DNA of 64,000 nt, taken from positions 1 through 64,000 of IMG/VR virus record IMGVR_UViG_3300037755_000349. One strand, given 5' to 3'. Of this stretch, positions 1 through 64,000 are shown piece after piece. Positions within the stretch are counted from its first letter, which is position 1; each line of letters opens with the position of its first letter. The DNA is from a virus. Its lineage: Duplodnaviria; Caudoviricetes. The translations under genes were made by a program, and so were the position numbers. A model generated the notes under the pieces. That model made no database searches, was not told the origin of the DNA, and saw nothing but the letters and a program-made list of their open reading frames with translations.

Positions 1-37
1 GGCCAATTGCAGCTCTAAACCGATTGCGGGGTGAACC

Positions 38-310
38 ATGGCATCCAGATCCCTTCGTGACATGCGCGGCATGATCCCGCACCAGATTGCGCAAGCGCGT
101 CCGCCCGCGGCGATCGCTCCCACCCCCGCCCCTATGGCCCCGGTAAAGCGGGCGATGCCCGTGCGGCCCGCTCCGCAAGGCCAGAAAGTGCCCATGCAGG
201 CACCCTCAATGCGGCCAATGCAGGCCCCGATCGCCACCGACATGGGGGCCATCAACAGCCCCTACAGCCGGCCCATGTCCACCATGCGCCGCTACGGGAG
301 GATTCGGTAA
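38..310 (+). CDS. Hypothetical Pro/Met/Ala-rich low-complexity protein
   Basis: ATG ORF whose stop overlaps the next start (TAATG); no recognisable domain. Confidence 0.5.
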   Translation: MASRSLRDMRGMIPHQIAQARPPAAIAPTPAPMAPVKRAMPVRPAPQGQKVPMQAPSMRPMQAPIATDMGAINSPYSRPMSTMRRYGRIR

Positions 311-561
311 TGCCGAACCGCAAACTGCGCGAGTACGGCGCTCCGATCGGCGTGCCCAAGATGATCGAGGCGGGGCGGCCCAAGGTCGGCCCGGCCGATC
401 CGGCGACCCGGCGCAAGGCGTTGAAGGAGGCGCTCGCGGCCACTGAGCCAACGCCGTGGGTGCCCGAGCCGATCAAGGACGCGAAGAGGCGGGTGCAGAC
501 GCTCAAGGATCGAGGGGGCGTAGCGCTGCGCGAAAAGCAGCTCCGTGACCTGGGGGAGTGA
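310..561 (+). CDS. Hypothetical basic protein
   Basis: Stop/start-coupled to both neighbours. Confidence 0.55.
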   Translation: MPNRKLREYGAPIGVPKMIEAGRPKVGPADPATRRKALKEALAATEPTPWVPEPIKDAKRRVQTLKDRGGVALREKQLRDLGE

Positions 562-848
562 TGCTCGATCAGTATGGGCAGATGGAGGAACTGCCACAGC
601 CTGATCCGGACGCGATCCCCGACGCCAAGCTCGCCCTAGGGGAAGGAATCCGTGCCCGCCTGCGCGAGCTGTATGCATCGCAGCAGGCCGCCGCTCAGGC
701 TCTGGGCATGTCGCAGCCGAATCTCGCCCCCCTGTTCACCGGCAAGATGGACCGCTATTCGCTGGCCTGGCTGATCATGACGGCCTCGCGAGTGGGCCTG
801 AACGTGTTAATCGAGGTGCGGCTAGGCGACAAACGCTTATGCGCGTGA
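558..848 (+). CDS. XRE-family helix-turn-helix protein
   Basis: SQQAAAQALGMSQPNLAPLFTGKMDRYSLAWLI matches the XRE/HigA-type HTH pattern. Confidence 0.65.
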   Translation: MMLDQYGQMEELPQPDPDAIPDAKLALGEGIRARLRELYASQQAAAQALGMSQPNLAPLFTGKMDRYSLAWLIMTASRVGLNVLIEVRLGDKRLCA

Positions 849-971
849 TCCTGGGCCTCGCACTACAACAACCACGGCTAACAGCCGGAGAACCGAGTCG
901 CAACGATCGCCGTGGCCTTGTGGGTCACGATCCTCCTGGGGTCGGTGGCGTGCGCTCATCAGAGCAACGTC

Positions 972-2609
972 ATGGACCACCTATCCGAGCATCTTCAGGG
1001 TAAACGCCACCCCGTTCAGATCCTGACCGAGATCGCGGCCGAAAGGATGCGCCGCGACTTCATGCTGTTCCTGCGCCGCGGCTGGCACATCATCGAGCCG
1101 AAGCTCATGCAATGGAACTGGCACCTCGGCGCGATCGCCGAGCACCTGGTCTACCTTACGCAAGGGGAGATCCGGTTCTTGATGATCAACATCCCCCCGC
1201 GCATGACGAAGAGCCTGCTGTGCTCGGTGGCCTGGCCGGTGTGGCATTGGTTGCAGCGGCCCGAGACTCAGTTCATCGGCGCCAGCTATGACGAGTCCCT
1301 CGCGCTGCGTGATGCGGCACTCGCTCGGCGCCTGGTCGAGTCCTCCTGGTATCAACAGCACTACGGCGGGATGTATTACCTGCTGCCGGATGACAATGCG
1401 AAGAAGCTGTACCGCAACAGCAAGGGCGGCTATCGAGTCACCACGTCGGTCTCGGGCAAGAGCACCGGCGAGGGCGGCGACATCCAGCTCCTCGATGATC
1501 CGCACAACGCACAGAAAGTCGAGAGCGACACGGTTCGACAGACCGCCGTCTCCTGGCACGATAACGCTTGGCGATCACGCCTCAACGATCCCAACAACTC
1601 GCAAAAGGTTTACATCGGCCAGCGCACGCACGACGGCGATATCTTCGGCCACGTCCTCGCGCAGGAGGGCATTCGCTGGTGCCACCTGGTGCTGCCGATG
1701 GAGCACGATCCAAAGCGTGTTTGCATCACGTATGCAAACAAGGGCGAGGGACCGGATAAGGAGCAAGAGATCTTCCGCGATCCGCGCAAGAAGGAAAACG
1801 AACTACTGAATCCCGGCCGGTTCAACAAGAAGACGGCGCGCGCTGAACGCGAGGCGATGGCGGAGCGGTCCTACAATGCACAATATCAGCAGCAGCCCGA
1901 GGGCGCCGGCGGCCTGATCCTCAAGCGCAACTGGTGGCGGCCCTGGAAGTTTCCGGACTGGCACCCCAAGGCGAACAAGGACCGCGACCTGCCGGAATTC
2001 ATGGAGATCATCCAGGTCTACGACACCGCATTCGAAGAAGACGAGGAGGCGGACTTCACCGCGCGCACGACGTGGGGCGTGTTCGAGAACCGCGATCTAT
2101 TCAAGGACCCGCGCACCGGCAAGGTCAAGGAGGGCAAGGTGCGCGTGTGTGCGCTGCTGCTCGATCGGTACAAGGAGCGCGTGGAATTCCCCGACCTGAT
2201 TGATGAGATGGTGGAGTCGGATCAGAAGTTCGCGCCCGAGATCATTCTCATCGAGAAAAAGGCGAGCGGCCACTCCGCGATCCAGACCATGCGGCGCAAG
2301 GGCCTGCCGGTCAAAGGCGTGAAGCTCACCGATGGCGGGGACCTGGTGAACCGGGCGCACATGGCCAGCTACATGCTCAAAAAGGGCTGCATCTACTACC
2401 TGTCGCGGAACTGGTCGATCGACGTGATCGATGAGTGCGCGAAATTTCCCAACGGTGAGCACGACGACCAGGTGGCGAGCTGCGTCATTGCCTGGCAGTA
2501 CATGCGCCGCTATCACGATCTGACGACCGAGGACGAGGCGAAGCAGGACATCGCGCCCTTCACCTGGAAGCGCGCGACCGGAGAGGATCGCGCGCTTCGA
2601 TACGCATAA
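972..2609 (+). CDS. terL: Terminase large subunit
   Basis: INIPPRMTKS Walker-A-like motif, LLDDPH Walker B, YNAQYQQQP, C-terminal FPNGEHDDQV nuclease motif; upstream GTG at 912 is an alternative start. Confidence 0.92.
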   Translation: MDHLSEHLQGKRHPVQILTEIAAERMRRDFMLFLRRGWHIIEPKLMQWNWHLGAIAEHLVYLTQGEIRFLMINIPPRMTKSLLCSVAWPVWHWLQRPETQFIGASYDESLALRDAALARRLVESSWYQQHYGGMYYLLPDDNAKKLYRNSKGGYRVTTSVSGKSTGEGGDIQLLDDPHNAQKVESDTVRQTAVSWHDNAWRSRLNDPNNSQKVYIGQRTHDGDIFGHVLAQEGIRWCHLVLPMEHDPKRVCITYANKGEGPDKEQEIFRDPRKKENELLNPGRFNKKTARAEREAMAERSYNAQYQQQPEGAGGLILKRNWWRPWKFPDWHPKANKDRDLPEFMEIIQVYDTAFEEDEEADFTARTTWGVFENRDLFKDPRTGKVKEGKVRVCALLLDRYKERVEFPDLIDEMVESDQKFAPEIILIEKKASGHSAIQTMRRKGLPVKGVKLTDGGDLVNRAHMASYMLKKGCIYYLSRNWSIDVIDECAKFPNGEHDDQVASCVIAWQYMRRYHDLTTEDEAKQDIAPFTWKRATGEDRALRYA

Positions 2610-2748
2610 CGTCGTCTCGATGACGGTGGCAGAAATCGCAGTAGTGACCTGACCAGCGATGCCGCGATCCGACCAGCTTGCCAGTTTTCGGGCTCCTGCC
2701 GCGGAAAACGGAGCACGGGATCACCGACTTCACTGTCTTCGATTGCAT
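2560..2748 (-). CDS. Small Cys/His hypothetical protein
   Basis: MQSKTVKS...HYCDFCHRH; overlaps the terL 3' end convergently. Confidence 0.3.
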   Translation of the reverse strand: MQSKTVKSVIPCSVFRGRSPKTGKLVGSRHRWSGHYCDFCHRHRDDVMRIEARDPLRSRASR

Positions 2749-3233
2749 GGGATCTTGATCGAGCGAGGATCGTCCGGGCGCCCCGCGGTGGTGACGCCAA
2801 TTCGGAATTTGCAGGTCTCGCATTCGATGACGTAGACCCCGCAGCGCTTCGCCGGATACGGCAAATCGATCAAGCACCATGGCTCGCTCATGGCCTTGGG
2901 GTTACGCACATCGAGGTCGCGGCCATGCGGGTACAGCGGATCGGTCTCGCACTGCGGCTCGCGCATGCGGTCGATCCATTCAATCGTGTGCGTGGGTTTC
3001 TTGTTCATTGGGGGCCTTTGGGTAACTGAAATAGAAACCCGGTCCGTCCCTGGACCGGGGGAGTCACTGGTTGCTACCGCACGAATCCACTGCGCGGCCT
3101 GTTCGTAATCCTCCAAGTTTCGCTTGCTCATCCCATGAGCGCGGTATTCGTGGCGAAGCACGTCGAGGTCCGCGTTGATCGCCATAACGACACGCCATAG
3201 GCCGCGGAGCACAGACGGAGGTGGCTTGCTCAT
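2730..3233 (-). CDS. Hypothetical protein with Cys-rich C-terminal domain
   Basis: Starts 3 bp after the sigma stop; LPYPAKRCG..CETC..TAGRPDDPRS..C putative Zn-binding domain. Confidence 0.55.
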   Translation of the reverse strand: MSKPPPSVLRGLWRVVMAINADLDVLRHEYRAHGMSKRNLEDYEQAAQWIRAVATSDSPGPGTDRVSISVTQRPPMNKKPTHTIEWIDRMREPQCETDPLYPHGRDLDVRNPKAMSEPWCLIDLPYPAKRCGVYVIECETCKFRIGVTTAGRPDDPRSIKIPCNRRQ

Positions 3234-3236
3234 GGT

Positions 3237-3782
3237 TCATCTGTCCCACGTCATCACGCGTATGCGTGACTTGGCTTGCGTCACGTACTTCTCGACGGTG
3301 TGAATCGACAGGCCGAGTTTTTCGGCCACCTCTTCGTAGGACATGCCATCGCGCTTGTGCGCGAGCAGTACTGCGGCATGCGTGGGCGGGAGTTGCGCCA
3401 CTGCCCTATCGATCTGCTGCTGGAGATTTAATCGATCCGCTATATCGTCCGGCACTACCTGCGAAGGATGTTCGTCCCATCCCTTCAGGACGTTGCCATC
3501 AGCATCGATCAACTCACCTCGTTGATCGCGTTTGAACCACTGGCTCTCGTGCTCGACCTCGATACGAAAGTCGCACAGCACATGCGATGCAATGCCGTAC
3601 AGATAGGCGAGTGGCTTGTGCACGACTTTCTCGTCATCCAGTCGCAGCAATCGCAGGTACACCTCCTGCGCCAAGTCATTCACATCTTGCGGTTGACGCA
3701 AGCGGCGCATCAAGTAGCGATGCAATTCGCGGCGATATCGTCCGAACATCGAAGCGGCAAATTTTCTAACCAGAGTTTCCAT
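3237..3782 (-). CDS. ECF (sigma-70 group 4) sigma factor, FecI-like
   Basis: Region 2 (DVNDLAQEVYLRLL, AYLYGIASH) and region 4 (LPPTHAAVLLAHKRDGMSYEEVAEKLGLSIHTVEKYVTQA); GAGGT RBS upstream. Confidence 0.93.
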   Translation of the reverse strand: METLVRKFAASMFGRYRRELHRYLMRRLRQPQDVNDLAQEVYLRLLRLDDEKVVHKPLAYLYGIASHVLCDFRIEVEHESQWFKRDQRGELIDADGNVLKGWDEHPSQVVPDDIADRLNLQQQIDRAVAQLPPTHAAVLLAHKRDGMSYEEVAEKLGLSIHTVEKYVTQAKSRIRVMTWDR

Positions 3783-3993
3783 GGGGGTACACCTCAAAGA
3801 GACGTTGCCTGCGAGCGTTGTAGACGGCGATCACCCCGTCCGTGTCCCGATCTATTTGTCCTCCGTTCTCGACGGCGCGCTGCGCCTGGTTTTGCCATTC
3901 ACTGCCAAGCCGCACCAGGGGAACATCGATGATCGAACCGGTGTAGACGAAGCCCTGGTAACGGCGGCGGTTATTGACTCTTAATCGGTCCAT
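3766..3993 (-). CDS. Hypothetical protein
   Basis: GGAGG RBS; overlaps the sigma start by 17 bp. Confidence 0.5.
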   Translation of the reverse strand: MDRLRVNNRRRYQGFVYTGSIIDVPLVRLGSEWQNQAQRAVENGGQIDRDTDGVIAVYNARRQRLFEVYPHGNSG

Positions 3994-4003
3994 GAGATCC
4001 TCC

Positions 4004-4040
4004 AAAAAAAGGCCGCCGGGCTGGGGGAAGCCAGGCGGCC
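4004..4040 (-). terminator. Intrinsic terminator downstream of the DUF932 gene
   Basis: GC-rich stem (GGCCGCC/GGCGGCC) followed by T7 on the minus strand. Confidence 0.7.
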
Positions 4041-4087
4041 GAGGAGAGGGCCAGCGCGATTATTAGCGGGTACGCCGGCCCCGTGGA

Positions 4088-5179
4088 TCAGGCCGCTCGC
4101 TTCACCGGCTTGGTGAGCAGCGACTGCCAGTCCTTGCTCGCCAGCTCGACGAGCAGGCCACCATCGGTTTCCAGCTTGGTGGCCATGTCGTAGTTCTCCT
4201 CGTCCTGGCTCTGACGGGTGATGGCGTTCGCCAGGCCCCACCGGCTCAGATCGCCGCCCTCGATCAGATGGCGCAGTACGCCTTCCTTCGTGGACTCGTT
4301 GTAGCTGAAGCGCGTAGCGGCGAGTTCGACCACATCCTCGATCTTGCCCTCGATCTTCTGGCCGGCGGCTTCGCGCATCGGATTGGTGATCTTCTCGAAC
4401 ACGTCCTGCTTCATCACCCCGCGCACGGTGTCCTGCACCTTGGCCCACAGCGCGGTGTCATCGAGTTCCTTCGTGCGATCGCTGAACATCTCATAGGCTT
4501 CCTCGGTCTCGCCCGAGGCGCGCTTGCCCACATGCGTGCGGCGCTGCCCGTAGTCCTGCATGATCATTCCGTTCTTGCAGGAGAGGCGGAACACCAGCGG
4601 CGCCACTTGCAGCGCGCCCGAGCCAACCTCGCTATTCGAGATCACAATGCCGGCCTGCACGACATCCCCGACGTTGGCGATGCTGGTGGAGATCTTGGGG
4701 AACACGGCCTTGATGTAGAAACGCGTGTCGGTCAACTGCGTGGACTCGATGCGCAGACCATCGTACTCACGCAGCACCGGCATCACGGCGTTCGCGAGAT
4801 CGAAATTGTCGAGGGGGCGGTACTTGTCGGAGAGCACGGCGCGCACGCGATTATCGAGGGTGCGCAGCATGCGGCGCGTGGGCTCACGATGCAGCAATTC
4901 GGTGAGCGTGTAAGCCAGCATATCGGGATGATCGGCGCGAAGGCGATGGTAGAACGTGGCCGGCACTTTGAGCAGCTCGGCGAATTGGCCGTGAGCATGA
5001 TCGTTGATTGCCATTCTCACCGGGCCTTTCGAGCTATCGAGGCGCACGGCAAGTGTCGTCGGGACGAGGGCGTCCTGGAACACGCTCACCTTGCTTGTGT
5101 CGGCGATGAAGTCGCGCTTGGAGGCGCTTTGGCGTTCTATTTCGGCGGCCATTTGCACGAGGGTAAGACCTGATTTCAT
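4088..5179 (-). CDS. DUF932-family phage/plasmid protein
   Basis: RAVLSDKYRPLDN, GIVISNSEVGSGAL, FRLSCKNGMI motifs; AGGAG RBS before ATG 5179. Confidence 0.72.
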   Translation of the reverse strand: MKSGLTLVQMAAEIERQSASKRDFIADTSKVSVFQDALVPTTLAVRLDSSKGPVRMAINDHAHGQFAELLKVPATFYHRLRADHPDMLAYTLTELLHREPTRRMLRTLDNRVRAVLSDKYRPLDNFDLANAVMPVLREYDGLRIESTQLTDTRFYIKAVFPKISTSIANVGDVVQAGIVISNSEVGSGALQVAPLVFRLSCKNGMIMQDYGQRRTHVGKRASGETEEAYEMFSDRTKELDDTALWAKVQDTVRGVMKQDVFEKITNPMREAAGQKIEGKIEDVVELAATRFSYNESTKEGVLRHLIEGGDLSRWGLANAITRQSQDEENYDMATKLETDGGLLVELASKDWQSLLTKPVKRAA

Positions 5180-5258
5180 GATTCGACTCCTGAAGTGCCC
5201 CTGAATCCGCGCAGGGTTCGCGTTTCCCGGAAAACCCGGTAACGCAATATCAACACAA

Positions 5259-5298
5259 GTTGCACCGCTGTTGCAAGGGTGTTGCATTCGATGTTGCA
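5259..5298. promoter_or_regulatory. Four phased GTTGCA boxes in a divergent promoter region
   Basis: GTTGCA at 5259, 5270, 5281, 5293 (spacing 11/11/12) in the AT-richer gap between divergent operons. Confidence 0.6.
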
Positions 5299-5333
5299 CA
5301 TGAGCCATGATGCTAGGCAAAGGAGATATCCAA

Positions 5334-5639
5334 ATGAGCTATCAGGCCACCTACACCAAGTTGCGTTCCGGTGACTGGGGCATCCGCATCGCCGCTGCCG
5401 ATCTCTCTGAATTCCGCGCCGGCACCTACGTCCAGGTCGCGAAAAAGAGCGGCGAGCTGAAGCACGAGGCTATCGCAAAGATCATCTACGCCCGCAATGG
5501 GATCGCGCTGTGCGCTATCCGGCGCGAGAGCGACGGCAAGTGCCAACAATCCCGCATGATCCGTACCGGCTGCTCCTGCGGATCGATCGAGGGCTATCCA
5601 CGCAACTCTGACTGCGCGAGCTGTCAACACGACTATTGA
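5334..5639 (+). CDS. Hypothetical protein, first gene of the accessory operon
   Basis: AAGGAG RBS; MSYQATYTKLRSGDWGIRI; C-terminal CSC..CASC. Confidence 0.65.
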   Translation: MSYQATYTKLRSGDWGIRIAAADLSEFRAGTYVQVAKKSGELKHEAIAKIIYARNGIALCAIRRESDGKCQQSRMIRTGCSCGSIEGYPRNSDCASCQHDY

Positions 5640-5646
5640 GCACACG

Positions 5647-5880
5647 ATGAGTTACGAGAACCAGGAATGCCCTTGCGGTGGCAAGAAGCGGCGCGAGACG
5701 ATGCTCTGCGATGATTGCGTGCGCGAGTTCTCCGATCGCGAGGAGCTGAAGGACTACCTGAACGAGACGCTGAGCCTGGACTACCGCAGGAACGCGGCGC
5801 TCGTGCTGCTCTCCCTCGCACACAACCGCGTGCCCGGCCTGCACAAGCGACCCGGCGTGAGCACAGCGAGGCGCCGATGA
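5647..5880 (+). CDS. Small Zn-finger-like protein
   Basis: CPCG..LCDDC; ATGA-coupled to the next gene. Confidence 0.55.
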   Translation: MSYENQECPCGGKKRRETMLCDDCVREFSDREELKDYLNETLSLDYRRNAALVLLSLAHNRVPGLHKRPGVSTARRR

Positions 5881-6080
5881 GGGACATGCGTCGCTACAAG
5901 CGAGATGCCGAGCCGGAGACGCGCGTGGGCCTGTGCTGCGGATGCCGTGAAGACCGGGTGTCGCTGTTCAAGGTTCCAGGGATCTTTCGCTATCGCTGTG
6001 CCGCGTGCTTCCGCAAGGAGACCGGCTTCAATCACCACATGGCGCCGCCGCCACCTGCCTCGGTAATCATCGTCCCATGA
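5877..6080 (+). CDS. Small Cys-rich protein
   Basis: CCGC..CAAC; ATGA overlaps at both ends. Confidence 0.5.
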   Translation: MRDMRRYKRDAEPETRVGLCCGCREDRVSLFKVPGIFRYRCAACFRKETGFNHHMAPPPPASVIIVP

Positions 6081-6307
6081 GCCGCACCATCTCGTACCTG
6101 GAACGCATGGCCATTGCGATCGCGCTGGCCGTGCCGATCGAGGTCAAGACCGACACCGTCACGGTGCATGCCGTGTTCATTCACAAGATCCGCAGCGAGC
6201 TGGATCGCCGCGGCATCCCCTGGCGCACCTCGGCCAACAAGGTCAAGCGTGCGACCCGTAAGCGAGCCATCCAGCGGGCCAGAAACCAAGGAGATTCCAA
6301 TGGATGA
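6077..6307 (+). CDS. Hypothetical basic protein
   Basis: ATGA-coupled start. Confidence 0.5.
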   Translation: MSRTISYLERMAIAIALAVPIEVKTDTVTVHAVFIHKIRSELDRRGIPWRTSANKVKRATRKRAIQRARNQGDSNG

Positions 6308-6644
6308 TGCTGTATTCCAGACGCCCTCGCGCTTCCAGGCGCAAGCGCCGGCGGCAGCGCCAGCACCGGCGCCCCGGCCAGGGCTGCACCTGTTCGCCAC
6401 GAAGGACGGGTTCGATGGCGCCCTGGAGGAGGCGAACCTCCTTGATCTGATGCTGATCGACGCACGCGAGCATTTCGAGCGGACCTATTTGCACGCGCTG
6501 AACGTGCACTATGCCGGCCGCGTCTCACTGATTGCCAAGCACTGCGGCATGGAGCGCACGCACCTGTACCGCAAGCTGCGGCAGCTCGGCGTTAGAACCA
6601 AGCAGCCCGAGCCCGTCATCGAGGCAACCAGCCATGAGGAGTAA
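6300..6644 (+). CDS. Stand-alone Fis-type HTH resembling the NtrX/NtrC C-terminal DNA-binding domain
   Basis: DAREHFERTYL..AGRVSLIAKHCGMERTHLYRKLRQLGV; AAGGAG RBS. Confidence 0.75.
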   Translation: MDDAVFQTPSRFQAQAPAAAPAPAPRPGLHLFATKDGFDGALEEANLLDLMLIDAREHFERTYLHALNVHYAGRVSLIAKHCGMERTHLYRKLRQLGVRTKQPEPVIEATSHEE

Positions 6645-7035
6645 GAAATCAGTCGGACATCCAGGACCTGCACACGATCACATCGTGCGGATCCAGAACG
6701 AGCAGATCTGCGCGAAGCTCCTGGGCTGGCGCATGGTGGCCGAGGCGGTGCCGGGCAAGGGAAACGTGCACCCCGCGGTGTGGCACAAAAAGGAATTCCA
6801 TGGAATTGGCACGGGCGGCGGATTGCACACTCCCTCGTTCCTCGATTTCCGTGAGAGCGCCTACATCATCGAGCGTCTGGTGCACATGGGCTACAAGGTG
6901 AGCATGGGCGTGGAGAGCGATGGTCGCGCCAGCGTGCTGGTCGACAACGGTGTGCGCCACCTCCAGCAGATCAAGCAGGAGGAGCCGATCACCGAGCTGA
7001 TCCGGCGCGTGGCGATCCTGGTAATCGAGACGTGA
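6634..7035 (+). CDS. Hypothetical protein, possible phage ABA-sandwich domain; paralog of 7997-8320
   Basis: IQNEQICAKLLGW..PSFLDFRESAYIIERL. Confidence 0.5.
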   Translation: MRSKKSVGHPGPAHDHIVRIQNEQICAKLLGWRMVAEAVPGKGNVHPAVWHKKEFHGIGTGGGLHTPSFLDFRESAYIIERLVHMGYKVSMGVESDGRASVLVDNGVRHLQQIKQEEPITELIRRVAILVIET

Positions 7036-7253
7036 TGAGCGACGATCCGAACTTCGACGACGACGTGGAGATTCTCACCGAGCTGCGCCGCCGCGGCGTT
7101 GCGGTGCACGTCCTCGATCCTTCGCCAGAGCTGATCGCGGCGCTGGCGCCTTGTGAGCACGGCGAGGTGAAGGCCGATTGCGTGCAGTGCAGCCTGTGGG
7201 CCACCTGGGGCGGGATCAATGCGGAGATCGAGAGCGAGGAACGGAAACCATGA
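7035..7253 (+). CDS. Hypothetical protein
   Basis: Coupled ORF; CEHG..DCVQC. Confidence 0.5.
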   Translation: MSDDPNFDDDVEILTELRRRGVAVHVLDPSPELIAALAPCEHGEVKADCVQCSLWATWGGINAEIESEERKP

Positions 7254-7471
7254 GGACGCGCTGGACGCCCAAGCACGCCGTCGCCACTACGAAGCGCCAG
7301 GTTGATGCCGCGGTCGCGCGCCTGCGCGTCGTAGCGCTGGAGTGGGGCGACGTGGATCAAACCTACGTCGATAACGCCGAGGACTTCATCCGCGAGTTGG
7401 AGGAGTTCGCGGAGCGCGTCGAGGCCGAGGTCGCCGAGCGGCTCAAAGCCGGGGAGAAGATCGGGATATGA
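7250..7471 (+). CDS. Hypothetical helical protein
   Basis: ATGA overlaps at both ends. Confidence 0.55.
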   Translation: MRTRWTPKHAVATTKRQVDAAVARLRVVALEWGDVDQTYVDNAEDFIRELEEFAERVEAEVAERLKAGEKIGI

Positions 7472-7752
7472 GCAACCAAGCCACAGACCAATACAAGCTC
7501 CTCGATTACGCGTTGCCTATTTCACCGTGCGGGTTCTGCGGCGCCATCGCGCGGATGTGGCAACACTCGAACGGCGATGCCGTGCGCTTCTTCGTTTGCT
7601 GTTCCAGGATAGCCGCCAACACCGTTGATACGCCTGAAGGGAATGACTGTCCGCTGTCGATGCCGCCGGAGGATTTCTACAAGGCGAGGCGCGTCGAGGC
7701 GGCGAAGTACTGGGAAGCGTGGGCCACATTCGGCAATAAGCATCGGACATGA
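7468..7752 (+). CDS. Lar-like (restriction alleviation) Zn-ribbon protein
   Basis: SPCGFCGAIA..FFVCCS..EAAKYW resembles the Lar PCPFCG..V.C..C..EA..W pattern. Confidence 0.45.
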   Translation: MSNQATDQYKLLDYALPISPCGFCGAIARMWQHSNGDAVRFFVCCSRIAANTVDTPEGNDCPLSMPPEDFYKARRVEAAKYWEAWATFGNKHRT

Positions 7753-8009
7753 GCGATTGCACGTGCTGCTCGCTTGGCATTCTGCACCCCGAGGCTGGCA
7801 GCGGCTGCGGGAACATCAATGCCGTGTGGGAGGCGGCGGAGCGCAAGAGCAGACGCAAGCTCGTGGTGCAGGTGGAGTTCCGCCAGTCTAAATATGGACG
7901 GATCGGTGCCGGCCAGAATCGGTTAAGGCTGTCATGCGGACACGTGCAGCTCCGCCAGGCCAGCCATCACGTACCCATACGCACGAGGTGCCGGGAATGC
8001 AGGCAATAG
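7749..8009 (+). CDS. Small Cys-rich protein
   Basis: ATGA start; LSCGH..RCREC. Confidence 0.5.
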   Translation: MSDCTCCSLGILHPEAGSGCGNINAVWEAAERKSRRKLVVQVEFRQSKYGRIGAGQNRLRLSCGHVQLRQASHHVPIRTRCRECRQ

Positions 8010-8320
8010 AAAATCAACGGATCTGCGAGAAGCTGTTGGGCTGGAAGATCAGCCCGCACGGGCTTGTGCTGGCTGAAAACGATGGCAATGCTCGCTACCT
8101 CAAGATGCCCAATTTCACGACCTGGGCCGAGGCCGGGCTGATCCTGGAGGCGCTTCGCGCTCTTGGGTTGCGCGTAGAAGTCCACGCCAATGGCTTCGGG
8201 TCGCAAGGCCAATGGAAAGCCTCCGTCGCGCATCGGGAGAGCCTTGGGGCATTTGATGGATTCGGCACCGGCCCGCTTGCCATCAGATCCGCCGCCTTGT
8301 CGTATATCGGGAGCCTATGA
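7997..8320 (+). CDS. Hypothetical protein; paralog of 6634-7035
   Basis: IENQRICEKLLGW..PNFTTWAEAGLILEAL. Confidence 0.55.
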   Translation: MQAIENQRICEKLLGWKISPHGLVLAENDGNARYLKMPNFTTWAEAGLILEALRALGLRVEVHANGFGSQGQWKASVAHRESLGAFDGFGTGPLAIRSAALSYIGSL

Positions 8321-8562
8321 CGCGGGCCAGGCGCACCGGTCCGCTGCCGCGCAAGCGCCGGGCGAAGCGGGATAAGTTCGACCGTCCATTCCGCTATCCG
8401 CCGCATCTACAGGTAACCGCGATGCACAACTGGGGCGATCCGCTGCTGGTGGTCGAGTGCCTGGTGTGCCTGCGCTCGACCGGGCATAAGACGCAAGCCA
8501 GGCCGGCGCTCGCCAAGTTCCTGAAAGCCCACCGCCGATGTGGCGCAATAGCATTGCAATAG
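8317..8562 (+). CDS. Basic Zn-finger-like protein
   Basis: ATGA start; ECLVC..HRRC. Confidence 0.5.
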   Translation: MTRARRTGPLPRKRRAKRDKFDRPFRYPPHLQVTAMHNWGDPLLVVECLVCLRSTGHKTQARPALAKFLKAHRRCGAIALQ

Positions 8563-8738
8563 CCGAGCAACACCGAGCACAATACGGCGCCATGCAGTAC
8601 CAGCCGAAGCCGCGTTACCGTTGGAGCGAGAAGCGACGCCGGTGGATGCTCGTTGCCATCGGGCGAACCGGTTCCATTGGTGGCTGGCATTATGGACGCT
8701 CCTTGAGCGCTATAAAGAGCAAACAGAAGTGATCACCA

Positions 8739-8996
8739 ATGAAACGAAGCAGCTTCGCGAAGCGATCCGGCAAGGCGCCTACCCGTATCCGCAAGGCGAA
8801 GGCCACGGCGCGCAGTACAACCAGGCCGTCGCCCGCGTCTACGAACTCGAAAGGGCCGCCGAAGCCGCCGCCGGCGACGCCGTGCCCATACAAATTCCCG
8901 CCGCACAGTGACCACATCGAGCAGCCCTGCATCCGCGAGGCTGGTCACTACGGCCCGCATCATTGCGCCGGTAAGCGCAAGGGAGATCCGCAATGA
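8739..8996 (+). CDS. Lys/Arg-rich protein with C-terminal C..C..GH.G.H motif
   Basis: Stop is ATGA-coupled to 8993; an overlapping frame (8729-8911) is also plausible. Confidence 0.4.
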   Translation: MKRSSFAKRSGKAPTRIRKAKATARSTTRPSPASTNSKGPPKPPPATPCPYKFPPHSDHIEQPCIREAGHYGPHHCAGKRKGDPQ

Positions 8997-9595
8997 AGAA
9001 ACAATCCGGGCGCGATGCCGTGCTCAAGATGCGAGACGAGTTCTTGTTGCTGGTGGCCGCGTACAACGCAGTCGGCGAGTACAAGGATGCGCAGGGTGCG
9101 CAAGTTATGGCGATCGTGCTGAACGACTTCGAAGACAATCACGTGATCACAAACATGGAATGGCCGCCGCGTGTCACATCAGACCAGTACGGCCCGGCGA
9201 TCGCAGAGCTGACCAAAGAGGAACTGAGCCCTCTTGAGGGCGCACTCCTGATCGACGACGCTGTGCGCGTCACGCAGGCTATGATCGACGTGCTCGCCGA
9301 ACGCGGCCGACAGCAGGAGGTCGAGAAGTTCGACGCGCATCACGACGACCAGCACGTTGACGGCGAGCTGGCCGCGGCGGCAGGTATCTATGCCCTGCAC
9401 AACAGTGGCGGCCTGGGGGTGCGTGATTACATTCCCGAGGAGGGCGAACCCCTGCCATCCGAAGACGCAGTGCCAAGAGGCTGGCCCTTCGCGCCGGATT
9501 GCTGGAAGCCGAAGGACGCGCGCGCCGATTACGTGCGCGCTGCCGCGCTGCTCATCGCCGAGATCGAGCGCATCGACCGGAGCGAGGGGCGATGA
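8993..9595 (+). CDS. Two-domain protein with a C-terminal helical AERxRQ domain (possibly MazG-like)
   Basis: DVLAERGRQQEVEKFDAHHDDQHVDGELAAAA..WKP..VRAAALLIAEIERIDR, a recurrent phage motif. Confidence 0.55.
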   Translation: MKKQSGRDAVLKMRDEFLLLVAAYNAVGEYKDAQGAQVMAIVLNDFEDNHVITNMEWPPRVTSDQYGPAIAELTKEELSPLEGALLIDDAVRVTQAMIDVLAERGRQQEVEKFDAHHDDQHVDGELAAAAGIYALHNSGGLGVRDYIPEEGEPLPSEDAVPRGWPFAPDCWKPKDARADYVRAAALLIAEIERIDRSEGR

Positions 9596-9951
9596 CACAC
9601 GATGAAATCGTCGTCCACCTGGTTGCCGGCATGCTGGCCAGCAAGCCATTTAACCGCCAGGCCGAGGTCGACCAGGTCTCCGACATCGCCGCCATGCACG
9701 CGATCGCCAACAAGCACGCGGTGGCGATCCTGGAGCAACGGCGCCGCGAGAGTGAAGCGGAGGAACAAGCGGAGGCTGAGTATTACCAGAGCTGGCGCAA
9801 GGCCGTGCTCGACTGGGAGAAAGAGGCCGACGAGTTGCTACGCCTCGCCGGCCCACTCGCCATCGAGGTGCGCGAGGGTGGCGCGAGCTTGAGCAAGCGC
9901 GCCTCGGTCGCGGCTACATTCTTGAACCTGCTGCATCGGGTGAAGCCATGA
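9592..9951 (+). CDS. Hypothetical protein
   Basis: ATGA-coupled at both ends. Confidence 0.55.
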   Translation: MTHDEIVVHLVAGMLASKPFNRQAEVDQVSDIAAMHAIANKHAVAILEQRRRESEAEEQAEAEYYQSWRKAVLDWEKEADELLRLAGPLAIEVREGGASLSKRASVAATFLNLLHRVKP

Positions 9952-10199
9952 TCGGCATCTACGCGCCAGGCTTCGGATGGGTGCATTCGTATGAGGACAC
10001 GGCGTGTGGCCGCGGCAGCGTGCTGTTCACTCTGAAGCCGGCAGCGGCGAAATCATTCCCTGGCCCCAGCGAAGCGCTTGAATTCTGGCGCACGCAGAGC
10101 AAGACCGTGCCGATGCGACCGGACGGCAAGCCGAACCGCCCGCTCACCGCATATACGGTTGAGATCCTGCCACTCACTCAGGAGCCAACACTGCCATGA
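9948..10199 (+). CDS. Conserved-looking phage hypothetical protein
   Basis: PMRPDGKPNRPLTAYTVEI motif; coupled. Confidence 0.6.
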   Translation: MIGIYAPGFGWVHSYEDTACGRGSVLFTLKPAAAKSFPGPSEALEFWRTQSKTVPMRPDGKPNRPLTAYTVEILPLTQEPTLP

Positions 10200-10468
10200 G
10201 CGGCGACATGGGCGACGACTTCAAAGCCATGCGCGAGATGCAGCAGGAAAAGCGCGCGCGCAATCGAGAATCCAGCACGACGATCCTTCGCGATTGCGGC
10301 GTCGTGTTCAGCTCTTACAACAACGGCGTGCACCTGGTCGTCACGCACAACCAGGTGCAGGTGGATTTCTGGCCGAGCACCGGCAAGTGGATCGTGCGCG
10401 ATGCACGCAAGACCGAAGGCCGCGGGGTCTACAACCTGATCAAGCAGCTCGGGGTGCGAAAGTCATGA
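10196..10468 (+). CDS. Conserved-looking phage hypothetical protein
   Basis: NNGVHLVV..DFWPSTGKW..GRGVYNL motif; coupled. Confidence 0.65.
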   Translation: MSGDMGDDFKAMREMQQEKRARNRESSTTILRDCGVVFSSYNNGVHLVVTHNQVQVDFWPSTGKWIVRDARKTEGRGVYNLIKQLGVRKS

Positions 10469-10704
10469 TCAGCCGAGAACTGAAGGCGTTACTCATCCTC
10501 GCCTTCATGACGGAGACGATGGAGGCGGCAAAGCACATCCGCCATCGGCATCGCTGCGAGTGTGGTCACTCGTGGGAGCACACGGCAGCGGAGGCGAAGA
10601 ACACCCCTGGCGCGCACACTTGCATCTGCGGGCGCCGCGTCACGAAGCCTGAATATGATTTCCTACAACAACAAGGGGAGCAACATGGTGGCACCAGTAC
10701 CTGA
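10465..10704 (+). CDS. Small Cys/His protein
   Basis: HRCECGHSWEH..HTCICG. Confidence 0.45.
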   Translation: MISRELKALLILAFMTETMEAAKHIRHRHRCECGHSWEHTAAEAKNTPGAHTCICGRRVTKPEYDFLQQQGEQHGGTST

Positions 10705-11101
10705 CATTGAGTGGACCGACGACGAACTGCGCGCCGCAGCGGCCTGGTTGCATCAGCGCATGAACGAGGGTGCGGCAGGAGATCAGTTTGCTCGATGTGA
10801 GGCGAAGCACGCCGGCATTGCATTCGTCGAGCTGCGCCAGGCGATGCAGGACAAGCCGCGGCCACGCAAGGCGCAATGGTATTACCTGGGCATGATGGTG
10901 GTGTTCCTGCTCCTGGCCGAGCTGCATGCCGGCCCGCCGGCGGAAAATGGTTGGAGCACCTATGGCCCTTTAAGCAAGCTGCTCATCTTTTTGGCCGCGC
11001 TGAATCTGGCATCTGCGTGGAGCGCGCTACGCGAATATATGCGGTGGGCCGATCGCCAGTACAATCTGAAGCGCCGCATCGAGATCGAGGCCAAGACGTG
11101 A
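10685..11101 (+). CDS. Membrane protein with two predicted TM helices
   Basis: GGGGAG RBS; hydrophobic WYYLGMMVVFLLLA and LLIFLAALNLASAW. Confidence 0.55.
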   Translation: MVAPVPDIEWTDDELRAAAAWLHQRMNEGAAGDQFARCEAKHAGIAFVELRQAMQDKPRPRKAQWYYLGMMVVFLLLAELHAGPPAENGWSTYGPLSKLLIFLAALNLASAWSALREYMRWADRQYNLKRRIEIEAKT

Positions 11102-11265
11102 AGATCATGAGCATGCTGGCCCTGGCGATCGCGCTGTCAGGCTGCATCGTCGTTCGGTATAAGGACGGCTCGCGTCCAAGCAAACCCACGATCGAGGAGA
11201 GGGAAGTATGTTCTGCCGAGTCAATCTCTATGCGCGCGGCGCACCTGGTGAACGCCTGGCGCTAG
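11098..11265 (+). CDS. Small lipoprotein
   Basis: GTGA-coupled start; signal ending in lipobox LSG-C. Confidence 0.5.
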   Translation: MKIMSMLALAIALSGCIVVRYKDGSRPSKPTIEEREVCSAESISMRAAHLVNAWR

Positions 11266-11532
11266 TGCAGGCTGTAACGATGCCGATCTGGCACACGCGT
11301 CCCGACGTGATCGTATGGGGCGCGCGCTCGTTCATGTGGAACAAGACCACCGAACGCTACATCGAGGCGTTCTCGGCCGCGGCGATCTGCGACAGCTTGG
11401 GCCGTTCGCTCCTGGACCTGCCCGCGGCCATGCTCGGCGGTGGCACATTCTCGAACCAGGTGAGCGAGGGTGGCGATGGGCTTACGATCGAAAAGATCAA
11501 TGCGGTGATCGACGAATATTTGGGAGGCGACT

Positions 11533-11931
11533 TTGAAAAATCTAACAGTCAATCAGATCGACAAGCATTTAGAGTTTCTCCAGAACGAGGCGAAGCGCCT
11601 TACGTCGATGGGCCAGCGATGGGCCGACATTCGAGCAGAGCACTACACTCCGATCATCGAGATACTGCGCCAGATTCGGCAGGACAAGCAGATGCGTGGC
11701 CTGAACGATGCGCCGATCGTGGAGTATCCGCCGATCAAGAGCGCGGCCCACGCCGGTTCCGCTGGTGGGACTGGTTCTAGCGCGCGCCCCGACCAGGCCG
11801 CGCTCGATGCGGCGCCGGAGCTGGTGGGCAAGAAAGCGCTGGTGCTCTACTTCGAGACTCAGCAGGACGTGGAGGATTTCATCGACCTGTACCAGCAGGT
11901 GCATCCGAAAGTGCGGACGGTGCAGCTATGA
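11533..11931 (+). CDS. Hypothetical protein
   Basis: GGAGG RBS before TTG; ATGA-coupled stop. Confidence 0.55.
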   Translation: MKNLTVNQIDKHLEFLQNEAKRLTSMGQRWADIRAEHYTPIIEILRQIRQDKQMRGLNDAPIVEYPPIKSAAHAGSAGGTGSSARPDQAALDAAPELVGKKALVLYFETQQDVEDFIDLYQQVHPKVRTVQL

Positions 11932-12166
11932 ACGCGTGTACCTGTGGCCACGCTCCCGAGGAGCATGGCGGCGATCCAAAGCACCCCGGCTCGACCGCGT
12001 GCCAAATAGAAGGATGCGATTGCATCGCTTACGATGAGGAAGAGGGCGACGGATGGGAGGATGAGCAAGCCACACACGGCTACGGCGATGACGAGTTCCC
12101 GTTCGGCCCATAGGTTATGCACATCAACAACCAGGAGCGAACGTTAGGGCGACGGTGCAGCTATGA
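11916..12166 (+). repeat. 16-bp exact direct repeat GACGGTGCAGCTATGA
   Basis: Copies at 11916-11931 and 12151-12166 flank the 11928-12113 gene. Confidence 0.85.
11928..12113 (+). CDS. Small Zn-binding protein with acidic tail ending EFPFGP
   Basis: CTCGH..EH..CQIEGCDC followed by a D/E-rich tail. Confidence 0.6.
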   Translation: MNACTCGHAPEEHGGDPKHPGSTACQIEGCDCIAYDEEEGDGWEDEQATHGYGDDEFPFGP

Positions 12167-12186
12167 GCCGTCATCAGAGGTGAGCG

Positions 12187-12340
12187 ATGAATGGTAACGA
12201 GACAATTGTGGACGGGCTGTTCGCCATAGCGGCGTCACTTGATGGTGTGGCGAGGGCTATTAGCAAGCTCGGGCTTGCGGAAGCATCAACGCCGATGGGC
12301 GACTCTGCAAATTTCTGAGGTCGTCAAGCACGACACATGA
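12187..12340 (+). pseudogene. Probably frameshifted small gene
   Basis: ATG 12187 frame stops at 12318, while another frame runs on to a TGA that is ATGA-coupled to 12337. Confidence 0.3.
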
Positions 12341-12609
12341 ACACCGAAGACTTCAAAGCCAGCTACCTGGAGCGCCTTATCAAGCGACTGGTCGACGACG
12401 GCGGCCAGCCCACGCCCGAGGCCGAGAGCATCGCGACCGAGCTGTACAGCCACTGCCCGCGCTTCGACATGGCGGAGGAGTACCAGCAAGATCCCGAGGC
12501 CGCGGCCGACGTTGCGTATGAGGACTGGGAGGAGGCCGACGATTTGGACGAGGATGACGAGTGGGCCGGCGACGAGGATCAGGAGGAGAACGAGTTTCCG
12601 TTCGGATAA
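12337..12609 (+). CDS. Highly acidic small protein ending EFPFG
   Basis: C-terminal half dominated by D/E. Confidence 0.6.
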   Translation: MNTEDFKASYLERLIKRLVDDGGQPTPEAESIATELYSHCPRFDMAEEYQQDPEAAADVAYEDWEEADDLDEDDEWAGDEDQEENEFPFG

Positions 12610-12613
12610 CACG

Positions 12614-12772
12614 ATGCACATCGGTGAAATGGTGATATTTGGCGCGATTGCCCTGGGCCTGAGCATTGCAGCCAGTCAGGCGCGATCGCAATTCGTTGCC
12701 GGTGTACTTATCGCCTACGCTACTATTGCGGCCACGTTGCTATTCATTGCGGCGGCAAGCGGGAGGAACTGA
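12614..12772 (+). CDS. Small membrane protein
   Basis: Two hydrophobic stretches in 52 aa. Confidence 0.45.
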   Translation: MHIGEMVIFGAIALGLSIAASQARSQFVAGVLIAYATIAATLLFIAAASGRN

Positions 12773-12773
12773 G

Positions 12774-13070
12774 ATGGTTCAGCGCGAGGTCGTGTTCATC
12801 GATCGATATCGCTTGTGGAGGCTTAATGAATTGGCCGCGATCGCTTCGATCATCGACGCACGTGCTCGCTACCTCGGCGATCTCTTGGGGCCACGATCGC
12901 AGCCGTTCGATGAGTTTTTCATACACAGATCGTCGCGGGAATTAATCGGTATCGACTTCCTTGTGGAGAGCCAGACGTGCGTACTCGTGCCGGAAGGCGC
13001 GGTTTACCAGATCACCGACTTGGAAGATTTCATACAGCGTTCACGCTCGATTGCGACGAGAAGCGCATGA
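12774..13070 (+). CDS. Hypothetical protein
   Basis: GGAGG RBS; ATGA-coupled stop. Confidence 0.5.
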   Translation: MVQREVVFIDRYRLWRLNELAAIASIIDARARYLGDLLGPRSQPFDEFFIHRSSRELIGIDFLVESQTCVLVPEGAVYQITDLEDFIQRSRSIATRSA

Positions 13071-13339
13071 ACCGCCGTCAATTCCTTGCCGGCCTGGGCG
13101 CCGGCCTCGCCACGATCGCGATCACGACCAGGCTCGCCACCACGGAGCTGCTGCCGAAGAACATCACTGCGCGGTGGGATCTCGAACGCGATACAGCCAC
13201 CATCGAGATAAGCGGGACCGATCAGTATGGCAACCGGATCGAGGAGACTATTCGGGTATCGTCTGAGCAAGTGGAAAATGGCGGCGAGATCCGGATGAAG
13301 CGTTTCAAGATGATCGACACCGTGGTGGCTGGCGCATGA
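13067..13339 (+). CDS. Tat-like leader plus fragment resembling structural protein 22476-23159
   Basis: MNRRQFL leader; TATIEISGTDQYGNRIEE vs TATVTIVGTDVYGSLMTE. Confidence 0.65.
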   Translation: MNRRQFLAGLGAGLATIAITTRLATTELLPKNITARWDLERDTATIEISGTDQYGNRIEETIRVSSEQVENGGEIRMKRFKMIDTVVAGA

Positions 13340-13665
13340 ACCGTCGAGGATTCCTCGCTGCCGCCGTCTCGGCCGCGCTGGCGCCGAAGGCCCTGATCCA
13401 GCCAGGCGTGCAGGTCTTCGAGACCGTGGCCATGGCGCCGGCGATCGCTGGTGACTTCGAGATTAGTTCGCTGCGTTACGCGGCGACGGAGCGATACAGC
13501 AATGCATTGATTGCCCCGAGTGTTTTCCGCGATCAGCTCCTCGATGGGCTCAACGAAGTATTTAGAAAGGCGCATGCCGAGCACGAACCAGGTGAGTGGG
13601 AAAAGCTGTTCGCGATCGAGGCGGATCAGGAGCCGCCAACAGAGTGGGCGAAGTTATCAACATAG
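13336..13665 (+). CDS. Tat-like leader plus permuted major-capsid C- and N-terminal segments
   Basis: MNRRGFL leader; GDFEISSLRYAATERYS and FRDQLLDGLNEVF match the capsid termini. Confidence 0.7.
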   Translation: MNRRGFLAAAVSAALAPKALIQPGVQVFETVAMAPAIAGDFEISSLRYAATERYSNALIAPSVFRDQLLDGLNEVFRKAHAEHEPGEWEKLFAIEADQEPPTEWAKLST

Positions 13666-13673
13666 GGGTGCGT

Positions 13674-14096
13674 ATGAAGTTCGATCCTCAGTCCTTTCGT
13701 GAGCGAGTGGATGCGCTCTTCGATCACGCCGACAACGGCATGCCGAGCGCGTACTTCGAGATCCCCGACACGGCGAACGACTGGCAACCGATGCGCGTGC
13801 ACTATCACGTCATTGCGTTCGCGGCCGAGAGCGCGGACATCGCGGCAGCTCGCGTGTTCCAGGAAGTGCAGAAGCTGCGCGCCACCGTGCCCGGCCTGGC
13901 CTGGCTCTTCTGGCGCAACGATCCGCGCATGACTTCCGAGTTCGACACGAGCACCGAGGGGATGGCCGAGGCGCAGATCGAGGACATGGAGCCGTGCTGG
14001 TTCAGGGTGAGAGTGCGCATTGCCGTGCCGAGAGGCGACTGGACGCAGGTCGAGCACGACCAGACGGAAGCGACGCGCATCCTGCTGACGGACTGA
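13674..14096 (+). CDS. Hypothetical protein
   Basis: AGGGG RBS; TGATG-coupled to the next gene. Confidence 0.6.
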   Translation: MKFDPQSFRERVDALFDHADNGMPSAYFEIPDTANDWQPMRVHYHVIAFAAESADIAAARVFQEVQKLRATVPGLAWLFWRNDPRMTSEFDTSTEGMAEAQIEDMEPCWFRVRVRIAVPRGDWTQVEHDQTEATRILLTD

Positions 14097-14398
14097 TGTT
14101 CGCGTCGATCATCAGAGAGCGGCTCCTCGCCGGACTCAATGACGTTTTTGGCATGCAGTACAAGGCAACCGAGCGATATCAATTCGGATGGCATAGGGAC
14201 GCGTGGGCTGGTGCGCTGCCAGTACCGACCTGGGAGCATTGTCTGCTCTGCCATCGAGAGACCCCGCATCTCGGCCATTGTGTCTATACAGCTTGGCATC
14301 CAAGCGGCAATGGCATCGCCGATCGCATGGAGGCTTACGGGCTCGACATCACGAATCCCGAGCATGTGCGCGAGTTCTCGGACGCGATGAAAAACTGA
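14096..14398 (+). CDS. Chimera of capsid termini and the scaffold C-terminal motif
   Basis: GLNDVFGMQYKATERYQFGW and MEAYGLDITNPEHVREF. Confidence 0.7.
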   Translation: MFASIIRERLLAGLNDVFGMQYKATERYQFGWHRDAWAGALPVPTWEHCLLCHRETPHLGHCVYTAWHPSGNGIADRMEAYGLDITNPEHVREFSDAMKN

Positions 14399-14400
14399 GG

Positions 14401-14901
14401 ATGCATGTGATGGACTTGGCCGATGTGATGCACGTGTACACCGGTTCGAACGGCACGGCCACGCGTGACATGTATCAGAAGCTCCTCGGCTACGGCCCTC
14501 GCGGCGTGATCGCAATCAACCTGTTCCGCGCGCAGAAGTGCAGCGAGCGCGCCAAGGTGTACCGAGGAGGCGGCTATCGCAGCAGTGCCTACGAACGTAA
14601 GCAATGGTCGATGAACAACCTGGTGGACGTGCTTGTCGTGCACGCGGCCGACTGCGGCATCATGTGGGGGTGGGGCACCGACGAGAAACAGGACTTCCAC
14701 AAGGTCGTGCTGTACCTGGACCTACCCACCGGCCAGGTGAGTTTCCACGCCGCTGTCCGCGGACAAGGTCCGGACTACCCCGGACAATGGGACGGCCAGG
14801 CCGGCGCCTCCCCTGGCCGGATCTGTCGCTACGTGGCCGACGTATTCGCTACCATACCGATCGAGGACGGGCGGGGCCTGGAACTACCCTTAGCCGAATA
14901 G
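14401..14901 (+). CDS. Conserved-looking phage hypothetical protein
   Basis: AINLFRAQKCSERAKVYRG..VLYLDLPTGQVSFH. Confidence 0.65.
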   Translation: MHVMDLADVMHVYTGSNGTATRDMYQKLLGYGPRGVIAINLFRAQKCSERAKVYRGGGYRSSAYERKQWSMNNLVDVLVVHAADCGIMWGWGTDEKQDFHKVVLYLDLPTGQVSFHAAVRGQGPDYPGQWDGQAGASPGRICRYVADVFATIPIEDGRGLELPLAE

Positions 14902-15059
14902 GCCAAGCAGGCGCCGTCCCTGCGGCGTGCCAGTGCTGCTACTAGCGTCACTCGGGGCCAAGTGTCGCCCGTCCATCCTCAAGGCGCTAAGATCCGCCCG
15001 TCCCGGCCCCCTGCGTTCAGGCGCCCGGCATCCAGCCGCCGCGATCGCCAGAGGGGTCC

Positions 15060-17600
15060 ATGCCCAAGCCATACAGCTCCACGCTCGTCGAACTGTCGCC
15101 CGAGGAGCCGCGCCCCTCGATGCAGCCGGACGGCTCGCGCATCACGCGCAACGGTGACGGCACCATCACCATCGAAGGCCAGCAGCAGGCCGGTCCGCGT
15201 ATCCCTGTCGAGGGCGACTTCGACGAGAATTTGGCGCCGTACTTCACCGCCGGCGAACGGCAATTCGTCGCTGAGCAGCTCATCGAGTACTCGCGCGTGG
15301 ATATCGAGTCGCGCGCCGACTGGGAGCTGAAGGAGGAGCGCTGCCTGGAGATGCTCGGGATCAAGGACATCCCGCCAGAGCGAGATGAGTCGCCAGGCTT
15401 CCATAAGGTCACGCATCCCATGCTCGTTGAGGCGTGCGTGCAGTTCCAGGCGCGTGCGATTGCAGAGTTCTACCCGGCCACCGGCCCGGTGAAGTGCACC
15501 CCAATCGGCAAGCGCAGCCGCCGACGCATTGAGCAGGCCGATCGCGTCGAGACTTTCATGAACTACTACCTGACCGGGATCGACGCCGGTTACTTTCCGG
15601 ACACCGACCAGATGTTGCTGTACCTGCCGATGTCAGGCAGCGCATTCCGCAAGTGCTCGCCGGATTGGCGCACCGGCCTGCCGCAGCTCAGGTACGTGAA
15701 GGCCACGAATTTCATCGCGCCGTACTCGGGCTTGTCGCTGGACACAATGCCGCGCTATGCACACCGCTACACGATGAGCGGCCTGGATATTCAGCGCTCG
15801 ATCGACCGCGGCATGTTCTACGACGTGAACCTGCAACCCCCTGCGATGGGAGAGGCGCGGCACTCGCGCACGGAGGACACCGCGGATTTCCGCGAGATGG
15901 TGATGCACGAGGACGATCGGCTGTACAACATCCTCGAATATCACATCGAGATGCCGCTCTCCTCCCCCGAGCTGCCGGAGCACGAGGATGGCGCCACGCT
16001 GCCGTACATCATCCTGGTCGAGGAGACGAATCGCGAGATCCTCCTGATGCGGCGCAACTGGAAGCAGATGGATGAGCAGCGCCGTAAGCGCATTTGGTTC
16101 TCTCACTATCGGTTCTTGCCCGGCCTGGGCTTCTACGGCTTCGGCTTTCCGCACGTCATCGGCTCGCTCGGCCGCGCCGCCTCGGGCGCCGTGAACGCGC
16201 TGCTCGACTCCGCGCTGATGGCGAATCTGCAAGGCGGCTTCAAGACGAAGGAGGCGAAGAACAGCGCGAAGGAATACCGGCTTACCCCTGGCGTGTGGAC
16301 CGATGTAGACATGGCCTACGACGAGATCTCGAAGGCGTTCTACACCCCGCCTTTCCGTGAGCCGAGCCCGGCCCTGTTCCAGCTCCTCGATCGCCTGGTG
16401 GCCGCCGGCCAGCGCTTCGCCTCGACCACGGAGGTGATGGTCGGGGATGCCGACAACCGCGGCCCGGTGGGCACGACGGTGGCGCTGATCGAGGAAAGCT
16501 CGCGCGTCTATACCGCGATCCACAAGCGCATGCACAACAGCGCGGGCGAAGAGTTCCGCATGCTCTCCGAGTACATCGGGGAGTACATGCCCAACGAGTA
16601 CACCTACGACTTCGACGACCAGACGCGCACGCTGCTGCAAACCGACTTCGATGGCCGCGTCGACGTGGCGCCAGTGTCGGATCCGAACATCTTCAGCTCG
16701 ACACAGCGTATCGCGCTCGCGCAGGCCGTAATCGAGTTGCAGATGCAACGCCCCGAACTGTATCCACCACAGAAAGTGATCGCCGCGCACCGGCGCCTGC
16801 TGGAAGCGCTGCGCGTGCCAGATCTCGATGAGGTGGCGCCCGAGATGGACATGCCGAAGTTCATCGACGCGGTGAGCGAGAACGGTTTGATGCTGGTCGG
16901 CAAGGGCACGCGTGCATTCGAGTATCAGGATCACCAGTCGCACATGCTGATCCACCAGAACGGTTTGCAATGGGCGATGGCCGCGAACCAGGAACCCGAG
17001 CAGCAGCAGCAGATCGCCGCGGCGTTCATGGCCCACATCCGCGAGCACCAGGCGCTGCACTATCGCTCGATGATCCAGCAGCAGCTCGGCATGCCGTTGC
17101 CGCCGCTGGATGAGGCCGGCATGCCGCAGGAAGTCGATCCGGAGTTCGAGGCCCGGTTGAGCCAGGCCGTCGTGCAGGCGCTGCCGCCCCCGCCCCTGCC
17201 TCCGGGCCAGGAACAGCAGGCCGCGGAAGGCCAGGCCGTGCTCGACAAGACGCAGGCCGCGATCAAGGCGAAGGAGATGGATGCCACCGCCAAGGTCGAG
17301 CGCGACACGATGGCGTTCGTCGGGGAGGAGAAGCGCAAGGAGGTGGCGTTCCAGAACGACCAGCGCCGGCAAAATGTGAATCTTGCGTTCGATCTGTCGC
17401 GCCAGTCCAAAGGCGCGAACCTCCAGGATCGCATCAAGGATCGCCAGGCATCCGCAGACCTGATCCGCACCGGCGTGAAGGGTAAACTGGCGCAGCGGCA
17501 GACCGAAGCGCAGGGTAAGCTGAAGATGAACCTGGCCGCCGAGCAAGCCAAGGCGAAGGCCAAGACGGTGAAAAAGAAAGCCAATGGAGCGTCACGTTGA
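15060..17600 (+). CDS. Portal protein (P22-like) with long C-terminal extension
   Basis: 846 aa; HPMLVEACVQFQARAIAE, GFYGFGF, GTTVALIE..AIHKRMH, VSDPNIFS motifs; first gene of the head operon. Confidence 0.88.
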   Translation: MPKPYSSTLVELSPEEPRPSMQPDGSRITRNGDGTITIEGQQQAGPRIPVEGDFDENLAPYFTAGERQFVAEQLIEYSRVDIESRADWELKEERCLEMLGIKDIPPERDESPGFHKVTHPMLVEACVQFQARAIAEFYPATGPVKCTPIGKRSRRRIEQADRVETFMNYYLTGIDAGYFPDTDQMLLYLPMSGSAFRKCSPDWRTGLPQLRYVKATNFIAPYSGLSLDTMPRYAHRYTMSGLDIQRSIDRGMFYDVNLQPPAMGEARHSRTEDTADFREMVMHEDDRLYNILEYHIEMPLSSPELPEHEDGATLPYIILVEETNREILLMRRNWKQMDEQRRKRIWFSHYRFLPGLGFYGFGFPHVIGSLGRAASGAVNALLDSALMANLQGGFKTKEAKNSAKEYRLTPGVWTDVDMAYDEISKAFYTPPFREPSPALFQLLDRLVAAGQRFASTTEVMVGDADNRGPVGTTVALIEESSRVYTAIHKRMHNSAGEEFRMLSEYIGEYMPNEYTYDFDDQTRTLLQTDFDGRVDVAPVSDPNIFSSTQRIALAQAVIELQMQRPELYPPQKVIAAHRRLLEALRVPDLDEVAPEMDMPKFIDAVSENGLMLVGKGTRAFEYQDHQSHMLIHQNGLQWAMAANQEPEQQQQIAAAFMAHIREHQALHYRSMIQQQLGMPLPPLDEAGMPQEVDPEFEARLSQAVVQALPPPPLPPGQEQQAAEGQAVLDKTQAAIKAKEMDATAKVERDTMAFVGEEKRKEVAFQNDQRRQNVNLAFDLSRQSKGANLQDRIKDRQASADLIRTGVKGKLAQRQTEAQGKLKMNLAAEQAKAKAKTVKKKANGASR

Positions 17601-17833
17601 TGGCGAAGCCGTCGCCCGCTGAGACGCGCGCAGCGAAGGGATTCCTGCGCACACATGCAAAGGCGAGGTCGGGCGAGATCCCGCCGCGCAAGTTCGCTGC
17701 CGCGAGCAAGGAGCTTGGCGTCGGCTTCCGAGATCTGCTGCGCTTCATCGCGCGACTGTACTCGGGCGGGCAGGGTGAGGGCGCGTTCCGGATGGATCGC
17801 GTTCGCGAGTTACAGGGCAAACAGTCGAAATGA
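17600..17833 (+). CDS. Hypothetical basic protein
   Basis: TGATG-coupled to the portal stop. Confidence 0.55.
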   Translation: MAKPSPAETRAAKGFLRTHAKARSGEIPPRKFAAASKELGVGFRDLLRFIARLYSGGQGEGAFRMDRVRELQGKQSK

Positions 17834-17845
17834 AGCGAGGCAATC

Positions 17846-18121
17846 ATGTACAAGCGAAGCGAGGGATTCGATCCGGACCGGCCGCCGGCGGAGGCAAAGC
17901 AGCACCCCAAGCAGCGGGAGCCGCACGTAAACGCGGAGAACACGATCGGGGCGGGCAGCGAGCGCAGTCCGTATCCGCAGAACACGATCGGCAGCGGCGG
18001 GGAGAAGCCGGGCCACGGGGAGCGGACGATCGGCCACGGGGAGCGGACCCCGAGCCGGCCGGACAACGACCCGCTGCCGGGCGGCGATTGCTCCAAGCAC
18101 AGCGGCACGATCGCGGACTGA
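17846..18121 (+). CDS. Low-complexity protein with NTIG/GHGER repeats
   Basis: GAGG RBS; 17-bp repeat GGCCACGGGGAGCGGAC at 18011 and 18032. Confidence 0.5.
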   Translation: MYKRSEGFDPDRPPAEAKQHPKQREPHVNAENTIGAGSERSPYPQNTIGSGGEKPGHGERTIGHGERTPSRPDNDPLPGGDCSKHSGTIAD

Positions 18122-18330
18122 CGGACAACTCGGCGCCCTTCGCGAACCGCGTGCTGAAGTGGGCGGGTGAAGAGCGCCTCGTCCTCATCGAGCACCTGGC
18201 GAAGGGTCTGGCCGAGCGCGAGTACTTGCTGACCTGCGGGCGCATCAAGCAGCTCGATGAGACCATCGCTCACCTGGAGGAGCTGTACCGCAAATACATC
18301 CAAGACGACGAGGAAGATGACGATGAGTAG
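18118..18330 (+). CDS. Small helical head-module protein (start uncertain: CTG 18118 or ATG 17830)
   Basis: EYLLTCGRIKQLDETIAHL resembles the small gene often found before phage GroES; acidic tail. Confidence 0.45.
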   Translation: MTDNSAPFANRVLKWAGEERLVLIEHLAKGLAEREYLLTCGRIKQLDETIAHLEELYRKYIQDDEEDDDE

Positions 18331-18877
18331 ACGAAACAAGGGCCGCGTATTTTCTTTGCCGCCCGTGATCTCGCGACCTGGCCCCTCGATGGGAGACGCG
18401 CACCGCGATCTGCACGATGCCGATCGCCACGTCGATCGCCGGCATGACACGGATGAAAACATCGAGCGATTGATCCGCGAGGCCGACAAGCAGGCCGCGC
18501 TTGAGCCGGTCGATGTGACGAACCTGCCGATGCAGCCGATGTTCTGGCACGTACTGGTCGAGCCGATGCGCGCCTCTGCGAAGATCGGCAGCGGCGTGCT
18601 GTACCAGGCCGATGAGAGCAAGCGAGTCGAGGAGATCCAGACGACAATCGGGCGCCTGGTGGCGATCGGACCTTGCGCGTTTACCGGCAAAACGAATGCC
18701 GGAAACTTCCTCGGCGAAGGGATCGAGCGCGAGAAGTTGATCAACAGATGGGTGATGTACGCCAAGCACACCGGCCAAGAGATCAAGCTGCGCACCGGCC
18801 ACCGATTGCTGCTGCTCAACGACTCCGAGCTGCTCGCATTCGTGGAAAATCCCGAGGATTTCCGGCACTGGCTTTGA
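18323..18877 (+). CDS. groES: GroES/Cpn10-like co-chaperonin
   Basis: PMFWHVLVEP..GSGVLY..GRLVAIGP..WVMYAKHTG..LLLLNDSELLAFVENP. Confidence 0.8.
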   Translation: MSRRNKGRVFSLPPVISRPGPSMGDAHRDLHDADRHVDRRHDTDENIERLIREADKQAALEPVDVTNLPMQPMFWHVLVEPMRASAKIGSGVLYQADESKRVEEIQTTIGRLVAIGPCAFTGKTNAGNFLGEGIEREKLINRWVMYAKHTGQEIKLRTGHRLLLLNDSELLAFVENPEDFRHWL

Positions 18878-19057
18878 TCGAGTTGGGCGTAGGTACGGCC
18901 AAAGAAAGCCGTACTTACGTCGTTCTTATGGGGTTCTTATTGGATAAAAATCCCATAGTTACCCTCACTGATATCAGCCGCGGAGATTAGAAAAGCCTCC
19001 CCTCGTTGCGGAAGATCCTCGCCGCACGTCGTGCAACACACGACAACGAGGAGCAAC

Positions 19058-20200
19058 ATGGCTCGCACACAAACCACTGGCGGCAAGGCAAAGGGGGGCA
19101 AGCAATGGAAGCCGGCCCCGACCGACCAGGAGAAACCTTTCGCTGAGATCGATCTCGGAGCGTCGAAGGACGGCATTCAGCGCATGGCTGACGAGCCCGA
19201 CGAGGATGCCGACGATGATCTGCCTGGTTCCGAAGGCGATGACGGTGAGCAGCCACGTGAGCGGCGCTTCATAGATCGTAGCAAGTCCGTGAGCAAGCGC
19301 CTCGGGCGCATGGAACGCAGCTTCAACCAGCGATTTGCGGATCAGGAAGCTCGATGGCAGCGCCAAGTCGCCGATCTCAAGCGCGAGAACAGTTCGCTAC
19401 GCGTCAATCGCGGGGTAAGCGAAGCCGACCAGGCCGCGCATGACAGCAAGATCGCGGCCTGGCAATCCGAACTCGAAACCGCCTACGAGAAGGGCGACAC
19501 CAAGAAACAAGCCGAGCTGACCACGAAGATTGCTCAGGCACAGGGTGAGTTCGAGTCGAAGAAGCGCGCTGCCATGCTCGGCCAGCAGCAGCACCAGGAC
19601 CGTGACGATCGACGCGATGCCGTCGACCAGCGCGGTGATCCCGACAACCGCGGCAACGGACCGACGCGCGAGGCGCGCAAGTGGATGCGTGCGAATGATG
19701 ACTGGTGGAACGATCCGGAGTTCGAGATCGAGAAGCAGGCCGCCATCGTCATCGACAACCAACTCATCGACGAAGGCTCCGATCCCAACGATCCGGAGCA
19801 CTACGAAGAGCTGCGCGAGCGCCTGCTCGACAAGTTCCCGGACATGGAATCGGAGATTGCGATGCCTAGCGCACGCCGTGGCCGCCGCGATGCGCGCCGC
19901 GATGACGATGAAGACGATGACCTCGACGATGACCGTGGCGATCGCCGCGATCGTCGCGACACGCGTGGCGCCCGCAACGGCAGCACGCGCCGCCCGCCCA
20001 TCCCGGCCTTCGCCGATCGAGGCGCAGATCGAGGTAATCAACCGCGGCGCTCCAACGGTCGCACTGTCACCCTCTCGCGCGCGCAGCGCGAGAACATGAT
20101 CACTTTCGGACTCGATCCGCAGAATGACGATCATGTGAAGGAGTACGCGAAGTCCGCCGAAGAAACGACGCGCGCCTACGCGCGTGAGGGTCGTCACTGA
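19058..20200 (+). CDS. Capsid scaffolding protein
   Basis: Charged coiled-coil; WMRANDDWW..DP..EHYEEL; position between portal and capsid. Confidence 0.7.
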   Translation: MARTQTTGGKAKGGKQWKPAPTDQEKPFAEIDLGASKDGIQRMADEPDEDADDDLPGSEGDDGEQPRERRFIDRSKSVSKRLGRMERSFNQRFADQEARWQRQVADLKRENSSLRVNRGVSEADQAAHDSKIAAWQSELETAYEKGDTKKQAELTTKIAQAQGEFESKKRAAMLGQQQHQDRDDRRDAVDQRGDPDNRGNGPTREARKWMRANDDWWNDPEFEIEKQAAIVIDNQLIDEGSDPNDPEHYEELRERLLDKFPDMESEIAMPSARRGRRDARRDDDEDDDLDDDRGDRRDRRDTRGARNGSTRRPPIPAFADRGADRGNQPRRSNGRTVTLSRAQRENMITFGLDPQNDDHVKEYAKSAEETTRAYAREGRH

Positions 20201-20829
20201 TGAAAGCCGGATCAGTCATCTCGCGCGCAAAGCGCGCCGCGGACGTAGCTCCGACGATTGCTCGCCAGCAGCGCGAGCGCCGTGGTCAACGCTCGGATGG
20301 AGACATCCATGCCGTAGACAATTCAACGAATCTTTCGCGCGTTGCGCAGGCGGACGAAGCACGTGAGGTGCCGCGTCCGGCTGAGAAACGCAGATGGAAG
20401 CCCGCCAGTCACCTGCCCGCAATCAAGAACCCACCAGGCTATTCGCTGAAGTGGGTTCGGCGCGATGGCCGTGATCGTGGCGATTGCCGTGGCTTGGCCA
20501 AGTACTTACAGGAAGGCTGGGAGTTTGCGAGGAAGGAAGACTTCCCCAAGCGTTCTCTCCCGACTCAGCCCCTGACCAGTTACGGCGAGACGATCGGGAA
20601 TGGCGACATGGTCCTCATGAAATTGGCTGAGGACATGCTCGCGCAGCGCAACGAGCACTACCAGGGAAAGCGCGACACGGCGACCTACGCCGTCGAGAAG
20701 GGCAACTTGGGCGAGACCAGCAATCTGATGCCGGCTCAACGTCCTCGCCGTTCCTCTCGCACGGAGTTTGTCCGCTTCCGCAAGCGCCGCCCGGATGCAA
20801 TTGAAGTTGCGTCGGACGAAGACGATTAA
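20200..20829 (+). CDS. Head-module hypothetical protein
   Basis: WKPASHLP..PPGYSLKWVR..YLQEGWEF. Confidence 0.7.
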   Translation: MKAGSVISRAKRAADVAPTIARQQRERRGQRSDGDIHAVDNSTNLSRVAQADEAREVPRPAEKRRWKPASHLPAIKNPPGYSLKWVRRDGRDRGDCRGLAKYLQEGWEFARKEDFPKRSLPTQPLTSYGETIGNGDMVLMKLAEDMLAQRNEHYQGKRDTATYAVEKGNLGETSNLMPAQRPRRSSRTEFVRFRKRRPDAIEVASDEDD

Positions 20830-20852
20830 CCCCTAAACCGGAGAATTTGCAC

Positions 20853-21422
20853 ATGGCAAATCGAGACAATCCTTCCGGTCTCAAGGTTGCGCGCCACGCC
20901 CGCGGTGGACTCACGCGCCCGAATCGTTACTTCATCGCGTCGGCGCTCGCCTCGAATATCTTTCGCGGCGACCCCGTCATTCCTGTGAACACGAACAAGC
21001 GCATCAACGTCGCGGCGGCGGGTAACCGTCTCATCGGCGTGTTTCAAGGCGTGGCTTTCGAAAACGCGCAGGGTGAAGTGAAGTTCGAGAAGTACTGGCC
21101 GACAGGTCAGACCTTGAAGACCAATTCCGTGGCCGAGGCCCTCGTATGGGACGACCCGGAGACTCTGTTCGAGATCCAGCATTCCGGCAGCATGCTGCAA
21201 GCGGATGTTGGTGCGTTCTTTGACGTGACGATGGCGACCGCGGGTAATACCGCGACCGGCATTTCCGGCGCGGAGCTGGACACCACCACGCTCAGCACGA
21301 GCGATGGCCAACTTCGTTTCGAGCAGATCGCCGATCGGCCCGACAACGAGGTGGGCGCCAACGGCAAGGCTCTCGTTGTGATCAACGAGCATTACTTGCG
21401 CGGCGCCTTGACAGCCATCTGA
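20853..21422 (+). CDS. Capsid-associated (cement/decoration-like) protein
   Basis: MANRDNPSGL..IFRGDPV..DDPETLFEIQ; directly upstream of the capsid gene. Confidence 0.6.
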   Translation: MANRDNPSGLKVARHARGGLTRPNRYFIASALASNIFRGDPVIPVNTNKRINVAAAGNRLIGVFQGVAFENAQGEVKFEKYWPTGQTLKTNSVAEALVWDDPETLFEIQHSGSMLQADVGAFFDVTMATAGNTATGISGAELDTTTLSTSDGQLRFEQIADRPDNEVGANGKALVVINEHYLRGALTAI

Positions 21423-21454
21423 CCACCTGAATCTGAACCTGGAGTATCACCACC

Positions 21455-22360
21455 ATGATGACGCGTAGTGATTTCCGGAAGCAGCTTCAGGAGGGCCTGA
21501 ATGCTGTTTTCGGTGTTGAGTACAAGCGCCACCCAGAGGAGTGGCGTGCGATCTTCGACGTGGAGAATTCGTCGAAGGCGTTCGAAGAAGACGTGATGGA
21601 AGTGGGCCTGGGTGCCGCTCCCGTCAAGGCCGAGGGTGCCGCGATCGAGTACGACGAAGGGTACGAGACCTACGTCGCGCGCTACCGGCACGACACGATC
21701 GCGCTGGCCTTTGCGATCACCGAGGAAGCTGAAGAGGACAACCTCTACGGCAGCGTCGGCAACCGCATGAGCCGTGCGCTGGCTCGTTCCCTGCAACACA
21801 CCAAGGAAGTGAAGGGCGCGAACATTCTGAACTTCGGATTCGACACCAATTTCCCCGGTGGCGACGGAGTTCCGTTGTTCTCGGCCTCGCATCCGCTTGG
21901 TGGCGGGGGCGTGCTGTCCAACACGTTGGCGACGCCTGCCGATCTGGCCGAAAGCTCGATGGAAGAGCTGATGAACCAGATCAGCGAGTGGACGGACGAT
22001 CGCGGCCTGCCGATGAAGGCCATGATCACGAAGCTCATCATCCCGGTGGAGTTGCAATTCATTGCCGCTCGCCTGTTGATGAGCCCGTACCAGCCGGACA
22101 CGGGCGACAACAACATCAACGCGATCCAGAAACTCGGTGCGATCAGGGACGGCTATGCCGTCAATCACTACCTGACCGATCCCGACGCCTGGTTCTTCAA
22201 GACCGACACTCAGGACGGCTTGAAGCACTTCGTGCGGCGCGCTGTGAAGCGCGGCCTGGAGGGCGACTTCGAGACGGGCAACATGCGCTACAAGGCCAGC
22301 GAGCGGTATTCGCAGGGCTGGTCGAACTGGCGCGGTGCTGCCGGATCTGCGGGGGCCTGA
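21455..22360 (+). CDS. Major capsid protein
   Basis: GGAG RBS; QLQEGLNAVFG, KAEGAAIEYD, DGVPLFSASHP, YLTDPDAWF, RYKASERYS motifs. Confidence 0.88.
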   Translation: MMTRSDFRKQLQEGLNAVFGVEYKRHPEEWRAIFDVENSSKAFEEDVMEVGLGAAPVKAEGAAIEYDEGYETYVARYRHDTIALAFAITEEAEEDNLYGSVGNRMSRALARSLQHTKEVKGANILNFGFDTNFPGGDGVPLFSASHPLGGGGVLSNTLATPADLAESSMEELMNQISEWTDDRGLPMKAMITKLIIPVELQFIAARLLMSPYQPDTGDNNINAIQKLGAIRDGYAVNHYLTDPDAWFFKTDTQDGLKHFVRRAVKRGLEGDFETGNMRYKASERYSQGWSNWRGAAGSAGA

Positions 22361-22397
22361 TCGCGTAGTCCTCACACCATCAAAGCGATGAGCTGAT

Positions 22398-22426
22398 AGG
22401 GCGGCAGGTGACGGGCCTGCCGCCCT
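22398..22426 (+). terminator. Strong hairpin after the capsid gene (terminator or stabiliser)
   Basis: Perfect 11-bp stem AGGGCGGCAGG/CCTGCCGCCCT with a 7-nt loop; weak U-tract. Confidence 0.55.
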
Positions 22427-22475
22427 TGAAGCATCGGATGCCCGCAAGGGCTGCTATCAACGGAGAGCTTCCACC

Positions 22476-23159
22476 ATGTCGCGTCAACTTCTGTCTCGGG
22501 CTACTGATCTTTTCCTCGGCGCCGTCGCCTACGCTCGCGCGTTCTCGGGCAAGTACGGTGCTCCTTTCTCACCCCTCGTCGTCCACAACTTCGGCGCTCC
22601 GATCATCGGGGATGCCGATGGCATCAGTGTGTCGGCGACGATCACCGCACCGGCCTCGGCCGTCATCGGTGGCGCGCTCGCCTCCGGTGGTGTCGCGACG
22701 TTCGACGTGCCGCGCAATGTCGTGGGCGCCTGGACGAACACGGCCACGGTCACGATCGTGGGCACCGATGTGTACGGCTCGCTGATGACCGAGGTCTCGG
22801 CCAGCGGGACCTCGCACACCGGAACCAAGGCGTTCAAGACGGTCACGTCTGTCACGCCGAGCGTCACGGTCACGGGCGCAACATTCGGTACGGGTGACGT
22901 ACTCGGACTGCCCTACCGCGTGGACAAGAACAAACTCATTGCAGCCCGCGCAGGGAACGCGATCGACGCTGGTGTATTCGTGCCGGCGGTGACGACCGAT
23001 CCGGCAACCGGGACCACTGGCGATGTGCGCGGCACGTTCAATCCGGCGGTGACGTTGGACGGCGTCGAGACAATCTCGGTGGTTTTCGAGATCGCGGATC
23101 GCTCTTCCAAAGTCGGGACCTACGGCGTCAAGCAATTCGGTAGCGCCGATAGCGTCTAA
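22476..23159 (+). CDS. Virion structural protein (decoration-like); paralog of 23260-23922
   Basis: Thr/Val/Gly-rich beta protein; DADGIS..PRNV..GTDVYG. Confidence 0.6.
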   Translation: MSRQLLSRATDLFLGAVAYARAFSGKYGAPFSPLVVHNFGAPIIGDADGISVSATITAPASAVIGGALASGGVATFDVPRNVVGAWTNTATVTIVGTDVYGSLMTEVSASGTSHTGTKAFKTVTSVTPSVTVTGATFGTGDVLGLPYRVDKNKLIAARAGNAIDAGVFVPAVTTDPATGTTGDVRGTFNPAVTLDGVETISVVFEIADRSSKVGTYGVKQFGSADSV

Positions 23160-23165
23160 CCAGTT

Positions 23166-23240
23166 TGCGGGGTGGCGCAGCGGCAGCGCGCCGGGCTCAT
23201 AACCCGGAGGTCGCAGGTTCAAATCCTGTCCCCGCAACCA
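23166..23240 (+). tRNA. tRNA-Met(CAT), initiator-like anticodon arm, encoded CCA
   Basis: Full cloverleaf: GCGGGG/CCCCGC acceptor, CCGGG-CTCATAA-CCCGG anticodon arm, GGTTCAAATCC T-arm, ACCA end. Confidence 0.93.
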
Positions 23241-23259
23241 TCAGGAGGAGGAGAGAGTC

Positions 23260-23922
23260 ATGCGAGTACTCGAACGAATCGCGACGGTGATCACTGCCGA
23301 TCCGGACGGCATCGCCGCGTCGCAAACGCCCGCGGGAGCCGGGGACCTGGTGCTCGATGGCGCGACCGTGAAGGCCGACGACGGCACGGCCACCTACGAC
23401 ATCGGCGCCGCGGTGCTCAATCCGCCGCGTCGAGTGACCATCACCTCCGCTGCCGACATCTCCAACCGCACGCTCACGATCTACGGACGCGATCGCGTGG
23501 GCACCGAGATCTCCGAGACCCTCACCGGGCCGAACGCAACGACTGTCACCAGCGTACTGGTCTACAAGACGGTGAGCCGCATCTCGATCTCAGGGGCCGC
23601 GGCCGGCGCGCTCACGGTGGGCTTCGGCGCCGAGTTCATCACGCCGTGGATCGTGCTTGCGAACATGCGGGGTGATTATCACTGGCTCTCGCGGGTGTTC
23701 TTCGCTGCCGGTGGCACGGTGAACTACGACATCGAGGTGACGAGCGACAAGTACCTGCTGCAACGCTCGGGGGATTACTCCGATGACACCCACGCAGTGC
23801 TTGCCGCGCAGACGGCAAACACCGAGAGCAGCAACGATGCCAACTACGCAGCGGTGCGGCTCAAGGTGAATGCGACCGATGTGCCCGTGACGATGCGCGT
23901 CATTCCCTCTCGAACGGCATAA
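23260..23922 (+). CDS. Virion structural protein; paralog of 22476-23159
   Basis: AGGAGG RBS; ADPDGIA..PRRV..GRDRVGTEISE. Confidence 0.65.
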   Translation: MRVLERIATVITADPDGIAASQTPAGAGDLVLDGATVKADDGTATYDIGAAVLNPPRRVTITSAADISNRTLTIYGRDRVGTEISETLTGPNATTVTSVLVYKTVSRISISGAAAGALTVGFGAEFITPWIVLANMRGDYHWLSRVFFAAGGTVNYDIEVTSDKYLLQRSGDYSDDTHAVLAAQTANTESSNDANYAAVRLKVNATDVPVTMRVIPSRTA

Positions 23923-23932
23923 GGTGGGTTCC

Positions 23933-25465
23933 ATGTTCATCAAGCAAAGATTTGCGGCCCTGCTCCTCGGCATTGGCGCTGCGCTCGGTGCAGCGGTCTT
24001 TGCTCAAGATCCACCGCTACGCAACTTCAGTACGCCGGCGACGGGTAACGTCACGGGAGTGGCCAGCTCGGTGGACAGCGAGATCGCGCTGTTCAACGGC
24101 ACCGGCGGCAAGACCATCAAGCGCGCTACCGGCACGGGCCTGGCGCTCGCGACCTCCGGGGTGTACTCGGTGCTCGCGCCGACCGATGACAACCTTACGG
24201 TGGGCAACGGCACGACCTGGCAACTCAAGGCGCTCGGGGATTGCGACGACAGCGGCGGCAATCACCTGAACTACGACACGGCCACCAATGTGTTCACTTG
24301 CGGCACATCGAGCAGCGGGGGCGGGGGCACGCCTGGGGGCGCGGACACCAATATCCAGTACAACGATGGTGGAGCGTTCGGTGGTGAAGATGATCTGTCG
24401 TGGAATGAGACGACGAACGCGCTGATCCTGGGCACCACCACCACGGCCGGGACGATTCAGGGTGTTGACCGCACAACTTCAGGCGCCGGGGTCGCGCTTA
24501 CTGTTAGGGCGGGAGCTGCCAATACCTCCGGTGCGGGTGGAACCTTGACGCTTCAAGGCGGTACTAGCGTGGGCACTGGGGGCGGCCAAGTTACTGTTAT
24601 CGGCGGCACCCCCGGTACAGCTTCTGGTGGGGGTAATGTTTTTCTGGATGGCGGCCCCGGCGGTTCCACGAGCGGGGATGGTGGCGATGCCACAGTACGT
24701 GGCGGTAGCCCTGCGACAAGCGGGGCCGGGGGACGTGCCCTGTTGACGGGCCGGGCCGGTGTTGGGACCAACCAAAACGGTGGGGCTGTTGTAATAACCG
24801 CAGGAAATTCCACCGGGTCCGGTACGGCTGGTGCAGCCACGATGACGGCCGGCGTGGGTGGCACTACCGGTTCGGGCGCAACGGCTTCCATTGTTGGTGG
24901 AGCTGGCGGCACTACATCCGGCGGGGGCGGTTCCGCGTCTATTTTTGGTGGCACTGGCACCGATGGCAATGGCGGTTTTGTAAGTGCAGTAGCTGGCAAT
25001 GGCCAGGGAACAAATCGTCGCGGCGGTAATGCATTCATGTCTGCTGGAGCGGGTATTGGCACCAATGACGGCGGAGATGTTTCATTGAATGGCGGTACGG
25101 CAGGTGCCTCGGGTAATGGTGGCCTCGCGACAGTGCAGGCCGGGGGCGCGACGACTGGGACTCCAGGTAGCGTCACGGTTCAGGGCGGCATCGCTGGCAC
25201 TTCCGGGCCGGGTGGCAGCATTAATGTCACAGCCCGCAATGGGGTAGGGACGAACCAGAATGGTGGGAACATTGTTCTTACCCTGGGTGCCGAAACTGGC
25301 GCCGGTACGCCGGGTACGCTTCAGGTCGTCAACGGCACGCTCACCGGCGCACAGACCGCGACCTTTACGGCAACGAACAAACCCGGTTCTGGCACGACAG
25401 CACCGAGCTTGTGGCTTCGTGTGGTGGTTGGAGCCACCACGTATTACATCCCCATGTGGCAATAG
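23933..25465 (+). CDS. Gly/Thr-rich fibre- or adhesin-like protein with Sec-type signal peptide
   Basis: MFIKQRFAALLLGIGAALGAAVFA-Q; many GG.V.I.(A/G)G repeats. Confidence 0.65.
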   Translation: MFIKQRFAALLLGIGAALGAAVFAQDPPLRNFSTPATGNVTGVASSVDSEIALFNGTGGKTIKRATGTGLALATSGVYSVLAPTDDNLTVGNGTTWQLKALGDCDDSGGNHLNYDTATNVFTCGTSSSGGGGTPGGADTNIQYNDGGAFGGEDDLSWNETTNALILGTTTTAGTIQGVDRTTSGAGVALTVRAGAANTSGAGGTLTLQGGTSVGTGGGQVTVIGGTPGTASGGGNVFLDGGPGGSTSGDGGDATVRGGSPATSGAGGRALLTGRAGVGTNQNGGAVVITAGNSTGSGTAGAATMTAGVGGTTGSGATASIVGGAGGTTSGGGGSASIFGGTGTDGNGGFVSAVAGNGQGTNRRGGNAFMSAGAGIGTNDGGDVSLNGGTAGASGNGGLATVQAGGATTGTPGSVTVQGGIAGTSGPGGSINVTARNGVGTNQNGGNIVLTLGAETGAGTPGTLQVVNGTLTGAQTATFTATNKPGSGTTAPSLWLRVVVGATTYYIPMWQ

Positions 25466-25475
25466 AGGAATTTTC

Positions 25476-25799
25476 ATGCGAACAGTAACGGTCTCTTGGA
25501 TTGCACCTACGCAGCGCACCGACAACAGCGCGCTCTCCACTGCGCAGATCAGTCGCTTTGCGATTTATGCTTCGTTGAATGCCGGGGCATATGATTTCAT
25601 CGGCCAGGTCACGGAAGGCTCGGCCACGTCCTTTACGACAGAGCCCCTGCCCGAGGGCGTCTACAACTTCAAGGTGACAGCAGTGGATACCAACGATCAG
25701 GAAAGCGTTCTTTCCGGCGGCAGCAATGCAGTAACGGTGCCGGCCGATCTGCCTGCGCCGCCGAAAGCTCCTAGCAACGTCGGCGCGGTATTGAACTAG
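25476..25799 (+). CDS. Fibronectin type III domain protein
   Basis: VTVSWIAP..Y..L..GVYNFKVTAVD..ES..S. Confidence 0.75.
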   Translation: MRTVTVSWIAPTQRTDNSALSTAQISRFAIYASLNAGAYDFIGQVTEGSATSFTTEPLPEGVYNFKVTAVDTNDQESVLSGGSNAVTVPADLPAPPKAPSNVGAVLN

Positions 25800-25808
25800 G
25801 GGCGCGTC

Positions 25809-26513
25809 GTGAGCATCGCCGGCACGTACTCGTTCGATCCTGACCTCGCCGAATACTTCGACGAGGCTTACGAGCGTGCCGGCGTTGATCCGGTGGCGAT
25901 CGGCCAGGACTTCATCACCAGCGCGTTGCGCTCGATCAAGTTCCTGTTCTCGGAGTGGCAGACGCTCGGCATCCGCCAGTTTCAGATCACACAGACGACG
26001 CAGGCCACCACCGCCGGCATGGCCAGCTTCACCCTGCCCACCGGGGCGAGTGACATCGTGAACATGGTGCTGCGCCGCTCAGGACGCGACACGCCGATGA
26101 ACCGGATCTCGCGCATGGAGTTCATCGAGATCGCGAACAAGACGGAGAACGGTCGGCCGGATCGCTTCTTCGTTGATCGCCAGTACAACCAGGTTGTAGT
26201 CAACCTGTGGCGCCGCGGCGAGAACACCACCGACATCATCCTGTACGACTACTACCGGCGCATCTCCGATCCGGGCCGCATGGCCAATACTCTGCAACTG
26301 CCGGTGCACATGCTCGATGCGTTCGCCTCGGGTCTTGCGATGCGCCTGGCGCAGAAGTTCAAGCCAGAGCGCTACGCGACCCTCGCCATTGAATACGGCG
26401 GCACGGCCTACCCGAGTAAGATCGGCGGGCGGCTTGAGCACGCACGCTGTGAAGACCGGGAAAGAAGCGACACGGTAATCACGGTCTCCTACGATCGTCG
26501 CTTTGGACGCTAA
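25809..26513 (+). CDS. Head-tail adaptor / tail tubular A-like protein
   Basis: GTYSFDPDLAEYFDEAYERAG..GRPDRFFVDRQ..LP..DAFASGLAMRLA. Confidence 0.6.
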   Translation: MSIAGTYSFDPDLAEYFDEAYERAGVDPVAIGQDFITSALRSIKFLFSEWQTLGIRQFQITQTTQATTAGMASFTLPTGASDIVNMVLRRSGRDTPMNRISRMEFIEIANKTENGRPDRFFVDRQYNQVVVNLWRRGENTTDIILYDYYRRISDPGRMANTLQLPVHMLDAFASGLAMRLAQKFKPERYATLAIEYGGTAYPSKIGGRLEHARCEDRERSDTVITVSYDRRFGR

Positions 26514-26515
26514 TC

Positions 26516-27004
26516 ATGCAGAACGCAAAAACCCCCTTCGCGCTGGACGACAACGGGAAGATCTTCGACTACGCAACCAGCAAGCAGCTCGATCCGGATG
26601 GTATCTACGCCACCGCGGCCGGCGTGTGCTACGACATGGCTGTGCTGAAGCAGCAGATCCAGCGTGGTCTCGATATCGATGAGGCTATCGTGGGTCGTGT
26701 GCCCGCAACCGGCGAGGCGCACTGGGTGTTCGAAGGCGATCCGATCAACGAGGTGAGCGCACGCAATGCCGGCGATGCCGAAGCGAGGTCACTTCGGGAA
26801 GAGAACGAGGCGCTGAAGCGCGAAAACCATGAGTTGCGTGATCAGCTTTCCAGAAGCGACGTTGCGCCGAAGCCGGAGGATGAAGAGAACACCCTCGACG
26901 CGGTCCGAAGAATGGCGAGCGCCGGTGATCCTCTGATCGACATCGAGGCCAAGGAACGAGCGCTGGCCGCTGCTGATACGGGAGGCGACGGCGACAAGTC
27001 GTGA
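26516..27004 (+). CDS. Hypothetical protein with coiled coil
   Basis: ORF in the structural operon. Confidence 0.55.
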   Translation: MQNAKTPFALDDNGKIFDYATSKQLDPDGIYATAAGVCYDMAVLKQQIQRGLDIDEAIVGRVPATGEAHWVFEGDPINEVSARNAGDAEARSLREENEALKRENHELRDQLSRSDVAPKPEDEENTLDAVRRMASAGDPLIDIEAKERALAAADTGGDGDKS

Positions 27005-27007
27005 GCC

Positions 27008-28252
27008 ATGTCCTCCGGACACTATGCGCAAGGAAAAAAGGCTTGGGGTATCTGTGGACGCTGCGGCCAGCGAGCATTGCTCAACGACCTGGTGTTCGAT
27101 GGGTATTACCCAAGCCTGCGCGTTCATGAGCGGTGCTATGACTCTCGCCATCCACAGGACCGCCTCGCCCCGGTAAATGATCGTGTGGCCCTTTGGCGCC
27201 CATCGCCAGAGGACTATCCGATCGAGCCGCCAGTGCTCGAACTGGAACTCGGCTCGGTGATCCTCACCTGGTCGCGTGCTGTTTCGTACCATGTGCGCAT
27301 TGAGACTTACACCGTTTATCGCGCAGTGGGCGACGCGGAGGCGGTGCAGATCGCGCAGTACACCAACCAATACACCTACGATGCGGAGCTGGTGAGCGAC
27401 ACGCTCACGCACACCGATGAGCAGACGCAGCCAGGCAGCACCTATCACTACTACGTGGTGGCCGCCGCCTCCGATCAGCGGTTCAGCGCGAACTCGAACA
27501 TTGTCACGGTATCGATCACGGCGCCGGGGCCGCCGGTGCTGAGCGGCGAGTTGATCAGCGGTGACGCGTCGCTGTCGTGGACGGCGAGCGCACAAGGATC
27601 TTACGATCTTGATTTCTACACATTGCAGCGCGCAGTGACCGCTGAATCAGTGCCGGCAGTGGAGGGGGACTTCGCGAATCTGGCGACGGTTCAGGCGAGC
27701 GATCCACTGCAATATAGCGACGAAGATGTAGTTGGAGGCAATCGTTATTCGTACCGCGTGAAAGTCACGGATGTTGACGGCAATGACTCCGAGCCGACGT
27801 GGTCGAATGTGGTGGCGCTTGATGTCGAGGCATCTCTGACAAATTTGGTGGCGCAGGATGGATGCGCCGCCTCAGCGCGTGGGTACGTTAGCGGCGATCC
27901 TGGTCCATCTGAGGGGATTTCGCCGTACTACCCGTACTGCACGCAAGCCAGGGGAACGTGGACCGGCGATCTATCGGCGCTCAGCGGCGGCGCTTTTCTG
28001 TATGTGATTCAGTGGATGACTTTCGCCGGTGGCCGCTTCAGCATCTTGATGACAGATGGCGGATTAGCACCACCGCAAAACTTTTTTTCGAGCGTCACTT
28101 TCACGGATCGCACGGGTACGCCACGCACGTTCCTATCCTCAGCGGCGACTTCGGACGAGTACTTCAGTAACGGCCAGCGTCATTGGGAGTGGAGTCACGC
28201 GACGCAGCTCTTCGATGACAATGGTGAATACAACATCACTTTCAACCCATGA
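27008..28252 (+). CDS. Conserved Cys-motif head-completion domain fused to two Fn3-like domains
   Basis: YAQGKKAWGICGRCG..C.D.RHPQ N-terminus; TYHYYVVAA and YSYRVKVTD Fn3 strands. Confidence 0.6.
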   Translation: MSSGHYAQGKKAWGICGRCGQRALLNDLVFDGYYPSLRVHERCYDSRHPQDRLAPVNDRVALWRPSPEDYPIEPPVLELELGSVILTWSRAVSYHVRIETYTVYRAVGDAEAVQIAQYTNQYTYDAELVSDTLTHTDEQTQPGSTYHYYVVAAASDQRFSANSNIVTVSITAPGPPVLSGELISGDASLSWTASAQGSYDLDFYTLQRAVTAESVPAVEGDFANLATVQASDPLQYSDEDVVGGNRYSYRVKVTDVDGNDSEPTWSNVVALDVEASLTNLVAQDGCAASARGYVSGDPGPSEGISPYYPYCTQARGTWTGDLSALSGGAFLYVIQWMTFAGGRFSILMTDGGLAPPQNFFSSVTFTDRTGTPRTFLSSAATSDEYFSNGQRHWEWSHATQLFDDNGEYNITFNP

Positions 28253-28695
28253 TGATCTATCGCATCACGCATCGTCACGCACCGGAGAAAGTGCTTTTTC
28301 AGCGTGAAGCAGAGTCGCTGAAGGAATGCGTTGAAATGGCGATTCGCTTGATGACAGATCTTTCTTTTGCCGATCTGAAAGCCGCGAACCTGCGCGGAGC
28401 GAAGCTCGGCGGTGGCTTGTTTTTTCAGGCGGATATGCGCGCGGCGGACTGTTCTGGCGCTGATATGAGCGGTGGTAACTTCGGCGGAGCTTACATGGCC
28501 GGCATGAATGGAACGCTGTGTGACGCGCGGGGAGCCATCATGCAATTCGCCAACTGTCGCGGTGCGGATTTTCGCGGGATAGATCTGAGCGAAGCGGACT
28601 GTCGCTGCGCGATTTTCCGTGGTGCTGATCTTCGTGACGCCAAGCTAGAGAGATATCTTTCAGTAGGTGCTGATTTTTCAGGAGCGGTGCTATGA
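28249..28695 (+). CDS. Pentapeptide-repeat protein
   Basis: ADLKA ANLRG ADMRA ADCSG ADMSG ADFRG ADLRD repeats. Confidence 0.85.
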   Translation: MMIYRITHRHAPEKVLFQREAESLKECVEMAIRLMTDLSFADLKAANLRGAKLGGGLFFQADMRAADCSGADMSGGNFGGAYMAGMNGTLCDARGAIMQFANCRGADFRGIDLSEADCRCAIFRGADLRDAKLERYLSVGADFSGAVL

Positions 28696-29348
28696 GCGGC
28701 AGCTACACCTACGATCGGCTCGTCGAGCTGATGCAGACCTACCCGGAAACTTCATCGGCCGAATACATAGCCGACATTCCAGATCTGATCGGCAACGGTG
28801 AGGTGCGGCTGATCCGCGACCTGAATGTGGAGTTCTTCGACTTCACTGATTCGGCGCTGCTCGTAGTGAACGGTGACAATACGGTCACGAAGCCAGAAGA
28901 CATCATCGTGCATCGCACGTTCCAGATTCAGAACGCGACCGGGCAATGGGATCCGCTGGAATATCGATCAAACGACTACGTGCGACTGCATGGCGCCGAT
29001 GAAATCGCGACCGGGCAACCGCGCTACATCGCCGATCATGACGAGTTCGAGTGGATCGTGAGTCCGTATGCAAATGATGACTACACGATCCGCTGCCGCT
29101 TTGTGCGCCGGCCGGATGGATTATCCGCGTCCAATCAGACGACTTGGATCAGCACCTACGCCGGCGATGCATTGCTCGCGGCCAGTTTGATGGAAGCCGA
29201 GCACTGGTTGAAGGCGGACGATCGTTACGAGGACATGAAGAAGAAGTACTACGAAGAGTTGCTGCCGACGATTCGGCTGGAGCTGCGGCGCGCGATCCGT
29301 AGCGGCGATTACAGCCCATTCAAACCGGCAGCGCAGGCAACCGAGTAA
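28692..29348 (+). CDS. Head-tail connector/adaptor protein
   Basis: YDRLVELMQTYPE..IPDLIGNGEVRLIRDL..TTWISTYAGDALLAASLMEA. Confidence 0.6.
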   Translation: MSGSYTYDRLVELMQTYPETSSAEYIADIPDLIGNGEVRLIRDLNVEFFDFTDSALLVVNGDNTVTKPEDIIVHRTFQIQNATGQWDPLEYRSNDYVRLHGADEIATGQPRYIADHDEFEWIVSPYANDDYTIRCRFVRRPDGLSASNQTTWISTYAGDALLAASLMEAEHWLKADDRYEDMKKKYYEELLPTIRLELRRAIRSGDYSPFKPAAQATE

Positions 29349-29405
29349 ACTAGATCCGAAGCGACAGCCCGCTGTGCGCGCTGCTTAAACCAGTGAGGCA
29401 CTGTT

Positions 29406-30221
29406 ATGGCGGACACGTTTTCTCCCTACCTACGGGTCCGGTTGCCCGAGGTCGGACAATATTCGAACTCGTGGGGCACAGTCCTCAATTCTGATGCCAT
29501 CACATTGCTCGATCACGGGATCACCGGTGCCGTGCAGATCGCGCTTGGGGTGTCCACCACGCACTCCCTCGCTGCTTTGTCGGACGGATCAGCCGCAGAT
29601 TCGCGCTACTTCTGTCTCGTCTTCACCGGCACGCCTGGGAGCACCGTCACTGTTACGGTGCCCGGCACCGTACTGAAGAAACAGTACTTGATCGACAACG
29701 ATAGCGGCCAAGATATGTTGATCAAGTACACGGCGAGCACTGGCGTGACCGTGCCTGATGGCGTGAAACAATTGATCTGGTGCGACGGATCTGAGGTCTA
29801 CAAGATCACGGCCGATGCAGTGAACGCCACGCAGCTTGGCGGCGTCGCTGCTGCGAACTACGCCAGGCTCGACCAGGCGCAGAACTTCCTCGCCGGCCAG
29901 GGCATAGACTTCGAGGCGCTGACGGATGGCGCCACCATCCCGGTAGATGCCTCGCAGTCGAACTATTTTCGAGTGGTACTCGGTGGCGATCGCACGCTTG
30001 CGAATCCCTCGAACCCGCGTGACGGACAGACGATCGAAGTGCATGTGCGCCAGGACGGCACCGGCGGACGCACGCTCGCGTATGGATCTCAATGGCGCTG
30101 GCCAGATGATATCGCGCCGACGCTCTCGACCGGTCCGAACCGCCTCGATGTAATCGTCGCAACCTATCGCTCGGATCTGACGCGGTGGATGGCCTCGATC
30201 GTGCAGAACTTCAACCCGTGA
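29406..30221 (+). CDS. Proximal tail fibre/baseplate-like protein
   Basis: GQYSNSWGTVLN N-terminus; GGDRTLANPSN..QDGTGGRTL..W.W fibre domain. Confidence 0.6.
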   Translation: MADTFSPYLRVRLPEVGQYSNSWGTVLNSDAITLLDHGITGAVQIALGVSTTHSLAALSDGSAADSRYFCLVFTGTPGSTVTVTVPGTVLKKQYLIDNDSGQDMLIKYTASTGVTVPDGVKQLIWCDGSEVYKITADAVNATQLGGVAAANYARLDQAQNFLAGQGIDFEALTDGATIPVDASQSNYFRVVLGGDRTLANPSNPRDGQTIEVHVRQDGTGGRTLAYGSQWRWPDDIAPTLSTGPNRLDVIVATYRSDLTRWMASIVQNFNP

Positions 30222-30226
30222 GGTGA

Positions 30227-31057
30227 ATGATGTTCAGCCGGCACCGAGGGCACACGTTTGTTGCGCCTCCCACTGACAACGAGGTGACGATCTACATCTC
30301 TGAGAACACTTTTGACTTCAATCTGCTGGCACGCATCGGCGCGGCGTTCACGCAGATCACCACAGTCACCATCCGCATCGACACCGGCGTCATCGTCCAG
30401 GCGCTCTCGCCAGGCACCCCCGCGCTCGACACCGCGAATGTCATGTTCGCCGGCTCTGTGCTGCGGATCATCAATAACGGCTACATCATCGGCGCGGGCG
30501 GCGCTGGTGGTGGTGGTTCGGCGTGCTTCGAGGAAACCGCCGGGGCGGACACCAACGAATTCCACGGTGCGCAGGATGGTCGTGATGGGGGCAACGCGCT
30601 ACGCGGCCCTGGCGCCGGCATCACCTGCCAAGTGACGAATGGCGCCGGCCGGATCTGGTCGGGTGGCGGTGGCGGTGGCGGTGGCGGCTCCAGCGCGACG
30701 AACGGCGGTGGCGCGGGCGGTGGCGGTGGCGGTGGCGCGGGCGGCGGCGCCAGCAGCGACGCAGGGGCGGTCGGGACGATCGTCGCCGGGCAGGGCGCGG
30801 GAGGCTCTACAGGCGTCGATGGCGTAGGCGGGGCTGGAGGGGCGGGCACGTCCTCTGGATCTGCCAGCGGCCAGGCCGGCGGTGCCGGTGGCGATTACGG
30901 CGAGGCCGGTACGGACGGTACTGCGGCTGTGGGCGGCGTGTTGAACGTCCCCCGCGGGCTCGGAGGCACTGCGGGCCTGGCGGTCGATCAGAACGGCGGG
31001 ACAGTCACATTCCTCAACGGTGGCGGCGCTCCGAATGTCTTGGGAGCCATAGCGTGA
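30227..31057 (+). CDS. Gly-rich tail tip/fibre protein
   Basis: INNGYIIGAGGAGG..GGGGGGG repeats. Confidence 0.6.
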   Translation: MMFSRHRGHTFVAPPTDNEVTIYISENTFDFNLLARIGAAFTQITTVTIRIDTGVIVQALSPGTPALDTANVMFAGSVLRIINNGYIIGAGGAGGGGSACFEETAGADTNEFHGAQDGRDGGNALRGPGAGITCQVTNGAGRIWSGGGGGGGGGSSATNGGGAGGGGGGGAGGGASSDAGAVGTIVAGQGAGGSTGVDGVGGAGGAGTSSGSASGQAGGAGGDYGEAGTDGTAAVGGVLNVPRGLGGTAGLAVDQNGGTVTFLNGGGAPNVLGAIA

Positions 31058-31076
31058 AAAAAGGAGGGCTCTATTC

Positions 31077-32942
31077 ATGAGCGGACCACGCGCGGCCGAG
31101 GAGCGAGATCTGTTCTTCGAGCCCGGCTTCTTCACGAACTCCACGCGGCGCATGGCCAAGAACCGGTGGGTGGATGGCGATCGCATCCGCTTTCACATGG
31201 GCATGCCCGAGAAGATACTCGGATGGGAGTACATCCCGCTGCAACAGGGCTCGGTCCAGAACGCCACGTACATCGGGCTCGCACGCGCGCTGCACGACTG
31301 GTCCTCGCTCGATGACCAGAAATGGATCGCGATCGGCACGCACAAGAAGCTGTACCTGGCGAACTCGGGCCGACTCTATGACATCACACCGCTGCGCAAG
31401 ACCTCCAACGTCTCCGGCGCCATCACCACCACCAACGCCTCGGCGGTGGTGACGCTCACCGATGTGGATCATCGAGCGGAGGTCGGGGACTATGTGACGA
31501 TCATCGGCGCCAGCGCGGTGGGCGGCATCACGCTGTCGGGTAGCTACGAGATCCTGACCGTAGGCGCCAATGGCAACACATTCACCGTGACGCACAGTGC
31601 GCCGGCCAGCTCGGGCGCAAGCGGCGGCGGCACTTTCTCGATCGAGTACGACATCTCAGCGGGCCTAGCCTCGAATGGCGAACTGCTTGGCTACGGCACC
31701 GGTGATTATGGCGAGGGCACCTACGGCACGCCGCGTACTGCCGGCCTTGGCATCCAGGCCCGCCTGCGCTCTTGGTCGCTCGATAACTGGGGCGAGGACC
31801 TGATCGCCAGCTACAACGACGGGGAGATCTTTCACTGGGATCGCACTAGCGGACCGAACTCGCGCGCCAGGTTGATCCAGAACGCGCCCAAGGAAGTGCA
31901 GCGCATCCTCGTCAATCCCGAGAACCGCCACCTCATCGCCTTCGGCGCGCAGTTCCAGAACGGGGAGGCCGACCCGATGCGCGTGCGCTGGTGCTCGCAA
32001 GAGGATTTCGACATCTGGGTGCCGGACCCTGACGACACCACGAACACGGCCGGCAGCAAGCGCCTGGACTTCGGCTCGCGTCTGATCACCGCGATCAAGT
32101 CGCGCAAGCAGAACTACATCTGGTCGGACACGCAGATGTACGCGATGCAGTTCGTCGGACCGAATGAGGTCTTCGGCTTCGATCCGCTCGGGAGCTGCAA
32201 GATCGCTGGCCCGAACGCGGCGGTGGATGTCGACGGCCTGGTGTTCTTTATCGCGCACGACAATTTCTATCGCTACGACGGTGTGCTCACCACGCTGCCG
32301 TGCGAGGTGTGGAATACGGTCTTCAAGAACACCGCCACGCGCATCGATCGAACGCAGATGGAAAAAGTCTATTGCAGTGCGTATCAATCGCGCACGGAGG
32401 TGCGGTGGGACTATCCATCCGAGGCCGGCGCCGGGGAGTGCGATCGCTATGTGATCTACAACTACGGGGAGAACGTGTGGTACTTCGGCAGCGCCACACG
32501 CACCGCGTATCACGACATCTCCGAGGCTACCTCCAGCACGATGAAGCAACCCTATGGCGTGCACGGTGGCTACCTGTACCGGCACGAGCAGGGATTCGAC
32601 CAGGTGGAGGTTGCCGGTACTACCGCGCAGACCTGGTTCCTGCTCTCGGGCGACCTGTCCATCGGTGGATCCGACAAGATCATGCTGCTGAACAACCTGG
32701 TGCCCGACTTCGAGCGCCTCAACGGCAACATCTCGGTCTCGGTCTTCGCCAAGCAGAAGCCGCGCCAGGCCGCCTATACGCAGAAAGGACCGTACACGTT
32801 CGCGGACACCGCGGAGGATTACGACATTCGAGCGCGCGGACCGCAGCTCGCTTTGCGCTTGGGAGGGGCGGCGCTCGCGCAGGACATGCGCCTGGGGATA
32901 TTCCAAGCGCTTGTCACTCTGTACGGGTCCAGAGGCAAGTAG
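31077..32942 (+). CDS. Tail nozzle / tubular B-like (P22 gp10-type) protein
   Basis: 621-aa beta-rich protein; WVDGDRIRF..PEKILGW, WSLDNWGEDL, VRWCSQED. Confidence 0.7.
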   Translation: MSGPRAAEERDLFFEPGFFTNSTRRMAKNRWVDGDRIRFHMGMPEKILGWEYIPLQQGSVQNATYIGLARALHDWSSLDDQKWIAIGTHKKLYLANSGRLYDITPLRKTSNVSGAITTTNASAVVTLTDVDHRAEVGDYVTIIGASAVGGITLSGSYEILTVGANGNTFTVTHSAPASSGASGGGTFSIEYDISAGLASNGELLGYGTGDYGEGTYGTPRTAGLGIQARLRSWSLDNWGEDLIASYNDGEIFHWDRTSGPNSRARLIQNAPKEVQRILVNPENRHLIAFGAQFQNGEADPMRVRWCSQEDFDIWVPDPDDTTNTAGSKRLDFGSRLITAIKSRKQNYIWSDTQMYAMQFVGPNEVFGFDPLGSCKIAGPNAAVDVDGLVFFIAHDNFYRYDGVLTTLPCEVWNTVFKNTATRIDRTQMEKVYCSAYQSRTEVRWDYPSEAGAGECDRYVIYNYGENVWYFGSATRTAYHDISEATSSTMKQPYGVHGGYLYRHEQGFDQVEVAGTTAQTWFLLSGDLSIGGSDKIMLLNNLVPDFERLNGNISVSVFAKQKPRQAAYTQKGPYTFADTAEDYDIRARGPQLALRLGGAALAQDMRLGIFQALVTLYGSRGK

Positions 32943-34250
32943 GTGGCAATCCAGAAGCTCAAGCCATCAGATTTCCAGTTCGGGGACGAGTACGACCCGA
33001 GGCTGCTGCGCCGCTTGAACGACGAGCTGCGCTCCGTCTCGCGCGCCATCAACCAGGTGATCGACACGCTCGGGGAGGCGGAGAGCGGGGGCGGGGCCTT
33101 CCAACATGTTCTTGCGACGACGGCCGGGCTCGGTGATGCGCACGTCGTGACCGAGTTGCAGGTGGGCATGGTGCTTACTGCGATCGCCGACGACAATGCG
33201 GCCTTTCGCTTCCTGGGCCTCGATGATCTTGCTGATGTAACGGTGGACAGCGCGCAAGAGGGTGACGTGCTCATCCGCTCAGGTGCGCAATGGGTCGCAC
33301 AGACACTGCCCGGTCTGTCGGGCCTGGCCGATCCGGGCGCCGATTACATCGTCTACTGGAACGAGGACGCCGACGATCTGGACTATTTGCAGCTCGGCAC
33401 CGGCCTGGTCATTGCCGGCGGTTTATTGGTCCTGGATACCAGCGCCATCGATCATGGCTCGCTCTTTGGCCTGGGCGATGACGACCATCCGCAGTACCCA
33501 CTCTCCGCCTCCCCCGAGACCATTTCGGGAGACTGGACATTCACCGGCGAGCTATTGTTCGAACGCGCCACCATCTCCTTGCTATTCAGCGAGAGCGACG
33601 TGGGCGCCGATGATCGGTACTGGCTGCTCACCATCGACGACGGGGAGCTGAATCTCACTGCCTCGGATAGCGTGGGCACGTTGGGCGAATCGATCCTGCG
33701 CGTGGACCGCAATGGTCTATTCACCGATTCGATCGCGTTGGGAGATTACATCACGCTCAACAAGAACGGCGCGAGCGGCTTCAACCAGGTGGAGTACGGC
33801 GCCTACGAACTGGCCGCGCTGCATTCGTTCTATGGCGACGTGCAGATCCTCGATGATGGGACGCTCGCGATCGGCGAGGCCGGGGAGATATCGCTGCGCT
33901 TCGATGAGACCGATTCCTTCATCACCACCGCGGGCGATGTGTATTGGGAAAACACTCCAGCGGGAGACCTGGGGGCAACCCTGAATCTGGCGTTCGAGTA
34001 CCTGGCGCTACGCGCCGGCGTGACCGAGTTCATACTCGATGCCGTAGAATCCAATGAAAACGAGCGCGCGTGGGGCCAACGCGCGGAATTCGGCCTGCTG
34101 CAACTTGCTGCGCTCAATGATGACGGGTCTATCGGTGAGGCGTGGGCCTCTGTGACCTCCGACGCGGGGTCAGTCGATGAGATCGCCTTGAACGGTGCAT
34201 CGTTGACTTTCAATGGTGAGCGCGTCTTGACCGAATCAGATCTGCCATAG
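32943..34250 (+). CDS. Tail fibre-like acidic protein
   Basis: LDDLADVTV..EGDVL..W, DHGSLFGLGDDDHPQY fibre motifs. Confidence 0.55.
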   Translation: MAIQKLKPSDFQFGDEYDPRLLRRLNDELRSVSRAINQVIDTLGEAESGGGAFQHVLATTAGLGDAHVVTELQVGMVLTAIADDNAAFRFLGLDDLADVTVDSAQEGDVLIRSGAQWVAQTLPGLSGLADPGADYIVYWNEDADDLDYLQLGTGLVIAGGLLVLDTSAIDHGSLFGLGDDDHPQYPLSASPETISGDWTFTGELLFERATISLLFSESDVGADDRYWLLTIDDGELNLTASDSVGTLGESILRVDRNGLFTDSIALGDYITLNKNGASGFNQVEYGAYELAALHSFYGDVQILDDGTLAIGEAGEISLRFDETDSFITTAGDVYWENTPAGDLGATLNLAFEYLALRAGVTEFILDAVESNENERAWGQRAEFGLLQLAALNDDGSIGEAWASVTSDAGSVDEIALNGASLTFNGERVLTESDLP

Positions 34251-34258
34251 GTGAGTCA

Positions 34259-34456
34259 ATGCTGAAGAAAGAAGAACTGATCTCGATCAAAAGAATGCTC
34301 CTGAATGTCCTGCCCTCGCAGGGTCAACCGATGCGCGTCTTGGCGCCAGAACTGCAAGCCTGGCAGCAGGCGGTGAGCGCCGTGGATCGGGAGCTGAAGG
34401 CGGCGGATAAGGAGCTGGAGCGGCTCAACCGAGAAGATGGAGTGGCTGAATCGTGA
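34259..34456 (+). CDS. Small coiled-coil protein (possible fibre chaperone)
   Basis: Follows the fibre gene; helical. Confidence 0.45.
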   Translation: MLKKEELISIKRMLLNVLPSQGQPMRVLAPELQAWQQAVSAVDRELKAADKELERLNREDGVAES

Positions 34457-34932
34457 GCGCTCAGACTATTATCCGCCCCGCAACCGCGTTGGACGCCGTG
34501 AATGTCCTGAAGATCATCCGCAAGAGCGACGACCCGCTGGCGGGAGGGGCTTCGGGAGAAAACGAGTTGCAAGCCGTCAGGCGTGTATTGGATGTCATCG
34601 AGACTTCCGTCGCTCTTGTCAGTGAGCAGCATGGCCGCGTGGTCGGAACCATCGCTTTGCGGCCTGTGCAGGAATTAGGTGCGTGGATGCTGGACGAGGA
34701 GTGGTTCGCTGTTCTTCCCTCGTTTCGGTCACGGCGTGAGCCGTATGAGTTGCTCGCGGCATGCGAGAAGATTGCGGATCGTCAGGGTACGGCGATTCGC
34801 ATAGGCAAGCGGGTGGAGACCGCGGCCGAACTCAGATCCGTCTTTACGCGCCTGAAGTCCTATTCGTTTCACGATGGTGCATACGTGAGGCGACCAGGTG
34901 CAAAGCCATTATTCCAGTCGGCCGCTTACTAA
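34453..34932 (+). CDS. GNAT-fold acetyltransferase-like protein
   Basis: IIRPATALD..LVSEQHGRVVGTI..WFAVLPSFR. Confidence 0.65.
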   Translation: MSAQTIIRPATALDAVNVLKIIRKSDDPLAGGASGENELQAVRRVLDVIETSVALVSEQHGRVVGTIALRPVQELGAWMLDEEWFAVLPSFRSRREPYELLAACEKIADRQGTAIRIGKRVETAAELRSVFTRLKSYSFHDGAYVRRPGAKPLFQSAAY

Positions 34933-34950
34933 AAGCGGCAGGGGATCGCA

Positions 34951-35535
34951 GTGACCCCCTATTCCTTCATCCAGGACGATTTCCTAGAGCAGTTCGAAGC
35001 GCTGCGCCGCTATGCCGATCGAGCAGTGTTCGCTGATGTGAGCAACCCGGCGGACAACGTGGTGTATCCGCACATCTGCGCGGAGATCCCGCAGAACATC
35101 CAGCACGAAATCGAGTTCCAGATCGCGGCCACGATGGGCGCCCCGCCGACGATCACGTACCTGTTCATGCGAATGTCGCCCGAGGGCGCGCCGGTGCCGC
35201 ACGAGGCGCACACCGACCTGCTGATGGGACAATGGTCGATGATGCTGTACCTCAATCGCGAGTTTCACTGCAAAGGCGGCACCTCGCTGCTGCGCCACCG
35301 CGCCACCGGCCTGTCGGTCCATCCGCGCAATGATGCGGAGCTGGCGGTGTGGAACCGCGATCACAACAACCGCAGCGCGTGGGAGACGGACCTGTTGGTC
35401 AAGATGGTGGCCAATCGGGCTTTCATCTTCCCGGCCTACCTCATGCACCGCGCCGAACCAATCGGCGGCTTCGGCAAAGCGCAGCAGGATTCGCGCATGG
35501 TCCTGACAGCTTTCTTTAACCTCCCGAAGTCATGA
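34951..35535 (+). CDS. 2OG-Fe(II) oxygenase-like protein
   Basis: AHTD (HxD)..MMLYLN..GGTS..NRAFIFPAYLMH..R.VLTAF. Confidence 0.75.
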   Translation: MTPYSFIQDDFLEQFEALRRYADRAVFADVSNPADNVVYPHICAEIPQNIQHEIEFQIAATMGAPPTITYLFMRMSPEGAPVPHEAHTDLLMGQWSMMLYLNREFHCKGGTSLLRHRATGLSVHPRNDAELAVWNRDHNNRSAWETDLLVKMVANRAFIFPAYLMHRAEPIGGFGKAQQDSRMVLTAFFNLPKS

Positions 35536-35547
35536 AATAGTGAAAAC

Positions 35548-36012
35548 ATGAAATCACCAGCTCCGACCATCCGCATCGCAGCCGAAGCCGACATCCCGCG
35601 CATCATCGAGATGGGCCGGAAATTTTGGGCACTCACCGACTACCGATCGGTGGAGTACGACGCCGGTTCGATCGAGCACTGGTCGAAATTGATGATCGAC
35701 CAGGGATTGCTCCTGGTTGCGGAGGTCGACGGCGAAGTCGTCGGCTCTGTCGGCGCATTGAGCGCTCCGCTGTTGGGCAACGTGAAGTATCGAGTAGCGT
35801 CGGAGCTGTTTTGGTGGTTGGAGCCAGAGCATCGCACCGTGGGCCTGGGCGCCGCGCTGCTGATCGGCATCGAGGGCGCAGCGAAGGCCCAAGGCGTGAA
35901 GTTCTTCAACATGATCGCGCTGAACGCGGTGGAGCCGGAACGCGCAGCACAGGTATACCTGGAGCGCGGATACAAACTCACAGAGTGGTCTTTCACGAAA
36001 GAGCTGTACTGA
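35548..36012 (+). CDS. GNAT-family acetyltransferase
   Basis: IRIAAEADIP..LVAEVDGEVVG..FWWLEPEHR..GLGAALL..YLERGY. Confidence 0.8.
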   Translation: MKSPAPTIRIAAEADIPRIIEMGRKFWALTDYRSVEYDAGSIEHWSKLMIDQGLLLVAEVDGEVVGSVGALSAPLLGNVKYRVASELFWWLEPEHRTVGLGAALLIGIEGAAKAQGVKFFNMIALNAVEPERAAQVYLERGYKLTEWSFTKELY

Positions 36013-36076
36013 ACGAAGTTTCGAGCGCGCGCTGGCGGCCCGCGGCTCGGGTTATCTATGCAGGAGGAGAGAGAAC

Positions 36077-37114
36077 ATGGCCGCCGTAACTGCTGGTGTT
36101 GTCGCCGCTGGTGCCACCGCCTACTCAGCGAATCGACAAGCCGCCGCCGCAAGATCCGGTTCGCGATCTACCCAGTCCGAGCCGCAATGGTTGCAGGACG
36201 CACAACGCTTTGCCGTTGACCGCTCGCAGCAGATCGCCGATCGCACGTACCAACCATACACGCGCCAGCGGATTGCCGGGCAGACGCAGAACGAGATCGA
36301 CTCCGGCAACCTGGCCGCGGTCAATTCCGACGCCAACGTAAGCGCCAGGCGCAACCTTGGCGCTGCGGAGGAACAAGTCAACGAAATCGCCGCCTCGGAC
36401 TGGAACGAGCAGACGATGAACCAGTACATGAACCCTTACATCAAGGGCGTGCTGGACCCTGCGGCGAAAGAAGCAAAGCGCGCTTATTCGGACGAACTGG
36501 CGGCGCTGCGTGGCAAAGCCGTCTCGATGGGCGCGTTCGGTTCTGAACGATCGACGCAGCTTGAGGGCAACCTCAACCGCAACTATCAACAGAATGTCGG
36601 CGACATCTACAGCAAGGGCCACGCCTACGCATTCGATGCGGCGATGAAGGGCTGGCAGGCGGATAACTCGCGCAGGCTCGCGGCCTCCGATGCATATCGC
36701 TCGGTCGGCGGCGATATCTCGCGCCTGAACACCGCGCAGATCACCGACCTCATGCGCACCGGCCAGTCGCAGCGGCTGCTCGAACAGGCACAACTTGATT
36801 TCGACTATGAAAACTTTACCGAGGAACGCGACTGGGACATCACCAATCTGCAACCGTTGCTCCAGTCGATCGGTGCGGCGAGAGGCGGCAATGTCACCAC
36901 CACGACCTCCGGACCGAAAGCCGACAAGGTCGGCACCATCCTCGGTGCCGCCGGCACGTTGATCGGCTACTTCGGCGGCGGCACGCAAACCGCGGCGCCA
37001 TCCTCGATGTGGAGCGATCGACAGATCGCCTCCGACGCGCGCGCGCAGAACCTCGGCAATCTGGAAACCTCGATCGGCAATATGCGCATGCCGACCGTGG
37101 ACTACGCGGAGTAA
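36077..37114 (+). CDS. DNA pilot/ejection protein
   Basis: AGGAG RBS; Ala/Gln-rich; NQYMNPY..GAFGS.R; GTILGAAGTLIG. Confidence 0.65.
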   Translation: MAAVTAGVVAAGATAYSANRQAAAARSGSRSTQSEPQWLQDAQRFAVDRSQQIADRTYQPYTRQRIAGQTQNEIDSGNLAAVNSDANVSARRNLGAAEEQVNEIAASDWNEQTMNQYMNPYIKGVLDPAAKEAKRAYSDELAALRGKAVSMGAFGSERSTQLEGNLNRNYQQNVGDIYSKGHAYAFDAAMKGWQADNSRRLAASDAYRSVGGDISRLNTAQITDLMRTGQSQRLLEQAQLDFDYENFTEERDWDITNLQPLLQSIGAARGGNVTTTTSGPKADKVGTILGAAGTLIGYFGGGTQTAAPSSMWSDRQIASDARAQNLGNLETSIGNMRMPTVDYAE

Positions 37115-37121
37115 TCGAAAC

Positions 37122-38540
37122 ATGCTGCAACAACCACAGAATTCCTCGATGCAGGAGTACATGGCGCAGTACGGTGAGCGCTTGAACGCGCTACTTGGTT
37201 ACGCGCCGCAACCATCGAATCTCGGTGCTGCGCAGTCCGGCGAGAGTCCAATGGTGGACGAGATGGGCGCCGCGCCAGCGTCGCCAGGCATGAATCTCGG
37301 CGCCGAACAGGCACAGCCGATGATGCAGCAACAGCCCGCGGCAGCTCCGGCCGCGCCGAGTGCTGCGCCGGCGCCGACTACTCCGCCCATGCAGAAGAAC
37401 GAGAAGGGCCAGGTGGTGATCGAGTCGCGCCCCAAGGACTTCGACTTCGGTGTGAAGGATGACGATCTCAAGGATGTGAAGAGCGTCGGGGACCTGGTGC
37501 AGAAACTGCCCGAGGAGAAGGCGAACGCATACATGGATTGGTGGGAAGAGCGCTACGGGCAGGTCAATGGCAAGTACGACGCGATGCTGGCGGAGCTTGG
37601 CCAGCGTCCCGATCCTAAGTCTCGCGATCTATCGCGCAAGGACAAATTCACGCTGCTGATGGAGTTCGGCCTCAATTTGATGAAGCACTCTCAGCAGGGC
37701 GGCGATCGAACTGGCGCAATGGGAGCCGCTCTGCACGATACCGTGCGAGGTGATCAAGCACGCCGGGAGAAGGACTTCGAGCGGCATCGGAGTCTGAGTG
37801 GCGAAATCGAAGGGCGGCGGCAGCAAGACCTCAAGGCGATCGGCACGCGCGGAGATGCGATGGTCGCGTCGCAAAACCTTGGCGCTGCCGCTGCCAAAGA
37901 AGGCCGCGAAGCGACCGAGTTCGCCGAGCGCGACGAGGAAGTCAAGAACATCGTCTATGGCGATGAGGGTGTCGTCGGTGTTACTCGCAAGGGTGAGGGG
38001 CGTACCGTCACCGATGAGACCGGCCGCGCCGTCAGATCCACACTCGGCATTGCTCGCGGATCTCGCGGTAGTGGCCGCGGTGCTGGCGGCTATGCGCCGC
38101 ATAACATTGAGAAGCTCGCGACTTTTTACTCCAAGACCTACGACATCCCGATCGAGGTTGCCACCAACATCGCGCGCTCGGAAAAGAACGCGACCGATCC
38201 GTTCAAGATGTATTCGACCATCTTGAACGGACAGCTTCGGCAATACATGCCGGCCGACGAGGCGGCGAGGGTAGCGAAGGAGTTGGTCGAGGGTGCGTTC
38301 GGTGAGGGCGCGCTCGACAGCAAGCCAGGTGCGCCGATCGAGCGACCAGGTGGCGGCGGCAACCTCGGCGCCGCGGAGCCCGCCGCCGCGCCTGCACCTG
38401 GTTCGAGTCTCGGCAGCTCCGCTCCGCCGGCAAATCTGCTCAAGTCGGGCAAGGTGACCACGATCCGAAACAAGCGCACTGGCGCAGAGGAGAAGTGGAC
38501 GCTCGATGAGACCGGACAGCCCAAGCGAGTACTACGCTGA
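37122..38540 (+). CDS. Internal virion/ejection protein
   Basis: Pro/Ala/Gln-rich ends with a helical core; position between pilot and giant protein. Confidence 0.55.
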   Translation: MLQQPQNSSMQEYMAQYGERLNALLGYAPQPSNLGAAQSGESPMVDEMGAAPASPGMNLGAEQAQPMMQQQPAAAPAAPSAAPAPTTPPMQKNEKGQVVIESRPKDFDFGVKDDDLKDVKSVGDLVQKLPEEKANAYMDWWEERYGQVNGKYDAMLAELGQRPDPKSRDLSRKDKFTLLMEFGLNLMKHSQQGGDRTGAMGAALHDTVRGDQARREKDFERHRSLSGEIEGRRQQDLKAIGTRGDAMVASQNLGAAAAKEGREATEFAERDEEVKNIVYGDEGVVGVTRKGEGRTVTDETGRAVRSTLGIARGSRGSGRGAGGYAPHNIEKLATFYSKTYDIPIEVATNIARSEKNATDPFKMYSTILNGQLRQYMPADEAARVAKELVEGAFGEGALDSKPGAPIERPGGGGNLGAAEPAAAPAPGSSLGSSAPPANLLKSGKVTTIRNKRTGAEEKWTLDETGQPKRVLR

Positions 38541-38541
38541 C

Positions 38542-41500
38542 ATGGCAACGAACGAATGGGAGGTCATCGGCGAAGAGCCGGATGTACTGCAACCTGCAAC
38601 ACAACCGACTGTAGCGCCGCAGAATGTGTTGCAGGGTGCAGTACAAAATGATTGGGAGGTTCTAGGCGAGGAGGACCTCACGCCCGATGCACTGCTGCCT
38701 GGCGAGGCGTTGAATCTCGCGACAGCGCCCGATGAGCAGTTCGGTCTCGATGAGACACAGCGGAGCATGGCGAGTGCACTCACGCGCGCCGGCGCCGATC
38801 AAATCATCGACGATGTGGCGAGCCGGGAAATCTTGGCTGCACCGCCGCCGGCGCCTGGCCGTATCGAGCCCACCGCGCTCACGGCAACGCGCAGATTTCT
38901 CCCTGGCGGCAAGCAGATAGCCGAGCCCGTCGATCCGGACGTCGACCTGCGCGCGATGAAGCGCCTGCCGGGAAATATTGGCCGCAGCTCGAAGGCTCAG
39001 GTGAAGGAAGCGATCGCCGGCACACAGCGCCTGTTCGCCGACTTGCAGGCCAACATGGACATCGCGAAAGCGGAATCGTATCGCTCGTACCAGAGCGACG
39101 ATCCGCAAGTGCTGGCACAGCAGCAGGCCGCGGCCGGTGAAGCCGAGGAGCGCGCCGGCCACGCGGAACTTGCGCAGGGTCGAGCTGCTCGCACGACGCG
39201 ACGCGCGCAGGCCGAGGGGCAGGCCGCAATCCCCGCCGACGCCGGCGAGATCGAGCGAGCGATCCAAAGTGGCGTATCGAGCGCGGCGGTGACACTGCCG
39301 ATCGTGACGCTTGGCTCCGTGGTGCCTGGTGGCCAGGGTGCTGCGCTGGTAACGCTCGGTGGCATGACGGGCAGCGCACGCTACGGCGAGCTGCGCGCCG
39401 CGGGGCTCGATGAGGGTACGGCGGCGTTGAGCGCAGCAGCGCTCGGTGGCCTCGAAGGGCTCACCGAGAAAATCCCGTTGGGCACGCTGGCTAAGAAGTC
39501 GCCCTTTATCGAGAAGGCCACCGAGTTCCTGGTGCAGGACCTGCTCGGCGAGAACGTGTCCACCGTGGCGCAGATCGCGGACGACTACCGCCTGGGCCTG
39601 CGCGATGACGTGACGATGGCCGACGTGCAGCAAGCCATCAAGGAGACGAGCGCGGCGACGATCGCCGGCTCCGCCGCGCAGCTCACCGTGTCAGGCATCT
39701 TCGAACAGGCCCTCAACCGGGCGAACCAGAAGGCAATCGACCGCGAGGCCAAGGCGGGCATGCAGCGCCAGGAGCCGTTCATCTCCGAACCCGACCTGGC
39801 GGGCATCGGCGAGCTGGAGTACGAGGCGGCGCCGGCTGCTGCCGCGGGCGATCTGGAGGTAGTGGCCGAGGAACCCCTGGCGGCTGCCCCTGGCAGCGCT
39901 CAAGACGAGCTGGCCGCGCTGGAGGCCCTACGCAAGGGCGGAGCCACGCCCGAGCAGGAAGCGATCCTGGAGGGCCTGGGCCACCTGGTGCGAACCGAGA
40001 CCGGGACGCCAGTACTACTGCCATCGGGACGGCGTAGACTTACGGAGCTGAATCAACAGCTTGCGGATAGTCGCAGTGAAACAAAAAACCAGGCTCTCCC
40101 TCAGCCCGTTGCAGCAGGTGCTAAAGAAGCACCTGGATCGGCTCAACCCGGATTGGGCGAAGCGGCCGGGACCACACCGTCGCTCACAGAAGCAACTCAG
40201 GGAGCAGCGCGCGGCGTCCGTGTTGGTCGATCGCCGGCGCCTGGTGGTGAACGACAAGGTGAAAGTGTTGCTGCTGGAGAAGCCAACCTCGAAGACACGA
40301 TCCCAATCCCGCAGCAATACGAGCGGGTGATCCTGGAGTCGATCATCAAGGACGACGCGACGCCGGGGCAGATTGGTATCGCGATATCCCGAGGGTTTGC
40401 AAAGCGCCGCTCCGATGGCACCGCGACGCTGTTGCCGGCGGGCCGGCGGCGGCTGGTCGAACTGGAGTCAGGCCAGCCGCCGGCCGACGTTGAGGCGACG
40501 TTTGAGGGCGAGGAGCTGCGCCGAGCTGGCGATCTTCGCCGCACGCCGCGAGTGGAGGTTAAGCCGGCACAGGCGCGCAGCGGCAGCGTTCAGACGCCGC
40601 GTGGCGGCTTCACTGTGCACGTCGATGGCAAGCCGGTCGTCGAGCTTCCCGATGCGCAAGCCGCGCGCGAGGCCGCGGCCGGATTTGCGGCTGACGGGAC
40701 TTTTAAGACCACCGTCGCCGGGCAACCCGTGTCGGTCGACGTGACGCCTACGGACGCGCAGAAGGCGTCCGGCACCTATACCAAGGGTCACATTCGCTAC
40801 GAGGGTCTCCAGATCTCGATCGAAAATCCCAAAGGCTCTATTCGCTCTGGCGTGTCGGAAAGTGGGAGAAAGTGGAGCCGTGCGCTTGGAGCTGATTACG
40901 GGTACGTGCGCGGTTCCGAATCTGCTGACGGCGATCATGTCGATGTCTTCCTCGGTGATGCGACCAGCGACGTTGCGTACATCGTCGATCAGGTGAAAGC
41001 GGATGGCACTTTCGACGAGCACAAGGTGATGCTCGGCTACCCATCGCTTGAGGCTGCGACCGCAGCGTATCGAGCACAGTACCCAAAGGGATGGAAGGGA
41101 CTCGGTGCGATAACCCACATACCGATCGCGGACTTCAAAACGTGGGTGAAGTCTCCACAAGCGAAGCAACCCTACGCATGGAAACCTAAAGCGCAAGCTG
41201 TCGCCGCGGTTCCCTCGGCCGAACCAGCGCCTGAGCGCGCGAAGCTGCACAAGAAGATCTATCGCGGCACCGAGGCCGGCACGAAAGGAGCCGAAACGCG
41301 CGCTGCACCGCGAGGTGAATTGGGGCCGGGCATCTACTTCACGCCGGATGCAAAGCTCGCCGCGAGTTACGGCGGTGGCCCCACGGCGAGTATCGCGAAG
41401 GGCACTCGCGTGGTGCACACCGCGGAGCTGGCGCGCGATCTGAAGGCCGAGGAGATTGGCACACTCGAAGGCGGATCTCGCGACGGGGAGACTGCGCGCC

Positions 41501-44500
41501 TGGTCTCGAATGGCAAGGAGTTGTGGCGCGGCGAGTGGAACGCACGCAAGTCGCAAGAGGCGAACTATCAGGCGATGGTGAAGGCGATCAAAGGCGCCGG
41601 CCTGAAGATGATCGTGGGCGCCGATGACTCGATCGCAATCAACCAGGTCGCTGTAACAGATCCGAACATTCTGAAATTCGATCAGGCGAAGCTGCACAAG
41701 AAACGTCTTCCATTGGAAGAGCGAGCGGATGACGCCTCAGATCAGCAGCGAGCCACGTTGCGCGATATCGATACGGCGTCGGTTACTCCGCAATTTCAAT
41801 TGCGCGCCGCCACGGAGGATGTCTACGACACCGCGGATGCCCACTTCACCTCTTCGGAGGTTTTGAAGGGCGTTCATGATGTGCCGCTGAAAACTCTTGG
41901 CCTCACTGGCTACGACGATGCGAAATCTGTCGCGCGTATCGCGCGCCTGGCCGAGCAGATCAAGGAGAGCGGCGAGGTCTCGCCGATCATGGTGGGCATC
42001 GACCGCAATGGCGAAGCCTACGTGATGGAGGGCCAACATCGAGCGCGCGCGCTGCAACTACTTGGTAGTGACAGCATCCCGGCGAAAATCGTCTTGGACA
42101 CGACCGACGACGATGGCGTGCGGCTACATAAGAAACAAACCGAGACTGCCGCATTCAAGAAGTGGTTCGGCGATAGTAAGGTGGTCGATGCGGACGGCAA
42201 TCCTCAAGTCGTCTATCACGGCACCGGAAACCTGGAGGGGCTGAACGAATTCCGGCCCGAGCTAACTGGCCTCGGCAACGATCAAATCGGCAGCGGCTTT
42301 TACTTCACGACAAGCCAGGAGGAGGCAAGCGCTTACACAACAGCGCGCATGCCGAACGCAGGAACCAAGCTCGGCGGTGATCAATCACCAGGCATTGTTC
42401 CTGCCTACCTGAGCATCAAGAATCCGATCATCGTAAAAGGCCCCAATCTTCGCGATGTTGATGTGGATCTGTCGGCGAAGCAGGTAGAGGCAATTATCCG
42501 CCACGCGCCGCGGTTATTCGATGTTGAAAACACGCCGCTTCTTGATTGGCATGAGAATGCGAGCACACGCGTTACTCCGGCAATGGTCAGGGATGTAGCA
42601 AAGAAATACACCGGCCCGGCGCTTATCCAGATCGAACACGATTTTTTTGGTCGTGAAGGCGAGGCCACGAAGTTCCGCGAAGCGCTGCGCAAGGTGCTCG
42701 GGTATGACGGCGCGGTGATCGACTTCGGAACGAAGAAGCATTGGGTCGCCTGGTTTCCTGAGCAGATCAAAAGCGCGATCGGCAACCGCGGCACGTTCAA
42801 TCCGAAAGATCCGGATATTCGCTTTCATAATAAGCAGTCCAAAACCGACGCGTTCAGGCGCTGGTTCGGTGAAAGCAAAATCGTGGACGACGAAGGCAAC
42901 CCGCTCGTCGTGTACCACGGCACGGGCAGCGACTTCACCGAGTTCCAGCCTACCGATTACGGCTGGTATGGGTGGGGTTCTTACTTCACCAGCAACGAAA
43001 AATTCGCGAATGAGTTCGCCGAGGGAGCGGACGGCAATCCGAACGTGATGCCGGTGTATCTGGCGATCGAGCGGCCTTTCTACTTCACACCGAAGGACAA
43101 CGACACGCCAACCAACGTGCAGTTGCTCATGGCTGTCGGACACTCACGCCGCAAAGCCGAGAGCATCATCAATCGCGAAGGCGACGTGAACGTCCGGGTA
43201 TTCGACAAGCTGCAAGAGGAGGGGCACGACGGCATTGTCGTGCTCGAACCTGGGCGCACCGAGTACATCATCTTCGAGCCATCGCAGATTAAGAGCGCGA
43301 TCGGTAACACCGGCGCATTCGATCCTGCTAATCCGAACATTCTATTTCACAAGGCTTTCCACGGCTCGCCGTATCGCTTCCAGAAGTTCGTGCTCGATGA
43401 CAAGACCATCGGGACCGGCGAAGGCGCACACGCCTACGGATGGGGCCTGTACTTTGCCGAAAACGAAGCCGTTGCAAAGGACTATCAGCGCCGCCTGTCC
43501 GATTCCTCCGCGCATGTGCGCCTGAGCGTGAATGGCAAGGAATTGGAGGACGGACCCGAGCGCCATGGCGCCAGTCTCGTGGCCTTCAACGATCTGCGCG
43601 AGGTGCGCGCACTCGCGAAGCGCTGGCTCGCCGAGTATGAGAACGACCCCGGCATGAAGGAGACGGCGGAGCACGCCGGCCTAGCCGCGGCGGAGTATTG
43701 GCCACGGTTGAACAGCTTCGTGCAAAGCCACACGAAGAGGGACATCAAGGTGGCGCGCGGCTTGCTGTACAGCGTGGAGATCAACGATGCCGCGGTGAAA
43801 AACATGCTGGACTGGGATGTGACGTGGGAATCGCAACTCGACACGGTGAAGGAGACGCTGCGCAAGGCAGGCGTGTTCAAACGCTACAAGGCGAACCTGA
43901 GCAACTACGGCACGCCCATGCAAACGCGCAATCGCAAGATGCGCGGGGAGAGCATCTACGCGTTCCTGAGCATGGAGAAGGGCGGCGACCAAGCGGCCTC
44001 GAAGTATCTCTCCTCGCTCGGCATCCACGGCCTGCGATACAAGGACGAAGGATCGAGAGGCAAACGCGGCGGCACACGCAACATCGTGGTGTTCGACGAC
44101 TCGATCATCACTGTGACGCACATCGATGGCTCGCCGGTCACGGCGCAGGAGCGCACCGATGCGATCGGTCCGCTGTTCAGCCGCGTCAACACCAACGCGA
44201 ATGAGAGCAGGTATCGCGCGATCACGGGCACACCCCGCGAGCAGCGCTCCGCGCAAGTGCGCACGGAAGTGAACCGCGTGCTGCGCAACTTCCCCGGCGC
44301 ATCGGCCAACGTGGTGCAGACTTTCAACGAGCTGCCCAACGACGTGCGCGCGCGTGTGATCGCCGCCGGCGGCCTCGATGAGAAAGGCAACCCCGCGGTC
44401 GATGCGTTCTACGACCCGCCAACCGGCCAGGTGTATTTCATCGCGAACGAGATCGAGTCGATCGACAGCATCGAGTCGTTGTTCCTGCACGAGTATGTCG

Positions 44501-47500
44501 CGCACAAGGGCCTGGTCGGCATGCTCGATACGGCAAAGCGTGACGAAATTCTCAACGGCATTGCACGCGACCTGCCCGACCTGGTGCGGCAGAAGGCGGC
44601 CGATTACGGCTATCGCTTTCACGTTCCTGCTGAACGACGAGTCGCGGCCGAGGAGGTCGTCGCTGAGATGGCGGAGACTTTCTTGCGAGGTCGGGATCTG
44701 CCGGCGAAGCAGAAGGGTATTCTCGATCGCATAATTCAGGCGATCGCTGATGTCTTGCGGCGCATAGGTCTGCGCAAATACGACGAGCAATTCATCGCCT
44801 CGTTACTCACGGATCTGCACCGCTATGCGCGCGAAGGCCATGCTCGGAAGGAAACCGCTGAGCCGTATCGCGCACGCGCAAGTACGGCCCCTGCGTTCCC
44901 TGATTGGGATGATTCGAACGCCTCCGAGGTCGTCCCCAACTTCCAGGACTATGTGGATCGCGCGCGCCTGCATCTCTCCGGGAAGAGTGAAGAGGAGATC
45001 TATTCCTATGCGCTGAAGCAGTTCGACGAACGGCAACAGCTCTGGCAGTGGGAGGGATTCTTCGAGGGCGGGCACGTCCTTGTGCGCGGGACACAGGCCG
45101 GTGGCTACGATCTCTACGTCAACGATGCGCTCATCGTCCCGGATGACGGCGGAAACTACCCGAACCTACAGCTCGCACAAGCGGCAGCTCGGGTACTCGT
45201 GGCGGAGGAGGGTGGAGTCTCCGACGCCGAGGCTGAGCGCATCCTCAACGCAGTGCCATTAAGCGCGGACCTGCGCGTCAAGTTCCATCGTAAACCGTTC
45301 TTCTCGCAGCTCGCCGTGCGGCTGTCGGAGCTGCGCCTACAGAAGGCGCCGGCGTCCCAGTGGCGCGGCGTCATCGCGAACCTCACCGGCAAGGGCGTGA
45401 GCCCCGAAGAGATCGAGTGGCTCGGGATCAACGAGTGGCTCGCCGAGCAGGATGGCAAGGTCACGAAGGAGCAGGTACTGCAATACGTGCGCGCCAACCA
45501 AGTGCAGATCCAAGAGGTCGTGAAGAGCGCCTTTACCAAGGAAACCATTGACGAGGCAGTCACTGCTATTGACCGCGCTCTCGGCACTTTTACGGACTGG
45601 ATCACGCCTGGTGATCTTGATTATTACGATCGCGTCGAGCCGTCCGTCGATAAGGATAAGTTCACGACCTATGCTCGTACCGCAAAGGGCGAGCGCATCG
45701 ACATGACCGTGAAAGTCACAGACGTGGATTCCCAAGATTGGAACGATGGCGGATGGGTTAACGCGACCGTCACTCTCGCAGATGGTCGCAGCGCGGAGGC
45801 CGGCGCATGGTTCAGTTATCGCCGCGGCACCCTTGAGATTGATCCTTATGGGCTTGGCGAGTGGCGCGGTGATGAATTCTCAGAGGATGAGGTTGATGCT
45901 ATCAAAGAGGCAATCGGCGAGATCGCCTTGTCCGAAAACACAGAGCTAATGGACACTGTCCAACACGCCTCGGACGAATTCGATAGCGATCTTATAAGAG
46001 CAAGAAACGAACTTTTGAGTGGCGACGTGGAGGCGGCTATTTCTGCACTTAAAGACGCGGCCCGCACAGAGCGCGTATACGGCGATGATGTAACCGTTAG
46101 CCCGATTGTAGATCTACTCACCGAGGATGAGGGATCTATCAAGTATGAAGACTGGAAGCTACCGGGCGGCGAGAATTATCGCGAACTGTTGCTGACGCTG
46201 CCGCCAAAGAAAGATCTGCCGGAGGAATTCAAGGCGGTGGAGATAGGCGAAGGCCGATGGGCCGTGTTCGGTCCTGGCCCGCAAGGCGCGAATCGATACG
46301 GTTCCGGCACCACGCGCGAGGAAGCGATCGAATCCTTCGTCGGTCACGGCCACACCGGGGCGTTCATCTCAAAGCACTGGGCCGAGCCGAACATCCTCGC
46401 TCACGTGCGCTTCGATGAGCGCACCGACGCTGATGGCAAGCGCGTGCTGTTCATTGAGGAGATACAGAGCGATTGGCATCAAGCCGGCCGCAAGCACGGA
46501 TACAAAGGCGACTATGTTCCGCCGTCCACGGCTGATATCGAGCGGTACAACGAACTGCGCGCAAAGAGGGACATCACCAACACGGAAGATGCAGAGCTGA
46601 CCAAGCTGGAGAAGCTGATACGCCAGCACGATGACATGATCGCTAGACTGGTGCCGGATGCTCCCTTTAAAACATCATGGCCCGAGTTGGCGTTCAAGCG
46701 CATTTTGAAATGGGCTGTCGATGAAAACTTCGATCGCGTGACGTGGACCACCGGCGCGCAGCAGGCAGATCGATATGATCTGAGTAAAAAAGTAAAAGCG
46801 ATCGAGTACACGGCCTCGGGTCGGTTGATTGCCATGGGCATAAGTGGCAGTCCGGTAATGAATGAGGCGGTCCCAGAAGAAAAAATCGCTGACTATGTTG
46901 GCGAAGAGCTTGCCAAGAAGTTACTCGAACAACCCTTAGTTAAGGCAGGACCAGTGCACAGTCGTGTGTTGCGCGATGTGGATTTGAAGATGGGCGGCGA
47001 GGGCATGGTTGAGTTCTACGACCAGATGCTGCCGCGCATCGCCGTCAAACTCACGAAGAAGTGGGGTGGCCGAGCATCGAAGACAAAGCTGCGCGGTGTC
47101 ACTCGCGAAGAGCGGATCAACGATCGCTACCAGATCCGCGAGACCTCCGCGGGCTGGACGCTGCTCGACGCGGCCGGCAATCCGCTTGCTGATCGACGCG
47201 CCTTCCGCAACGGGGCGGCGGCCGAGAAGTGGCTGGAGGAGAACGGCTACCTCGATGAGGAGGTTCACTCGCTGGATATCACCGACGACATACGCGAGGT
47301 CGCGCTCGGCGGCCTGCCGATGTTCCATCGAAAGTCCATGGTCGGCGTGTTCCGCCGGCGCCAGGCGGTGCAGAACGGCACCTTTGACCTGGTCGAAGGG
47401 TCGCGCACCTCGCGCTGGTGGAACCTCCTGGTCTTCAAGGCGCAGGACCGTTTCTACGATCTGTTCCGGCTCAACGAGCAGGCGAAGATCTTCCGCCAGA

Positions 47501-50274
47501 TCGCGCAGCTCCCCGACTCGATGGACGCGTACCTGAAGGAGACGCTCTACCATGGTCGCGTAGAGGATCGCGTCAAAGAGTACGAGAAGCAGTTCGTCGA
47601 GCCACTGGTGAAGATGATCAAGGACTCCGGCTATACCTGGCAGCAGGTGGAGGATTACCTGTACGCGCGGCACGCGCCCGAGGCGAACGCGAGGCTCCTC
47701 ACGATCAACAACGGGAATCCGAACTTCCATTCCGGTATGACGGACGCCGAGGCCACGCAGGTGATGACGGCGCTCGGCGCTGCGGGCAACATCGCGAACC
47801 TGCAAGCGATCGGCGCTCATGTCGATGCAATGACGCAGTGGGAGCGCTCCACGCTGGTGCTGGAGGGCCTCGAAGACCAGGCCACCATCACCGAGTGGGA
47901 GAACACCTATGATCACTACGTCCCGCTCAAAGGGTGGGCGCACAACCCTGAACTTGCTGAAATGCCTCGTCGAGGCCGAGGCTTTGATACTGGTGGTCGG
48001 ACAACAAAAGACCGCACTGGCCGCACGTCTCGTGCGGGAAACATCCTCGCCAACATCGTCGCGCAAGCGCAGATGGCCGTCATCCGCGCGGAGAAGGCCA
48101 AAGTAGGCCGGGCGCTGCTGGAGTTCGTGAAAGCGAACCCGGCGCCGCGGCTATACGAGGTCAACCAGGTCGAGTACCACCGCTACATCGACTCGGGCAC
48201 GGGCCTGGTGCGCCAGGGCGTGAACCCGCAGTACAAGCTCGCCGACAACGTGGTGCGCGTGCGCATGGCCGGCAAGGATGAGCACATCGTGTTCAACCCC
48301 AACGAGCCGCAGATGCAGCGCCTGGCGACCGCGATGAAGAACCTCTCGGCCACCGAGATGGGCCTGATCCTGTCGTTCCTGCACGGGATCAACCGCTACC
48401 TCTCGACGATCAACACCTCGCTGAATCCCGAGTTCGTGATCTCCAACGCGCTGCGTGACTTGCAGACCGCTGGCATCAACTTGCAAAGCACCGACCTGAA
48501 GGGCCAGGCGCTCGCGATCATGAGCCAGTGGCGCCATGCCTGGAAGGCGATCCGTCAGGCCGAAGCCGGCAACACGACGCACGCGTGGGCGCCGTGGTGG
48601 GATCGCTTCAAGAAGGCCGGCGCGAAAACCGGGTGGATTCAGCACTACGGCACGCCGGTGGACATCGAGAAAAAACTTCAAAAGGAAATCAACCGGCACG
48701 GTGTGGTGGGCAACGCGGCCAAGGGGATCGAGGTGACGCTCGGCTGGATCGAGCGGCAGAACCTGGCGGTCGAGAACGCCATGCGTCTGGCCGCCTTCCG
48801 GGCTGCTGTCGAGGCTGGCATGTCGGACGAGCGCGCCGCGCAGATCGCGAAGAATCTCACCGTGAACTTCAACAAGCGCGGTGACCTGGGTATTGCACTG
48901 AACTCGTTCATCCTGTTCTACAACGCCGGCGTGCAGGGCACGGCAACGATCCTGCGTGCAGCAAAGAGCCCGCGGGCGCGCAAGTTCATGTATGGCCTGG
49001 TCGCGGCTGGCATCGTCATCGACATCATCAATCGCATGGTGGCGGGCGAGGACGATGATGACGAGAACCGCTACGACAAGATCCGCAGCTACGAGAAGGA
49101 GCGCAACATCATCGTGATGCTGCCGAAGGAGCAGCGCTTCACGCTGCCATCGGGCGATGAGATCGATCACCTGAAGATCCCGATGCCCTACGGGTACAAC
49201 TTTCTGTACTACACCGGAACGAAGATCGGCGGCGTGCTCGACTATCACACCATCGGCAACAAGCGCCGCTTCGAGCCGGCCGAAGATGCCGCGCAGGTGG
49301 TGGCCTCGTTCTTGGGCGCATTCAACCCGATCGGTGGGTTCGCCAATCCACTGGAGTCGATCACGGCGGTGGAGCAGTACATCCAACTGAAAGAAGAGCG
49401 AGCGTGGGACGGCCGCCCGCTCATGCCACCACAGCCGCAGTACGACATTCCGGTGCCGGACTCGCAACGCTTCTGGCGGTCCACCGGCAAGGGTGCGCGC
49501 GAGGTCACGGCTTGGCTCAACGAGCACACCGGTGGCACCGACGTAACGCCGGGCAAGATCGACATCTCGCCGGCGACGGTGGATTACTGGATTGACTTCG
49601 CCCTCGGTGGCAGCGGCCGGTTCATCTCCAACACGATCAATGCGACGCACGATATCGCGCTTGATCGCAAGGACCTGGACCTGGGCGAGGTGCCCTTCGT
49701 GCGCCGCGTGCTCGGGCAGACCGGGGAGCGCGATCGCCAGGAGCGGTTCTACACGCGCATGAACGAAGTGCAGTACGTGATCAAGGAGCGCGAGGTCGCG
49801 CGCGAGATGCGCCGCTTCGCGAAGACGCCCGAGGAGATGCAGCCCTACGAGGAGCGCAACGCATTCATCGATAAGCGCTACCCGATCGCGGCCAAGGTGG
49901 AGATGGAAGGCCGGCGCGCGGAGGCCAAGCTCAAGCAGCTCCGAGCTGGACGCAAGGCGCTCCAGAAACAGGAGGGCCGCATGGAGGAGAGCAAGCGGCT
50001 GGAGCGCATCGAGTCGATCGAGGCGGAGATGCGCGCCACGATGGACCAGTTCAATCGCTCCTGGAACGAGGCCGAGGACGCACAGCGCGGCGCCACCGAG
50101 ACGAAGGATCTGATCGGCCAGCTCGGACCGATCATCGACGGCAAGAACCGCCGCGACGCCGTGCGTGCGTTGCGTGAGGCGGGCAAGCCGGCGACAGCCG
50201 AGCTGCTCGCGGCACTGCCGACCACGCTTCGCACGCAGCTCCGCGAGCTGCTGGAGCAGGAAGCCGCCTCATGA
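38542..50274 (+). CDS. Giant polyvalent internal virion protein (~3,910 aa): InPase-like, ParB-like, four ART-like, metallopeptidase and LPD38-like domains
   Basis: ISIENPKGS..DGDHVDV..FDEHKVMLG; EGQHRARAL; YHGT..GFYF modules; HEYVAH; EEIQSDW; C-terminal KIPMPYGY..DISP. Confidence 0.85.
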   Translation: MATNEWEVIGEEPDVLQPATQPTVAPQNVLQGAVQNDWEVLGEEDLTPDALLPGEALNLATAPDEQFGLDETQRSMASALTRAGADQIIDDVASREILAAPPPAPGRIEPTALTATRRFLPGGKQIAEPVDPDVDLRAMKRLPGNIGRSSKAQVKEAIAGTQRLFADLQANMDIAKAESYRSYQSDDPQVLAQQQAAAGEAEERAGHAELAQGRAARTTRRAQAEGQAAIPADAGEIERAIQSGVSSAAVTLPIVTLGSVVPGGQGAALVTLGGMTGSARYGELRAAGLDEGTAALSAAALGGLEGLTEKIPLGTLAKKSPFIEKATEFLVQDLLGENVSTVAQIADDYRLGLRDDVTMADVQQAIKETSAATIAGSAAQLTVSGIFEQALNRANQKAIDREAKAGMQRQEPFISEPDLAGIGELEYEAAPAAAAGDLEVVAEEPLAAAPGSAQDELAALEALRKGGATPEQEAILEGLGHLVRTETGTPVLLPSGRRRLTELNQQLADSRSETKNQALPQPVAAGAKEAPGSAQPGLGEAAGTTPSLTEATQGAARGVRVGRSPAPGGERQGESVAAGEANLEDTIPIPQQYERVILESIIKDDATPGQIGIAISRGFAKRRSDGTATLLPAGRRRLVELESGQPPADVEATFEGEELRRAGDLRRTPRVEVKPAQARSGSVQTPRGGFTVHVDGKPVVELPDAQAAREAAAGFAADGTFKTTVAGQPVSVDVTPTDAQKASGTYTKGHIRYEGLQISIENPKGSIRSGVSESGRKWSRALGADYGYVRGSESADGDHVDVFLGDATSDVAYIVDQVKADGTFDEHKVMLGYPSLEAATAAYRAQYPKGWKGLGAITHIPIADFKTWVKSPQAKQPYAWKPKAQAVAAVPSAEPAPERAKLHKKIYRGTEAGTKGAETRAAPRGELGPGIYFTPDAKLAASYGGGPTASIAKGTRVVHTAELARDLKAEEIGTLEGGSRDGETARLVSNGKELWRGEWNARKSQEANYQAMVKAIKGAGLKMIVGADDSIAINQVAVTDPNILKFDQAKLHKKRLPLEERADDASDQQRATLRDIDTASVTPQFQLRAATEDVYDTADAHFTSSEVLKGVHDVPLKTLGLTGYDDAKSVARIARLAEQIKESGEVSPIMVGIDRNGEAYVMEGQHRARALQLLGSDSIPAKIVLDTTDDDGVRLHKKQTETAAFKKWFGDSKVVDADGNPQVVYHGTGNLEGLNEFRPELTGLGNDQIGSGFYFTTSQEEASAYTTARMPNAGTKLGGDQSPGIVPAYLSIKNPIIVKGPNLRDVDVDLSAKQVEAIIRHAPRLFDVENTPLLDWHENASTRVTPAMVRDVAKKYTGPALIQIEHDFFGREGEATKFREALRKVLGYDGAVIDFGTKKHWVAWFPEQIKSAIGNRGTFNPKDPDIRFHNKQSKTDAFRRWFGESKIVDDEGNPLVVYHGTGSDFTEFQPTDYGWYGWGSYFTSNEKFANEFAEGADGNPNVMPVYLAIERPFYFTPKDNDTPTNVQLLMAVGHSRRKAESIINREGDVNVRVFDKLQEEGHDGIVVLEPGRTEYIIFEPSQIKSAIGNTGAFDPANPNILFHKAFHGSPYRFQKFVLDDKTIGTGEGAHAYGWGLYFAENEAVAKDYQRRLSDSSAHVRLSVNGKELEDGPERHGASLVAFNDLREVRALAKRWLAEYENDPGMKETAEHAGLAAAEYWPRLNSFVQSHTKRDIKVARGLLYSVEINDAAVKNMLDWDVTWESQLDTVKETLRKAGVFKRYKANLSNYGTPMQTRNRKMRGESIYAFLSMEKGGDQAASKYLSSLGIHGLRYKDEGSRGKRGGTRNIVVFDDSIITVTHIDGSPVTAQERTDAIGPLFSRVNTNANESRYRAITGTPREQRSAQVRTEVNRVLRNFPGASANVVQTFNELPNDVRARVIAAGGLDEKGNPAVDAFYDPPTGQVYFIANEIESIDSIESLFLHEYVAHKGLVGMLDTAKRDEILNGIARDLPDLVRQKAADYGYRFHVPAERRVAAEEVVAEMAETFLRGRDLPAKQKGILDRIIQAIADVLRRIGLRKYDEQFIASLLTDLHRYAREGHARKETAEPYRARASTAPAFPDWDDSNASEVVPNFQDYVDRARLHLSGKSEEEIYSYALKQFDERQQLWQWEGFFEGGHVLVRGTQAGGYDLYVNDALIVPDDGGNYPNLQLAQAAARVLVAEEGGVSDAEAERILNAVPLSADLRVKFHRKPFFSQLAVRLSELRLQKAPASQWRGVIANLTGKGVSPEEIEWLGINEWLAEQDGKVTKEQVLQYVRANQVQIQEVVKSAFTKETIDEAVTAIDRALGTFTDWITPGDLDYYDRVEPSVDKDKFTTYARTAKGERIDMTVKVTDVDSQDWNDGGWVNATVTLADGRSAEAGAWFSYRRGTLEIDPYGLGEWRGDEFSEDEVDAIKEAIGEIALSENTELMDTVQHASDEFDSDLIRARNELLSGDVEAAISALKDAARTERVYGDDVTVSPIVDLLTEDEGSIKYEDWKLPGGENYRELLLTLPPKKDLPEEFKAVEIGEGRWAVFGPGPQGANRYGSGTTREEAIESFVGHGHTGAFISKHWAEPNILAHVRFDERTDADGKRVLFIEEIQSDWHQAGRKHGYKGDYVPPSTADIERYNELRAKRDITNTEDAELTKLEKLIRQHDDMIARLVPDAPFKTSWPELAFKRILKWAVDENFDRVTWTTGAQQADRYDLSKKVKAIEYTASGRLIAMGISGSPVMNEAVPEEKIADYVGEELAKKLLEQPLVKAGPVHSRVLRDVDLKMGGEGMVEFYDQMLPRIAVKLTKKWGGRASKTKLRGVTREERINDRYQIRETSAGWTLLDAAGNPLADRRAFRNGAAAEKWLEENGYLDEEVHSLDITDDIREVALGGLPMFHRKSMVGVFRRRQAVQNGTFDLVEGSRTSRWWNLLVFKAQDRFYDLFRLNEQAKIFRQIAQLPDSMDAYLKETLYHGRVEDRVKEYEKQFVEPLVKMIKDSGYTWQQVEDYLYARHAPEANARLLTINNGNPNFHSGMTDAEATQVMTALGAAGNIANLQAIGAHVDAMTQWERSTLVLEGLEDQATITEWENTYDHYVPLKGWAHNPELAEMPRRGRGFDTGGRTTKDRTGRTSRAGNILANIVAQAQMAVIRAEKAKVGRALLEFVKANPAPRLYEVNQVEYHRYIDSGTGLVRQGVNPQYKLADNVVRVRMAGKDEHIVFNPNEPQMQRLATAMKNLSATEMGLILSFLHGINRYLSTINTSLNPEFVISNALRDLQTAGINLQSTDLKGQALAIMSQWRHAWKAIRQAEAGNTTHAWAPWWDRFKKAGAKTGWIQHYGTPVDIEKKLQKEINRHGVVGNAAKGIEVTLGWIERQNLAVENAMRLAAFRAAVEAGMSDERAAQIAKNLTVNFNKRGDLGIALNSFILFYNAGVQGTATILRAAKSPRARKFMYGLVAAGIVIDIINRMVAGEDDDDENRYDKIRSYEKERNIIVMLPKEQRFTLPSGDEIDHLKIPMPYGYNFLYYTGTKIGGVLDYHTIGNKRRFEPAEDAAQVVASFLGAFNPIGGFANPLESITAVEQYIQLKEERAWDGRPLMPPQPQYDIPVPDSQRFWRSTGKGAREVTAWLNEHTGGTDVTPGKIDISPATVDYWIDFALGGSGRFISNTINATHDIALDRKDLDLGEVPFVRRVLGQTGERDRQERFYTRMNEVQYVIKEREVAREMRRFAKTPEEMQPYEERNAFIDKRYPIAAKVEMEGRRAEAKLKQLRAGRKALQKQEGRMEESKRLERIESIEAEMRATMDQFNRSWNEAEDAQRGATETKDLIGQLGPIIDGKNRRDAVRALREAGKPATAELLAALPTTLRTQLRELLEQEAAS
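41239..41702 (+). repeat. 17-bp exact direct repeat GCGAAGCTGCACAAGAA flanking one module of the giant gene
   Basis: Copies at 41239-41255 and 41686-41702, both encoding AKLHKK. Confidence 0.85.
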
Positions 50275-50645
50275 GCGCGAAAGACGATGATCTGCGGGAC
50301 ATCTATTCGCGCCTGAACACGACCGAACAGGAAGTCGCCTCGCTCGGTTCGAAGCTGGACCAGGTGATCACGACGCTCGATCGAGTGGTCGAGCGAGTCA
50401 CCGCGCCGGCGCCGCCGCCGCCTAAAACCGATTGGGTGGGCATCGCCGCGCTGGTAGTCTCGATCGTCTCGGCAGGGGCCTTTTACTTGCAATCACGATT
50501 CGGGCCGGTGGAGGCTCAGATCGAAATCACGCGCTCTCAGATGGAGCGTGCCTACGAGAGGGAGCTAGAACGAGAACGACTTTTAGGCCGACTTGAGTCG
50601 GAGGTGGCAAATGACACTCGGAGAACTCCAGGAGCTTCACTTTAG
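50271..50645 (+). CDS. Coiled-coil single-TM protein of the lysis region (holin-like?)
   Basis: ATGA-coupled; WVGIAALVVSIVSAGAFYL TM segment. Confidence 0.5.
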   Translation: MSAKDDDLRDIYSRLNTTEQEVASLGSKLDQVITTLDRVVERVTAPAPPPPKTDWVGIAALVVSIVSAGAFYLQSRFGPVEAQIEITRSQMERAYERELERERLLGRLESEVANDTRRTPGASL

Positions 50646-51033
50646 GCTGTTCACCACGAAGCTGGTGCCGCACGCATACCAGTTGGGATATACGCTTCGT
50701 TGGGGCGAGGCGCTGCGATCGGACGAGCAGGCCGAGATCAACGCCATGGGCTCGGACGGACGGGACATGTTGGCCAATATGATCCAGATCAGGTTTCCCG
50801 ACCTAGCCGAGAAGATCCGCAACAACGGCAAGGCCAACGGCATCCGCAACAGTGTCCACGGCGACAAGCTCGCCCTCGACCTGAATCTATTTCGCAATGG
50901 ACTGTGGCTCTCAGCGACCGAAGATCACCGGCCGCTCGGGGAGTATTGGGAGTCGTTGCATCCGCTGTGCCGGTGGGGAGGTAGATTTAACGACGGCGGC
51001 CACTATTCAATCGAATATCAGGGGCGAAAATGA
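50611..51033 (+). CDS. Endolysin, M15-family Zn peptidase
   Basis: GGAGG RBS; GEALRS..NSVHGDKLALDLNLF..WGGRFNDGGHYS. Confidence 0.85.
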   Translation: MTLGELQELHFRLFTTKLVPHAYQLGYTLRWGEALRSDEQAEINAMGSDGRDMLANMIQIRFPDLAEKIRNNGKANGIRNSVHGDKLALDLNLFRNGLWLSATEDHRPLGEYWESLHPLCRWGGRFNDGGHYSIEYQGRK

Positions 51034-51452
51034 AGTGCACAGCCGATAGATTGGGCTTGTTGGTGGCGGCGATCCTGTTGCCGTTTGGGGTGTATGCACA
51101 GGCATTCACGCGCGCGCCGGAGGATCTGATGTGGAGCTTCGGCACGGCGCTCGGTGCATTCCTCGGCCTGGCGTTGCACGTAACGTTCTCGTGGGGCGAG
51201 TGGCGCAAGATCACGGCCAACAAGCCGCACTTGTGGCAGTACATCTATGAGGACATGCCGGGTTTCCTGACCGCGGTGATCATGGCGCTGATCGCGTATT
51301 TCGGTCTGCCGGTGCTCGGCAGCATCCCTGCGGTGCAGAACTTCCTGGGTTTCACCATCGGAATGAACTTCCTGTCGGCGACGGCGGCCAGCTATATCGC
51401 CAGTTCGCTCGGGTATAAGATCCGGGCCTATTTCATCAAAAAGACGGAGTAA
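51030..51452 (+). CDS. Holin-like membrane protein
   Basis: Signal-like N-terminus plus ~3 TM helices; basic C-terminus. Confidence 0.55.
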   Translation: MKCTADRLGLLVAAILLPFGVYAQAFTRAPEDLMWSFGTALGAFLGLALHVTFSWGEWRKITANKPHLWQYIYEDMPGFLTAVIMALIAYFGLPVLGSIPAVQNFLGFTIGMNFLSATAASYIASSLGYKIRAYFIKKTE

Positions 51453-51460
51453 CCCGCCCC

Positions 51461-51880
51461 ATGCTGAATCCCTTCCTGGCCGCCCTGGGCGTTGCCTGCC
51501 TCGGCTTGGGCGTGACGGTGTATGTGCAGCGAGGAACCGTTGCGCGGGCCGAGGCGAGGGTGGTGCGCGTCCAGGTGCAGTTCGACCAGGTGGTCCAGGC
51601 CAACAAGAACCTAGCGGCCAGCATGGACAGTATGAAAAAAGTGAATGATGACCTCATCGAGATGGTGCGCGTGGACGCCGAGAATTTGCAGCGCGCAGCC
51701 ATCGAGGTCCGGCGCAGGGAGGCGGAAAGCCGAGTCCAATCCGAACGCGTGCGCAGCGCCCGCCAGGAGATCAAGAATGCGACCGTCTCATGCGCCGACC
51801 TGGCGCGCTTGGACATTGTTGCTGTGTGCCCCGCCCTTGCTATCAGCCTGCGAGACCAGGCCCGTAATCAGAGATTCTAG
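51461..51880 (+). CDS. Rz: Inner-membrane spanin (Rz-like)
   Basis: N-terminal TM followed by coiled coil; follows the endolysin and holin. Confidence 0.75.
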   Translation: MLNPFLAALGVACLGLGVTVYVQRGTVARAEARVVRVQVQFDQVVQANKNLAASMDSMKKVNDDLIEMVRVDAENLQRAAIEVRRREAESRVQSERVRSARQEIKNATVSCADLARLDIVAVCPALAISLRDQARNQRF

Positions 51881-52097
51881 GCCGGTCGAGATCAGGATCC
51901 CGGTTCGGACTCACCTCGATCCGGAGCTGACGCAGGATTGCCCGCCGGCGGTAGACTTGCCGCAGGAAGGGTCGCTTCGCGTCGAACAGGTGCTCGACTA
52001 TCTCCTGGCCCTTGAGTCGGCGCTCTGGCGCTGTCGCCTTCAGCTCCAAGGGATTCGGGAGATTGATTTACCTGCGCCTCCCATACCTCCTCGATGA
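51777..52097 (+). CDS. Rz1: Outer-membrane spanin lipoprotein (Rz1-like)
   Basis: Overlaps the Rz 3' end in another frame; lipobox LSA-C; Pro-rich with paired Cys. Confidence 0.72.
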   Translation: MRPSHAPTWRAWTLLLCAPPLLSACETRPVIRDSRPVEIRIPVRTHLDPELTQDCPPAVDLPQEGSLRVEQVLDYLLALESALWRCRLQLQGIREIDLPAPPIPPR

Positions 52098-52320
52098 CCA
52101 TCAGGATCGCCCGTCGCACGTAGTGCGGGGTCTCCTGGCGATCGCGCCAGCGCTTCCATACCGCCAGCAGGTCGTGCAGCTCGTCGAGCGTGTTGTCGAT
52201 GCGAGCGCCGAGCGTCACGGGGTAGCCCTCGCTACGTTCCTCGCCGCACCTGGCGCAGACATCATTGACGTTAGAATTGTGCTCGTGGCAGTTCGAGCAG
52301 ATCCATGGTGTATTGCTCAT
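51892..52320 (-). CDS. RanBP2-like Zn-finger protein
   Basis: WICSNCHEHN..VCARCG; GGAGAG RBS; 3' part overlaps the spanin genes. Confidence 0.5.
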   Translation of the reverse strand: MSNTPWICSNCHEHNSNVNDVCARCGEERSEGYPVTLGARIDNTLDELHDLLAVWKRWRDRQETPHYVRRAILMVIEEVWEAQVNQSPESLGAEGDSARAPTQGPGDSRAPVRREATLPAASLPPAGNPASAPDRGESEPGS

Positions 52321-52321
52321 C

Positions 52322-53023
52322 TCAATCTCTCCTTGCCGGGAAGCGTCGGCCCATGATGTCGTACAGCCGCGGATGCTTCATGGCATCCACCACGATCGGA
52401 TCCTGGTCGGCCTGGCGAAAATACCAATTCTTGTAATCGTCTGGCACCAGGTCGTAGTGCAGGCCCTTGTGCTTGCCGAACCCGATGAACGGCGCCCGGC
52501 GCGCGGTCTCGGTGTGCGTGGCCAGCACGTCCCATAGGGCTGGGTCCTTCATGTTCAGGCCCATGACGGTGCAGATCGCTTCGAGCAATTCAGCCGCTAG
52601 TGAGCAGTCGGCCAGTGCGGAGTGCGCGCCCTTGAGCAGCCTGCGAGCGTTGCCACGATCCAGGTAATAGGTCAACGCGCCGAGCGAGTACGAGTCCAGA
52701 TCCCACCATAGATCCCTGGCGAGCGCGTGGGTGCAGATGAGCTTGACGACGGGCTTGCCGATTACCTCCCAGTCGTAGAACACGTTGTGCCCGATCATGT
52801 GCGTGAACTTCGGCGGCAGCGAGAAGCCCGCCGACGGCGGGCATCCCTCCAGGTCCTCGTCCATGATGTGATGCGTGGCGAGCGCGCCGTATTCGATGGG
52901 CTTCGATGGTTGCAGTCGTATGTTCGTTTCGGCGCCATCGAGCAGGTCGATGTACCCGACCTCGATGGGCTCGGGATCTTTCATGCCGGTGGTCTCAGTG
53001 TCCAATACGCAAGGTGTTGCCAT
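52322..53023 (-). CDS. DEDDh 3'-5' exonuclease (ExoX/epsilon-like)
   Basis: VLDTETTG, GHNVFYD, HSALADC, C-terminal FGKHKG..VPDDYKNW. Confidence 0.88.
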   Translation of the reverse strand: MATPCVLDTETTGMKDPEPIEVGYIDLLDGAETNIRLQPSKPIEYGALATHHIMDEDLEGCPPSAGFSLPPKFTHMIGHNVFYDWEVIGKPVVKLICTHALARDLWWDLDSYSLGALTYYLDRGNARRLLKGAHSALADCSLAAELLEAICTVMGLNMKDPALWDVLATHTETARRAPFIGFGKHKGLHYDLVPDDYKNWYFRQADQDPIVVDAMKHPRLYDIMGRRFPARRD

Positions 53024-53044
53024 AGGATTCTCGTTAAATGAAGG

Positions 53045-53071
53045 AGCCGCGGACTGATCCGCGGCTTTTTT
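53045..53071 (+). terminator. Intrinsic terminator in the + orientation
   Basis: 9-bp perfect stem AGCCGCGGA/TCCGCGGCT, 4-nt loop, then a T tract. Confidence 0.75.
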
Positions 53072-53092
53072 GGGAAACTAGATTCACCCCGT

Positions 53093-53671
53093 TTATTCCT
53101 CCTCTTCCTCCTCTTCCTCCTCTTCCTCGATGTCTTGTTGCGTGCCGCCCTTGTCGGCGGGATCTCCATCGGCCGCGTCGGCCGCGGCAGTGCCGAACAT
53201 GTCGTCTTGCGTCGCCTCGACCTCGAACTCGCGATCAAGTTGCTGGCATGCCGCCAGGCGTGGCAGGTCTTTCTCCAGGTCCGGATGGATCTGAATCTTG
53301 AAAGTAATTACATGCTCGTGCTTGCCGCCGGTGAACGTCGCCACGACATCCTTGATACGCGATTGCTGAAAGGTGAGCTTCGCGGTCTTCTTGGTGACTT
53401 GGTCGTACAGCGTGAATGTGATGCCCTCGGGCTTGCGATTCAGCCAGTGCACGTTATCGAATGGCACTAGGTAGTAGCCTTGCTTGTTGAACATCAGATC
53501 GGAGTACTTGCCATATCCTTCCTCGGTGGGGAAGAGCATATCGATATCTCGCTTGGTGCCGCGGCAGGTGATCGATACGTCGCAGGCCGGCGTGGTCTCG
53601 TCGCCGACGCGCTCGGCGCGCAGGTTCACGTTGTCAATGTGGCCAACACGCCTGGAGAGTTTGAAGCGCAT
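53093..53671 (-). CDS. Hypothetical protein with poly-Glu C-terminus
   Basis: GAGGG RBS; ends in E10. Confidence 0.65.
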   Translation of the reverse strand: MRFKLSRRVGHIDNVNLRAERVGDETTPACDVSITCRGTKRDIDMLFPTEEGYGKYSDLMFNKQGYYLVPFDNVHWLNRKPEGITFTLYDQVTKKTAKLTFQQSRIKDVVATFTGGKHEHVITFKIQIHPDLEKDLPRLAACQQLDREFEVEATQDDMFGTAAADAADGDPADKGGTQQDIEEEEEEEEEEE

Positions 53672-53740
53672 AAGAATCCCTCGTTCGTTGTTGATGGGAG
53701 AGCTGGAGAGTCACTGCACCGGCCGCATCGTCGCGGCTTA

Positions 53741-54022
53741 TTATTTGATCCGGTAGATCCGGACTCCCTCGATCGTCGATCCGTTTTGTTCTTCTGTCAC
53801 CAGGCGCACGCTGAATCGGCGCTTGAGTGTTTTGCCCTTTCTCGATGCTTGTGATCGCAGCGTGGAAACTTTTTTCGGATCTGGCACGAAGAACGTATCG
53901 TAGACCAGCTCACCTCGTTCCTTCTTTGGTGGCTTGAGCGTACCGAATGGATAGCGAGTACGCGCGTGTGCGATGGGCGCTCTCTCGACCCGAAACGCGG
54001 GGGAGGATGTTTGTTTAGTCAT
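53741..54022 (-). CDS. Small basic putative DNA-binding protein
   Basis: YPFGTL..DTFFVP..RFSVRLV..GVRIYRIK. Confidence 0.55.
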   Translation of the reverse strand: MTKQTSSPAFRVERAPIAHARTRYPFGTLKPPKKERGELVYDTFFVPDPKKVSTLRSQASRKGKTLKRRFSVRLVTEEQNGSTIEGVRIYRIK

Positions 54023-54024
54023 GG

Positions 54025-54070
54025 GTAACATTCCGCAACAAAGCTAATACCGGGTGCAACATTCGCACAA
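54025..54070 (-). promoter_or_regulatory. Phased TGTTGC/TGTTAC boxes and TATTGTGCGAATGTTGC element
   Basis: G(C/T)AACA at 54025, 54035, 54056; the 17-mer differs by 1 nt from 58617-58633. Confidence 0.55.
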
Positions 54071-54072
54071 TA

Positions 54073-54285
54073 TCACTCGTCCGGTCTGGGTGGTAGGAGC
54101 CGGTACTCGGCCATGCGGCGCAGCGCCGTGCCGTCGAAGTGGGCGCGCGACTCCGTTTCGATCCGATTCCCCTGTTGACGTAGGCGATTGATCACCGCCC
54201 GCAGGTTCCCCACATCGGGCAGCAGCATGTAAGTAATTGGGCCGCGCCGGAGCATCTCCAGCACGGTTTCATCCTGTGTGATCAC
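54073..54285 (-). CDS. Small winged-HTH-like protein
   Basis: GTG start with GGAGAGG RBS; LRAVINRLRQQGNRIE..AEYRL. Confidence 0.45.
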   Translation of the reverse strand: MITQDETVLEMLRRGPITYMLLPDVGNLRAVINRLRQQGNRIETESRAHFDGTALRRMAEYRLLPPRPDE

Positions 54286-54358
54286 GCCCGACCGATCCTC
54301 TCCTCGATGGTGAGGTGCGAGCTGACGATCACCGCGAGTCCCTGCAAGAATTCCGTTC

Positions 54359-54487
54359 TCATAAATTAGCCATCCTTTTCCTCTTACACTTGAAGCAGCG
54401 CTTGTGACGCATGCAGAAGTGCTCCGAGTGTGGCTGTTGCAGGCACGGTGATCGCCCACATAAACGGGATATCATCATCGAAATCAT
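54359..54487 (-). CDS. Tiny Cys/His-rich protein overlapping the ssb 3' end
   Basis: CGRSPC..CMRHKRCFKC; stop ATGA-coupled to a 26-aa ORF (54282-54362). Confidence 0.3.
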   Translation of the reverse strand: MISMMISRLCGRSPCLQQPHSEHFCMRHKRCFKCKRKRMANL

Positions 54488-54893
54488 CGCTGGGCGGCTT
54501 GCGCTTCTCTTGCTGCTGACGACGCTCCTGCGGCTCGTCATCACGATCTCGCCCACCACCTCTCGGGCTGCCGAGGAGCTGCACAGTGTCGGCGTAGACC
54601 TTTGTGGTATAGCGATCCTTGCCATCGCGGTCCTGCCACTTCTCAGTGCGGAACTTGCCCTGCACGTACACGGTCGTGCCTCTGAGCAGATATTCGGCGA
54701 TCGCCTCGGCGAGCTTGCCGAACAGCACCACGGGGACCCACTCGGTTTTCTCCTGCTTCTCCCCGTCCTTCATCCACACCTCGGTGCAGGCGATCGAGAA
54801 GTTGCACACGGCGCTGCCGTTTTGCGAGTAGCGCGTCTCCGCATCGCGCCCGAGATTCCCAATGAAATGGCATGAATTGATGCCGCGAGACAT
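54384..54893 (-). CDS. ssb: Single-stranded DNA-binding protein with C-terminal extension
   Basis: INSCHFIGNLGRDAETRY..EKTEW..VYVQGKFRT..DDFDDDIPF. Confidence 0.93.
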   Translation of the reverse strand: MSRGINSCHFIGNLGRDAETRYSQNGSAVCNFSIACTEVWMKDGEKQEKTEWVPVVLFGKLAEAIAEYLLRGTTVYVQGKFRTEKWQDRDGKDRYTTKVYADTVQLLGSPRGGGRDRDDEPQERRQQQEKRKPPSDDFDDDIPFMWAITVPATATLGALLHASQALLQV

Positions 54894-54896
54894 AAG

Positions 54897-55526
54897 TCAC
54901 TCCTTCTTGAATAGCGCCGCATGTTGGGCGGCGCGCTTCTGCTCTTCCCACTTCTCCAGCTCGGCGATGCGATGTTCGCATCGCAAGATGAAGCCCTCGG
55001 CACCACCGAGCCAATACATCAGGTGCTCGACCACCTCGTAGTCATCGACGGTTAGCTCGGGGCGCCGGATCAGCGTGCGCCCGCCGATGCCAATGTAGTC
55101 CTTGCCGTAGTGATCCGGCGGCGCGAGCAGGTGTTCGAGCGCGGTGTAGCTATGGTTGATGCCATAGATGCGGCGATTCTGGTTGGCCCACGACATCACG
55201 AAGGCCGGAGCTGGATGCTCCTTCGCCTTCTCGATCAACCGCCTGGCGCCAAGGATCACCGCCTGTCCGCAGTTCGTCCCAAGCCAGCACATCACGGTGG
55301 CGCAGATCGTGGCCTGGCGTTGCGTGAGCGGCGTCGGGTGGCTGGAGAGGATATCCACGAGCTTGGAGTTCGGCGTGCTATAGGTGCCCCGCTCCTGCAT
55401 GAGCTTCGCCCACTCCTCGGCGTAGACGGTCTCGCCGATGAAGCTCGCGCGTGGGTAGGGAGGCAAAGGTTTGTGCTCCAACCATCCGAGGCTGTACAGA
55501 TAATCCTCGTACTCGCCCTCCATCAT
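54897..55526 (-). CDS. Hypothetical protein
   Basis: CATVMCWLGTNCG motif; coupled to the upstream gene. Confidence 0.6.
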   Translation of the reverse strand: MMEGEYEDYLYSLGWLEHKPLPPYPRASFIGETVYAEEWAKLMQERGTYSTPNSKLVDILSSHPTPLTQRQATICATVMCWLGTNCGQAVILGARRLIEKAKEHPAPAFVMSWANQNRRIYGINHSYTALEHLLAPPDHYGKDYIGIGGRTLIRRPELTVDDYEVVEHLMYWLGGAEGFILRCEHRIAELEKWEEQKRAAQHAALFKKE

Positions 55527-56323
55527 GACCGTCGCAACCCAAGCGACTCGGCCCTGGTTATCTTGATCCCGTCGATCACCGTCTCCTTCGCTATCTCTCG
55601 CGCTTTCTCGTTGAGCGTGGCCTGGGAGATCGTGATGGCATCCATCGGAAAGCGGCCCGCGATCGCGGCCTTCAACACCGATGCCTTGTCCATCACCACG
55701 CCGGTCCAGCGGCCACGCTCGAAGGCCGAACCACCACCGCCGCCACCACCGCCACCTACCTGCATGCTGGTGGTCTTGGGCTTGGGCGCCGTGGCGGCGA
55801 TCTCCAGGAGCTGATTCGCGGCCTCGACGTTGCCCGAGTCCTGCAAGCGCTGCGCGCGTTCGAGCGCGTCCGCTTCGCGCGCCTTGCGCTCTTCTTCCGC
55901 CTTTACGCGCGCGGCTTCGTCCTTGGCCTTCTTGTAGACGTGGGCCGCATCTGTGACCTTTTTACGCACCGTGTTGATGCGAGTGATGTACGGGTTCAGC
56001 GTGCCATTCACCAACTTCACGAAAGTGTTCGCCGGCGTGACGATCTTGGTACGGCGCGTGTCGATGCGCTTCTCCACCGTGTTGCAGTCGAGCGCGAAAA
56101 TTGCCGCGCGATCGAACGCCGCATCGTCGGTGATCTTGCTCACCTCTTTGCCGTCTGCCGTCACGAAGAACTTCGCGGCCTGTTCCTCAATCAGCTTGAC
56201 TGGACCGGCCAGATAGACCAGCTTCTCGATGACATCGAGCTGTGTCGGATAGGCAAGTACCGGCCAGGTCTCGGCCGCCTTCTCCGCCGCGGCGGGGTCG
56301 GGCTGTTTCTCTTCTTCGCTCAT
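55523..56323 (-). CDS. Coiled-coil protein of the recombination module
   Basis: Long helical region; W..VV.DK..VL..ITIS..LN..AR..IDGIKI C-terminus. Confidence 0.6.
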   Translation of the reverse strand: MSEEEKQPDPAAAEKAAETWPVLAYPTQLDVIEKLVYLAGPVKLIEEQAAKFFVTADGKEVSKITDDAAFDRAAIFALDCNTVEKRIDTRRTKIVTPANTFVKLVNGTLNPYITRINTVRKKVTDAAHVYKKAKDEAARVKAEEERKAREADALERAQRLQDSGNVEAANQLLEIAATAPKPKTTSMQVGGGGGGGGGSAFERGRWTGVVMDKASVLKAAIAGRFPMDAITISQATLNEKAREIAKETVIDGIKITRAESLGLRRS

Positions 56324-56332
56324 GCTGCACCT

Positions 56333-56998
56333 TTAAAAATTGACGGTAGGAAATCCGGGCGAGGTGGTCTTCTTCGGACCAGGCCGCTCACCCCTGCGAA
56401 AAATCTCCATGAACTCATGGCACCGTTCGAGCATGTACTGCTCACGCCGGCGATCGCGCGGAACGTCGATGCGGACCAGTCGGCTCGCCGGATCCGGCAT
56501 CTCGGGATTGAAGCTCAGGAAATGCGTCACATCCAAGTCGTGCACGAACATCTGGCAGTCGATCTGCGGGATGTGCTCGTCAGGCACCTGGCCATACATC
56601 ATTACCCTGCTGTGGCGAGAGAGGACGACTGGACACTTCACCTCGCCGTTCGCACGGAAGTCGAAGCCCTCGATTGCGATGAAGTCACTCGATGCGCCGA
56701 TGTACGGGATCTTGAGCGATTCCGCAAATGGCGGCCTGACGACCTCCACATCGTGATCGAGGCAGAAATTCTCGATCGCCGGCGTCTCCCAGTGATGGCC
56801 CCAACGGATCGCCGCCGGCGGCGGTCCGCCGTTCCATTGGTCGGGCGGCGGCTCGTCCGATTCGACCTCGGTTTGCAGCTCGTTCATCAGCGAGGTCCAG
56901 CCGCGCCAGGTGCCGCGGACGACTCGGTACATGCGCGAGCTGGTGATGTGGCCGCGCCGAGCGAGCCACCACTCGCGGGTATGCTGGTGCGGGTTCAT
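56333..56998 (-). CDS. YqaJ/lambda-exonuclease-family nuclease
   Basis: EWWLARRGHITSS..WGHHWE..GASSD..EVKCP..QIDCQM. Confidence 0.85.
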   Translation of the reverse strand: MNPHQHTREWWLARRGHITSSRMYRVVRGTWRGWTSLMNELQTEVESDEPPPDQWNGGPPPAAIRWGHHWETPAIENFCLDHDVEVVRPPFAESLKIPYIGASSDFIAIEGFDFRANGEVKCPVVLSRHSRVMMYGQVPDEHIPQIDCQMFVHDLDVTHFLSFNPEMPDPASRLVRIDVPRDRRREQYMLERCHEFMEIFRRGERPGPKKTTSPGFPTVNF

Positions 56999-57279
56999 TC
57001 TTGCGCCGCCGCCGCCGCTGCCATCTCGGTGGCCATCTGCGAGCCGGCGATCGCACACAATCCTTTTTCGATGCGATCCAACATCTCCAGCTCTACCCAC
57101 TTCGCCTCCGAGCCCATGAACGAGCTGGCGGCCCCGACGACGGTGCATAGCAGCTTCAGCGCCGAGGGTTGAATGAGCACGGCGCCGCCGCTGCTTTCCC
57201 CGTGCTGCGCGAGCGCCTCAATTAGGTTGAGAAATCGTTTTACTCGCAGATGCACTGCGATTCTTTCGTTCGGTGTCAT
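56995..57279 (-). CDS. Hypothetical protein
   Basis: Stop overlaps the YqaJ start. Confidence 0.5.
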   Translation of the reverse strand: MTPNERIAVHLRVKRFLNLIEALAQHGESSGGAVLIQPSALKLLCTVVGAASSFMGSEAKWVELEMLDRIEKGLCAIAGSQMATEMAAAAAAQE

Positions 57280-57295
57280 GTGGCGCCTCGCGCGA

Positions 57296-57481
57296 CTAGA
57301 AAAGCCCTGGATGCGCCTTCTCGCGCAACATGGCCACGATCGCTTCCATCATGGCCAGTTCGCGGTCGGCTTCTTCTTGCGACATCTTACGATCCTGCAC
57401 TTGGCGGGGATACACGCGCCTGCGCATGCGTACTTCCCGCTTGGCGCAGTCGAGCAGTTCCTGCGGTGAGAACGCGCTCAC
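57296..57481 (-). CDS. Small phage hypothetical protein
   Basis: LDCAKREVRMRRRVYPRQV..MS..AD.E.A.M.AI. Confidence 0.65.
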   Translation of the reverse strand: MSAFSPQELLDCAKREVRMRRRVYPRQVQDRKMSQEEADRELAMMEAIVAMLREKAHPGLF

Positions 57482-58596
57482 CAGCGGCCACCCTGTGCCG
57501 GCGGCGGCTCATCATCCGCACCAGGCTCGCGGGCAGGCGGTTCATCTTTTGCCGGCTTGTTGCCCTTCTGCTTCTCCGCGGCGACCTTGCCGGCCGCCTC
57601 GATGCGATTCTTTACTTCGTTGAAGAGCTTCGCCGGCAGATCCTCGATCTTGTCGATGAAGTAGACCGCGCAGACCTTATCGATTTTCAGGCGCACCGCC
57701 GTGGCCATTGCCGTGAGTTCCTCGGCCTGCTCCTTGGTGATCTTCTTCTGCGCCGGCTCGGGCTTTACATCGAGCGGCTTCTCGCGCTCGCGGCCCGGCT
57801 CGGCGCCCTCCAGTGTGTTGTCGAGCTGCACGGCCTGGGCGAGCCGCTCATGTGCGCGCCCGTCAGTTTTCGGCCAGTACTTTTGCGCGCGCTTGATCGC
57901 GACCTTGCGGCGCATCTCATCCTCCCACTTCCCCCACACGCCTTTCAGCGGTTCGGCTGGATCGTAGTTCTTCGAGGAGAGCTTGGCCTTCTCCACATCG
58001 TCGGCCGGAACCCATTCCACCAGCGGACGCTCCGGATCGTTGACCAGGCGCGTGATCACGTAAGTGCCGAAGTATGGATTCTCTTCGGTATTGCGCTTCA
58101 CGGTATGCGCGATCGTGTGCTCGATCTCCGTGCGGTTGGTGCGCTTGATCAACTTGAAGGAGTCCGCCGCGTAGACGTTCTCCACTTCCACGGAGAGGAT
58201 GAGTCCGGTGTCGGTGGCGAGCTTGATGAAGCCGCGATACATCGGCCACAGTTGCGCCTCGTAGCGCTGCCGATCCTTGATCCACGTCGGAATGATCGCG
58301 GCGTATTGCAGCGCCGGGTTCAGCGACAGTCCGATCATCGCGCAATTCTCGTAAGCGTCGCGCACGCTATCGGGCCAGCATTCGAGTAGGCGGTTATCGT
58401 TGATGATGCGCTGAATCGCGAAGCTCGCCTCCTTGCTGGCCTGGAGCACGACCAGGCCGTGCTTCTCATCGGTGGCCGAGATGCGGTTGAACTTCGGGAA
58501 GCTCTTGCGCAGGAGCGTCGATACATCATCGCGCGTCATCACTGGAGGGCGGCGGCTTTGTTGTTGCTGTTCTCGATCGTCTCGTCGATATGCCAT
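57478..58596 (-). CDS. recT: RecT-family single-strand annealing protein
   Basis: AMIGLSLNP..YAAIIP..AQLWPMYRGFIKLA..VYAADSF..EMRRKVAIKRAQKYWP. Confidence 0.85.
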   Translation of the reverse strand: MAYRRDDREQQQQSRRPPVMTRDDVSTLLRKSFPKFNRISATDEKHGLVVLQASKEASFAIQRIINDNRLLECWPDSVRDAYENCAMIGLSLNPALQYAAIIPTWIKDRQRYEAQLWPMYRGFIKLATDTGLILSVEVENVYAADSFKLIKRTNRTEIEHTIAHTVKRNTEENPYFGTYVITRLVNDPERPLVEWVPADDVEKAKLSSKNYDPAEPLKGVWGKWEDEMRRKVAIKRAQKYWPKTDGRAHERLAQAVQLDNTLEGAEPGREREKPLDVKPEPAQKKITKEQAEELTAMATAVRLKIDKVCAVYFIDKIEDLPAKLFNEVKNRIEAAGKVAAEKQKGNKPAKDEPPAREPGADDEPPPAQGGRW

Positions 58597-58616
58597 CATC
58601 ATGCCCCTCAGCGAAG

Positions 58617-58654
58617 TATTGTGTGAATGTTGCCGGGTGTTGCACTCTATTGCA
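58617..58654 (+). promoter_or_regulatory. Divergent promoter with three phased (G/A)TTGC boxes
   Basis: GTTGCC 58629, GTTGCA 58639, ATTGCA 58649; TATTGTGTGAATGTTGC at 58617. Confidence 0.6.
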
Positions 58655-58655
58655 A

Positions 58656-59036
58656 ATGATAAAGAACCAAGACACAAGCACCTGTTGGTGTCCACGATGT
58701 AACGGAGCAAAAGCGCTGAACCTGCGCCAGGCGGATGGGAAATACGCTGAGGCCACCTGCGCCGTCTGTCAGGGAGAGGGGCAGATCCCTACCTGGATGG
58801 TGCTCCAGCGATTTACCGGTAAGGCATATCGCAGGCGGCGCCTGGCGGCAGGGCAGACTGAGCAGCAGCGCGCAATGGCCTGGAGCTGTCCTGTGGATAT
58901 GGTCCGCGACCTGGAGGCCGGATTGATCCGTCCGCCCTTCTTCGCTCCACTAGATCCTGTGGTCGAGACCATCATGGAACACAACCTGGAGCGTTGTACG
59001 GTTCAGTTCCGGGTTCCCAAGCCCGTACGGCGCTAG
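58656..59036 (+). CDS. Zn-finger (CxxCxG) protein with possible HTH
   Basis: CPRCNG..CAVCQGEG; RRRRLAAGQTEQQRA. Confidence 0.5.
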   Translation: MIKNQDTSTCWCPRCNGAKALNLRQADGKYAEATCAVCQGEGQIPTWMVLQRFTGKAYRRRRLAAGQTEQQRAMAWSCPVDMVRDLEAGLIRPPFFAPLDPVVETIMEHNLERCTVQFRVPKPVRR

Positions 59037-59197
59037 GCAGGGATAACCTGTGGATATCCTGGGAAAGTTGCGTGTAGGGATTTCGGGGGGCTATAAACGC
59101 AACGCCCCGCACGAAGGCGGGGCGCTGGTGGTTCGGGTCCTGGCAGACTCGGATACCGGGGGCAGAGCGATATTTAGGAACCTCTGCGACGTGAAGC

Positions 59198-59224
59198 GTA
59201 ACACAACGCAACACGCTGCAACAC
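59198..59224 (-). repeat. Three phased G(C/T)AACAC boxes
   Basis: Copies at 59198, 59208, 59218 (10-bp period). Confidence 0.65.
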
Positions 59225-59606
59225 CTACGCATCGGCCTCCCTCTCGGTTCCCGACCGACCCCTACCCGCTTATCACCAGTGGGCCTGCGCATGCCCGTGG
59301 GATCGACAAATCTGCGCCGTCACAAGCCGGGTGCAAGTTCCGGCCGCCGTGGCTACCGCCTGCTTGCAGGGCCGGACACGGTGATGGGGTTAAATCGGGG
59401 CATGACGCAAAAAAACGCCCGACATGAGCTGTAAGTGGCAACTGTATTGAGTTGCAGCGGCCTCCCCCTGATCCGCTCCAGCGGGTTAGGGGGACTGCGC
59501 CTGGGTTTTGGAAGGGGACAGGGAAGAGAGATCAGGAATAGGATTATTCTTAGCTAGTTGCAATAGATACGCGCGCGCGACTTCAACAACAAAACAGGAG
59601 ATGACC

Positions 59607-59918
59607 ATGGATCCCTTGAACCACAAAGAACATAAAGCCCGGCTGCTCGCCGCTCTTGATCGACTGCGCGAGCAGGTGATCCGTGATGAGGTGTATTCGG
59701 TGGTGGCAATTTGCGTGTGTACCGCGAAAGGTCGGCCCAATGAGAACATACACGCCGAAGCGCGTGTGCATATCAAGCACTCGCATGGAGCGCCGGCGGC
59801 GAATGCGATGGCCGGTGTGATCACGGAGTTCGCGCGCGACGGCATGGTGCCGATCACGAAGATCAAATGCTCTCATCATGACGACGATGAGAAGTCAGAT
59901 CGGCCTACGTTGAACTAA
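59607..59918 (+). CDS. Hypothetical protein
   Basis: AGGAG RBS. Confidence 0.6.
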   Translation: MDPLNHKEHKARLLAALDRLREQVIRDEVYSVVAICVCTAKGRPNENIHAEARVHIKHSHGAPAANAMAGVITEFARDGMVPITKIKCSHHDDDEKSDRPTLN

Positions 59919-59920
59919 GC

Positions 59921-60154
59921 ATGCGCTGCCGATGCGGAGGAGAGGTGGTGCATGCGAGCTTCCAGTCGCTGCGCGGGAGCGTCTCGACGGAGACGTGTTT
60001 ATGGTGCTTCGGGCATGAGGTGGAAGTGCGATCGGCCCGCAAGCATTTGCTGGTATGGAGGCATCGGCGCATGGGGCGCGAAGAAGCGATCGCCCACTTG
60101 ACGGCGGTCGGGCTGACAGCACACATCGATCGGCTCAGACCATTGCAACAATAA
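59921..60154 (+). CDS. Small Zn-ribbon protein
   Basis: CRCGG..CLWCFG. Confidence 0.5.
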   Translation: MRCRCGGEVVHASFQSLRGSVSTETCLWCFGHEVEVRSARKHLLVWRHRRMGREEAIAHLTAVGLTAHIDRLRPLQQ

Positions 60155-60168
60155 ATCCGGAGGCGAAA

Positions 60169-60651
60169 GTGGCAACAACGAAGAAAAAAGCAGCGAAAGC
60201 TGCAACGGTTGATTTGTTCGATGGGCTCGATGAGGGGGAGACGAAGGAGGTGATCGCACGCTTCCGACGCCTGGCGTTGAATCTTCGGAATATCGCAAGC
60301 GAGTTCACCGAGATCATCGAGATCCTCGAATCGCCGAAGCCGTCACTAGTGAGAACGCGCAAGGACGCCAACGATGAACCAGCGTTCAAATATCTCGTGC
60401 GCGTTCGCATCCCGGCGGACTTTTTCCTGACGAAGCGCATCATGGCGTACGCGGCCGACCAGGGGTTCACCCCGGCTGACACGAAGCGGCTCTTCGCCGA
60501 GATGAGCGAGTATTACAACCGCGTGGGCACGAAGTGGCAGGATTGGACCGCCGTCGCCTACAAGTGGTATCGCACCGAGGCCGCGCGCCGCAAGGACAAA
60601 GCGCCGCAAGGCCCGACGCGCACGAGCAAATCACTGCAAGAGTTCAAGTAG
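60169..60651 (+). CDS. Replication initiator/helicase-loader-like protein
   Basis: GGAGG RBS with GTG start; F..M..YY..GTKWQDWTA..KW.R C-terminal motif; directly before dnaB. Confidence 0.55.
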   Translation: MATTKKKAAKAATVDLFDGLDEGETKEVIARFRRLALNLRNIASEFTEIIEILESPKPSLVRTRKDANDEPAFKYLVRVRIPADFFLTKRIMAYAADQGFTPADTKRLFAEMSEYYNRVGTKWQDWTAVAYKWYRTEAARRKDKAPQGPTRTSKSLQEFK

Positions 60652-62081
60652 TGGCCGCCGCGATCGCCGCCGAGGAAGCGGTCCTCGGTGGTTTGATGCT
60701 GGATACTGCCCGGCACGCGGAGATCGACCTGGCGCCGGAGGACTTCACGACGCCTAAATACCAGTCGATTTATCGTGCCATCCGTGAGTGTATTCAGCAG
60801 CGTATCCAGGCCGATGTGGTGACAGTTTCGGAGATCTTGGATCGGATGGAGCCGGACGGTGGCAGTTGGTTGTCGTACTGCGCAAAAATTGTGACGGACA
60901 CGCCCTCGTCGGCGAACACGCGCGTCTACGCAGCGATCGTGAAGCGCTACTCAGACGCAACGCGGGCGAAGGGCATCGCGCATGCCATGATCGAGGACAT
61001 CGACCAGGACCCCGAGGCGCTGGATCGAGCGATCAAGGCGATGTTGCGCATGACTTCCTCGCAGCGCAGCCACGAGTGCATGGTCGGCGACACCCTCGGC
61101 GCGCTGGTGGATTACCTGGACTTCCGCGCGCAGAACAAGAACACAATCCCCGGCATGCTCACCGGCTTGCAGCGGCTCGACCGCTCGATCGGCGGCTTGC
61201 AGAAGGGGCATCTCATTGTGGTGGCCGCCAGGCCAGGTATGGGCAAGACCGCGCTCATGGGCGGCCTGCACATGGCGAACCGCAAAGTGCATACCGGGTG
61301 CATCTCGGCGGAGATGCCGCGCGACGAGTTGGTGCTGCGTATGGTGTCCTCGATGTCTGGGGTGGCGTTCACCGACCTGCGCATGGGCAACCTGCAAGAC
61401 CACGAGTGGTCACGGATCAATACGGCATTCGCGATGCTCAAGGCGATGCCGCTGCACATCAACGATCGCTCGGCGCCGACGATCGAGCAGATCTTGCGCC
61501 AGGCGCGGCAGTGGAAATACGAGCACGATATCCAGATGCTCTCGATGGATTACATCCAGCGCATCCCGACGCCAGGCGGAATTCAAAAACGCAACGAAGG
61601 GGTCGAGCACATCGTGCGCTCGCTCAAGGAATGCGCGCGCGATCTGGAGATCCCAGTCGTGGCGCTCTCAGCAGTATCGCGAGAGGCGGAGACGCGCGGC
61701 GACAAGCGTCCACTGATGAGCGACCTGCGCGACTCAGGCGCCATCGAGGCCGAGGCCGATGTGATCGTGACCGTTTACCGCGAAGAGGTGTACAGCGATG
61801 CAGACAACATCAAAGGCGTTGCCGAGCTTGCCGTCATCAAGAATCGGCACGGACCCCTCGGTCGAGTTACCGTCCACTACAACGGCCCCACCCTTACCTT
61901 TAGCGATTTTCGGGTGGATGGCGGAGATGATGGACCTGGCGGTGTTCCAGGGGGAGATGGAACTGCTCAACGCAGCATGGAGCTTGGACTCGGGCAGGAC
62001 GATCGAACTGCGACTCGTCGAACAACCGGGGCGCGAACACGTAAATCCGTTCAAAAAATATACGAAGAAGAGGGGCGGTAG
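60651..62081 (+). CDS. dnaB: Replicative DNA helicase DnaB
   Basis: AEEAVLGGLML, AARPGMGKT, SAEM, DYIQ, RPLMSDLRDSGAIEAEAD, KNRHGP. Confidence 0.95.
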   Translation: MAAAIAAEEAVLGGLMLDTARHAEIDLAPEDFTTPKYQSIYRAIRECIQQRIQADVVTVSEILDRMEPDGGSWLSYCAKIVTDTPSSANTRVYAAIVKRYSDATRAKGIAHAMIEDIDQDPEALDRAIKAMLRMTSSQRSHECMVGDTLGALVDYLDFRAQNKNTIPGMLTGLQRLDRSIGGLQKGHLIVVAARPGMGKTALMGGLHMANRKVHTGCISAEMPRDELVLRMVSSMSGVAFTDLRMGNLQDHEWSRINTAFAMLKAMPLHINDRSAPTIEQILRQARQWKYEHDIQMLSMDYIQRIPTPGGIQKRNEGVEHIVRSLKECARDLEIPVVALSAVSREAETRGDKRPLMSDLRDSGAIEAEADVIVTVYREEVYSDADNIKGVAELAVIKNRHGPLGRVTVHYNGPTLTFSDFRVDGGDDGPGGVPGGDGTAQRSMELGLGQDDRTATRRTTGARTRKSVQKIYEEEGR

Positions 62082-62634
62082 TAATGGGCAAATCTTCGAA
62101 TGCGCGATCGTGGTCGTGGAGACAGGCAGCGTCGCCTACAACGGCGGGCTGTGGCTCGCTGGATGGGGCGACACTTCGGATCGTGGGATGTGGGTGCGAT
62201 TTTGGCTCGATGAGGAGTCCGATCGTCATCCTTTTGCAGGATACGCAAAGCGGTCAACTGATCATCCGCTCGGCACGATGTTCATGGTGGTTATGGTTGC
62301 GCTCGATGACTCCGGCAATCCCCTCAATCCGCAAGTGGAGCATCTGGCTGGGGCGGTGGAGGCGCCGCGCAAGGGGCGCACCAATTCTCAGTGGGCTCAC
62401 CTCATCATCACCGGCCCGCGCTTCTGCCAGTGGTTGCGAGAGAAAGAGCGGGAGTTCACGCCGCGCATCAACAAACTGCATGGTGGCTGGACCCCTGAAC
62501 TCGCGCGCCGATACGTCGTGCGATACGTCCTGCAATCCGAAAGCCTCACCGTGATCGACCACGATCCTGACAAGCTGAAGATCTGGCACGAAAAAGTGCG
62601 TATCCCTTTCAGTCAATGGGCAGGAGAGATGTGA
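61918..62634 (+). CDS. Conserved-looking phage hypothetical protein overlapping the dnaB 3' end
   Basis: FQGEMEL..NPFK..LAGWGDT..HPFAG..VALDDSG.P. Confidence 0.6.
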   Translation: MAEMMDLAVFQGEMELLNAAWSLDSGRTIELRLVEQPGREHVNPFKKYTKKRGGSNGQIFECAIVVVETGSVAYNGGLWLAGWGDTSDRGMWVRFWLDEESDRHPFAGYAKRSTDHPLGTMFMVVMVALDDSGNPLNPQVEHLAGAVEAPRKGRTNSQWAHLIITGPRFCQWLREKEREFTPRINKLHGGWTPELARRYVVRYVLQSESLTVIDHDPDKLKIWHEKVRIPFSQWAGEM

Positions 62635-62942
62635 TGGACACAAAGCAAAAATTCAAAGCGATCCACGCTCTCGCGCGCGCGTCGATCATGCTCGATTACC
62701 AGGACAAGTTCTATGTGAGCCACGACGTGCACATGTACGGCGACGCCGGGCTGCACACCGAAGTGGGCATCGTCGGGCGCGGACCGATGCCGCACGATGC
62801 GATCGAAGCGCACTGGGAGCTGCTCACCAAGGCCACGCACGATAATCCGCTGCGCAAGATGGTAGGCGGCACCGAACGGGGGTATGTTTGGAACGGCTTT
62901 ATGTGGGAAGAGGTGTCTTTGCCGAGGAAATCGGCCAGTTAA
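62634..62942 (+). CDS. Hypothetical protein
   Basis: TGATG-coupled; AGGAG upstream. Confidence 0.55.
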   Translation: MDTKQKFKAIHALARASIMLDYQDKFYVSHDVHMYGDAGLHTEVGIVGRGPMPHDAIEAHWELLTKATHDNPLRKMVGGTERGYVWNGFMWEEVSLPRKSAS

Positions 62943-62955
62943 AACGAGGAAGCAA

Positions 62956-63078
62956 ATGATGATCGACAACGATGGCATCGAGGATCTGGGGAGCGTGACA
63001 GAGGAAACCAAGCAGACGGCACCCTGGCCGCCTTATTACTGGGATTGGTTGTACGGCTATGGAACCGAACCATGGTGA
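62956..63078 (+). CDS. 40-aa lasso-peptide-precursor-like peptide
   Basis: GAGGA RBS; leader IEDLGSVTEETK followed by aromatic/Pro-rich QTAPWPPYYWDWLYGYGTEPW. Confidence 0.6.
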   Translation: MMIDNDGIEDLGSVTEETKQTAPWPPYYWDWLYGYGTEPW

Positions 63079-63253
63079 TGCTGTGAAGCAGATCCAGATC
63101 ACGAAGGCATGAACTTGGACGGGCGACGATGCGGCTTCGGAGGTTGCGCCCGGCCGGCGGCGATCCGGCATCCATATGACCTCAGTGCGCGTTAGTCATG
63201 AGTGGCGCTCCGCTAATTAACCATGACAGTCCGCAGCGTGCCCTCCTTCACGC

Positions 63254-63598
63254 GTGGCGGACACCTACCCTTTGGAGAACAGCGTGGATTTGAAAAGCAC
63301 CCTGGAGTACTTGGCCGTCAACGCACCGGAAATCGGCCGCCTGCGCGAGCGCGGCGACAAGCTCGCCGGCAGAGTGTATCGCGCGTACCGGCACTGCTAC
63401 GACCATCGCACCGATGTGAAGGCGCAGAACGAATTGATCACGGTCGTGGAGGACTACATCCGCCGCGACTTGAACATCGCCGCGGCGAAGGATCTCGCCG
63501 ACCGTTACGGCCACAAGCACGTTGACGATCCGATCATCATTCCCGATCCGATAAAGGTGCAGCATGCCGTCCGTGACGCTCTTCGAAGGAGACATTGA
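63254..63598 (+). CDS. Hypothetical protein
   Basis: Helical ORF coupled to the next gene. Confidence 0.5.
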   Translation: MADTYPLENSVDLKSTLEYLAVNAPEIGRLRERGDKLAGRVYRAYRHCYDHRTDVKAQNELITVVEDYIRRDLNIAAAKDLADRYGHKHVDDPIIIPDPIKVQHAVRDALRRRH

Positions 63599-63906
63599 CG
63601 ATGTTTCGTAACCGGCGCCTGTTGGACCTGGCGCATCGGATCACGGAATGTACGATCAACATCCCCGGCTGCCACGGCCATGCACCGAACGGCTGCGAGC
63701 CGGCGCATTCAAATTGGCATGAACACGGGAAAGGGAAATCACTGAAGGCGCACGATTGTTTCTTCGCCGCGGCCTGTCATTCATGCCACGTTGAGTTAGA
63801 TCAGGGATCGCGGTACGCGCGAGAAGAAAAAAAAGAATTCTGGCAGCGCGGCCATGCCCGCACGCTGCTGATCTTGTGGGAACGTGGATGGATCAAAGTA
63901 ACCTGA
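63595..63906 (+). CDS. DUF1364/YbcO-like His-Me-finger nuclease
   Basis: ECTINIPGC..CEPAHSN..GKGKSLKAHD..AAACHSCH.ELD. Confidence 0.75.
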   Translation: MTMFRNRRLLDLAHRITECTINIPGCHGHAPNGCEPAHSNWHEHGKGKSLKAHDCFFAAACHSCHVELDQGSRYAREEKKEFWQRGHARTLLILWERGWIKVT

Positions 63907-64000
63907 TAGATCAACGCTTCGCGTCTTTGGTGGTCGTGAATCTCGCATTCATCCGACGCACGGGGCGCGCAAACGTCCGTTATTGGACGTGCAGATGTGA

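Follow-up and report, generated by a model that had tools for sequence, protein, structure and literature searches.

The giant protein P0001 encoded by this phage carries the same short consensus, [LF]H followed by basic residues, in exposed sequence at each joint between complete domains. We tentatively read this peptide as a polyprotein-type processing site cut by a metallopeptidase embedded in the same chain, with an estimated probability of about 0.45. The proposal is built on the placement of the motif between complete modules, its covariation within a protein, the link between its hydrophobic residue and a zincin, and the conserved catalytic set of that zincin. P0001 is a single chain of 3,922 amino acids encoded by an ORF at positions 38506-50274 (+ strand; ORF calling and translation) of the window, i.e. 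the whole stretch of 64,000 nucleotides of viral DNA analysed here. It is a phage polyvalent ejection protein: unrelated catalytic and binding domains recognised by Pfam (InPase, ParB_N, two ART-PolyVal and LPD38) are combined in one chain with two ART-like modules and a predicted HEXXXH zincin. The genes upstream comprise an ejection-protein-like gene (phrog_4287), virion proteins, SU10-type adaptors and a capsid gene and thus constitute a late or virion context. On the basis of this context and of the virion-borne homologue gp47 of phage phi24B, P0001 is predicted to be packaged in the head and injected. Close kin among GenBank phages were not found by megablast; in tblastn against GenBank phages module G was the sole matching part (ca. 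33% identity), and IMG/VR gave one distant locus. The nearest relative is P0214. The architecture of P0001 is as follows.

38506..40740 (+): N-terminal backbone region, aa 1-745; no Pfam family, 59% identity to P0214, without the motif
40753..41151 (+): InPase domain, aa 750-882 (PF18823, E 2.5e-49)
41239..41256 (+): junction 1, AKLHKK, aa 912-917; also AKLHKK in P0214
41257..41685 (+): module A, an ART-like cassette that has diverged (YRGT instead of YHGT); weak match to an ART-PolyVal module of P0116, no Pfam match
41686..41703 (+): junction 2, AKLHKK, aa 1061-1066; first 17 bp the same as in junction 1
41707..42117 (+): ParB-like module, aa 1068-1204 (PF02195, weak); homologues in P0142, P0137 and P0027
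42121..42135 (+): junction 3, RLHKK; 295 HSP starts of relatives here
42139..42819 (+): ART-PolyVal module 1 (PF18760) with its QIKSAIGN...DPDIR tail, as defined by the tail logo
42820..42834 (+): junction 4, RFHNK
42838..43341 (+): ART-PolyVal module 2 with tail (PF18760, profile 1-140/140)
43342..43356 (+): junction 5, LFHKA; 332 HSP ends of relatives here
43357..44169 (+): module E, ART-like, starting FHGSP...; weak match to the N-terminal part of ART-PolyVal (E 9.5e-4)
44170..44187 (+): junction 5b, PLFSRV, Ser type; aligns with DIRMHRT in P0214
44314..44850 (+): core of the zincin-like metallopeptidase, with HEYVAH at 44488-44505, Glu2050 at 44653-44655
45280..45294 (+): junction 6, KFHRK; within the terminal low-confidence part of the AF2 model
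45295..47316 (+): module F, starting PFFSQL...; no Pfam family, its start corresponding to the N-terminus of P0043 and P0064
47320..47334 (+): junction 7, MFHRK
47335..50271 (+): module G, the C-terminal part of the backbone, containing LPD38 at aa 3520-3732 (PF18857); 387 relatives

All seven [LF]H[KRN][KA] sites recorded in the initial annotation are present at their positions and within the ORF of P0001. They also fall between recognisable domains, as had been stated, with the Pfam domains InPase, ParB_N, both ART-PolyVal and LPD38 lying between the sites. Every H[KRN]K string of the protein comes after Leu or Phe. When the protein was shuffled 20,000 times, the mean was 0.19 sites compared with the seven present and no shuffle reached four, and the enrichment over the phage proteome, proposed earlier as a check, amounts to 1.78 sites per 1,000 aa in P0001 versus 0.09 in the other stop-to-stop ORFs of the window. 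Within the 72-kb genome, no capsid, scaffold, portal or other real gene was found to carry the motif. Its absence from the large N-terminal region and from module G counts against the processing reading. The earlier list of seven lacked one further junction, PLFSRV, which is of the Ser type and brings the total to eight.

The boundaries of modules in homologues often coincide with the motif, a comparison that had been proposed earlier. Of the BLAST HSP end points found for relatives, about 50% lie at most 10 aa from a junction, compared with 4% expected, and the homology blocks of ca. 300 relatives break at the junction sites. Stand-alone ART-PolyVal proteins stop at ...NPDIR-x, just ahead of the motif position; among 49 distinct short ART-PolyVal proteins in which a tail could be detected, 13 end exactly two residues past the tail Ile, with a polar last residue, and the fused forms continue with Phe or Tyr where the stand-alone forms stop. 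The N-termini of stand-alone modules start just past the motif position. In relatives, module E begins right behind joints of the DIRYSRA-, NILMQSV- or KFHLA-type, the module start that follows junction 6 is preceded by FSVS, YSRE, MHQRN or FHKN, and the end of module F reads PMFSR, PMFSP or PQFSR. Replacement and loss of modules at the linkers, for which a comparison of related genomes had been suggested, are seen in P0214: its two AKLHKK joints enclose an unrelated helical module in place of module A, and the ParB-like module is missing, with breakpoints at LHKK. Such swapping of modules at joints between relatives is compatible with cleavage and recombination alike.

The [LF]H-basic motif is the His variant, specific to one clade, of a general element at junctions that occurs in hundreds of polyvalent proteins. 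In this element, Ser or His comes after a hydrophobic residue, and the next residue is usually basic. The Ser form is found in most other lineages and the His form in the P0001 clade; relatives at 46-50% identity carry LFSRK at the same joint where the clade has the His form. In 150 distant homologues the His-form motif is not enriched (47 found versus 66 expected), which identifies the literal His motif as clade-specific. The His form occupies unrelated joints in P0001, P0214, P0215, P0216 and P0124, which are the proteins with the top His excess among 227. As a peptide, the motif is retained across 42-81% protein identity. Junction residues are alike within a protein and unlike between proteins, whatever the divergence of the domains: at ART tail positions 20-23 identity reaches 54-58% within one protein versus 18-23% between proteins at equal identity of the ART core, whereas the conserved tail positions 5-17 reveal no such contrast. 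A role of the Ser/His-basic peptide as ADP-ribose acceptor or in DNA binding was considered and dropped, as those positions often hold Ala or non-basic variants.

For the embedded zincin-like domain, an alignment of 87 homologous segments shows H1995, E1996, H2000, G2002 and E2050 to be kept in 93-100% of them. H1995, E1996, H2000 and E2050 represent the conserved catalytic set of a zincin family present in 104 related proteins, and the domain is a putative peptidase. The topology of the AF2 model, in which strands are followed by a helix with the HEXXXH motif (53-67) and a helix with the Glu (107-126), fits in its order the published description, where an HEXXXH clade of polyvalent-protein MPTases was already reported (PMC5512222). 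The zincin region gave no Pfam match at E < 1, no PDB sequence match, nothing at E < 0.001 in Foldseek and a best Z of 4.6 in VIA-align, with no peptidase among the matches listed; ESM Atlas and short homologues gave no name. The residue after the tail is hydrophobic in 85% of tails in proteins with an HExxGHxGL zincin, in 62% where the protein has another HExxH string and in 24% where it has none (Kruskal p = 8e-8, a statistic which ignores kinship). About a quarter (26%) of the proteins with at least three tails contain no HExxH string; an embedded zincin therefore cannot be the universal reader. A protease other than the zincin was not recognised in the 72-kb genome.

Within the processing reading, the following scenario may be proposed. 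P0001 would be packaged in the head and then ejected, its conserved backbone of N-terminal region, zincin, module F and module G bearing a changeable string of effector modules. Every joint between complete modules would expose a short peptide composed of Leu or Phe, His (Ser in most other lineages) and basic residues, which the embedded HEXXXH gluzincin might recognise and cut, probably just ahead of the hydrophobic residue, which would then occupy the P1' position. ART, ParB, InPase and other modules would be freed as separate proteins, either in the capsid or after ejection. Leu, Phe and Tyr are N-degron residues for bacterial ClpS/ClpAP. The least probable of the ideas considered here is that polyvalent proteins are true polyproteins with a junction code in which the zincin of each lineage cuts immediately before the hydrophobic residue of its own junction peptide, such that the effectors start with Leu, Phe or Tyr and are degraded via ClpS/ClpAP; the injected enzymes would then be short-lived by design and gone after the early phase.

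It is conceivable, if rather unlikely, that the chain stays intact and that the peptide acts as a linker or handling signal for the folding or unfolding of modules, their threading through portal and tail, or the docking of a partner. Its location at the border between order and disorder would suit such a connector, as it would an exposed processing site: the AF2 model of ART-PolyVal module 2 (pLDDT 86.8) is ordered in the tail up to about F1614/H1615 and falls below a pLDDT of 50 beyond. A shared binding partner would account for the uniformity within a protein as well, giant homologues were detected in virions, and, although they contain MPTase domains, N4 vRNAP, ArdC and TraC1 are delivered without being cut (PMC5512222). 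However, a passive linker leaves unexplained why His and Ser are switched clade-wide at all joints and why the hydrophobic first residue tracks the embedded zincin, and the genome revealed no candidate partner bearing a corresponding signature. Cleavage by another enzyme, either of the host or an unrecognised head protease of the phage, appears improbable to us. The multi-tail proteins devoid of any HExxH, the junctions of which are still uniform, would be in line with it, and several structural genes without family assignment could hide a protease, but the correlation of junction type with the embedded zincin and the lack of the motif on capsid, portal and other real genes speak against it.

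As an alternative to cleavage, the initial annotation had offered a recombination joint, according to which the repeat provides microhomology for the in-frame swap, insertion or deletion of cassettes and the peptide itself has no role. We consider this explanation very improbable for the junctions in general. It draws on the exact 17-bp repeat GCGAAGCTGCACAAGAA, which indeed occurs at copies 1 and 2 (17 of 17 bp identical, ca. 2% by chance given the codon usage of the gene), on the exchanged cassette and the missing ParB module of P0214, and on the recombination genes attributed to the genome, of which YqaJ is present (Pfam; 56333-57148, minus strand) and RecT found no Pfam confirmation. The remaining copies, however, differ synonymously and have at most 9 bp in common, as dictated by the amino acids; GTTCCATCG is common to the last two copies as described, and the F-H-R codons alone account for this match. 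The His codons CAC and CAT are distributed 3:4 over the seven copies and the Lys, Arg, Leu and Phe codons vary too, which argues for selection on the peptide and not on the DNA. Over the seven copies no nucleotide conservation exceeds the needs of the peptide, with only copies 1 and 2 sharing 17 bp, and the motif persists as a peptide among proteins of 42-81% identity. As a recurrent DNA site the 17-mer was rejected, because its 28 single matches in IMG/VR are nearly all out of context. A recombination joint is thus supported for copies 1 and 2 only, and the cleavage-site reading is, indirectly, better supported.

Autoprocessing of polyvalent proteins by their MPTase domains was predicted by Iyer, Burroughs, Anand, de Souza and Aravind in 2017, without a cleavage site, linker or junction motif being named ('linker' and 'boundar' have 0 occurrences; PMC5512222). 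P0001 resembles the proteins of that study in its many unrelated effector domains (InPase, DdrB-type ParB, ART, LPD38, MPTase) and its location among late virion genes, and its analysis goes beyond that study in defining a junction peptide together with the forms it takes in different lineages and its association with the zincin. The junction peptide would give the autoprocessing idea a site, whereby processing is a proposal derived from sequence. In the polyproteins of picornaviruses (3C) and flaviviruses (NS3), a short consensus at every joint, uniform per virus and lineage-specific, is read by a protease in the chain. P0001 shares with them the repeated, protein-uniform and lineage-variable junction consensus and an embedded putative protease; the RNA-virus sites are experimentally mapped and cut by Cys or Ser proteases, whereas in P0001, a cargo protein of a dsDNA phage, the proposed enzyme would be a zincin. 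The internal proteins of phage T4 are capsid-targeted, injected cargo trimmed by a protease. DdrB of phage P1, a head-packaged and injected effector as predicted for P0001, is proteolytically processed, too (PMC5512222). P1 and T4 involve head-maturation proteases or a single cut, whereas the single chain of P0001 contains eight internal joints, and a head protease was not recognised.

The comparison class of P0001 is formed by the giant ejection proteins of podoviruses, phi24B gp47, Bcep22 gp75 and JC1 gp69 (PMC9144972). JC1 gp69 is encoded late in the virion morphogenesis module and was detected in purified virions by mass spectrometry (PMC9144972), as was phi24B gp47 (bioRxiv 10.64898/2026.04.10.717836); both reports establish the presence of the giant protein in the virion without its processing state. 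The relatives of module G include phi24B gp47 and the Stx-phage giant protein of this kind, which accounts for the 33% identity mentioned above, but the cargo differs from that of P0001, being DarB-like in JC1 and composed of LPD1/LPD5 and MuF-C in phi24B. Unlike P0001, the Stx-phage homologue has few junction-type motifs, and peptidoglycan was the substrate proposed for its peptidase, in contrast to the role suggested here for the zincin.

Polyvalent proteins are among the largest and commonest cargo proteins of phages and conjugative elements, and it has been asked since 2017 whether they work as a single chain or as released enzymes. A defined junction peptide makes this question directly testable, as both the exact bonds to be sought by mass spectrometry and the target residues for mutation follow from it. 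Such a peptide further supplies a rule to delimit unknown modules in thousands of unannotated giant proteins and could explain how new effector cassettes are inserted without disturbing their neighbours. With regard to the cargo itself, the two ART-PolyVal modules of P0001 score 192.6 bits versus a curated cut-off of 31.2 (PF18760, H-Y-E type ART), and Foldseek matches the modelled fold of module 2 to diphtheria toxin and the catalytic domains of tankyrase and PARP (E 3e-4 to 6e-3, TM ca. 0.4). Hydrophobic stretches are located in the backbone, at aa 255-275 of the N-terminal region (hydropathy scan) and at aa 3494-3513 of module G.

A single open reading frame of 3,922 aa (38506-50274, + strand), encoding the giant protein P0001, contains the whole set of [LF]H[KRN]K-type motifs which the initial annotation had described as linkers between its domains. 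All seven positions (41239, 41686, 42121, 42820, 43342, 45280 and 47320) were confirmed, with Leu or Phe preceding every H[KRN]K. Shuffled versions of P0001 (n = 20,000) contained 0.19 sites on average and at least four sites in none of the 20,000 cases, and the motif density in the remainder of the window is 1/20 of that in P0001. An eighth joint of a Ser type, PLFSRV (44170-44187), had been overlooked and lies directly before the metallopeptidase-like module with the HEYVAH signature (zincin; core 44314-44850). Pfam matches in P0001 are:

aa 750-882, + strand: InPase
within the giant ORF, + strand: ParB_N, weak match
within the giant ORF, + strand: ART-PolyVal, two domains
aa 3520-3732, + strand: LPD38

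By this domain set, P0001 belongs to the polyvalent proteins as defined by Iyer et al. 2017 (PMC5512222).

The motif is positioned between complete modules. Stand-alone ART-PolyVal proteins retain the whole conserved tail that closes this domain with ...DIR, and among 49 distinct short proteins in which a tail can be detected, 13 end exactly two residues past its Ile with a polar final residue; fused ART-PolyVal proteins continue with Phe or Tyr at this point. The N-termini of stand-alone forms lie a few residues upstream of the F..WF helix, immediately past the motif position. An AF2 model covering aa 1436-1625 (pLDDT 86.8) shows the tail ordered up to F1614/H1615 and a collapse of confidence beyond; the sixth junction likewise lies in a low-confidence stretch of the model that covers it. 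End points of relatives' HSPs on P0001 lie no more than 10 aa from a junction in 50-53% of cases versus 4% expected. The nearest relative, P0214, carries a different, unrelated module between its two AKLHKK joints and is devoid of the ParB module, with breakpoints at LHKK. Module boundaries in homologues thus coincide with the motif; boundaries lying elsewhere had been named in the initial annotation as evidence that would refute its reading. The model of one ART module (42811-43380, m10bdace232e3) found its best structural match in 9k3a_B, a chain of the cyanophage A4 pre-ejectosome (E 8e-6, TMq 0.41), so that a related domain may be present in a solved ejection protein.

The [LF]H[KRN]K motif is the lineage form of a general junction element. 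No enrichment of the His motif was seen in a set of 150 distant homologues; the equivalent position after their ART-PolyVal domains reads ...QIKSAxGNxGxFDxxNPDI-R-F-S-x (423 tails in 135 proteins), and hydrophobic-Ser peptides also mark the edges of other modules. The ART-like module E (43357-44169) begins in homologues directly after joints of the DIRYSRA-, NILMQSV- or KFHLA-type, and module F (45295-47316) ends there with PMFSR or PQFSR and in P0001 with PMFHRK. A graded series of relatives, obtained with the C-terminal module as query, has [LFM]H[KRQ][KRN] at the joints of P0214 (81% identity), P0215 (63%), P0216 (62%) and P0124 (42%); the corresponding joint reads LFSRK or LFSRR in relatives at 46-50% identity, and FHV and FSV alternate in another group. 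The four proteins with the greatest His-type excess among 227 large proteins are exactly the clade of P0001. Even inside this clade His and Ser interchange, since P0214 has DIRMHRT at the position of PLFSRV. Four other homologues (P0009, P0011, P0033 and P0092) carry a second conserved motif after each junction, N-x-NHD-x-KGRFASG or WDE-x-KHPRGE-x-G-[WF], an undescribed repeated element which may represent another kind of junction or a packaging signal.

The initial annotation had offered a DNA joint for swapping modules and a cleavage site as explanations. The former finds a basis in copies 1 and 2, which, as stated there, are identical over 17 bases; nucleotide identity is confined to this pair (ca. 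2% by chance from codon usage), and the sequence said to be common to the last two copies, 9 bases long, consists of the F-H-R codons. The codons vary among the seven copies (His CAC:CAT 3:4; Lys, Arg, Leu and Phe codons mixed), which indicates that the constraint acts on the peptide, and the 17-mer was not found as a recurrent site in IMG/VR. Judged from the copies within this gene, a recombination joint appears very improbable. Recent duplication does not explain the uniformity either, because the four residues past the tail's Ile are 54-58% identical among the ART modules of one protein and 18-23% between proteins at equal ART-core identity (25-45%), whereas no such difference is seen in the conserved tail part. 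In-frame exact 17-mers occur on three IMG/VR contigs as ...DPAKLHKKYRGRDG..., in ORFs of 217 aa (L021, 1514-2167, - strand), 157 aa (L026) and 211 aa (L029), near the locus start in the latter two; the following YRG resembles the start of the diverged ART-like module A (AKLHKK-IYRGTEAG). By counts only, the motif codons (41239-47334) are often rare in the gene (CAT 4/7, TTT 2/4, CTA, CGT, CGA, AAT, AAA). Cargo modules derived from a lower-GC source (GC is 0.58 at 42-44 kb) might account for this, as might translational pausing where modules meet.

A family with the signature HExxGHxGL, present in 104 collected proteins, includes the HEYVAH segment, and H1995, E1996, H2000, G2002 and E2050 are kept in 93-100% of 87 aligned segments. 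Its AF2 model proceeds from strands to a helix with the motif and a helix with the Glu, in agreement with the published description of zincin metallopeptidases of polyvalent proteins, which include an HEXXXH clade (PMC5512222); confirmation of the zincin fold was not obtained with Pfam, PDB sequence search, Atlas, Foldseek or VIA-align. In proteins with this zincin, 85% of ART tails are followed by a hydrophobic residue; the share is 62% where another HExxH string is present and 24% where there is none (p = 8e-8, a statistic that ignores phylogeny).

The best explanation, to which we assign a probability of about 0.45, is that the motifs are putative polyprotein processing sites, because a single short consensus stands at every joint of complete domains, lies in exposed sequence, is constant within one protein, changes from lineage to lineage and goes together with a protease embedded in the chain. 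The cut would probably occur before the hydrophobic residue of the joint peptide. Against processing, N4 vRNAP, ArdC and TraC1 remain uncut though bearing metallopeptidase domains, and one quarter of the multi-tail proteins lack the zincin string. An uncleaved connector or handling signal is a serious, if rather unlikely, alternative. That a different protease cuts at the joints appears improbable; neither the capsid and portal genes nor any other real gene of the phage carries the motif, and no further protease was recognised. Autoprocessing by the metallopeptidase was proposed by Iyer et al. 2017 (PMC5512222) without description of a site or linker, and no later paper describing one was found; the junction code, its His variant included, extends this idea in a new form.

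The gene of P0001 is preceded by an ejection-protein-like gene, two acetyltransferase-like genes, virion proteins, two SU10-type adaptors and an HK97-type capsid gene, a layout similar to that of Bcep22/JC1 and GP4/phi24B-type podoviruses. Comparable giant proteins were detected by mass spectrometry in virions of JC1 (PMC9144972) and phi24B (bioRxiv 10.64898/2026.04.10.717836). A close relative of the 72-kb genome was not found in GenBank. The acetyltransferase-like genes (phrog_1249; 34453-34932 and 35548-36012) lie amid virion and ejection genes directly 5' of the giant gene, an arrangement shared with Bcep22-like phages. The adaptor genes (25809-26513 and 28692-29348) are paralogues, and their pairing is consistent with tails of phi24B and GP4 type, for which two adaptor rings have been described. 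Each conserved end of P0001 contains one strongly hydrophobic segment, aa 255-275 (39268-39330) and aa 3494-3513 (48985-49044), and these are possible candidates for membrane-inserting parts of an ejection conduit.

What the first reader, a model, noticed from the sequence alone, without database searches (positions are those of the whole stretch)
62956..63078. Orphan lasso-peptide-like precursor in a phage with no maturation enzymes
Seen: 40-aa ORF with its own RBS; acidic leader ending DLGSVTEETK, then a core with 4 Trp, 4 Tyr and 4 Pro. Known: proteobacterial lasso precursors (astexin, caulosegnin, xanthomonin types) have leaders of the form xLGxAxxxT-x with Thr at -2 and need B (protease) and C (cyclase) enzymes; none is in the window. 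The predicted core starts with Gln and has Asp at 11, outside the usual 7-9 ring position. Inference: the phage may use the host lasso machinery, supply a decoy for it, or encode a non-canonical RiPP or signal peptide.
Basis: partly seen in the sequence, partly recalled or inferred. Interest (0 to 1): 0.8.

Follow-up and report, generated by a model that had tools for sequence, protein, structure and literature searches.

The report
Phage-borne stand-alone lasso-peptide precursor gene
A complete 72-kb phage carries one small gene that is a true relative of the precursors that Steroidobacter-like soil bacteria turn into knotted "lasso" peptides, but none of the enzymes that tie the knot. It therefore most likely relies on its host's enzymes, and at least ten other phage contigs do the same.

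Summary
The ORF at 62956-63078 (+) has 40 codons, a GAGGA ribosome-binding site, and a leader and Trp/Tyr/Pro-rich core as described.

It is not a chance ORF. A profile of 17 relatives built without it scores it at 46.8 bits (E 1.7e-13); the next best of the phage's 1,583 reading-frame segments scores 3.8 bits.

The relatives form a large, unnamed family of at least 402 protein clusters. In bacteria they sit directly upstream of a lasso protease B (PF13471) and cyclase C (PF00733), mostly in Steroidobacteraceae.

The family has invariant Thr at -2, near-invariant Gln at core position 1 and an invariant Asp 8-11 residues later. The published lasso peptide metanodin (Asn1, Steroidobacterales) is the nearest characterised case.

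The whole phage (72,067 bp, terminal repeats) has no B, C, RRE, radical-SAM or amidoligase gene. Its terminase points to a Steroidobacteraceae host.

Ten further phage or phage-like contigs carry orphan members. One phage-only subtype shows 16-21 synonymous against 1-3 non-synonymous codon changes.

Best reading: a functional precursor matured in trans by host enzymes. Maturation, the predicted Gln1-Asp11 ring and the biological role are all untested.

This scan earlier noted the same phenomenon in a myxobacterial virus (e1-5358334).

The parts
62946..62950 (+). Shine-Dalgarno-like GAGGA, 5 nt before the first ATG
   Evidence: Read directly from the sequence. Family members in other loci have similar AGGAG-like sites upstream.
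62956..63012 (+). Leader peptide (residues 1-19, ending ...DLGSVTEETK), with the family's DLG...ET motif and Thr at -2
   Evidence: Alignment A3 has invariant Asp10, Gly12, Glu17 and Thr18. There is a weak match to the PF24178 Subterisin leader. 15 of 20 family members hit PF24178 and 14 of 20 hit NF033522 benenodin, all below the curated cut-offs.
63013..63075 (+). Predicted core peptide (21 residues): Gln1, acceptor Asp11, then an aromatic-rich tail (Trp12, Tyr14, Tyr16, Trp21)
   Evidence: Gln20 is near-invariant and Asp30 invariant in A3. The cleavage register is inferred from metanodin (PMC12670498) and from Pro at positions +1 and +2 in some relatives.
63076..63078 (+). Stop codon TGA
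62616..62942 (+). Upstream same-strand gene (102-108 aa, unknown function), which ends 13 nt before the precursor gene
   Evidence: It has a distant relative (31% identity) in another viral contig, L003, with no precursor downstream.
60534..62081 (+). DnaB-like replicative helicase, marking the early/replication operon in which the precursor gene lies
   Evidence: phrog_19, E 3.8e-88.
63601..63906 (+). YbcO/HNH-type nuclease gene downstream (nin-like region)
   Evidence: PF07102 at 2.6e-9; phrog_131 at 1.6e-25.
912..2609 (+). Terminase large subunit, used here for host inference
   Evidence: phrog_38 at 3.7e-68. It is 66% and 53% identical to contigs in two Steroidobacteraceae genomes. The best match in 401 other Gammaproteobacteria is 37%, and the best isolated phage is 40%.

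Best explanation
The ORF is a genuine lasso-peptide precursor (an 'A' gene). It belongs to a large, unnamed family of Steroidobacteraceae-type precursors with Thr at -2 and Gln at core position 1, and a phage has captured it and kept it without the biosynthetic enzymes. The proposed mechanism is as follows. The gene is transcribed with the phage's early/replication operon. In an infected cell that owns a matching cluster, the host's B protein (RRE-protease fusion, Cys-His-Asp) binds the DLG...ET leader and cuts after Lys19. The host's Asn-synthetase-like cyclase C then joins the alpha-amine of Gln1 to the side chain of Asp11, trapping the aromatic tail in the ring. The result is a phage-specified lasso peptide, released at lysis. 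Shown: family membership; B/C adjacency of bacterial relatives; absence of B/C from the complete phage; recurrence in other phages; purifying selection on phage-borne copies. Inferred: translation of this copy, maturation in trans, the 11-residue ring, and any benefit to the phage. One guess at a benefit is action on TonB-dependent uptake systems, because bacterial orphan copies sit next to such genes.
For: Family membership: the leave-one-out profile gives 46.8 bits, E 1.7e-13, with the next segment at 3.8 bits, and exhaustive phmmer finds P0003 and P0004. Relatives lie directly upstream of B or B+C: L004 and L005; an A-A-A-B-C locus on a 29-kb contig; six genome loci; L013 and L021 next to B and L018 next to C; 36 of 61 metagenome members; and L151. 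The B proteins carry the Cys/His/Asp positions. The register is supported by an invariant Thr and near-invariant Gln and by metanodin (Asn1, Thr-2, Steroidobacterales; a relative has Gln). The phage lacks B, C, RRE, rSAM and amidoligase genes and is complete, with terminal repeats. Host inference: terminase matches of 66% and 53% in Steroidobacteraceae against at most 37% in a class-wide sample. One of those two genomes has a Gln1-type A-B-C cluster and the other has B+C. Recurrence: three other IMG/VR records carry orphan members and have no B/C on the whole record. Seven more phage-like metagenome contigs do too. Selection: phage-context copies differ by 16-21 synonymous against 1-3 non-synonymous codons over 42 codons, leader included. 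This copy keeps 20 of 31 residues shared with P0003, and 14 of those use different codons.
Against: There is no direct evidence that this copy is translated or processed. The host is inferred only from terminase similarity to short contigs binned into MAGs, and no genome with both this phage and a matching cluster was identified. The leader deviates from the family consensus at two positions (Ser-Val instead of Asp-Ala). An 11-residue ring lies outside the 7-9 range of characterised lasso peptides (established knowledge), so the chemistry could differ. No promoter or terminator was found by consensus scan. No integrase was found, so expression would be confined to lytic infection, where the benefit of a secondary metabolite is not obvious. 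Selection was measured on a different phage subtype, not on this gene.
Confidence: 0.6

Rival explanations
1. Decoy or competitive inhibitor. The phage peptide binds the host B/C enzymes through its leader and blocks maturation of the host's own lasso peptide, for example if that peptide hinders phage growth. It does not need to become a product itself.
For: The leader recognition motif is conserved in all phage-borne copies. The phage has no enzymes of its own. Host RiPPs have been linked to phage interactions by correlation (PMC11118758), and a lanthipeptide family has anti-phage function (bioRxiv 10.1101/2024.06.26.600839, seen only as a listed title and abstract).
Against: The core is conserved as strongly as the leader in phage copies: the invariant acceptor Asp, the aromatic tail, and 1-3 non-synonymous changes over 42 codons. 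A pure leader decoy would not need that. The phage cores are as diverse as the bacterial ones, which suggests that product identity matters.
Confidence: 0.12
2. Neutral hitch-hiker. The gene is a piece of a host lasso cluster picked up by illegitimate recombination and not yet lost, with no function for the phage.
For: This exact gene has no close copy in any other viral contig. The one distant relative of the upstream neighbour gene has no precursor gene after it. The nin-like region of lambdoid phages is a known dumping ground for small accessory ORFs (established knowledge).
Against: The frame is intact, with its own ribosome-binding site and a family-typical length. Every invariant family residue is kept. 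The DNA is strongly diverged from the nearest relatives while the protein is kept, so the capture is not recent. Orphan members recur in at least ten other phage contigs of different types, with clear purifying selection in one group.
Confidence: 0.13
3. A peptide that acts without lasso maturation. It could be a linear small protein or signal, or it could be modified by a different, unrecognised enzyme (phage- or host-encoded) that merely re-uses a lasso-type leader.
For: Gln at position 1 and Asp at 11 are outside the canonical lasso rules. Many large phage proteins have no family assignment. In two other phage contigs (L106, L083) the orphan precursor lies about 1.2 kb upstream of COOH-NH2 ligase, amidoligase and amidotransferase genes.
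Against: The same Gln1 and distant-Asp features occur in members that are encoded directly before B and C, so they belong to the lasso family and are not a sign of another pathway. This phage has no amidoligase. Conservation of Thr-2 and the acceptor Asp is what B/C processing requires.
Confidence: 0.1

Closest known systems
Metanodin (soil-metagenome lasso peptide, Steroidobacterales-like cluster; Negri et al., J Nat Prod 2025, PMC12670498)
   Same: It comes from the same bacterial order and has an A-B-C cluster with a PF13471 B and an Asn-synthase C. Thr is at -2, and an amide-bearing residue (Asn) rather than Gly/Ala/Ser/Cys is at ring position 1. The paper notes that a close relative has Gln at that position. 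antiSMASH did not call its precursor either.
   Different: Metanodin has Asn1 and is encoded inside its cluster; I did not see its sequence. The phage peptide has Gln1, its acceptor Asp is 11 residues away, and it has no cluster.
Benenodin / subterisin-type proteobacterial lasso precursors (NCBIfam NF033522, Pfam PF24178)
   Same: The leader is of the form ...LG.....T-x before the core. 14-15 of 20 family members give weak matches to these models (best E 1.7e-6 and 4.9e-5), and the phage peptide matches the PF24178 leader at E 0.067.
   Different: All scores are below the curated cut-offs (13.6 against 27 bits for the phage peptide). The core starts with Gln, not Gly, and the acceptor Asp is at 8-11, mostly 10, rather than 7-9.
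Astexin/caulosegnin-type clusters with lasso isopeptidase, TonB-dependent receptor and FecIR (established knowledge)
   Same: These are proteobacterial class II lasso systems. Here, bacterial orphan members of the family lie beside TonB-dependent receptor, FecR and Peptidase_S9 genes, the same kind of neighbourhood.
   Different: None of those genes is in the phage, and the link to uptake or catabolism is only by neighbourhood in other contigs.
Prophage-encoded complete RiPP clusters, e.g. sublancin on SPbeta (cited in bioRxiv 10.1101/2020.10.01.322628)
   Same: A phage genome carries a ribosomal peptide natural-product gene.
   Different: SPbeta carries the precursor together with its modification, immunity and export genes. 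Here only the precursor is carried, so the product depends on host enzymes.
Stand-alone lasso precursor in a 77.7-kb soil virus related to Polyangiales clusters
   Same: A complete virus carries a single lasso precursor gene and no maturation enzymes.
   Different: It belongs to a different precursor family, a different host phylum (Myxococcota) and a different position in the genome.

Membership tests
Lasso-peptide precursor (RiPP class, A gene) | Significant sequence relationship to precursors that are encoded next to lasso B and C genes | tested here: met
   The leave-one-out profile gives E 1.7e-13. Relatives lie next to PF13471 and PF00733 genes.
Lasso-peptide precursor (RiPP class, A gene) | Conserved Thr at the penultimate leader position (-2) | tested here: met
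   Thr18 is invariant in 20 aligned members. The register is taken from metanodin (PMC12670498).
Lasso-peptide precursor (RiPP class, A gene) | Small residue (Gly/Ala/Ser/Cys) at core position 1 | tested here: not met
   Gln is at that position, as in 18 of the 20 aligned members. The only published precedent for an amide residue there is Asn1 in metanodin.
Lasso-peptide precursor (RiPP class, A gene) | Asp or Glu acceptor at core position 7, 8 or 9 | tested here: not met
   The only candidates are Asp11 and Glu19. Asp11 aligns with the family's invariant Asp, which lies at position 8, 9, 10 or 11 (1, 6, 25 and 3 of the 35 distinct cores, out of 48, where the motif could be placed).
Lasso-peptide precursor (RiPP class, A gene) | Bulky residues in the tail that can lock the thread | tested here: met
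   Trp12, Tyr14, Tyr16 and Trp21 are present. Whether they act as plugs cannot be tested here.
Lasso-peptide precursor (RiPP class, A gene) | B protease and C cyclase encoded with the precursor | tested here: not met
   They are absent from the whole 72-kb phage. This is the point of the finding, not a reason to doubt homology.
Lasso-peptide precursor (RiPP class, A gene) | Mature product with a macrolactam ring (-18 Da) and threaded tail | not testable with these tools
   This needs expression and mass spectrometry. The predicted lasso mass is 2657.169 Da, [M+2H]2+ 1329.592.
Pfam PF24178 Subterisin / NCBIfam NF033522 benenodin family | Score above the curated cut-off of the model | tested here: not met
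   PF24178 gives 13.6 bits against a cut-off of 27, and there is no NCBIfam hit for the phage peptide. Family members reach a best E of 4.9e-5 and 1.7e-6, which I take to be below the cut-offs as well.
Bacteriophage genome (complete, tailed phage) | Hallmark genes and complete ends | tested here: met
   Terminase large subunit, virion structural protein, RecT, RecE-like exonuclease and DnaB are present. The record has direct terminal repeats and CheckV rates it 100% complete.

The most novel reading that the evidence does not exclude
Phages of Steroidobacteraceae-like soil bacteria routinely carry stand-alone lasso precursor genes. These genes re-programme the host's B/C enzymes during infection to make phage-specified lasso peptides. 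In this phage the product would have a Gln1-Asp11, 11-residue macrolactam, larger than any characterised lasso ring. The product would serve the phage, for instance by acting on TonB-dependent receptors of neighbouring cells (receptor blocking, exclusion or killing of competitors).
Probability: 0.3. Interest if true: 0.85.

Novelty: new variant of a known kind. Interest (0 to 1): 0.72.

Why it matters
RiPP precursors are normally thought of as inseparable from their enzymes. A virus that carries only the substrate would be a minimal way of hijacking host secondary metabolism, because one 120-bp gene changes what the host pathway makes.

The pattern recurs in at least eleven phage or phage-like contigs. 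It includes a phage-only subtype under strong purifying selection, which argues that this is an adaptation rather than an accident.

The bacterial family is itself of chemical interest. It has at least 402 protein clusters, all annotated as hypothetical. Its members have Gln at ring position 1 and an acceptor Asp mostly 10 residues away, outside current lasso genome-mining rules, so tools such as RODEO/antiSMASH probably miss it, as they missed metanodin's precursor.

The whole idea is directly testable with one co-expression experiment.

Tried and rejected
- **NCBIfam and PHROGs on the peptide and its neighbours:** no hit for the peptide.
- **Word-indexed protein search with the single peptide:** only itself was found. 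The exhaustive phmmer search was needed to find relatives.
- **DNA similarity of 61798-64000 to 50,697 phage records:** none.
- **Neighbour proteins in IMG/VR:** the upstream gene gave one distant relative with no precursor downstream; the downstream gene gave none.
- **Tool limits:** The 'relatives' option is not available for a virus record.
- **First narrow DNA pattern in viral contigs:** no match. A looser pattern then found three records.
- **Promoter and terminator scan, and RNA fold of the 175-nt gap after the ORF:** nothing above shuffled controls. A structured RNA there is rejected.
- **The weak PF13471 hit at 19752-19907 (11.5 bits):** not reproduced by a Pfam scan of that ORF, so I treat it as noise.
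- **Alternative cleavage registers:** a core starting one or two residues after Gln would give 9- and 8-residue rings for many members. I rejected this because those positions are variable and are Pro in several members. Gln is near-invariant, and a Cys occupies its place in one member.
- **The 64-codon extended ORF from 62884:** rejected. It overlaps the upstream gene, has no ribosome-binding site, and its extra residues do not align with the family.
- **Amidoligase as a hidden cyclase in this phage:** not found.
- **Metanodin's sequence:** it was not in the text or in the supplement part I read, so no direct alignment was made.
- **The look-up of encoding contigs:** The contexts of P0015, P0023 and the Peristeroidobacter agariperforans member P0025 could not be read, and P0025's genome was not in the 401 family genomes sampled.

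Full report
**What is in the sequence**

The ORF runs from ATG 62956 to TGA 63076-63078 on the + strand and has 40 codons. A GAGGA lies 5 nt upstream, and the preceding same-strand gene stops 13 nt before it. The leader ends DLGSVTEETK. The remaining 21 residues hold 4 Trp, 4 Tyr, 4 Pro, one Asp (position 11) and one Glu.

**What the window is**

The window is the first 64 kb of a 72,067-bp IMG/VR virus record with direct terminal repeats, rated complete.
- It encodes a large terminase, a virion protein, RecT, RecE-like exonucleases, DnaB and a YbcO/HNH nuclease.
- The ORF lies in the + strand block that starts with DnaB, in a nin-like position between the replication genes and the packaging genes.
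- No tyrosine integrase was found.
- The complete record has no Asn-synthase-type cyclase, no PqqD/RRE and no radical-SAM enzyme. It has only an 11.5-bit sub-threshold hit to the lasso protease family, which a direct Pfam scan did not reproduce.
- tblastn with B and C proteins of the peptide's own family gives nothing better than E 0.5.

**Is it a real gene of a real family?**

A word-indexed search found only the peptide itself. An exhaustive phmmer search of 1.84 billion representatives then found two peptides of 48 and 49 residues at E 1.9e-5 and 1.7e-4.
- Both lie directly upstream of a 262-268-residue PF13471 protein with the Cys/His/Asp positions of lasso B. That gene is followed by one whose N-terminus matches the cyclases of other clusters.
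- A further relative sits in an A-A-A-B-C locus, with PF13471 (265 aa) then PF00733 (621 aa), on a 29-kb contig.
- Using the B proteins as bait, six genome loci were found: five in Steroidobacter/Steroidobacteraceae MAGs and one in an Accumulibacter MAG. Precursors of the same family lie just before B in four of the six, and a fifth showed up with a looser pattern.
- A profile built from 17 relatives without the phage peptide scores the phage ORF at 46.8 bits, E 1.7e-13. The next best of 1,583 six-frame segments scores 3.8 bits.

Family membership is therefore secure. One row of these alignments (L006, genome G001) comes from a genome flagged as unpublished. No conclusion depends on it, and its sequence is not reproduced here.

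**Anatomy of the family**

In a 20-sequence alignment the invariant positions are Asp10, Gly12, Glu17, Thr18 and Asp30 (phage numbering). Leu11 and Gln20 are nearly invariant.
- 15 of 20 members weakly match the Pfam subterisin model. 14 of 20 weakly match the NCBIfam benenodin model. I read all of these as below the cut-offs.
- The profile retrieves 402 protein clusters from 5.8 billion. All are annotated as hypothetical, and some come from Steroidobacter MAGs and from Peristeroidobacter agariperforans.

**Where does the core start?**

The canonical rule (Thr at -2) puts the cut after Lys19, with Gln as residue 1. The alternatives (a start one or two residues later) would give more conventional ring sizes. 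They fail because those positions are variable and are Pro in several members. The Gln position, in contrast, is conserved and is replaced only by Cys or Glu.

Independent support comes from the literature. Metanodin comes from a Steroidobacterales-like metagenomic cluster and was shown by MS/MS to begin with Asn after Thr-x. Its authors note Gln at that position in a close relative, and also that antiSMASH did not call the precursor (PMC12670498).

**Ring size**

With Gln1, the invariant Asp lies at position 8, 9, 10 or 11. In the 35 of 48 distinct metagenome cores where the motif could be placed automatically, the counts are 1, 6, 25 and 3. The phage peptide and its closest relatives are of the 11 type.

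Characterised lasso rings have 7-9 residues (established knowledge; not re-checked beyond one literature search). The predicted 10- and 11-residue rings are therefore an untested and unusual feature of the family as a whole, not of the phage copy alone.

**Host**

- The phage terminase is 66% and 53% identical to contigs in 2 of 201 sampled Steroidobacteraceae genomes.
- The best match in 401 sampled Gammaproteobacteria is 37%, and the best among 50,697 phage records is 40%.
- Phage GC is 61.4%; the Steroidobacteraceae loci are 59-63%.
- Both genomes with the close terminase matches have a lasso B above the Pfam cut-off. One (L151) has a Gln1-type precursor followed by B and C.

This is circumstantial, because the matching contigs are short and were binned into MAGs. 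It is coherent, though: a phage of Steroidobacteraceae-like bacteria carries a precursor of a Steroidobacteraceae lasso family.

**Recurrence in phages**

A degenerate DNA pattern for the leader found three more IMG/VR records with family members: L026, L027 and L028, the last rated 100% complete. None has B or C anywhere on the record. Their neighbours are phage genes: primase/helicase, terminase, portal and endolysin.

- 36 have B and/or C on the locus.
- 10 have too little downstream sequence to tell.
- 15 have at least 700 bp downstream and no B/C. One of these, L032, has a 10-residue core and is probably a false member.

Among the 15 without B/C:
- Two are the IMG/VR contigs again.
- Seven more have phage-type neighbours. 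These are terminase and VapE in L057; terminase in L080; a phage glucosyltransferase in L082; ligase/amidoligase genes in L106 and L083; polynucleotide kinase in L075; and HNH endonuclease in L029.
- Four lie beside TonB-dependent receptor, FecR or S9 peptidase genes in bacterial-looking contigs.

All eight loci of one subtype (Cys at position 2, a Trp-rich tail, a C-terminal Cys) are phage-like and lack B/C. In three phage loci the precursor gene lies just upstream of the terminase gene, with replication genes before it in two of them, a position comparable to that in this phage. The fetched parts of the other phages share almost nothing else with this phage, so the carriage is not one lineage's quirk.

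**Selection**

Three phage-context copies from contigs of different GC differ at 16-21 synonymous but only 1-3 non-synonymous codons out of 42, leader included. Another pair differs at 20 against 5.

The phage peptide studied here shares 20 of 31 aligned residues with its nearest relative, and 14 of them are encoded by different codons. The gene is thus old, and its protein has been kept. A conserved leader only makes sense if it is still read by enzymes.

**Mechanism proposed**

The shown and inferred steps are separated in the Best explanation section. In short, the peptide would be expressed with the early genes, the host B would bind and cut the leader, the host C would close Gln1 to Asp11, and the product would be released at lysis.

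What the product does is unknown. The TonB-receptor, FecR and isopeptidase-like neighbourhoods of bacterial orphan copies resemble the uptake and catabolism genes of astexin-type clusters (established knowledge). They suggest a target at the outer-membrane uptake step, which is also where many phages adsorb. This is speculation.

**Prior knowledge**

I found no description of phage-borne stand-alone lasso precursors in the papers searched.
- The closest are analyses of whole clusters on prophages (bioRxiv 10.1101/2020.10.01.322628).
- There are also correlative links between host RiPPs and phages (PMC11118758).
It is an unchecked lead, not independent evidence.

**Verdict**

The gene is a new member of a lasso precursor family that is itself undescribed apart from metanodin, and it sits in a new and recurring context: phage, with no enzymes.

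Noticed in passing
L027:2320-2457(-), L029 ~823(-), L057 ~2062(-), L075 ~1218(-), L080 ~2249(-), L082 ~5030(-), L083 ~2027(-), L106 ~1372(+): One subtype of the family has Cys at core position 2, a Trp-rich tail and a C-terminal Cys. It was found only on phage or phage-like contigs, in 8 of 8 loci, and never with B/C. Its copies differ mostly by synonymous changes, so it looks like a phage-adapted clade of orphan lasso precursors.
   Followed up: partly
L106:2612-6264(+) and L083:2-355(-): In two phage-like contigs the orphan precursor lies about 1.2 kb upstream of a COOH-NH2 ligase (phrog_3815), an amidoligase (phrog_7469) and a glutamine amidotransferase. These amide-bond-forming enzymes could conceivably act on the peptide. 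This phage has none of them.
   Followed up: partly
L045, L063, L099, L059, L100 (metagenome loci): Bacterial orphan members of the family, with no B/C nearby, sit next to TonB-dependent receptor, FecR or Peptidase_S9 genes. This resembles the uptake and isopeptidase neighbourhoods of astexin-type lasso clusters.
   Followed up: partly
Family-wide (alignment A3; loci L029-L108): With Gln as residue 1, the invariant acceptor Asp is most often at position 10 (25 of the 35 cores that could be placed) and sometimes at 11. The family as a whole therefore predicts lasso rings larger than the characterised 7-9 residues.
   Followed up: partly
L020:1492-1674(+), L063 ~4844(+), L100 ~644(-): Some family members carry a long acidic C-terminal extension after the usual core (about 20 extra residues after a ...G.G.[FY]PGWLE motif). 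Its role is unknown.
   Followed up: no
L016, L017, L020 (genomes G002 and G168): Single Steroidobacteraceae genomes hold up to three family members. Some are next to B/C and some are far from any B/C, so trans-acting precursors seem to exist in bacteria too. One (L017) has Cys instead of Gln at position 1, plus a C-terminal Cys.
   Followed up: partly
window 38506-50274 (+): A single open reading frame of 3,922 codons lies in the structural region of the phage. I did not analyse it.
   Followed up: no
window 23166-23240 (+): A tRNA-Met (CAT) gene lies inside the structural gene block.
   Followed up: no
window 15060-38540 (+): Most large proteins of the structural region (846, 389, 513, 414, 435 and 472 residues, among others) have no Pfam hit, and most have no PHROG hit. 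This phage lineage is poorly covered by current families.
   Followed up: no
window 62616-62942 (+) and L003:2875-3306(+): The small protein encoded just upstream of the precursor gene has a 31%-identical relative in a lower-GC viral contig. It shares a C-terminal WNGFMWEE motif, and its function is unknown.
   Followed up: partly
P0025: A family member is annotated as a hypothetical protein in the cultured species Peristeroidobacter agariperforans. It may offer a laboratory source of matching B/C enzymes.
   Followed up: no
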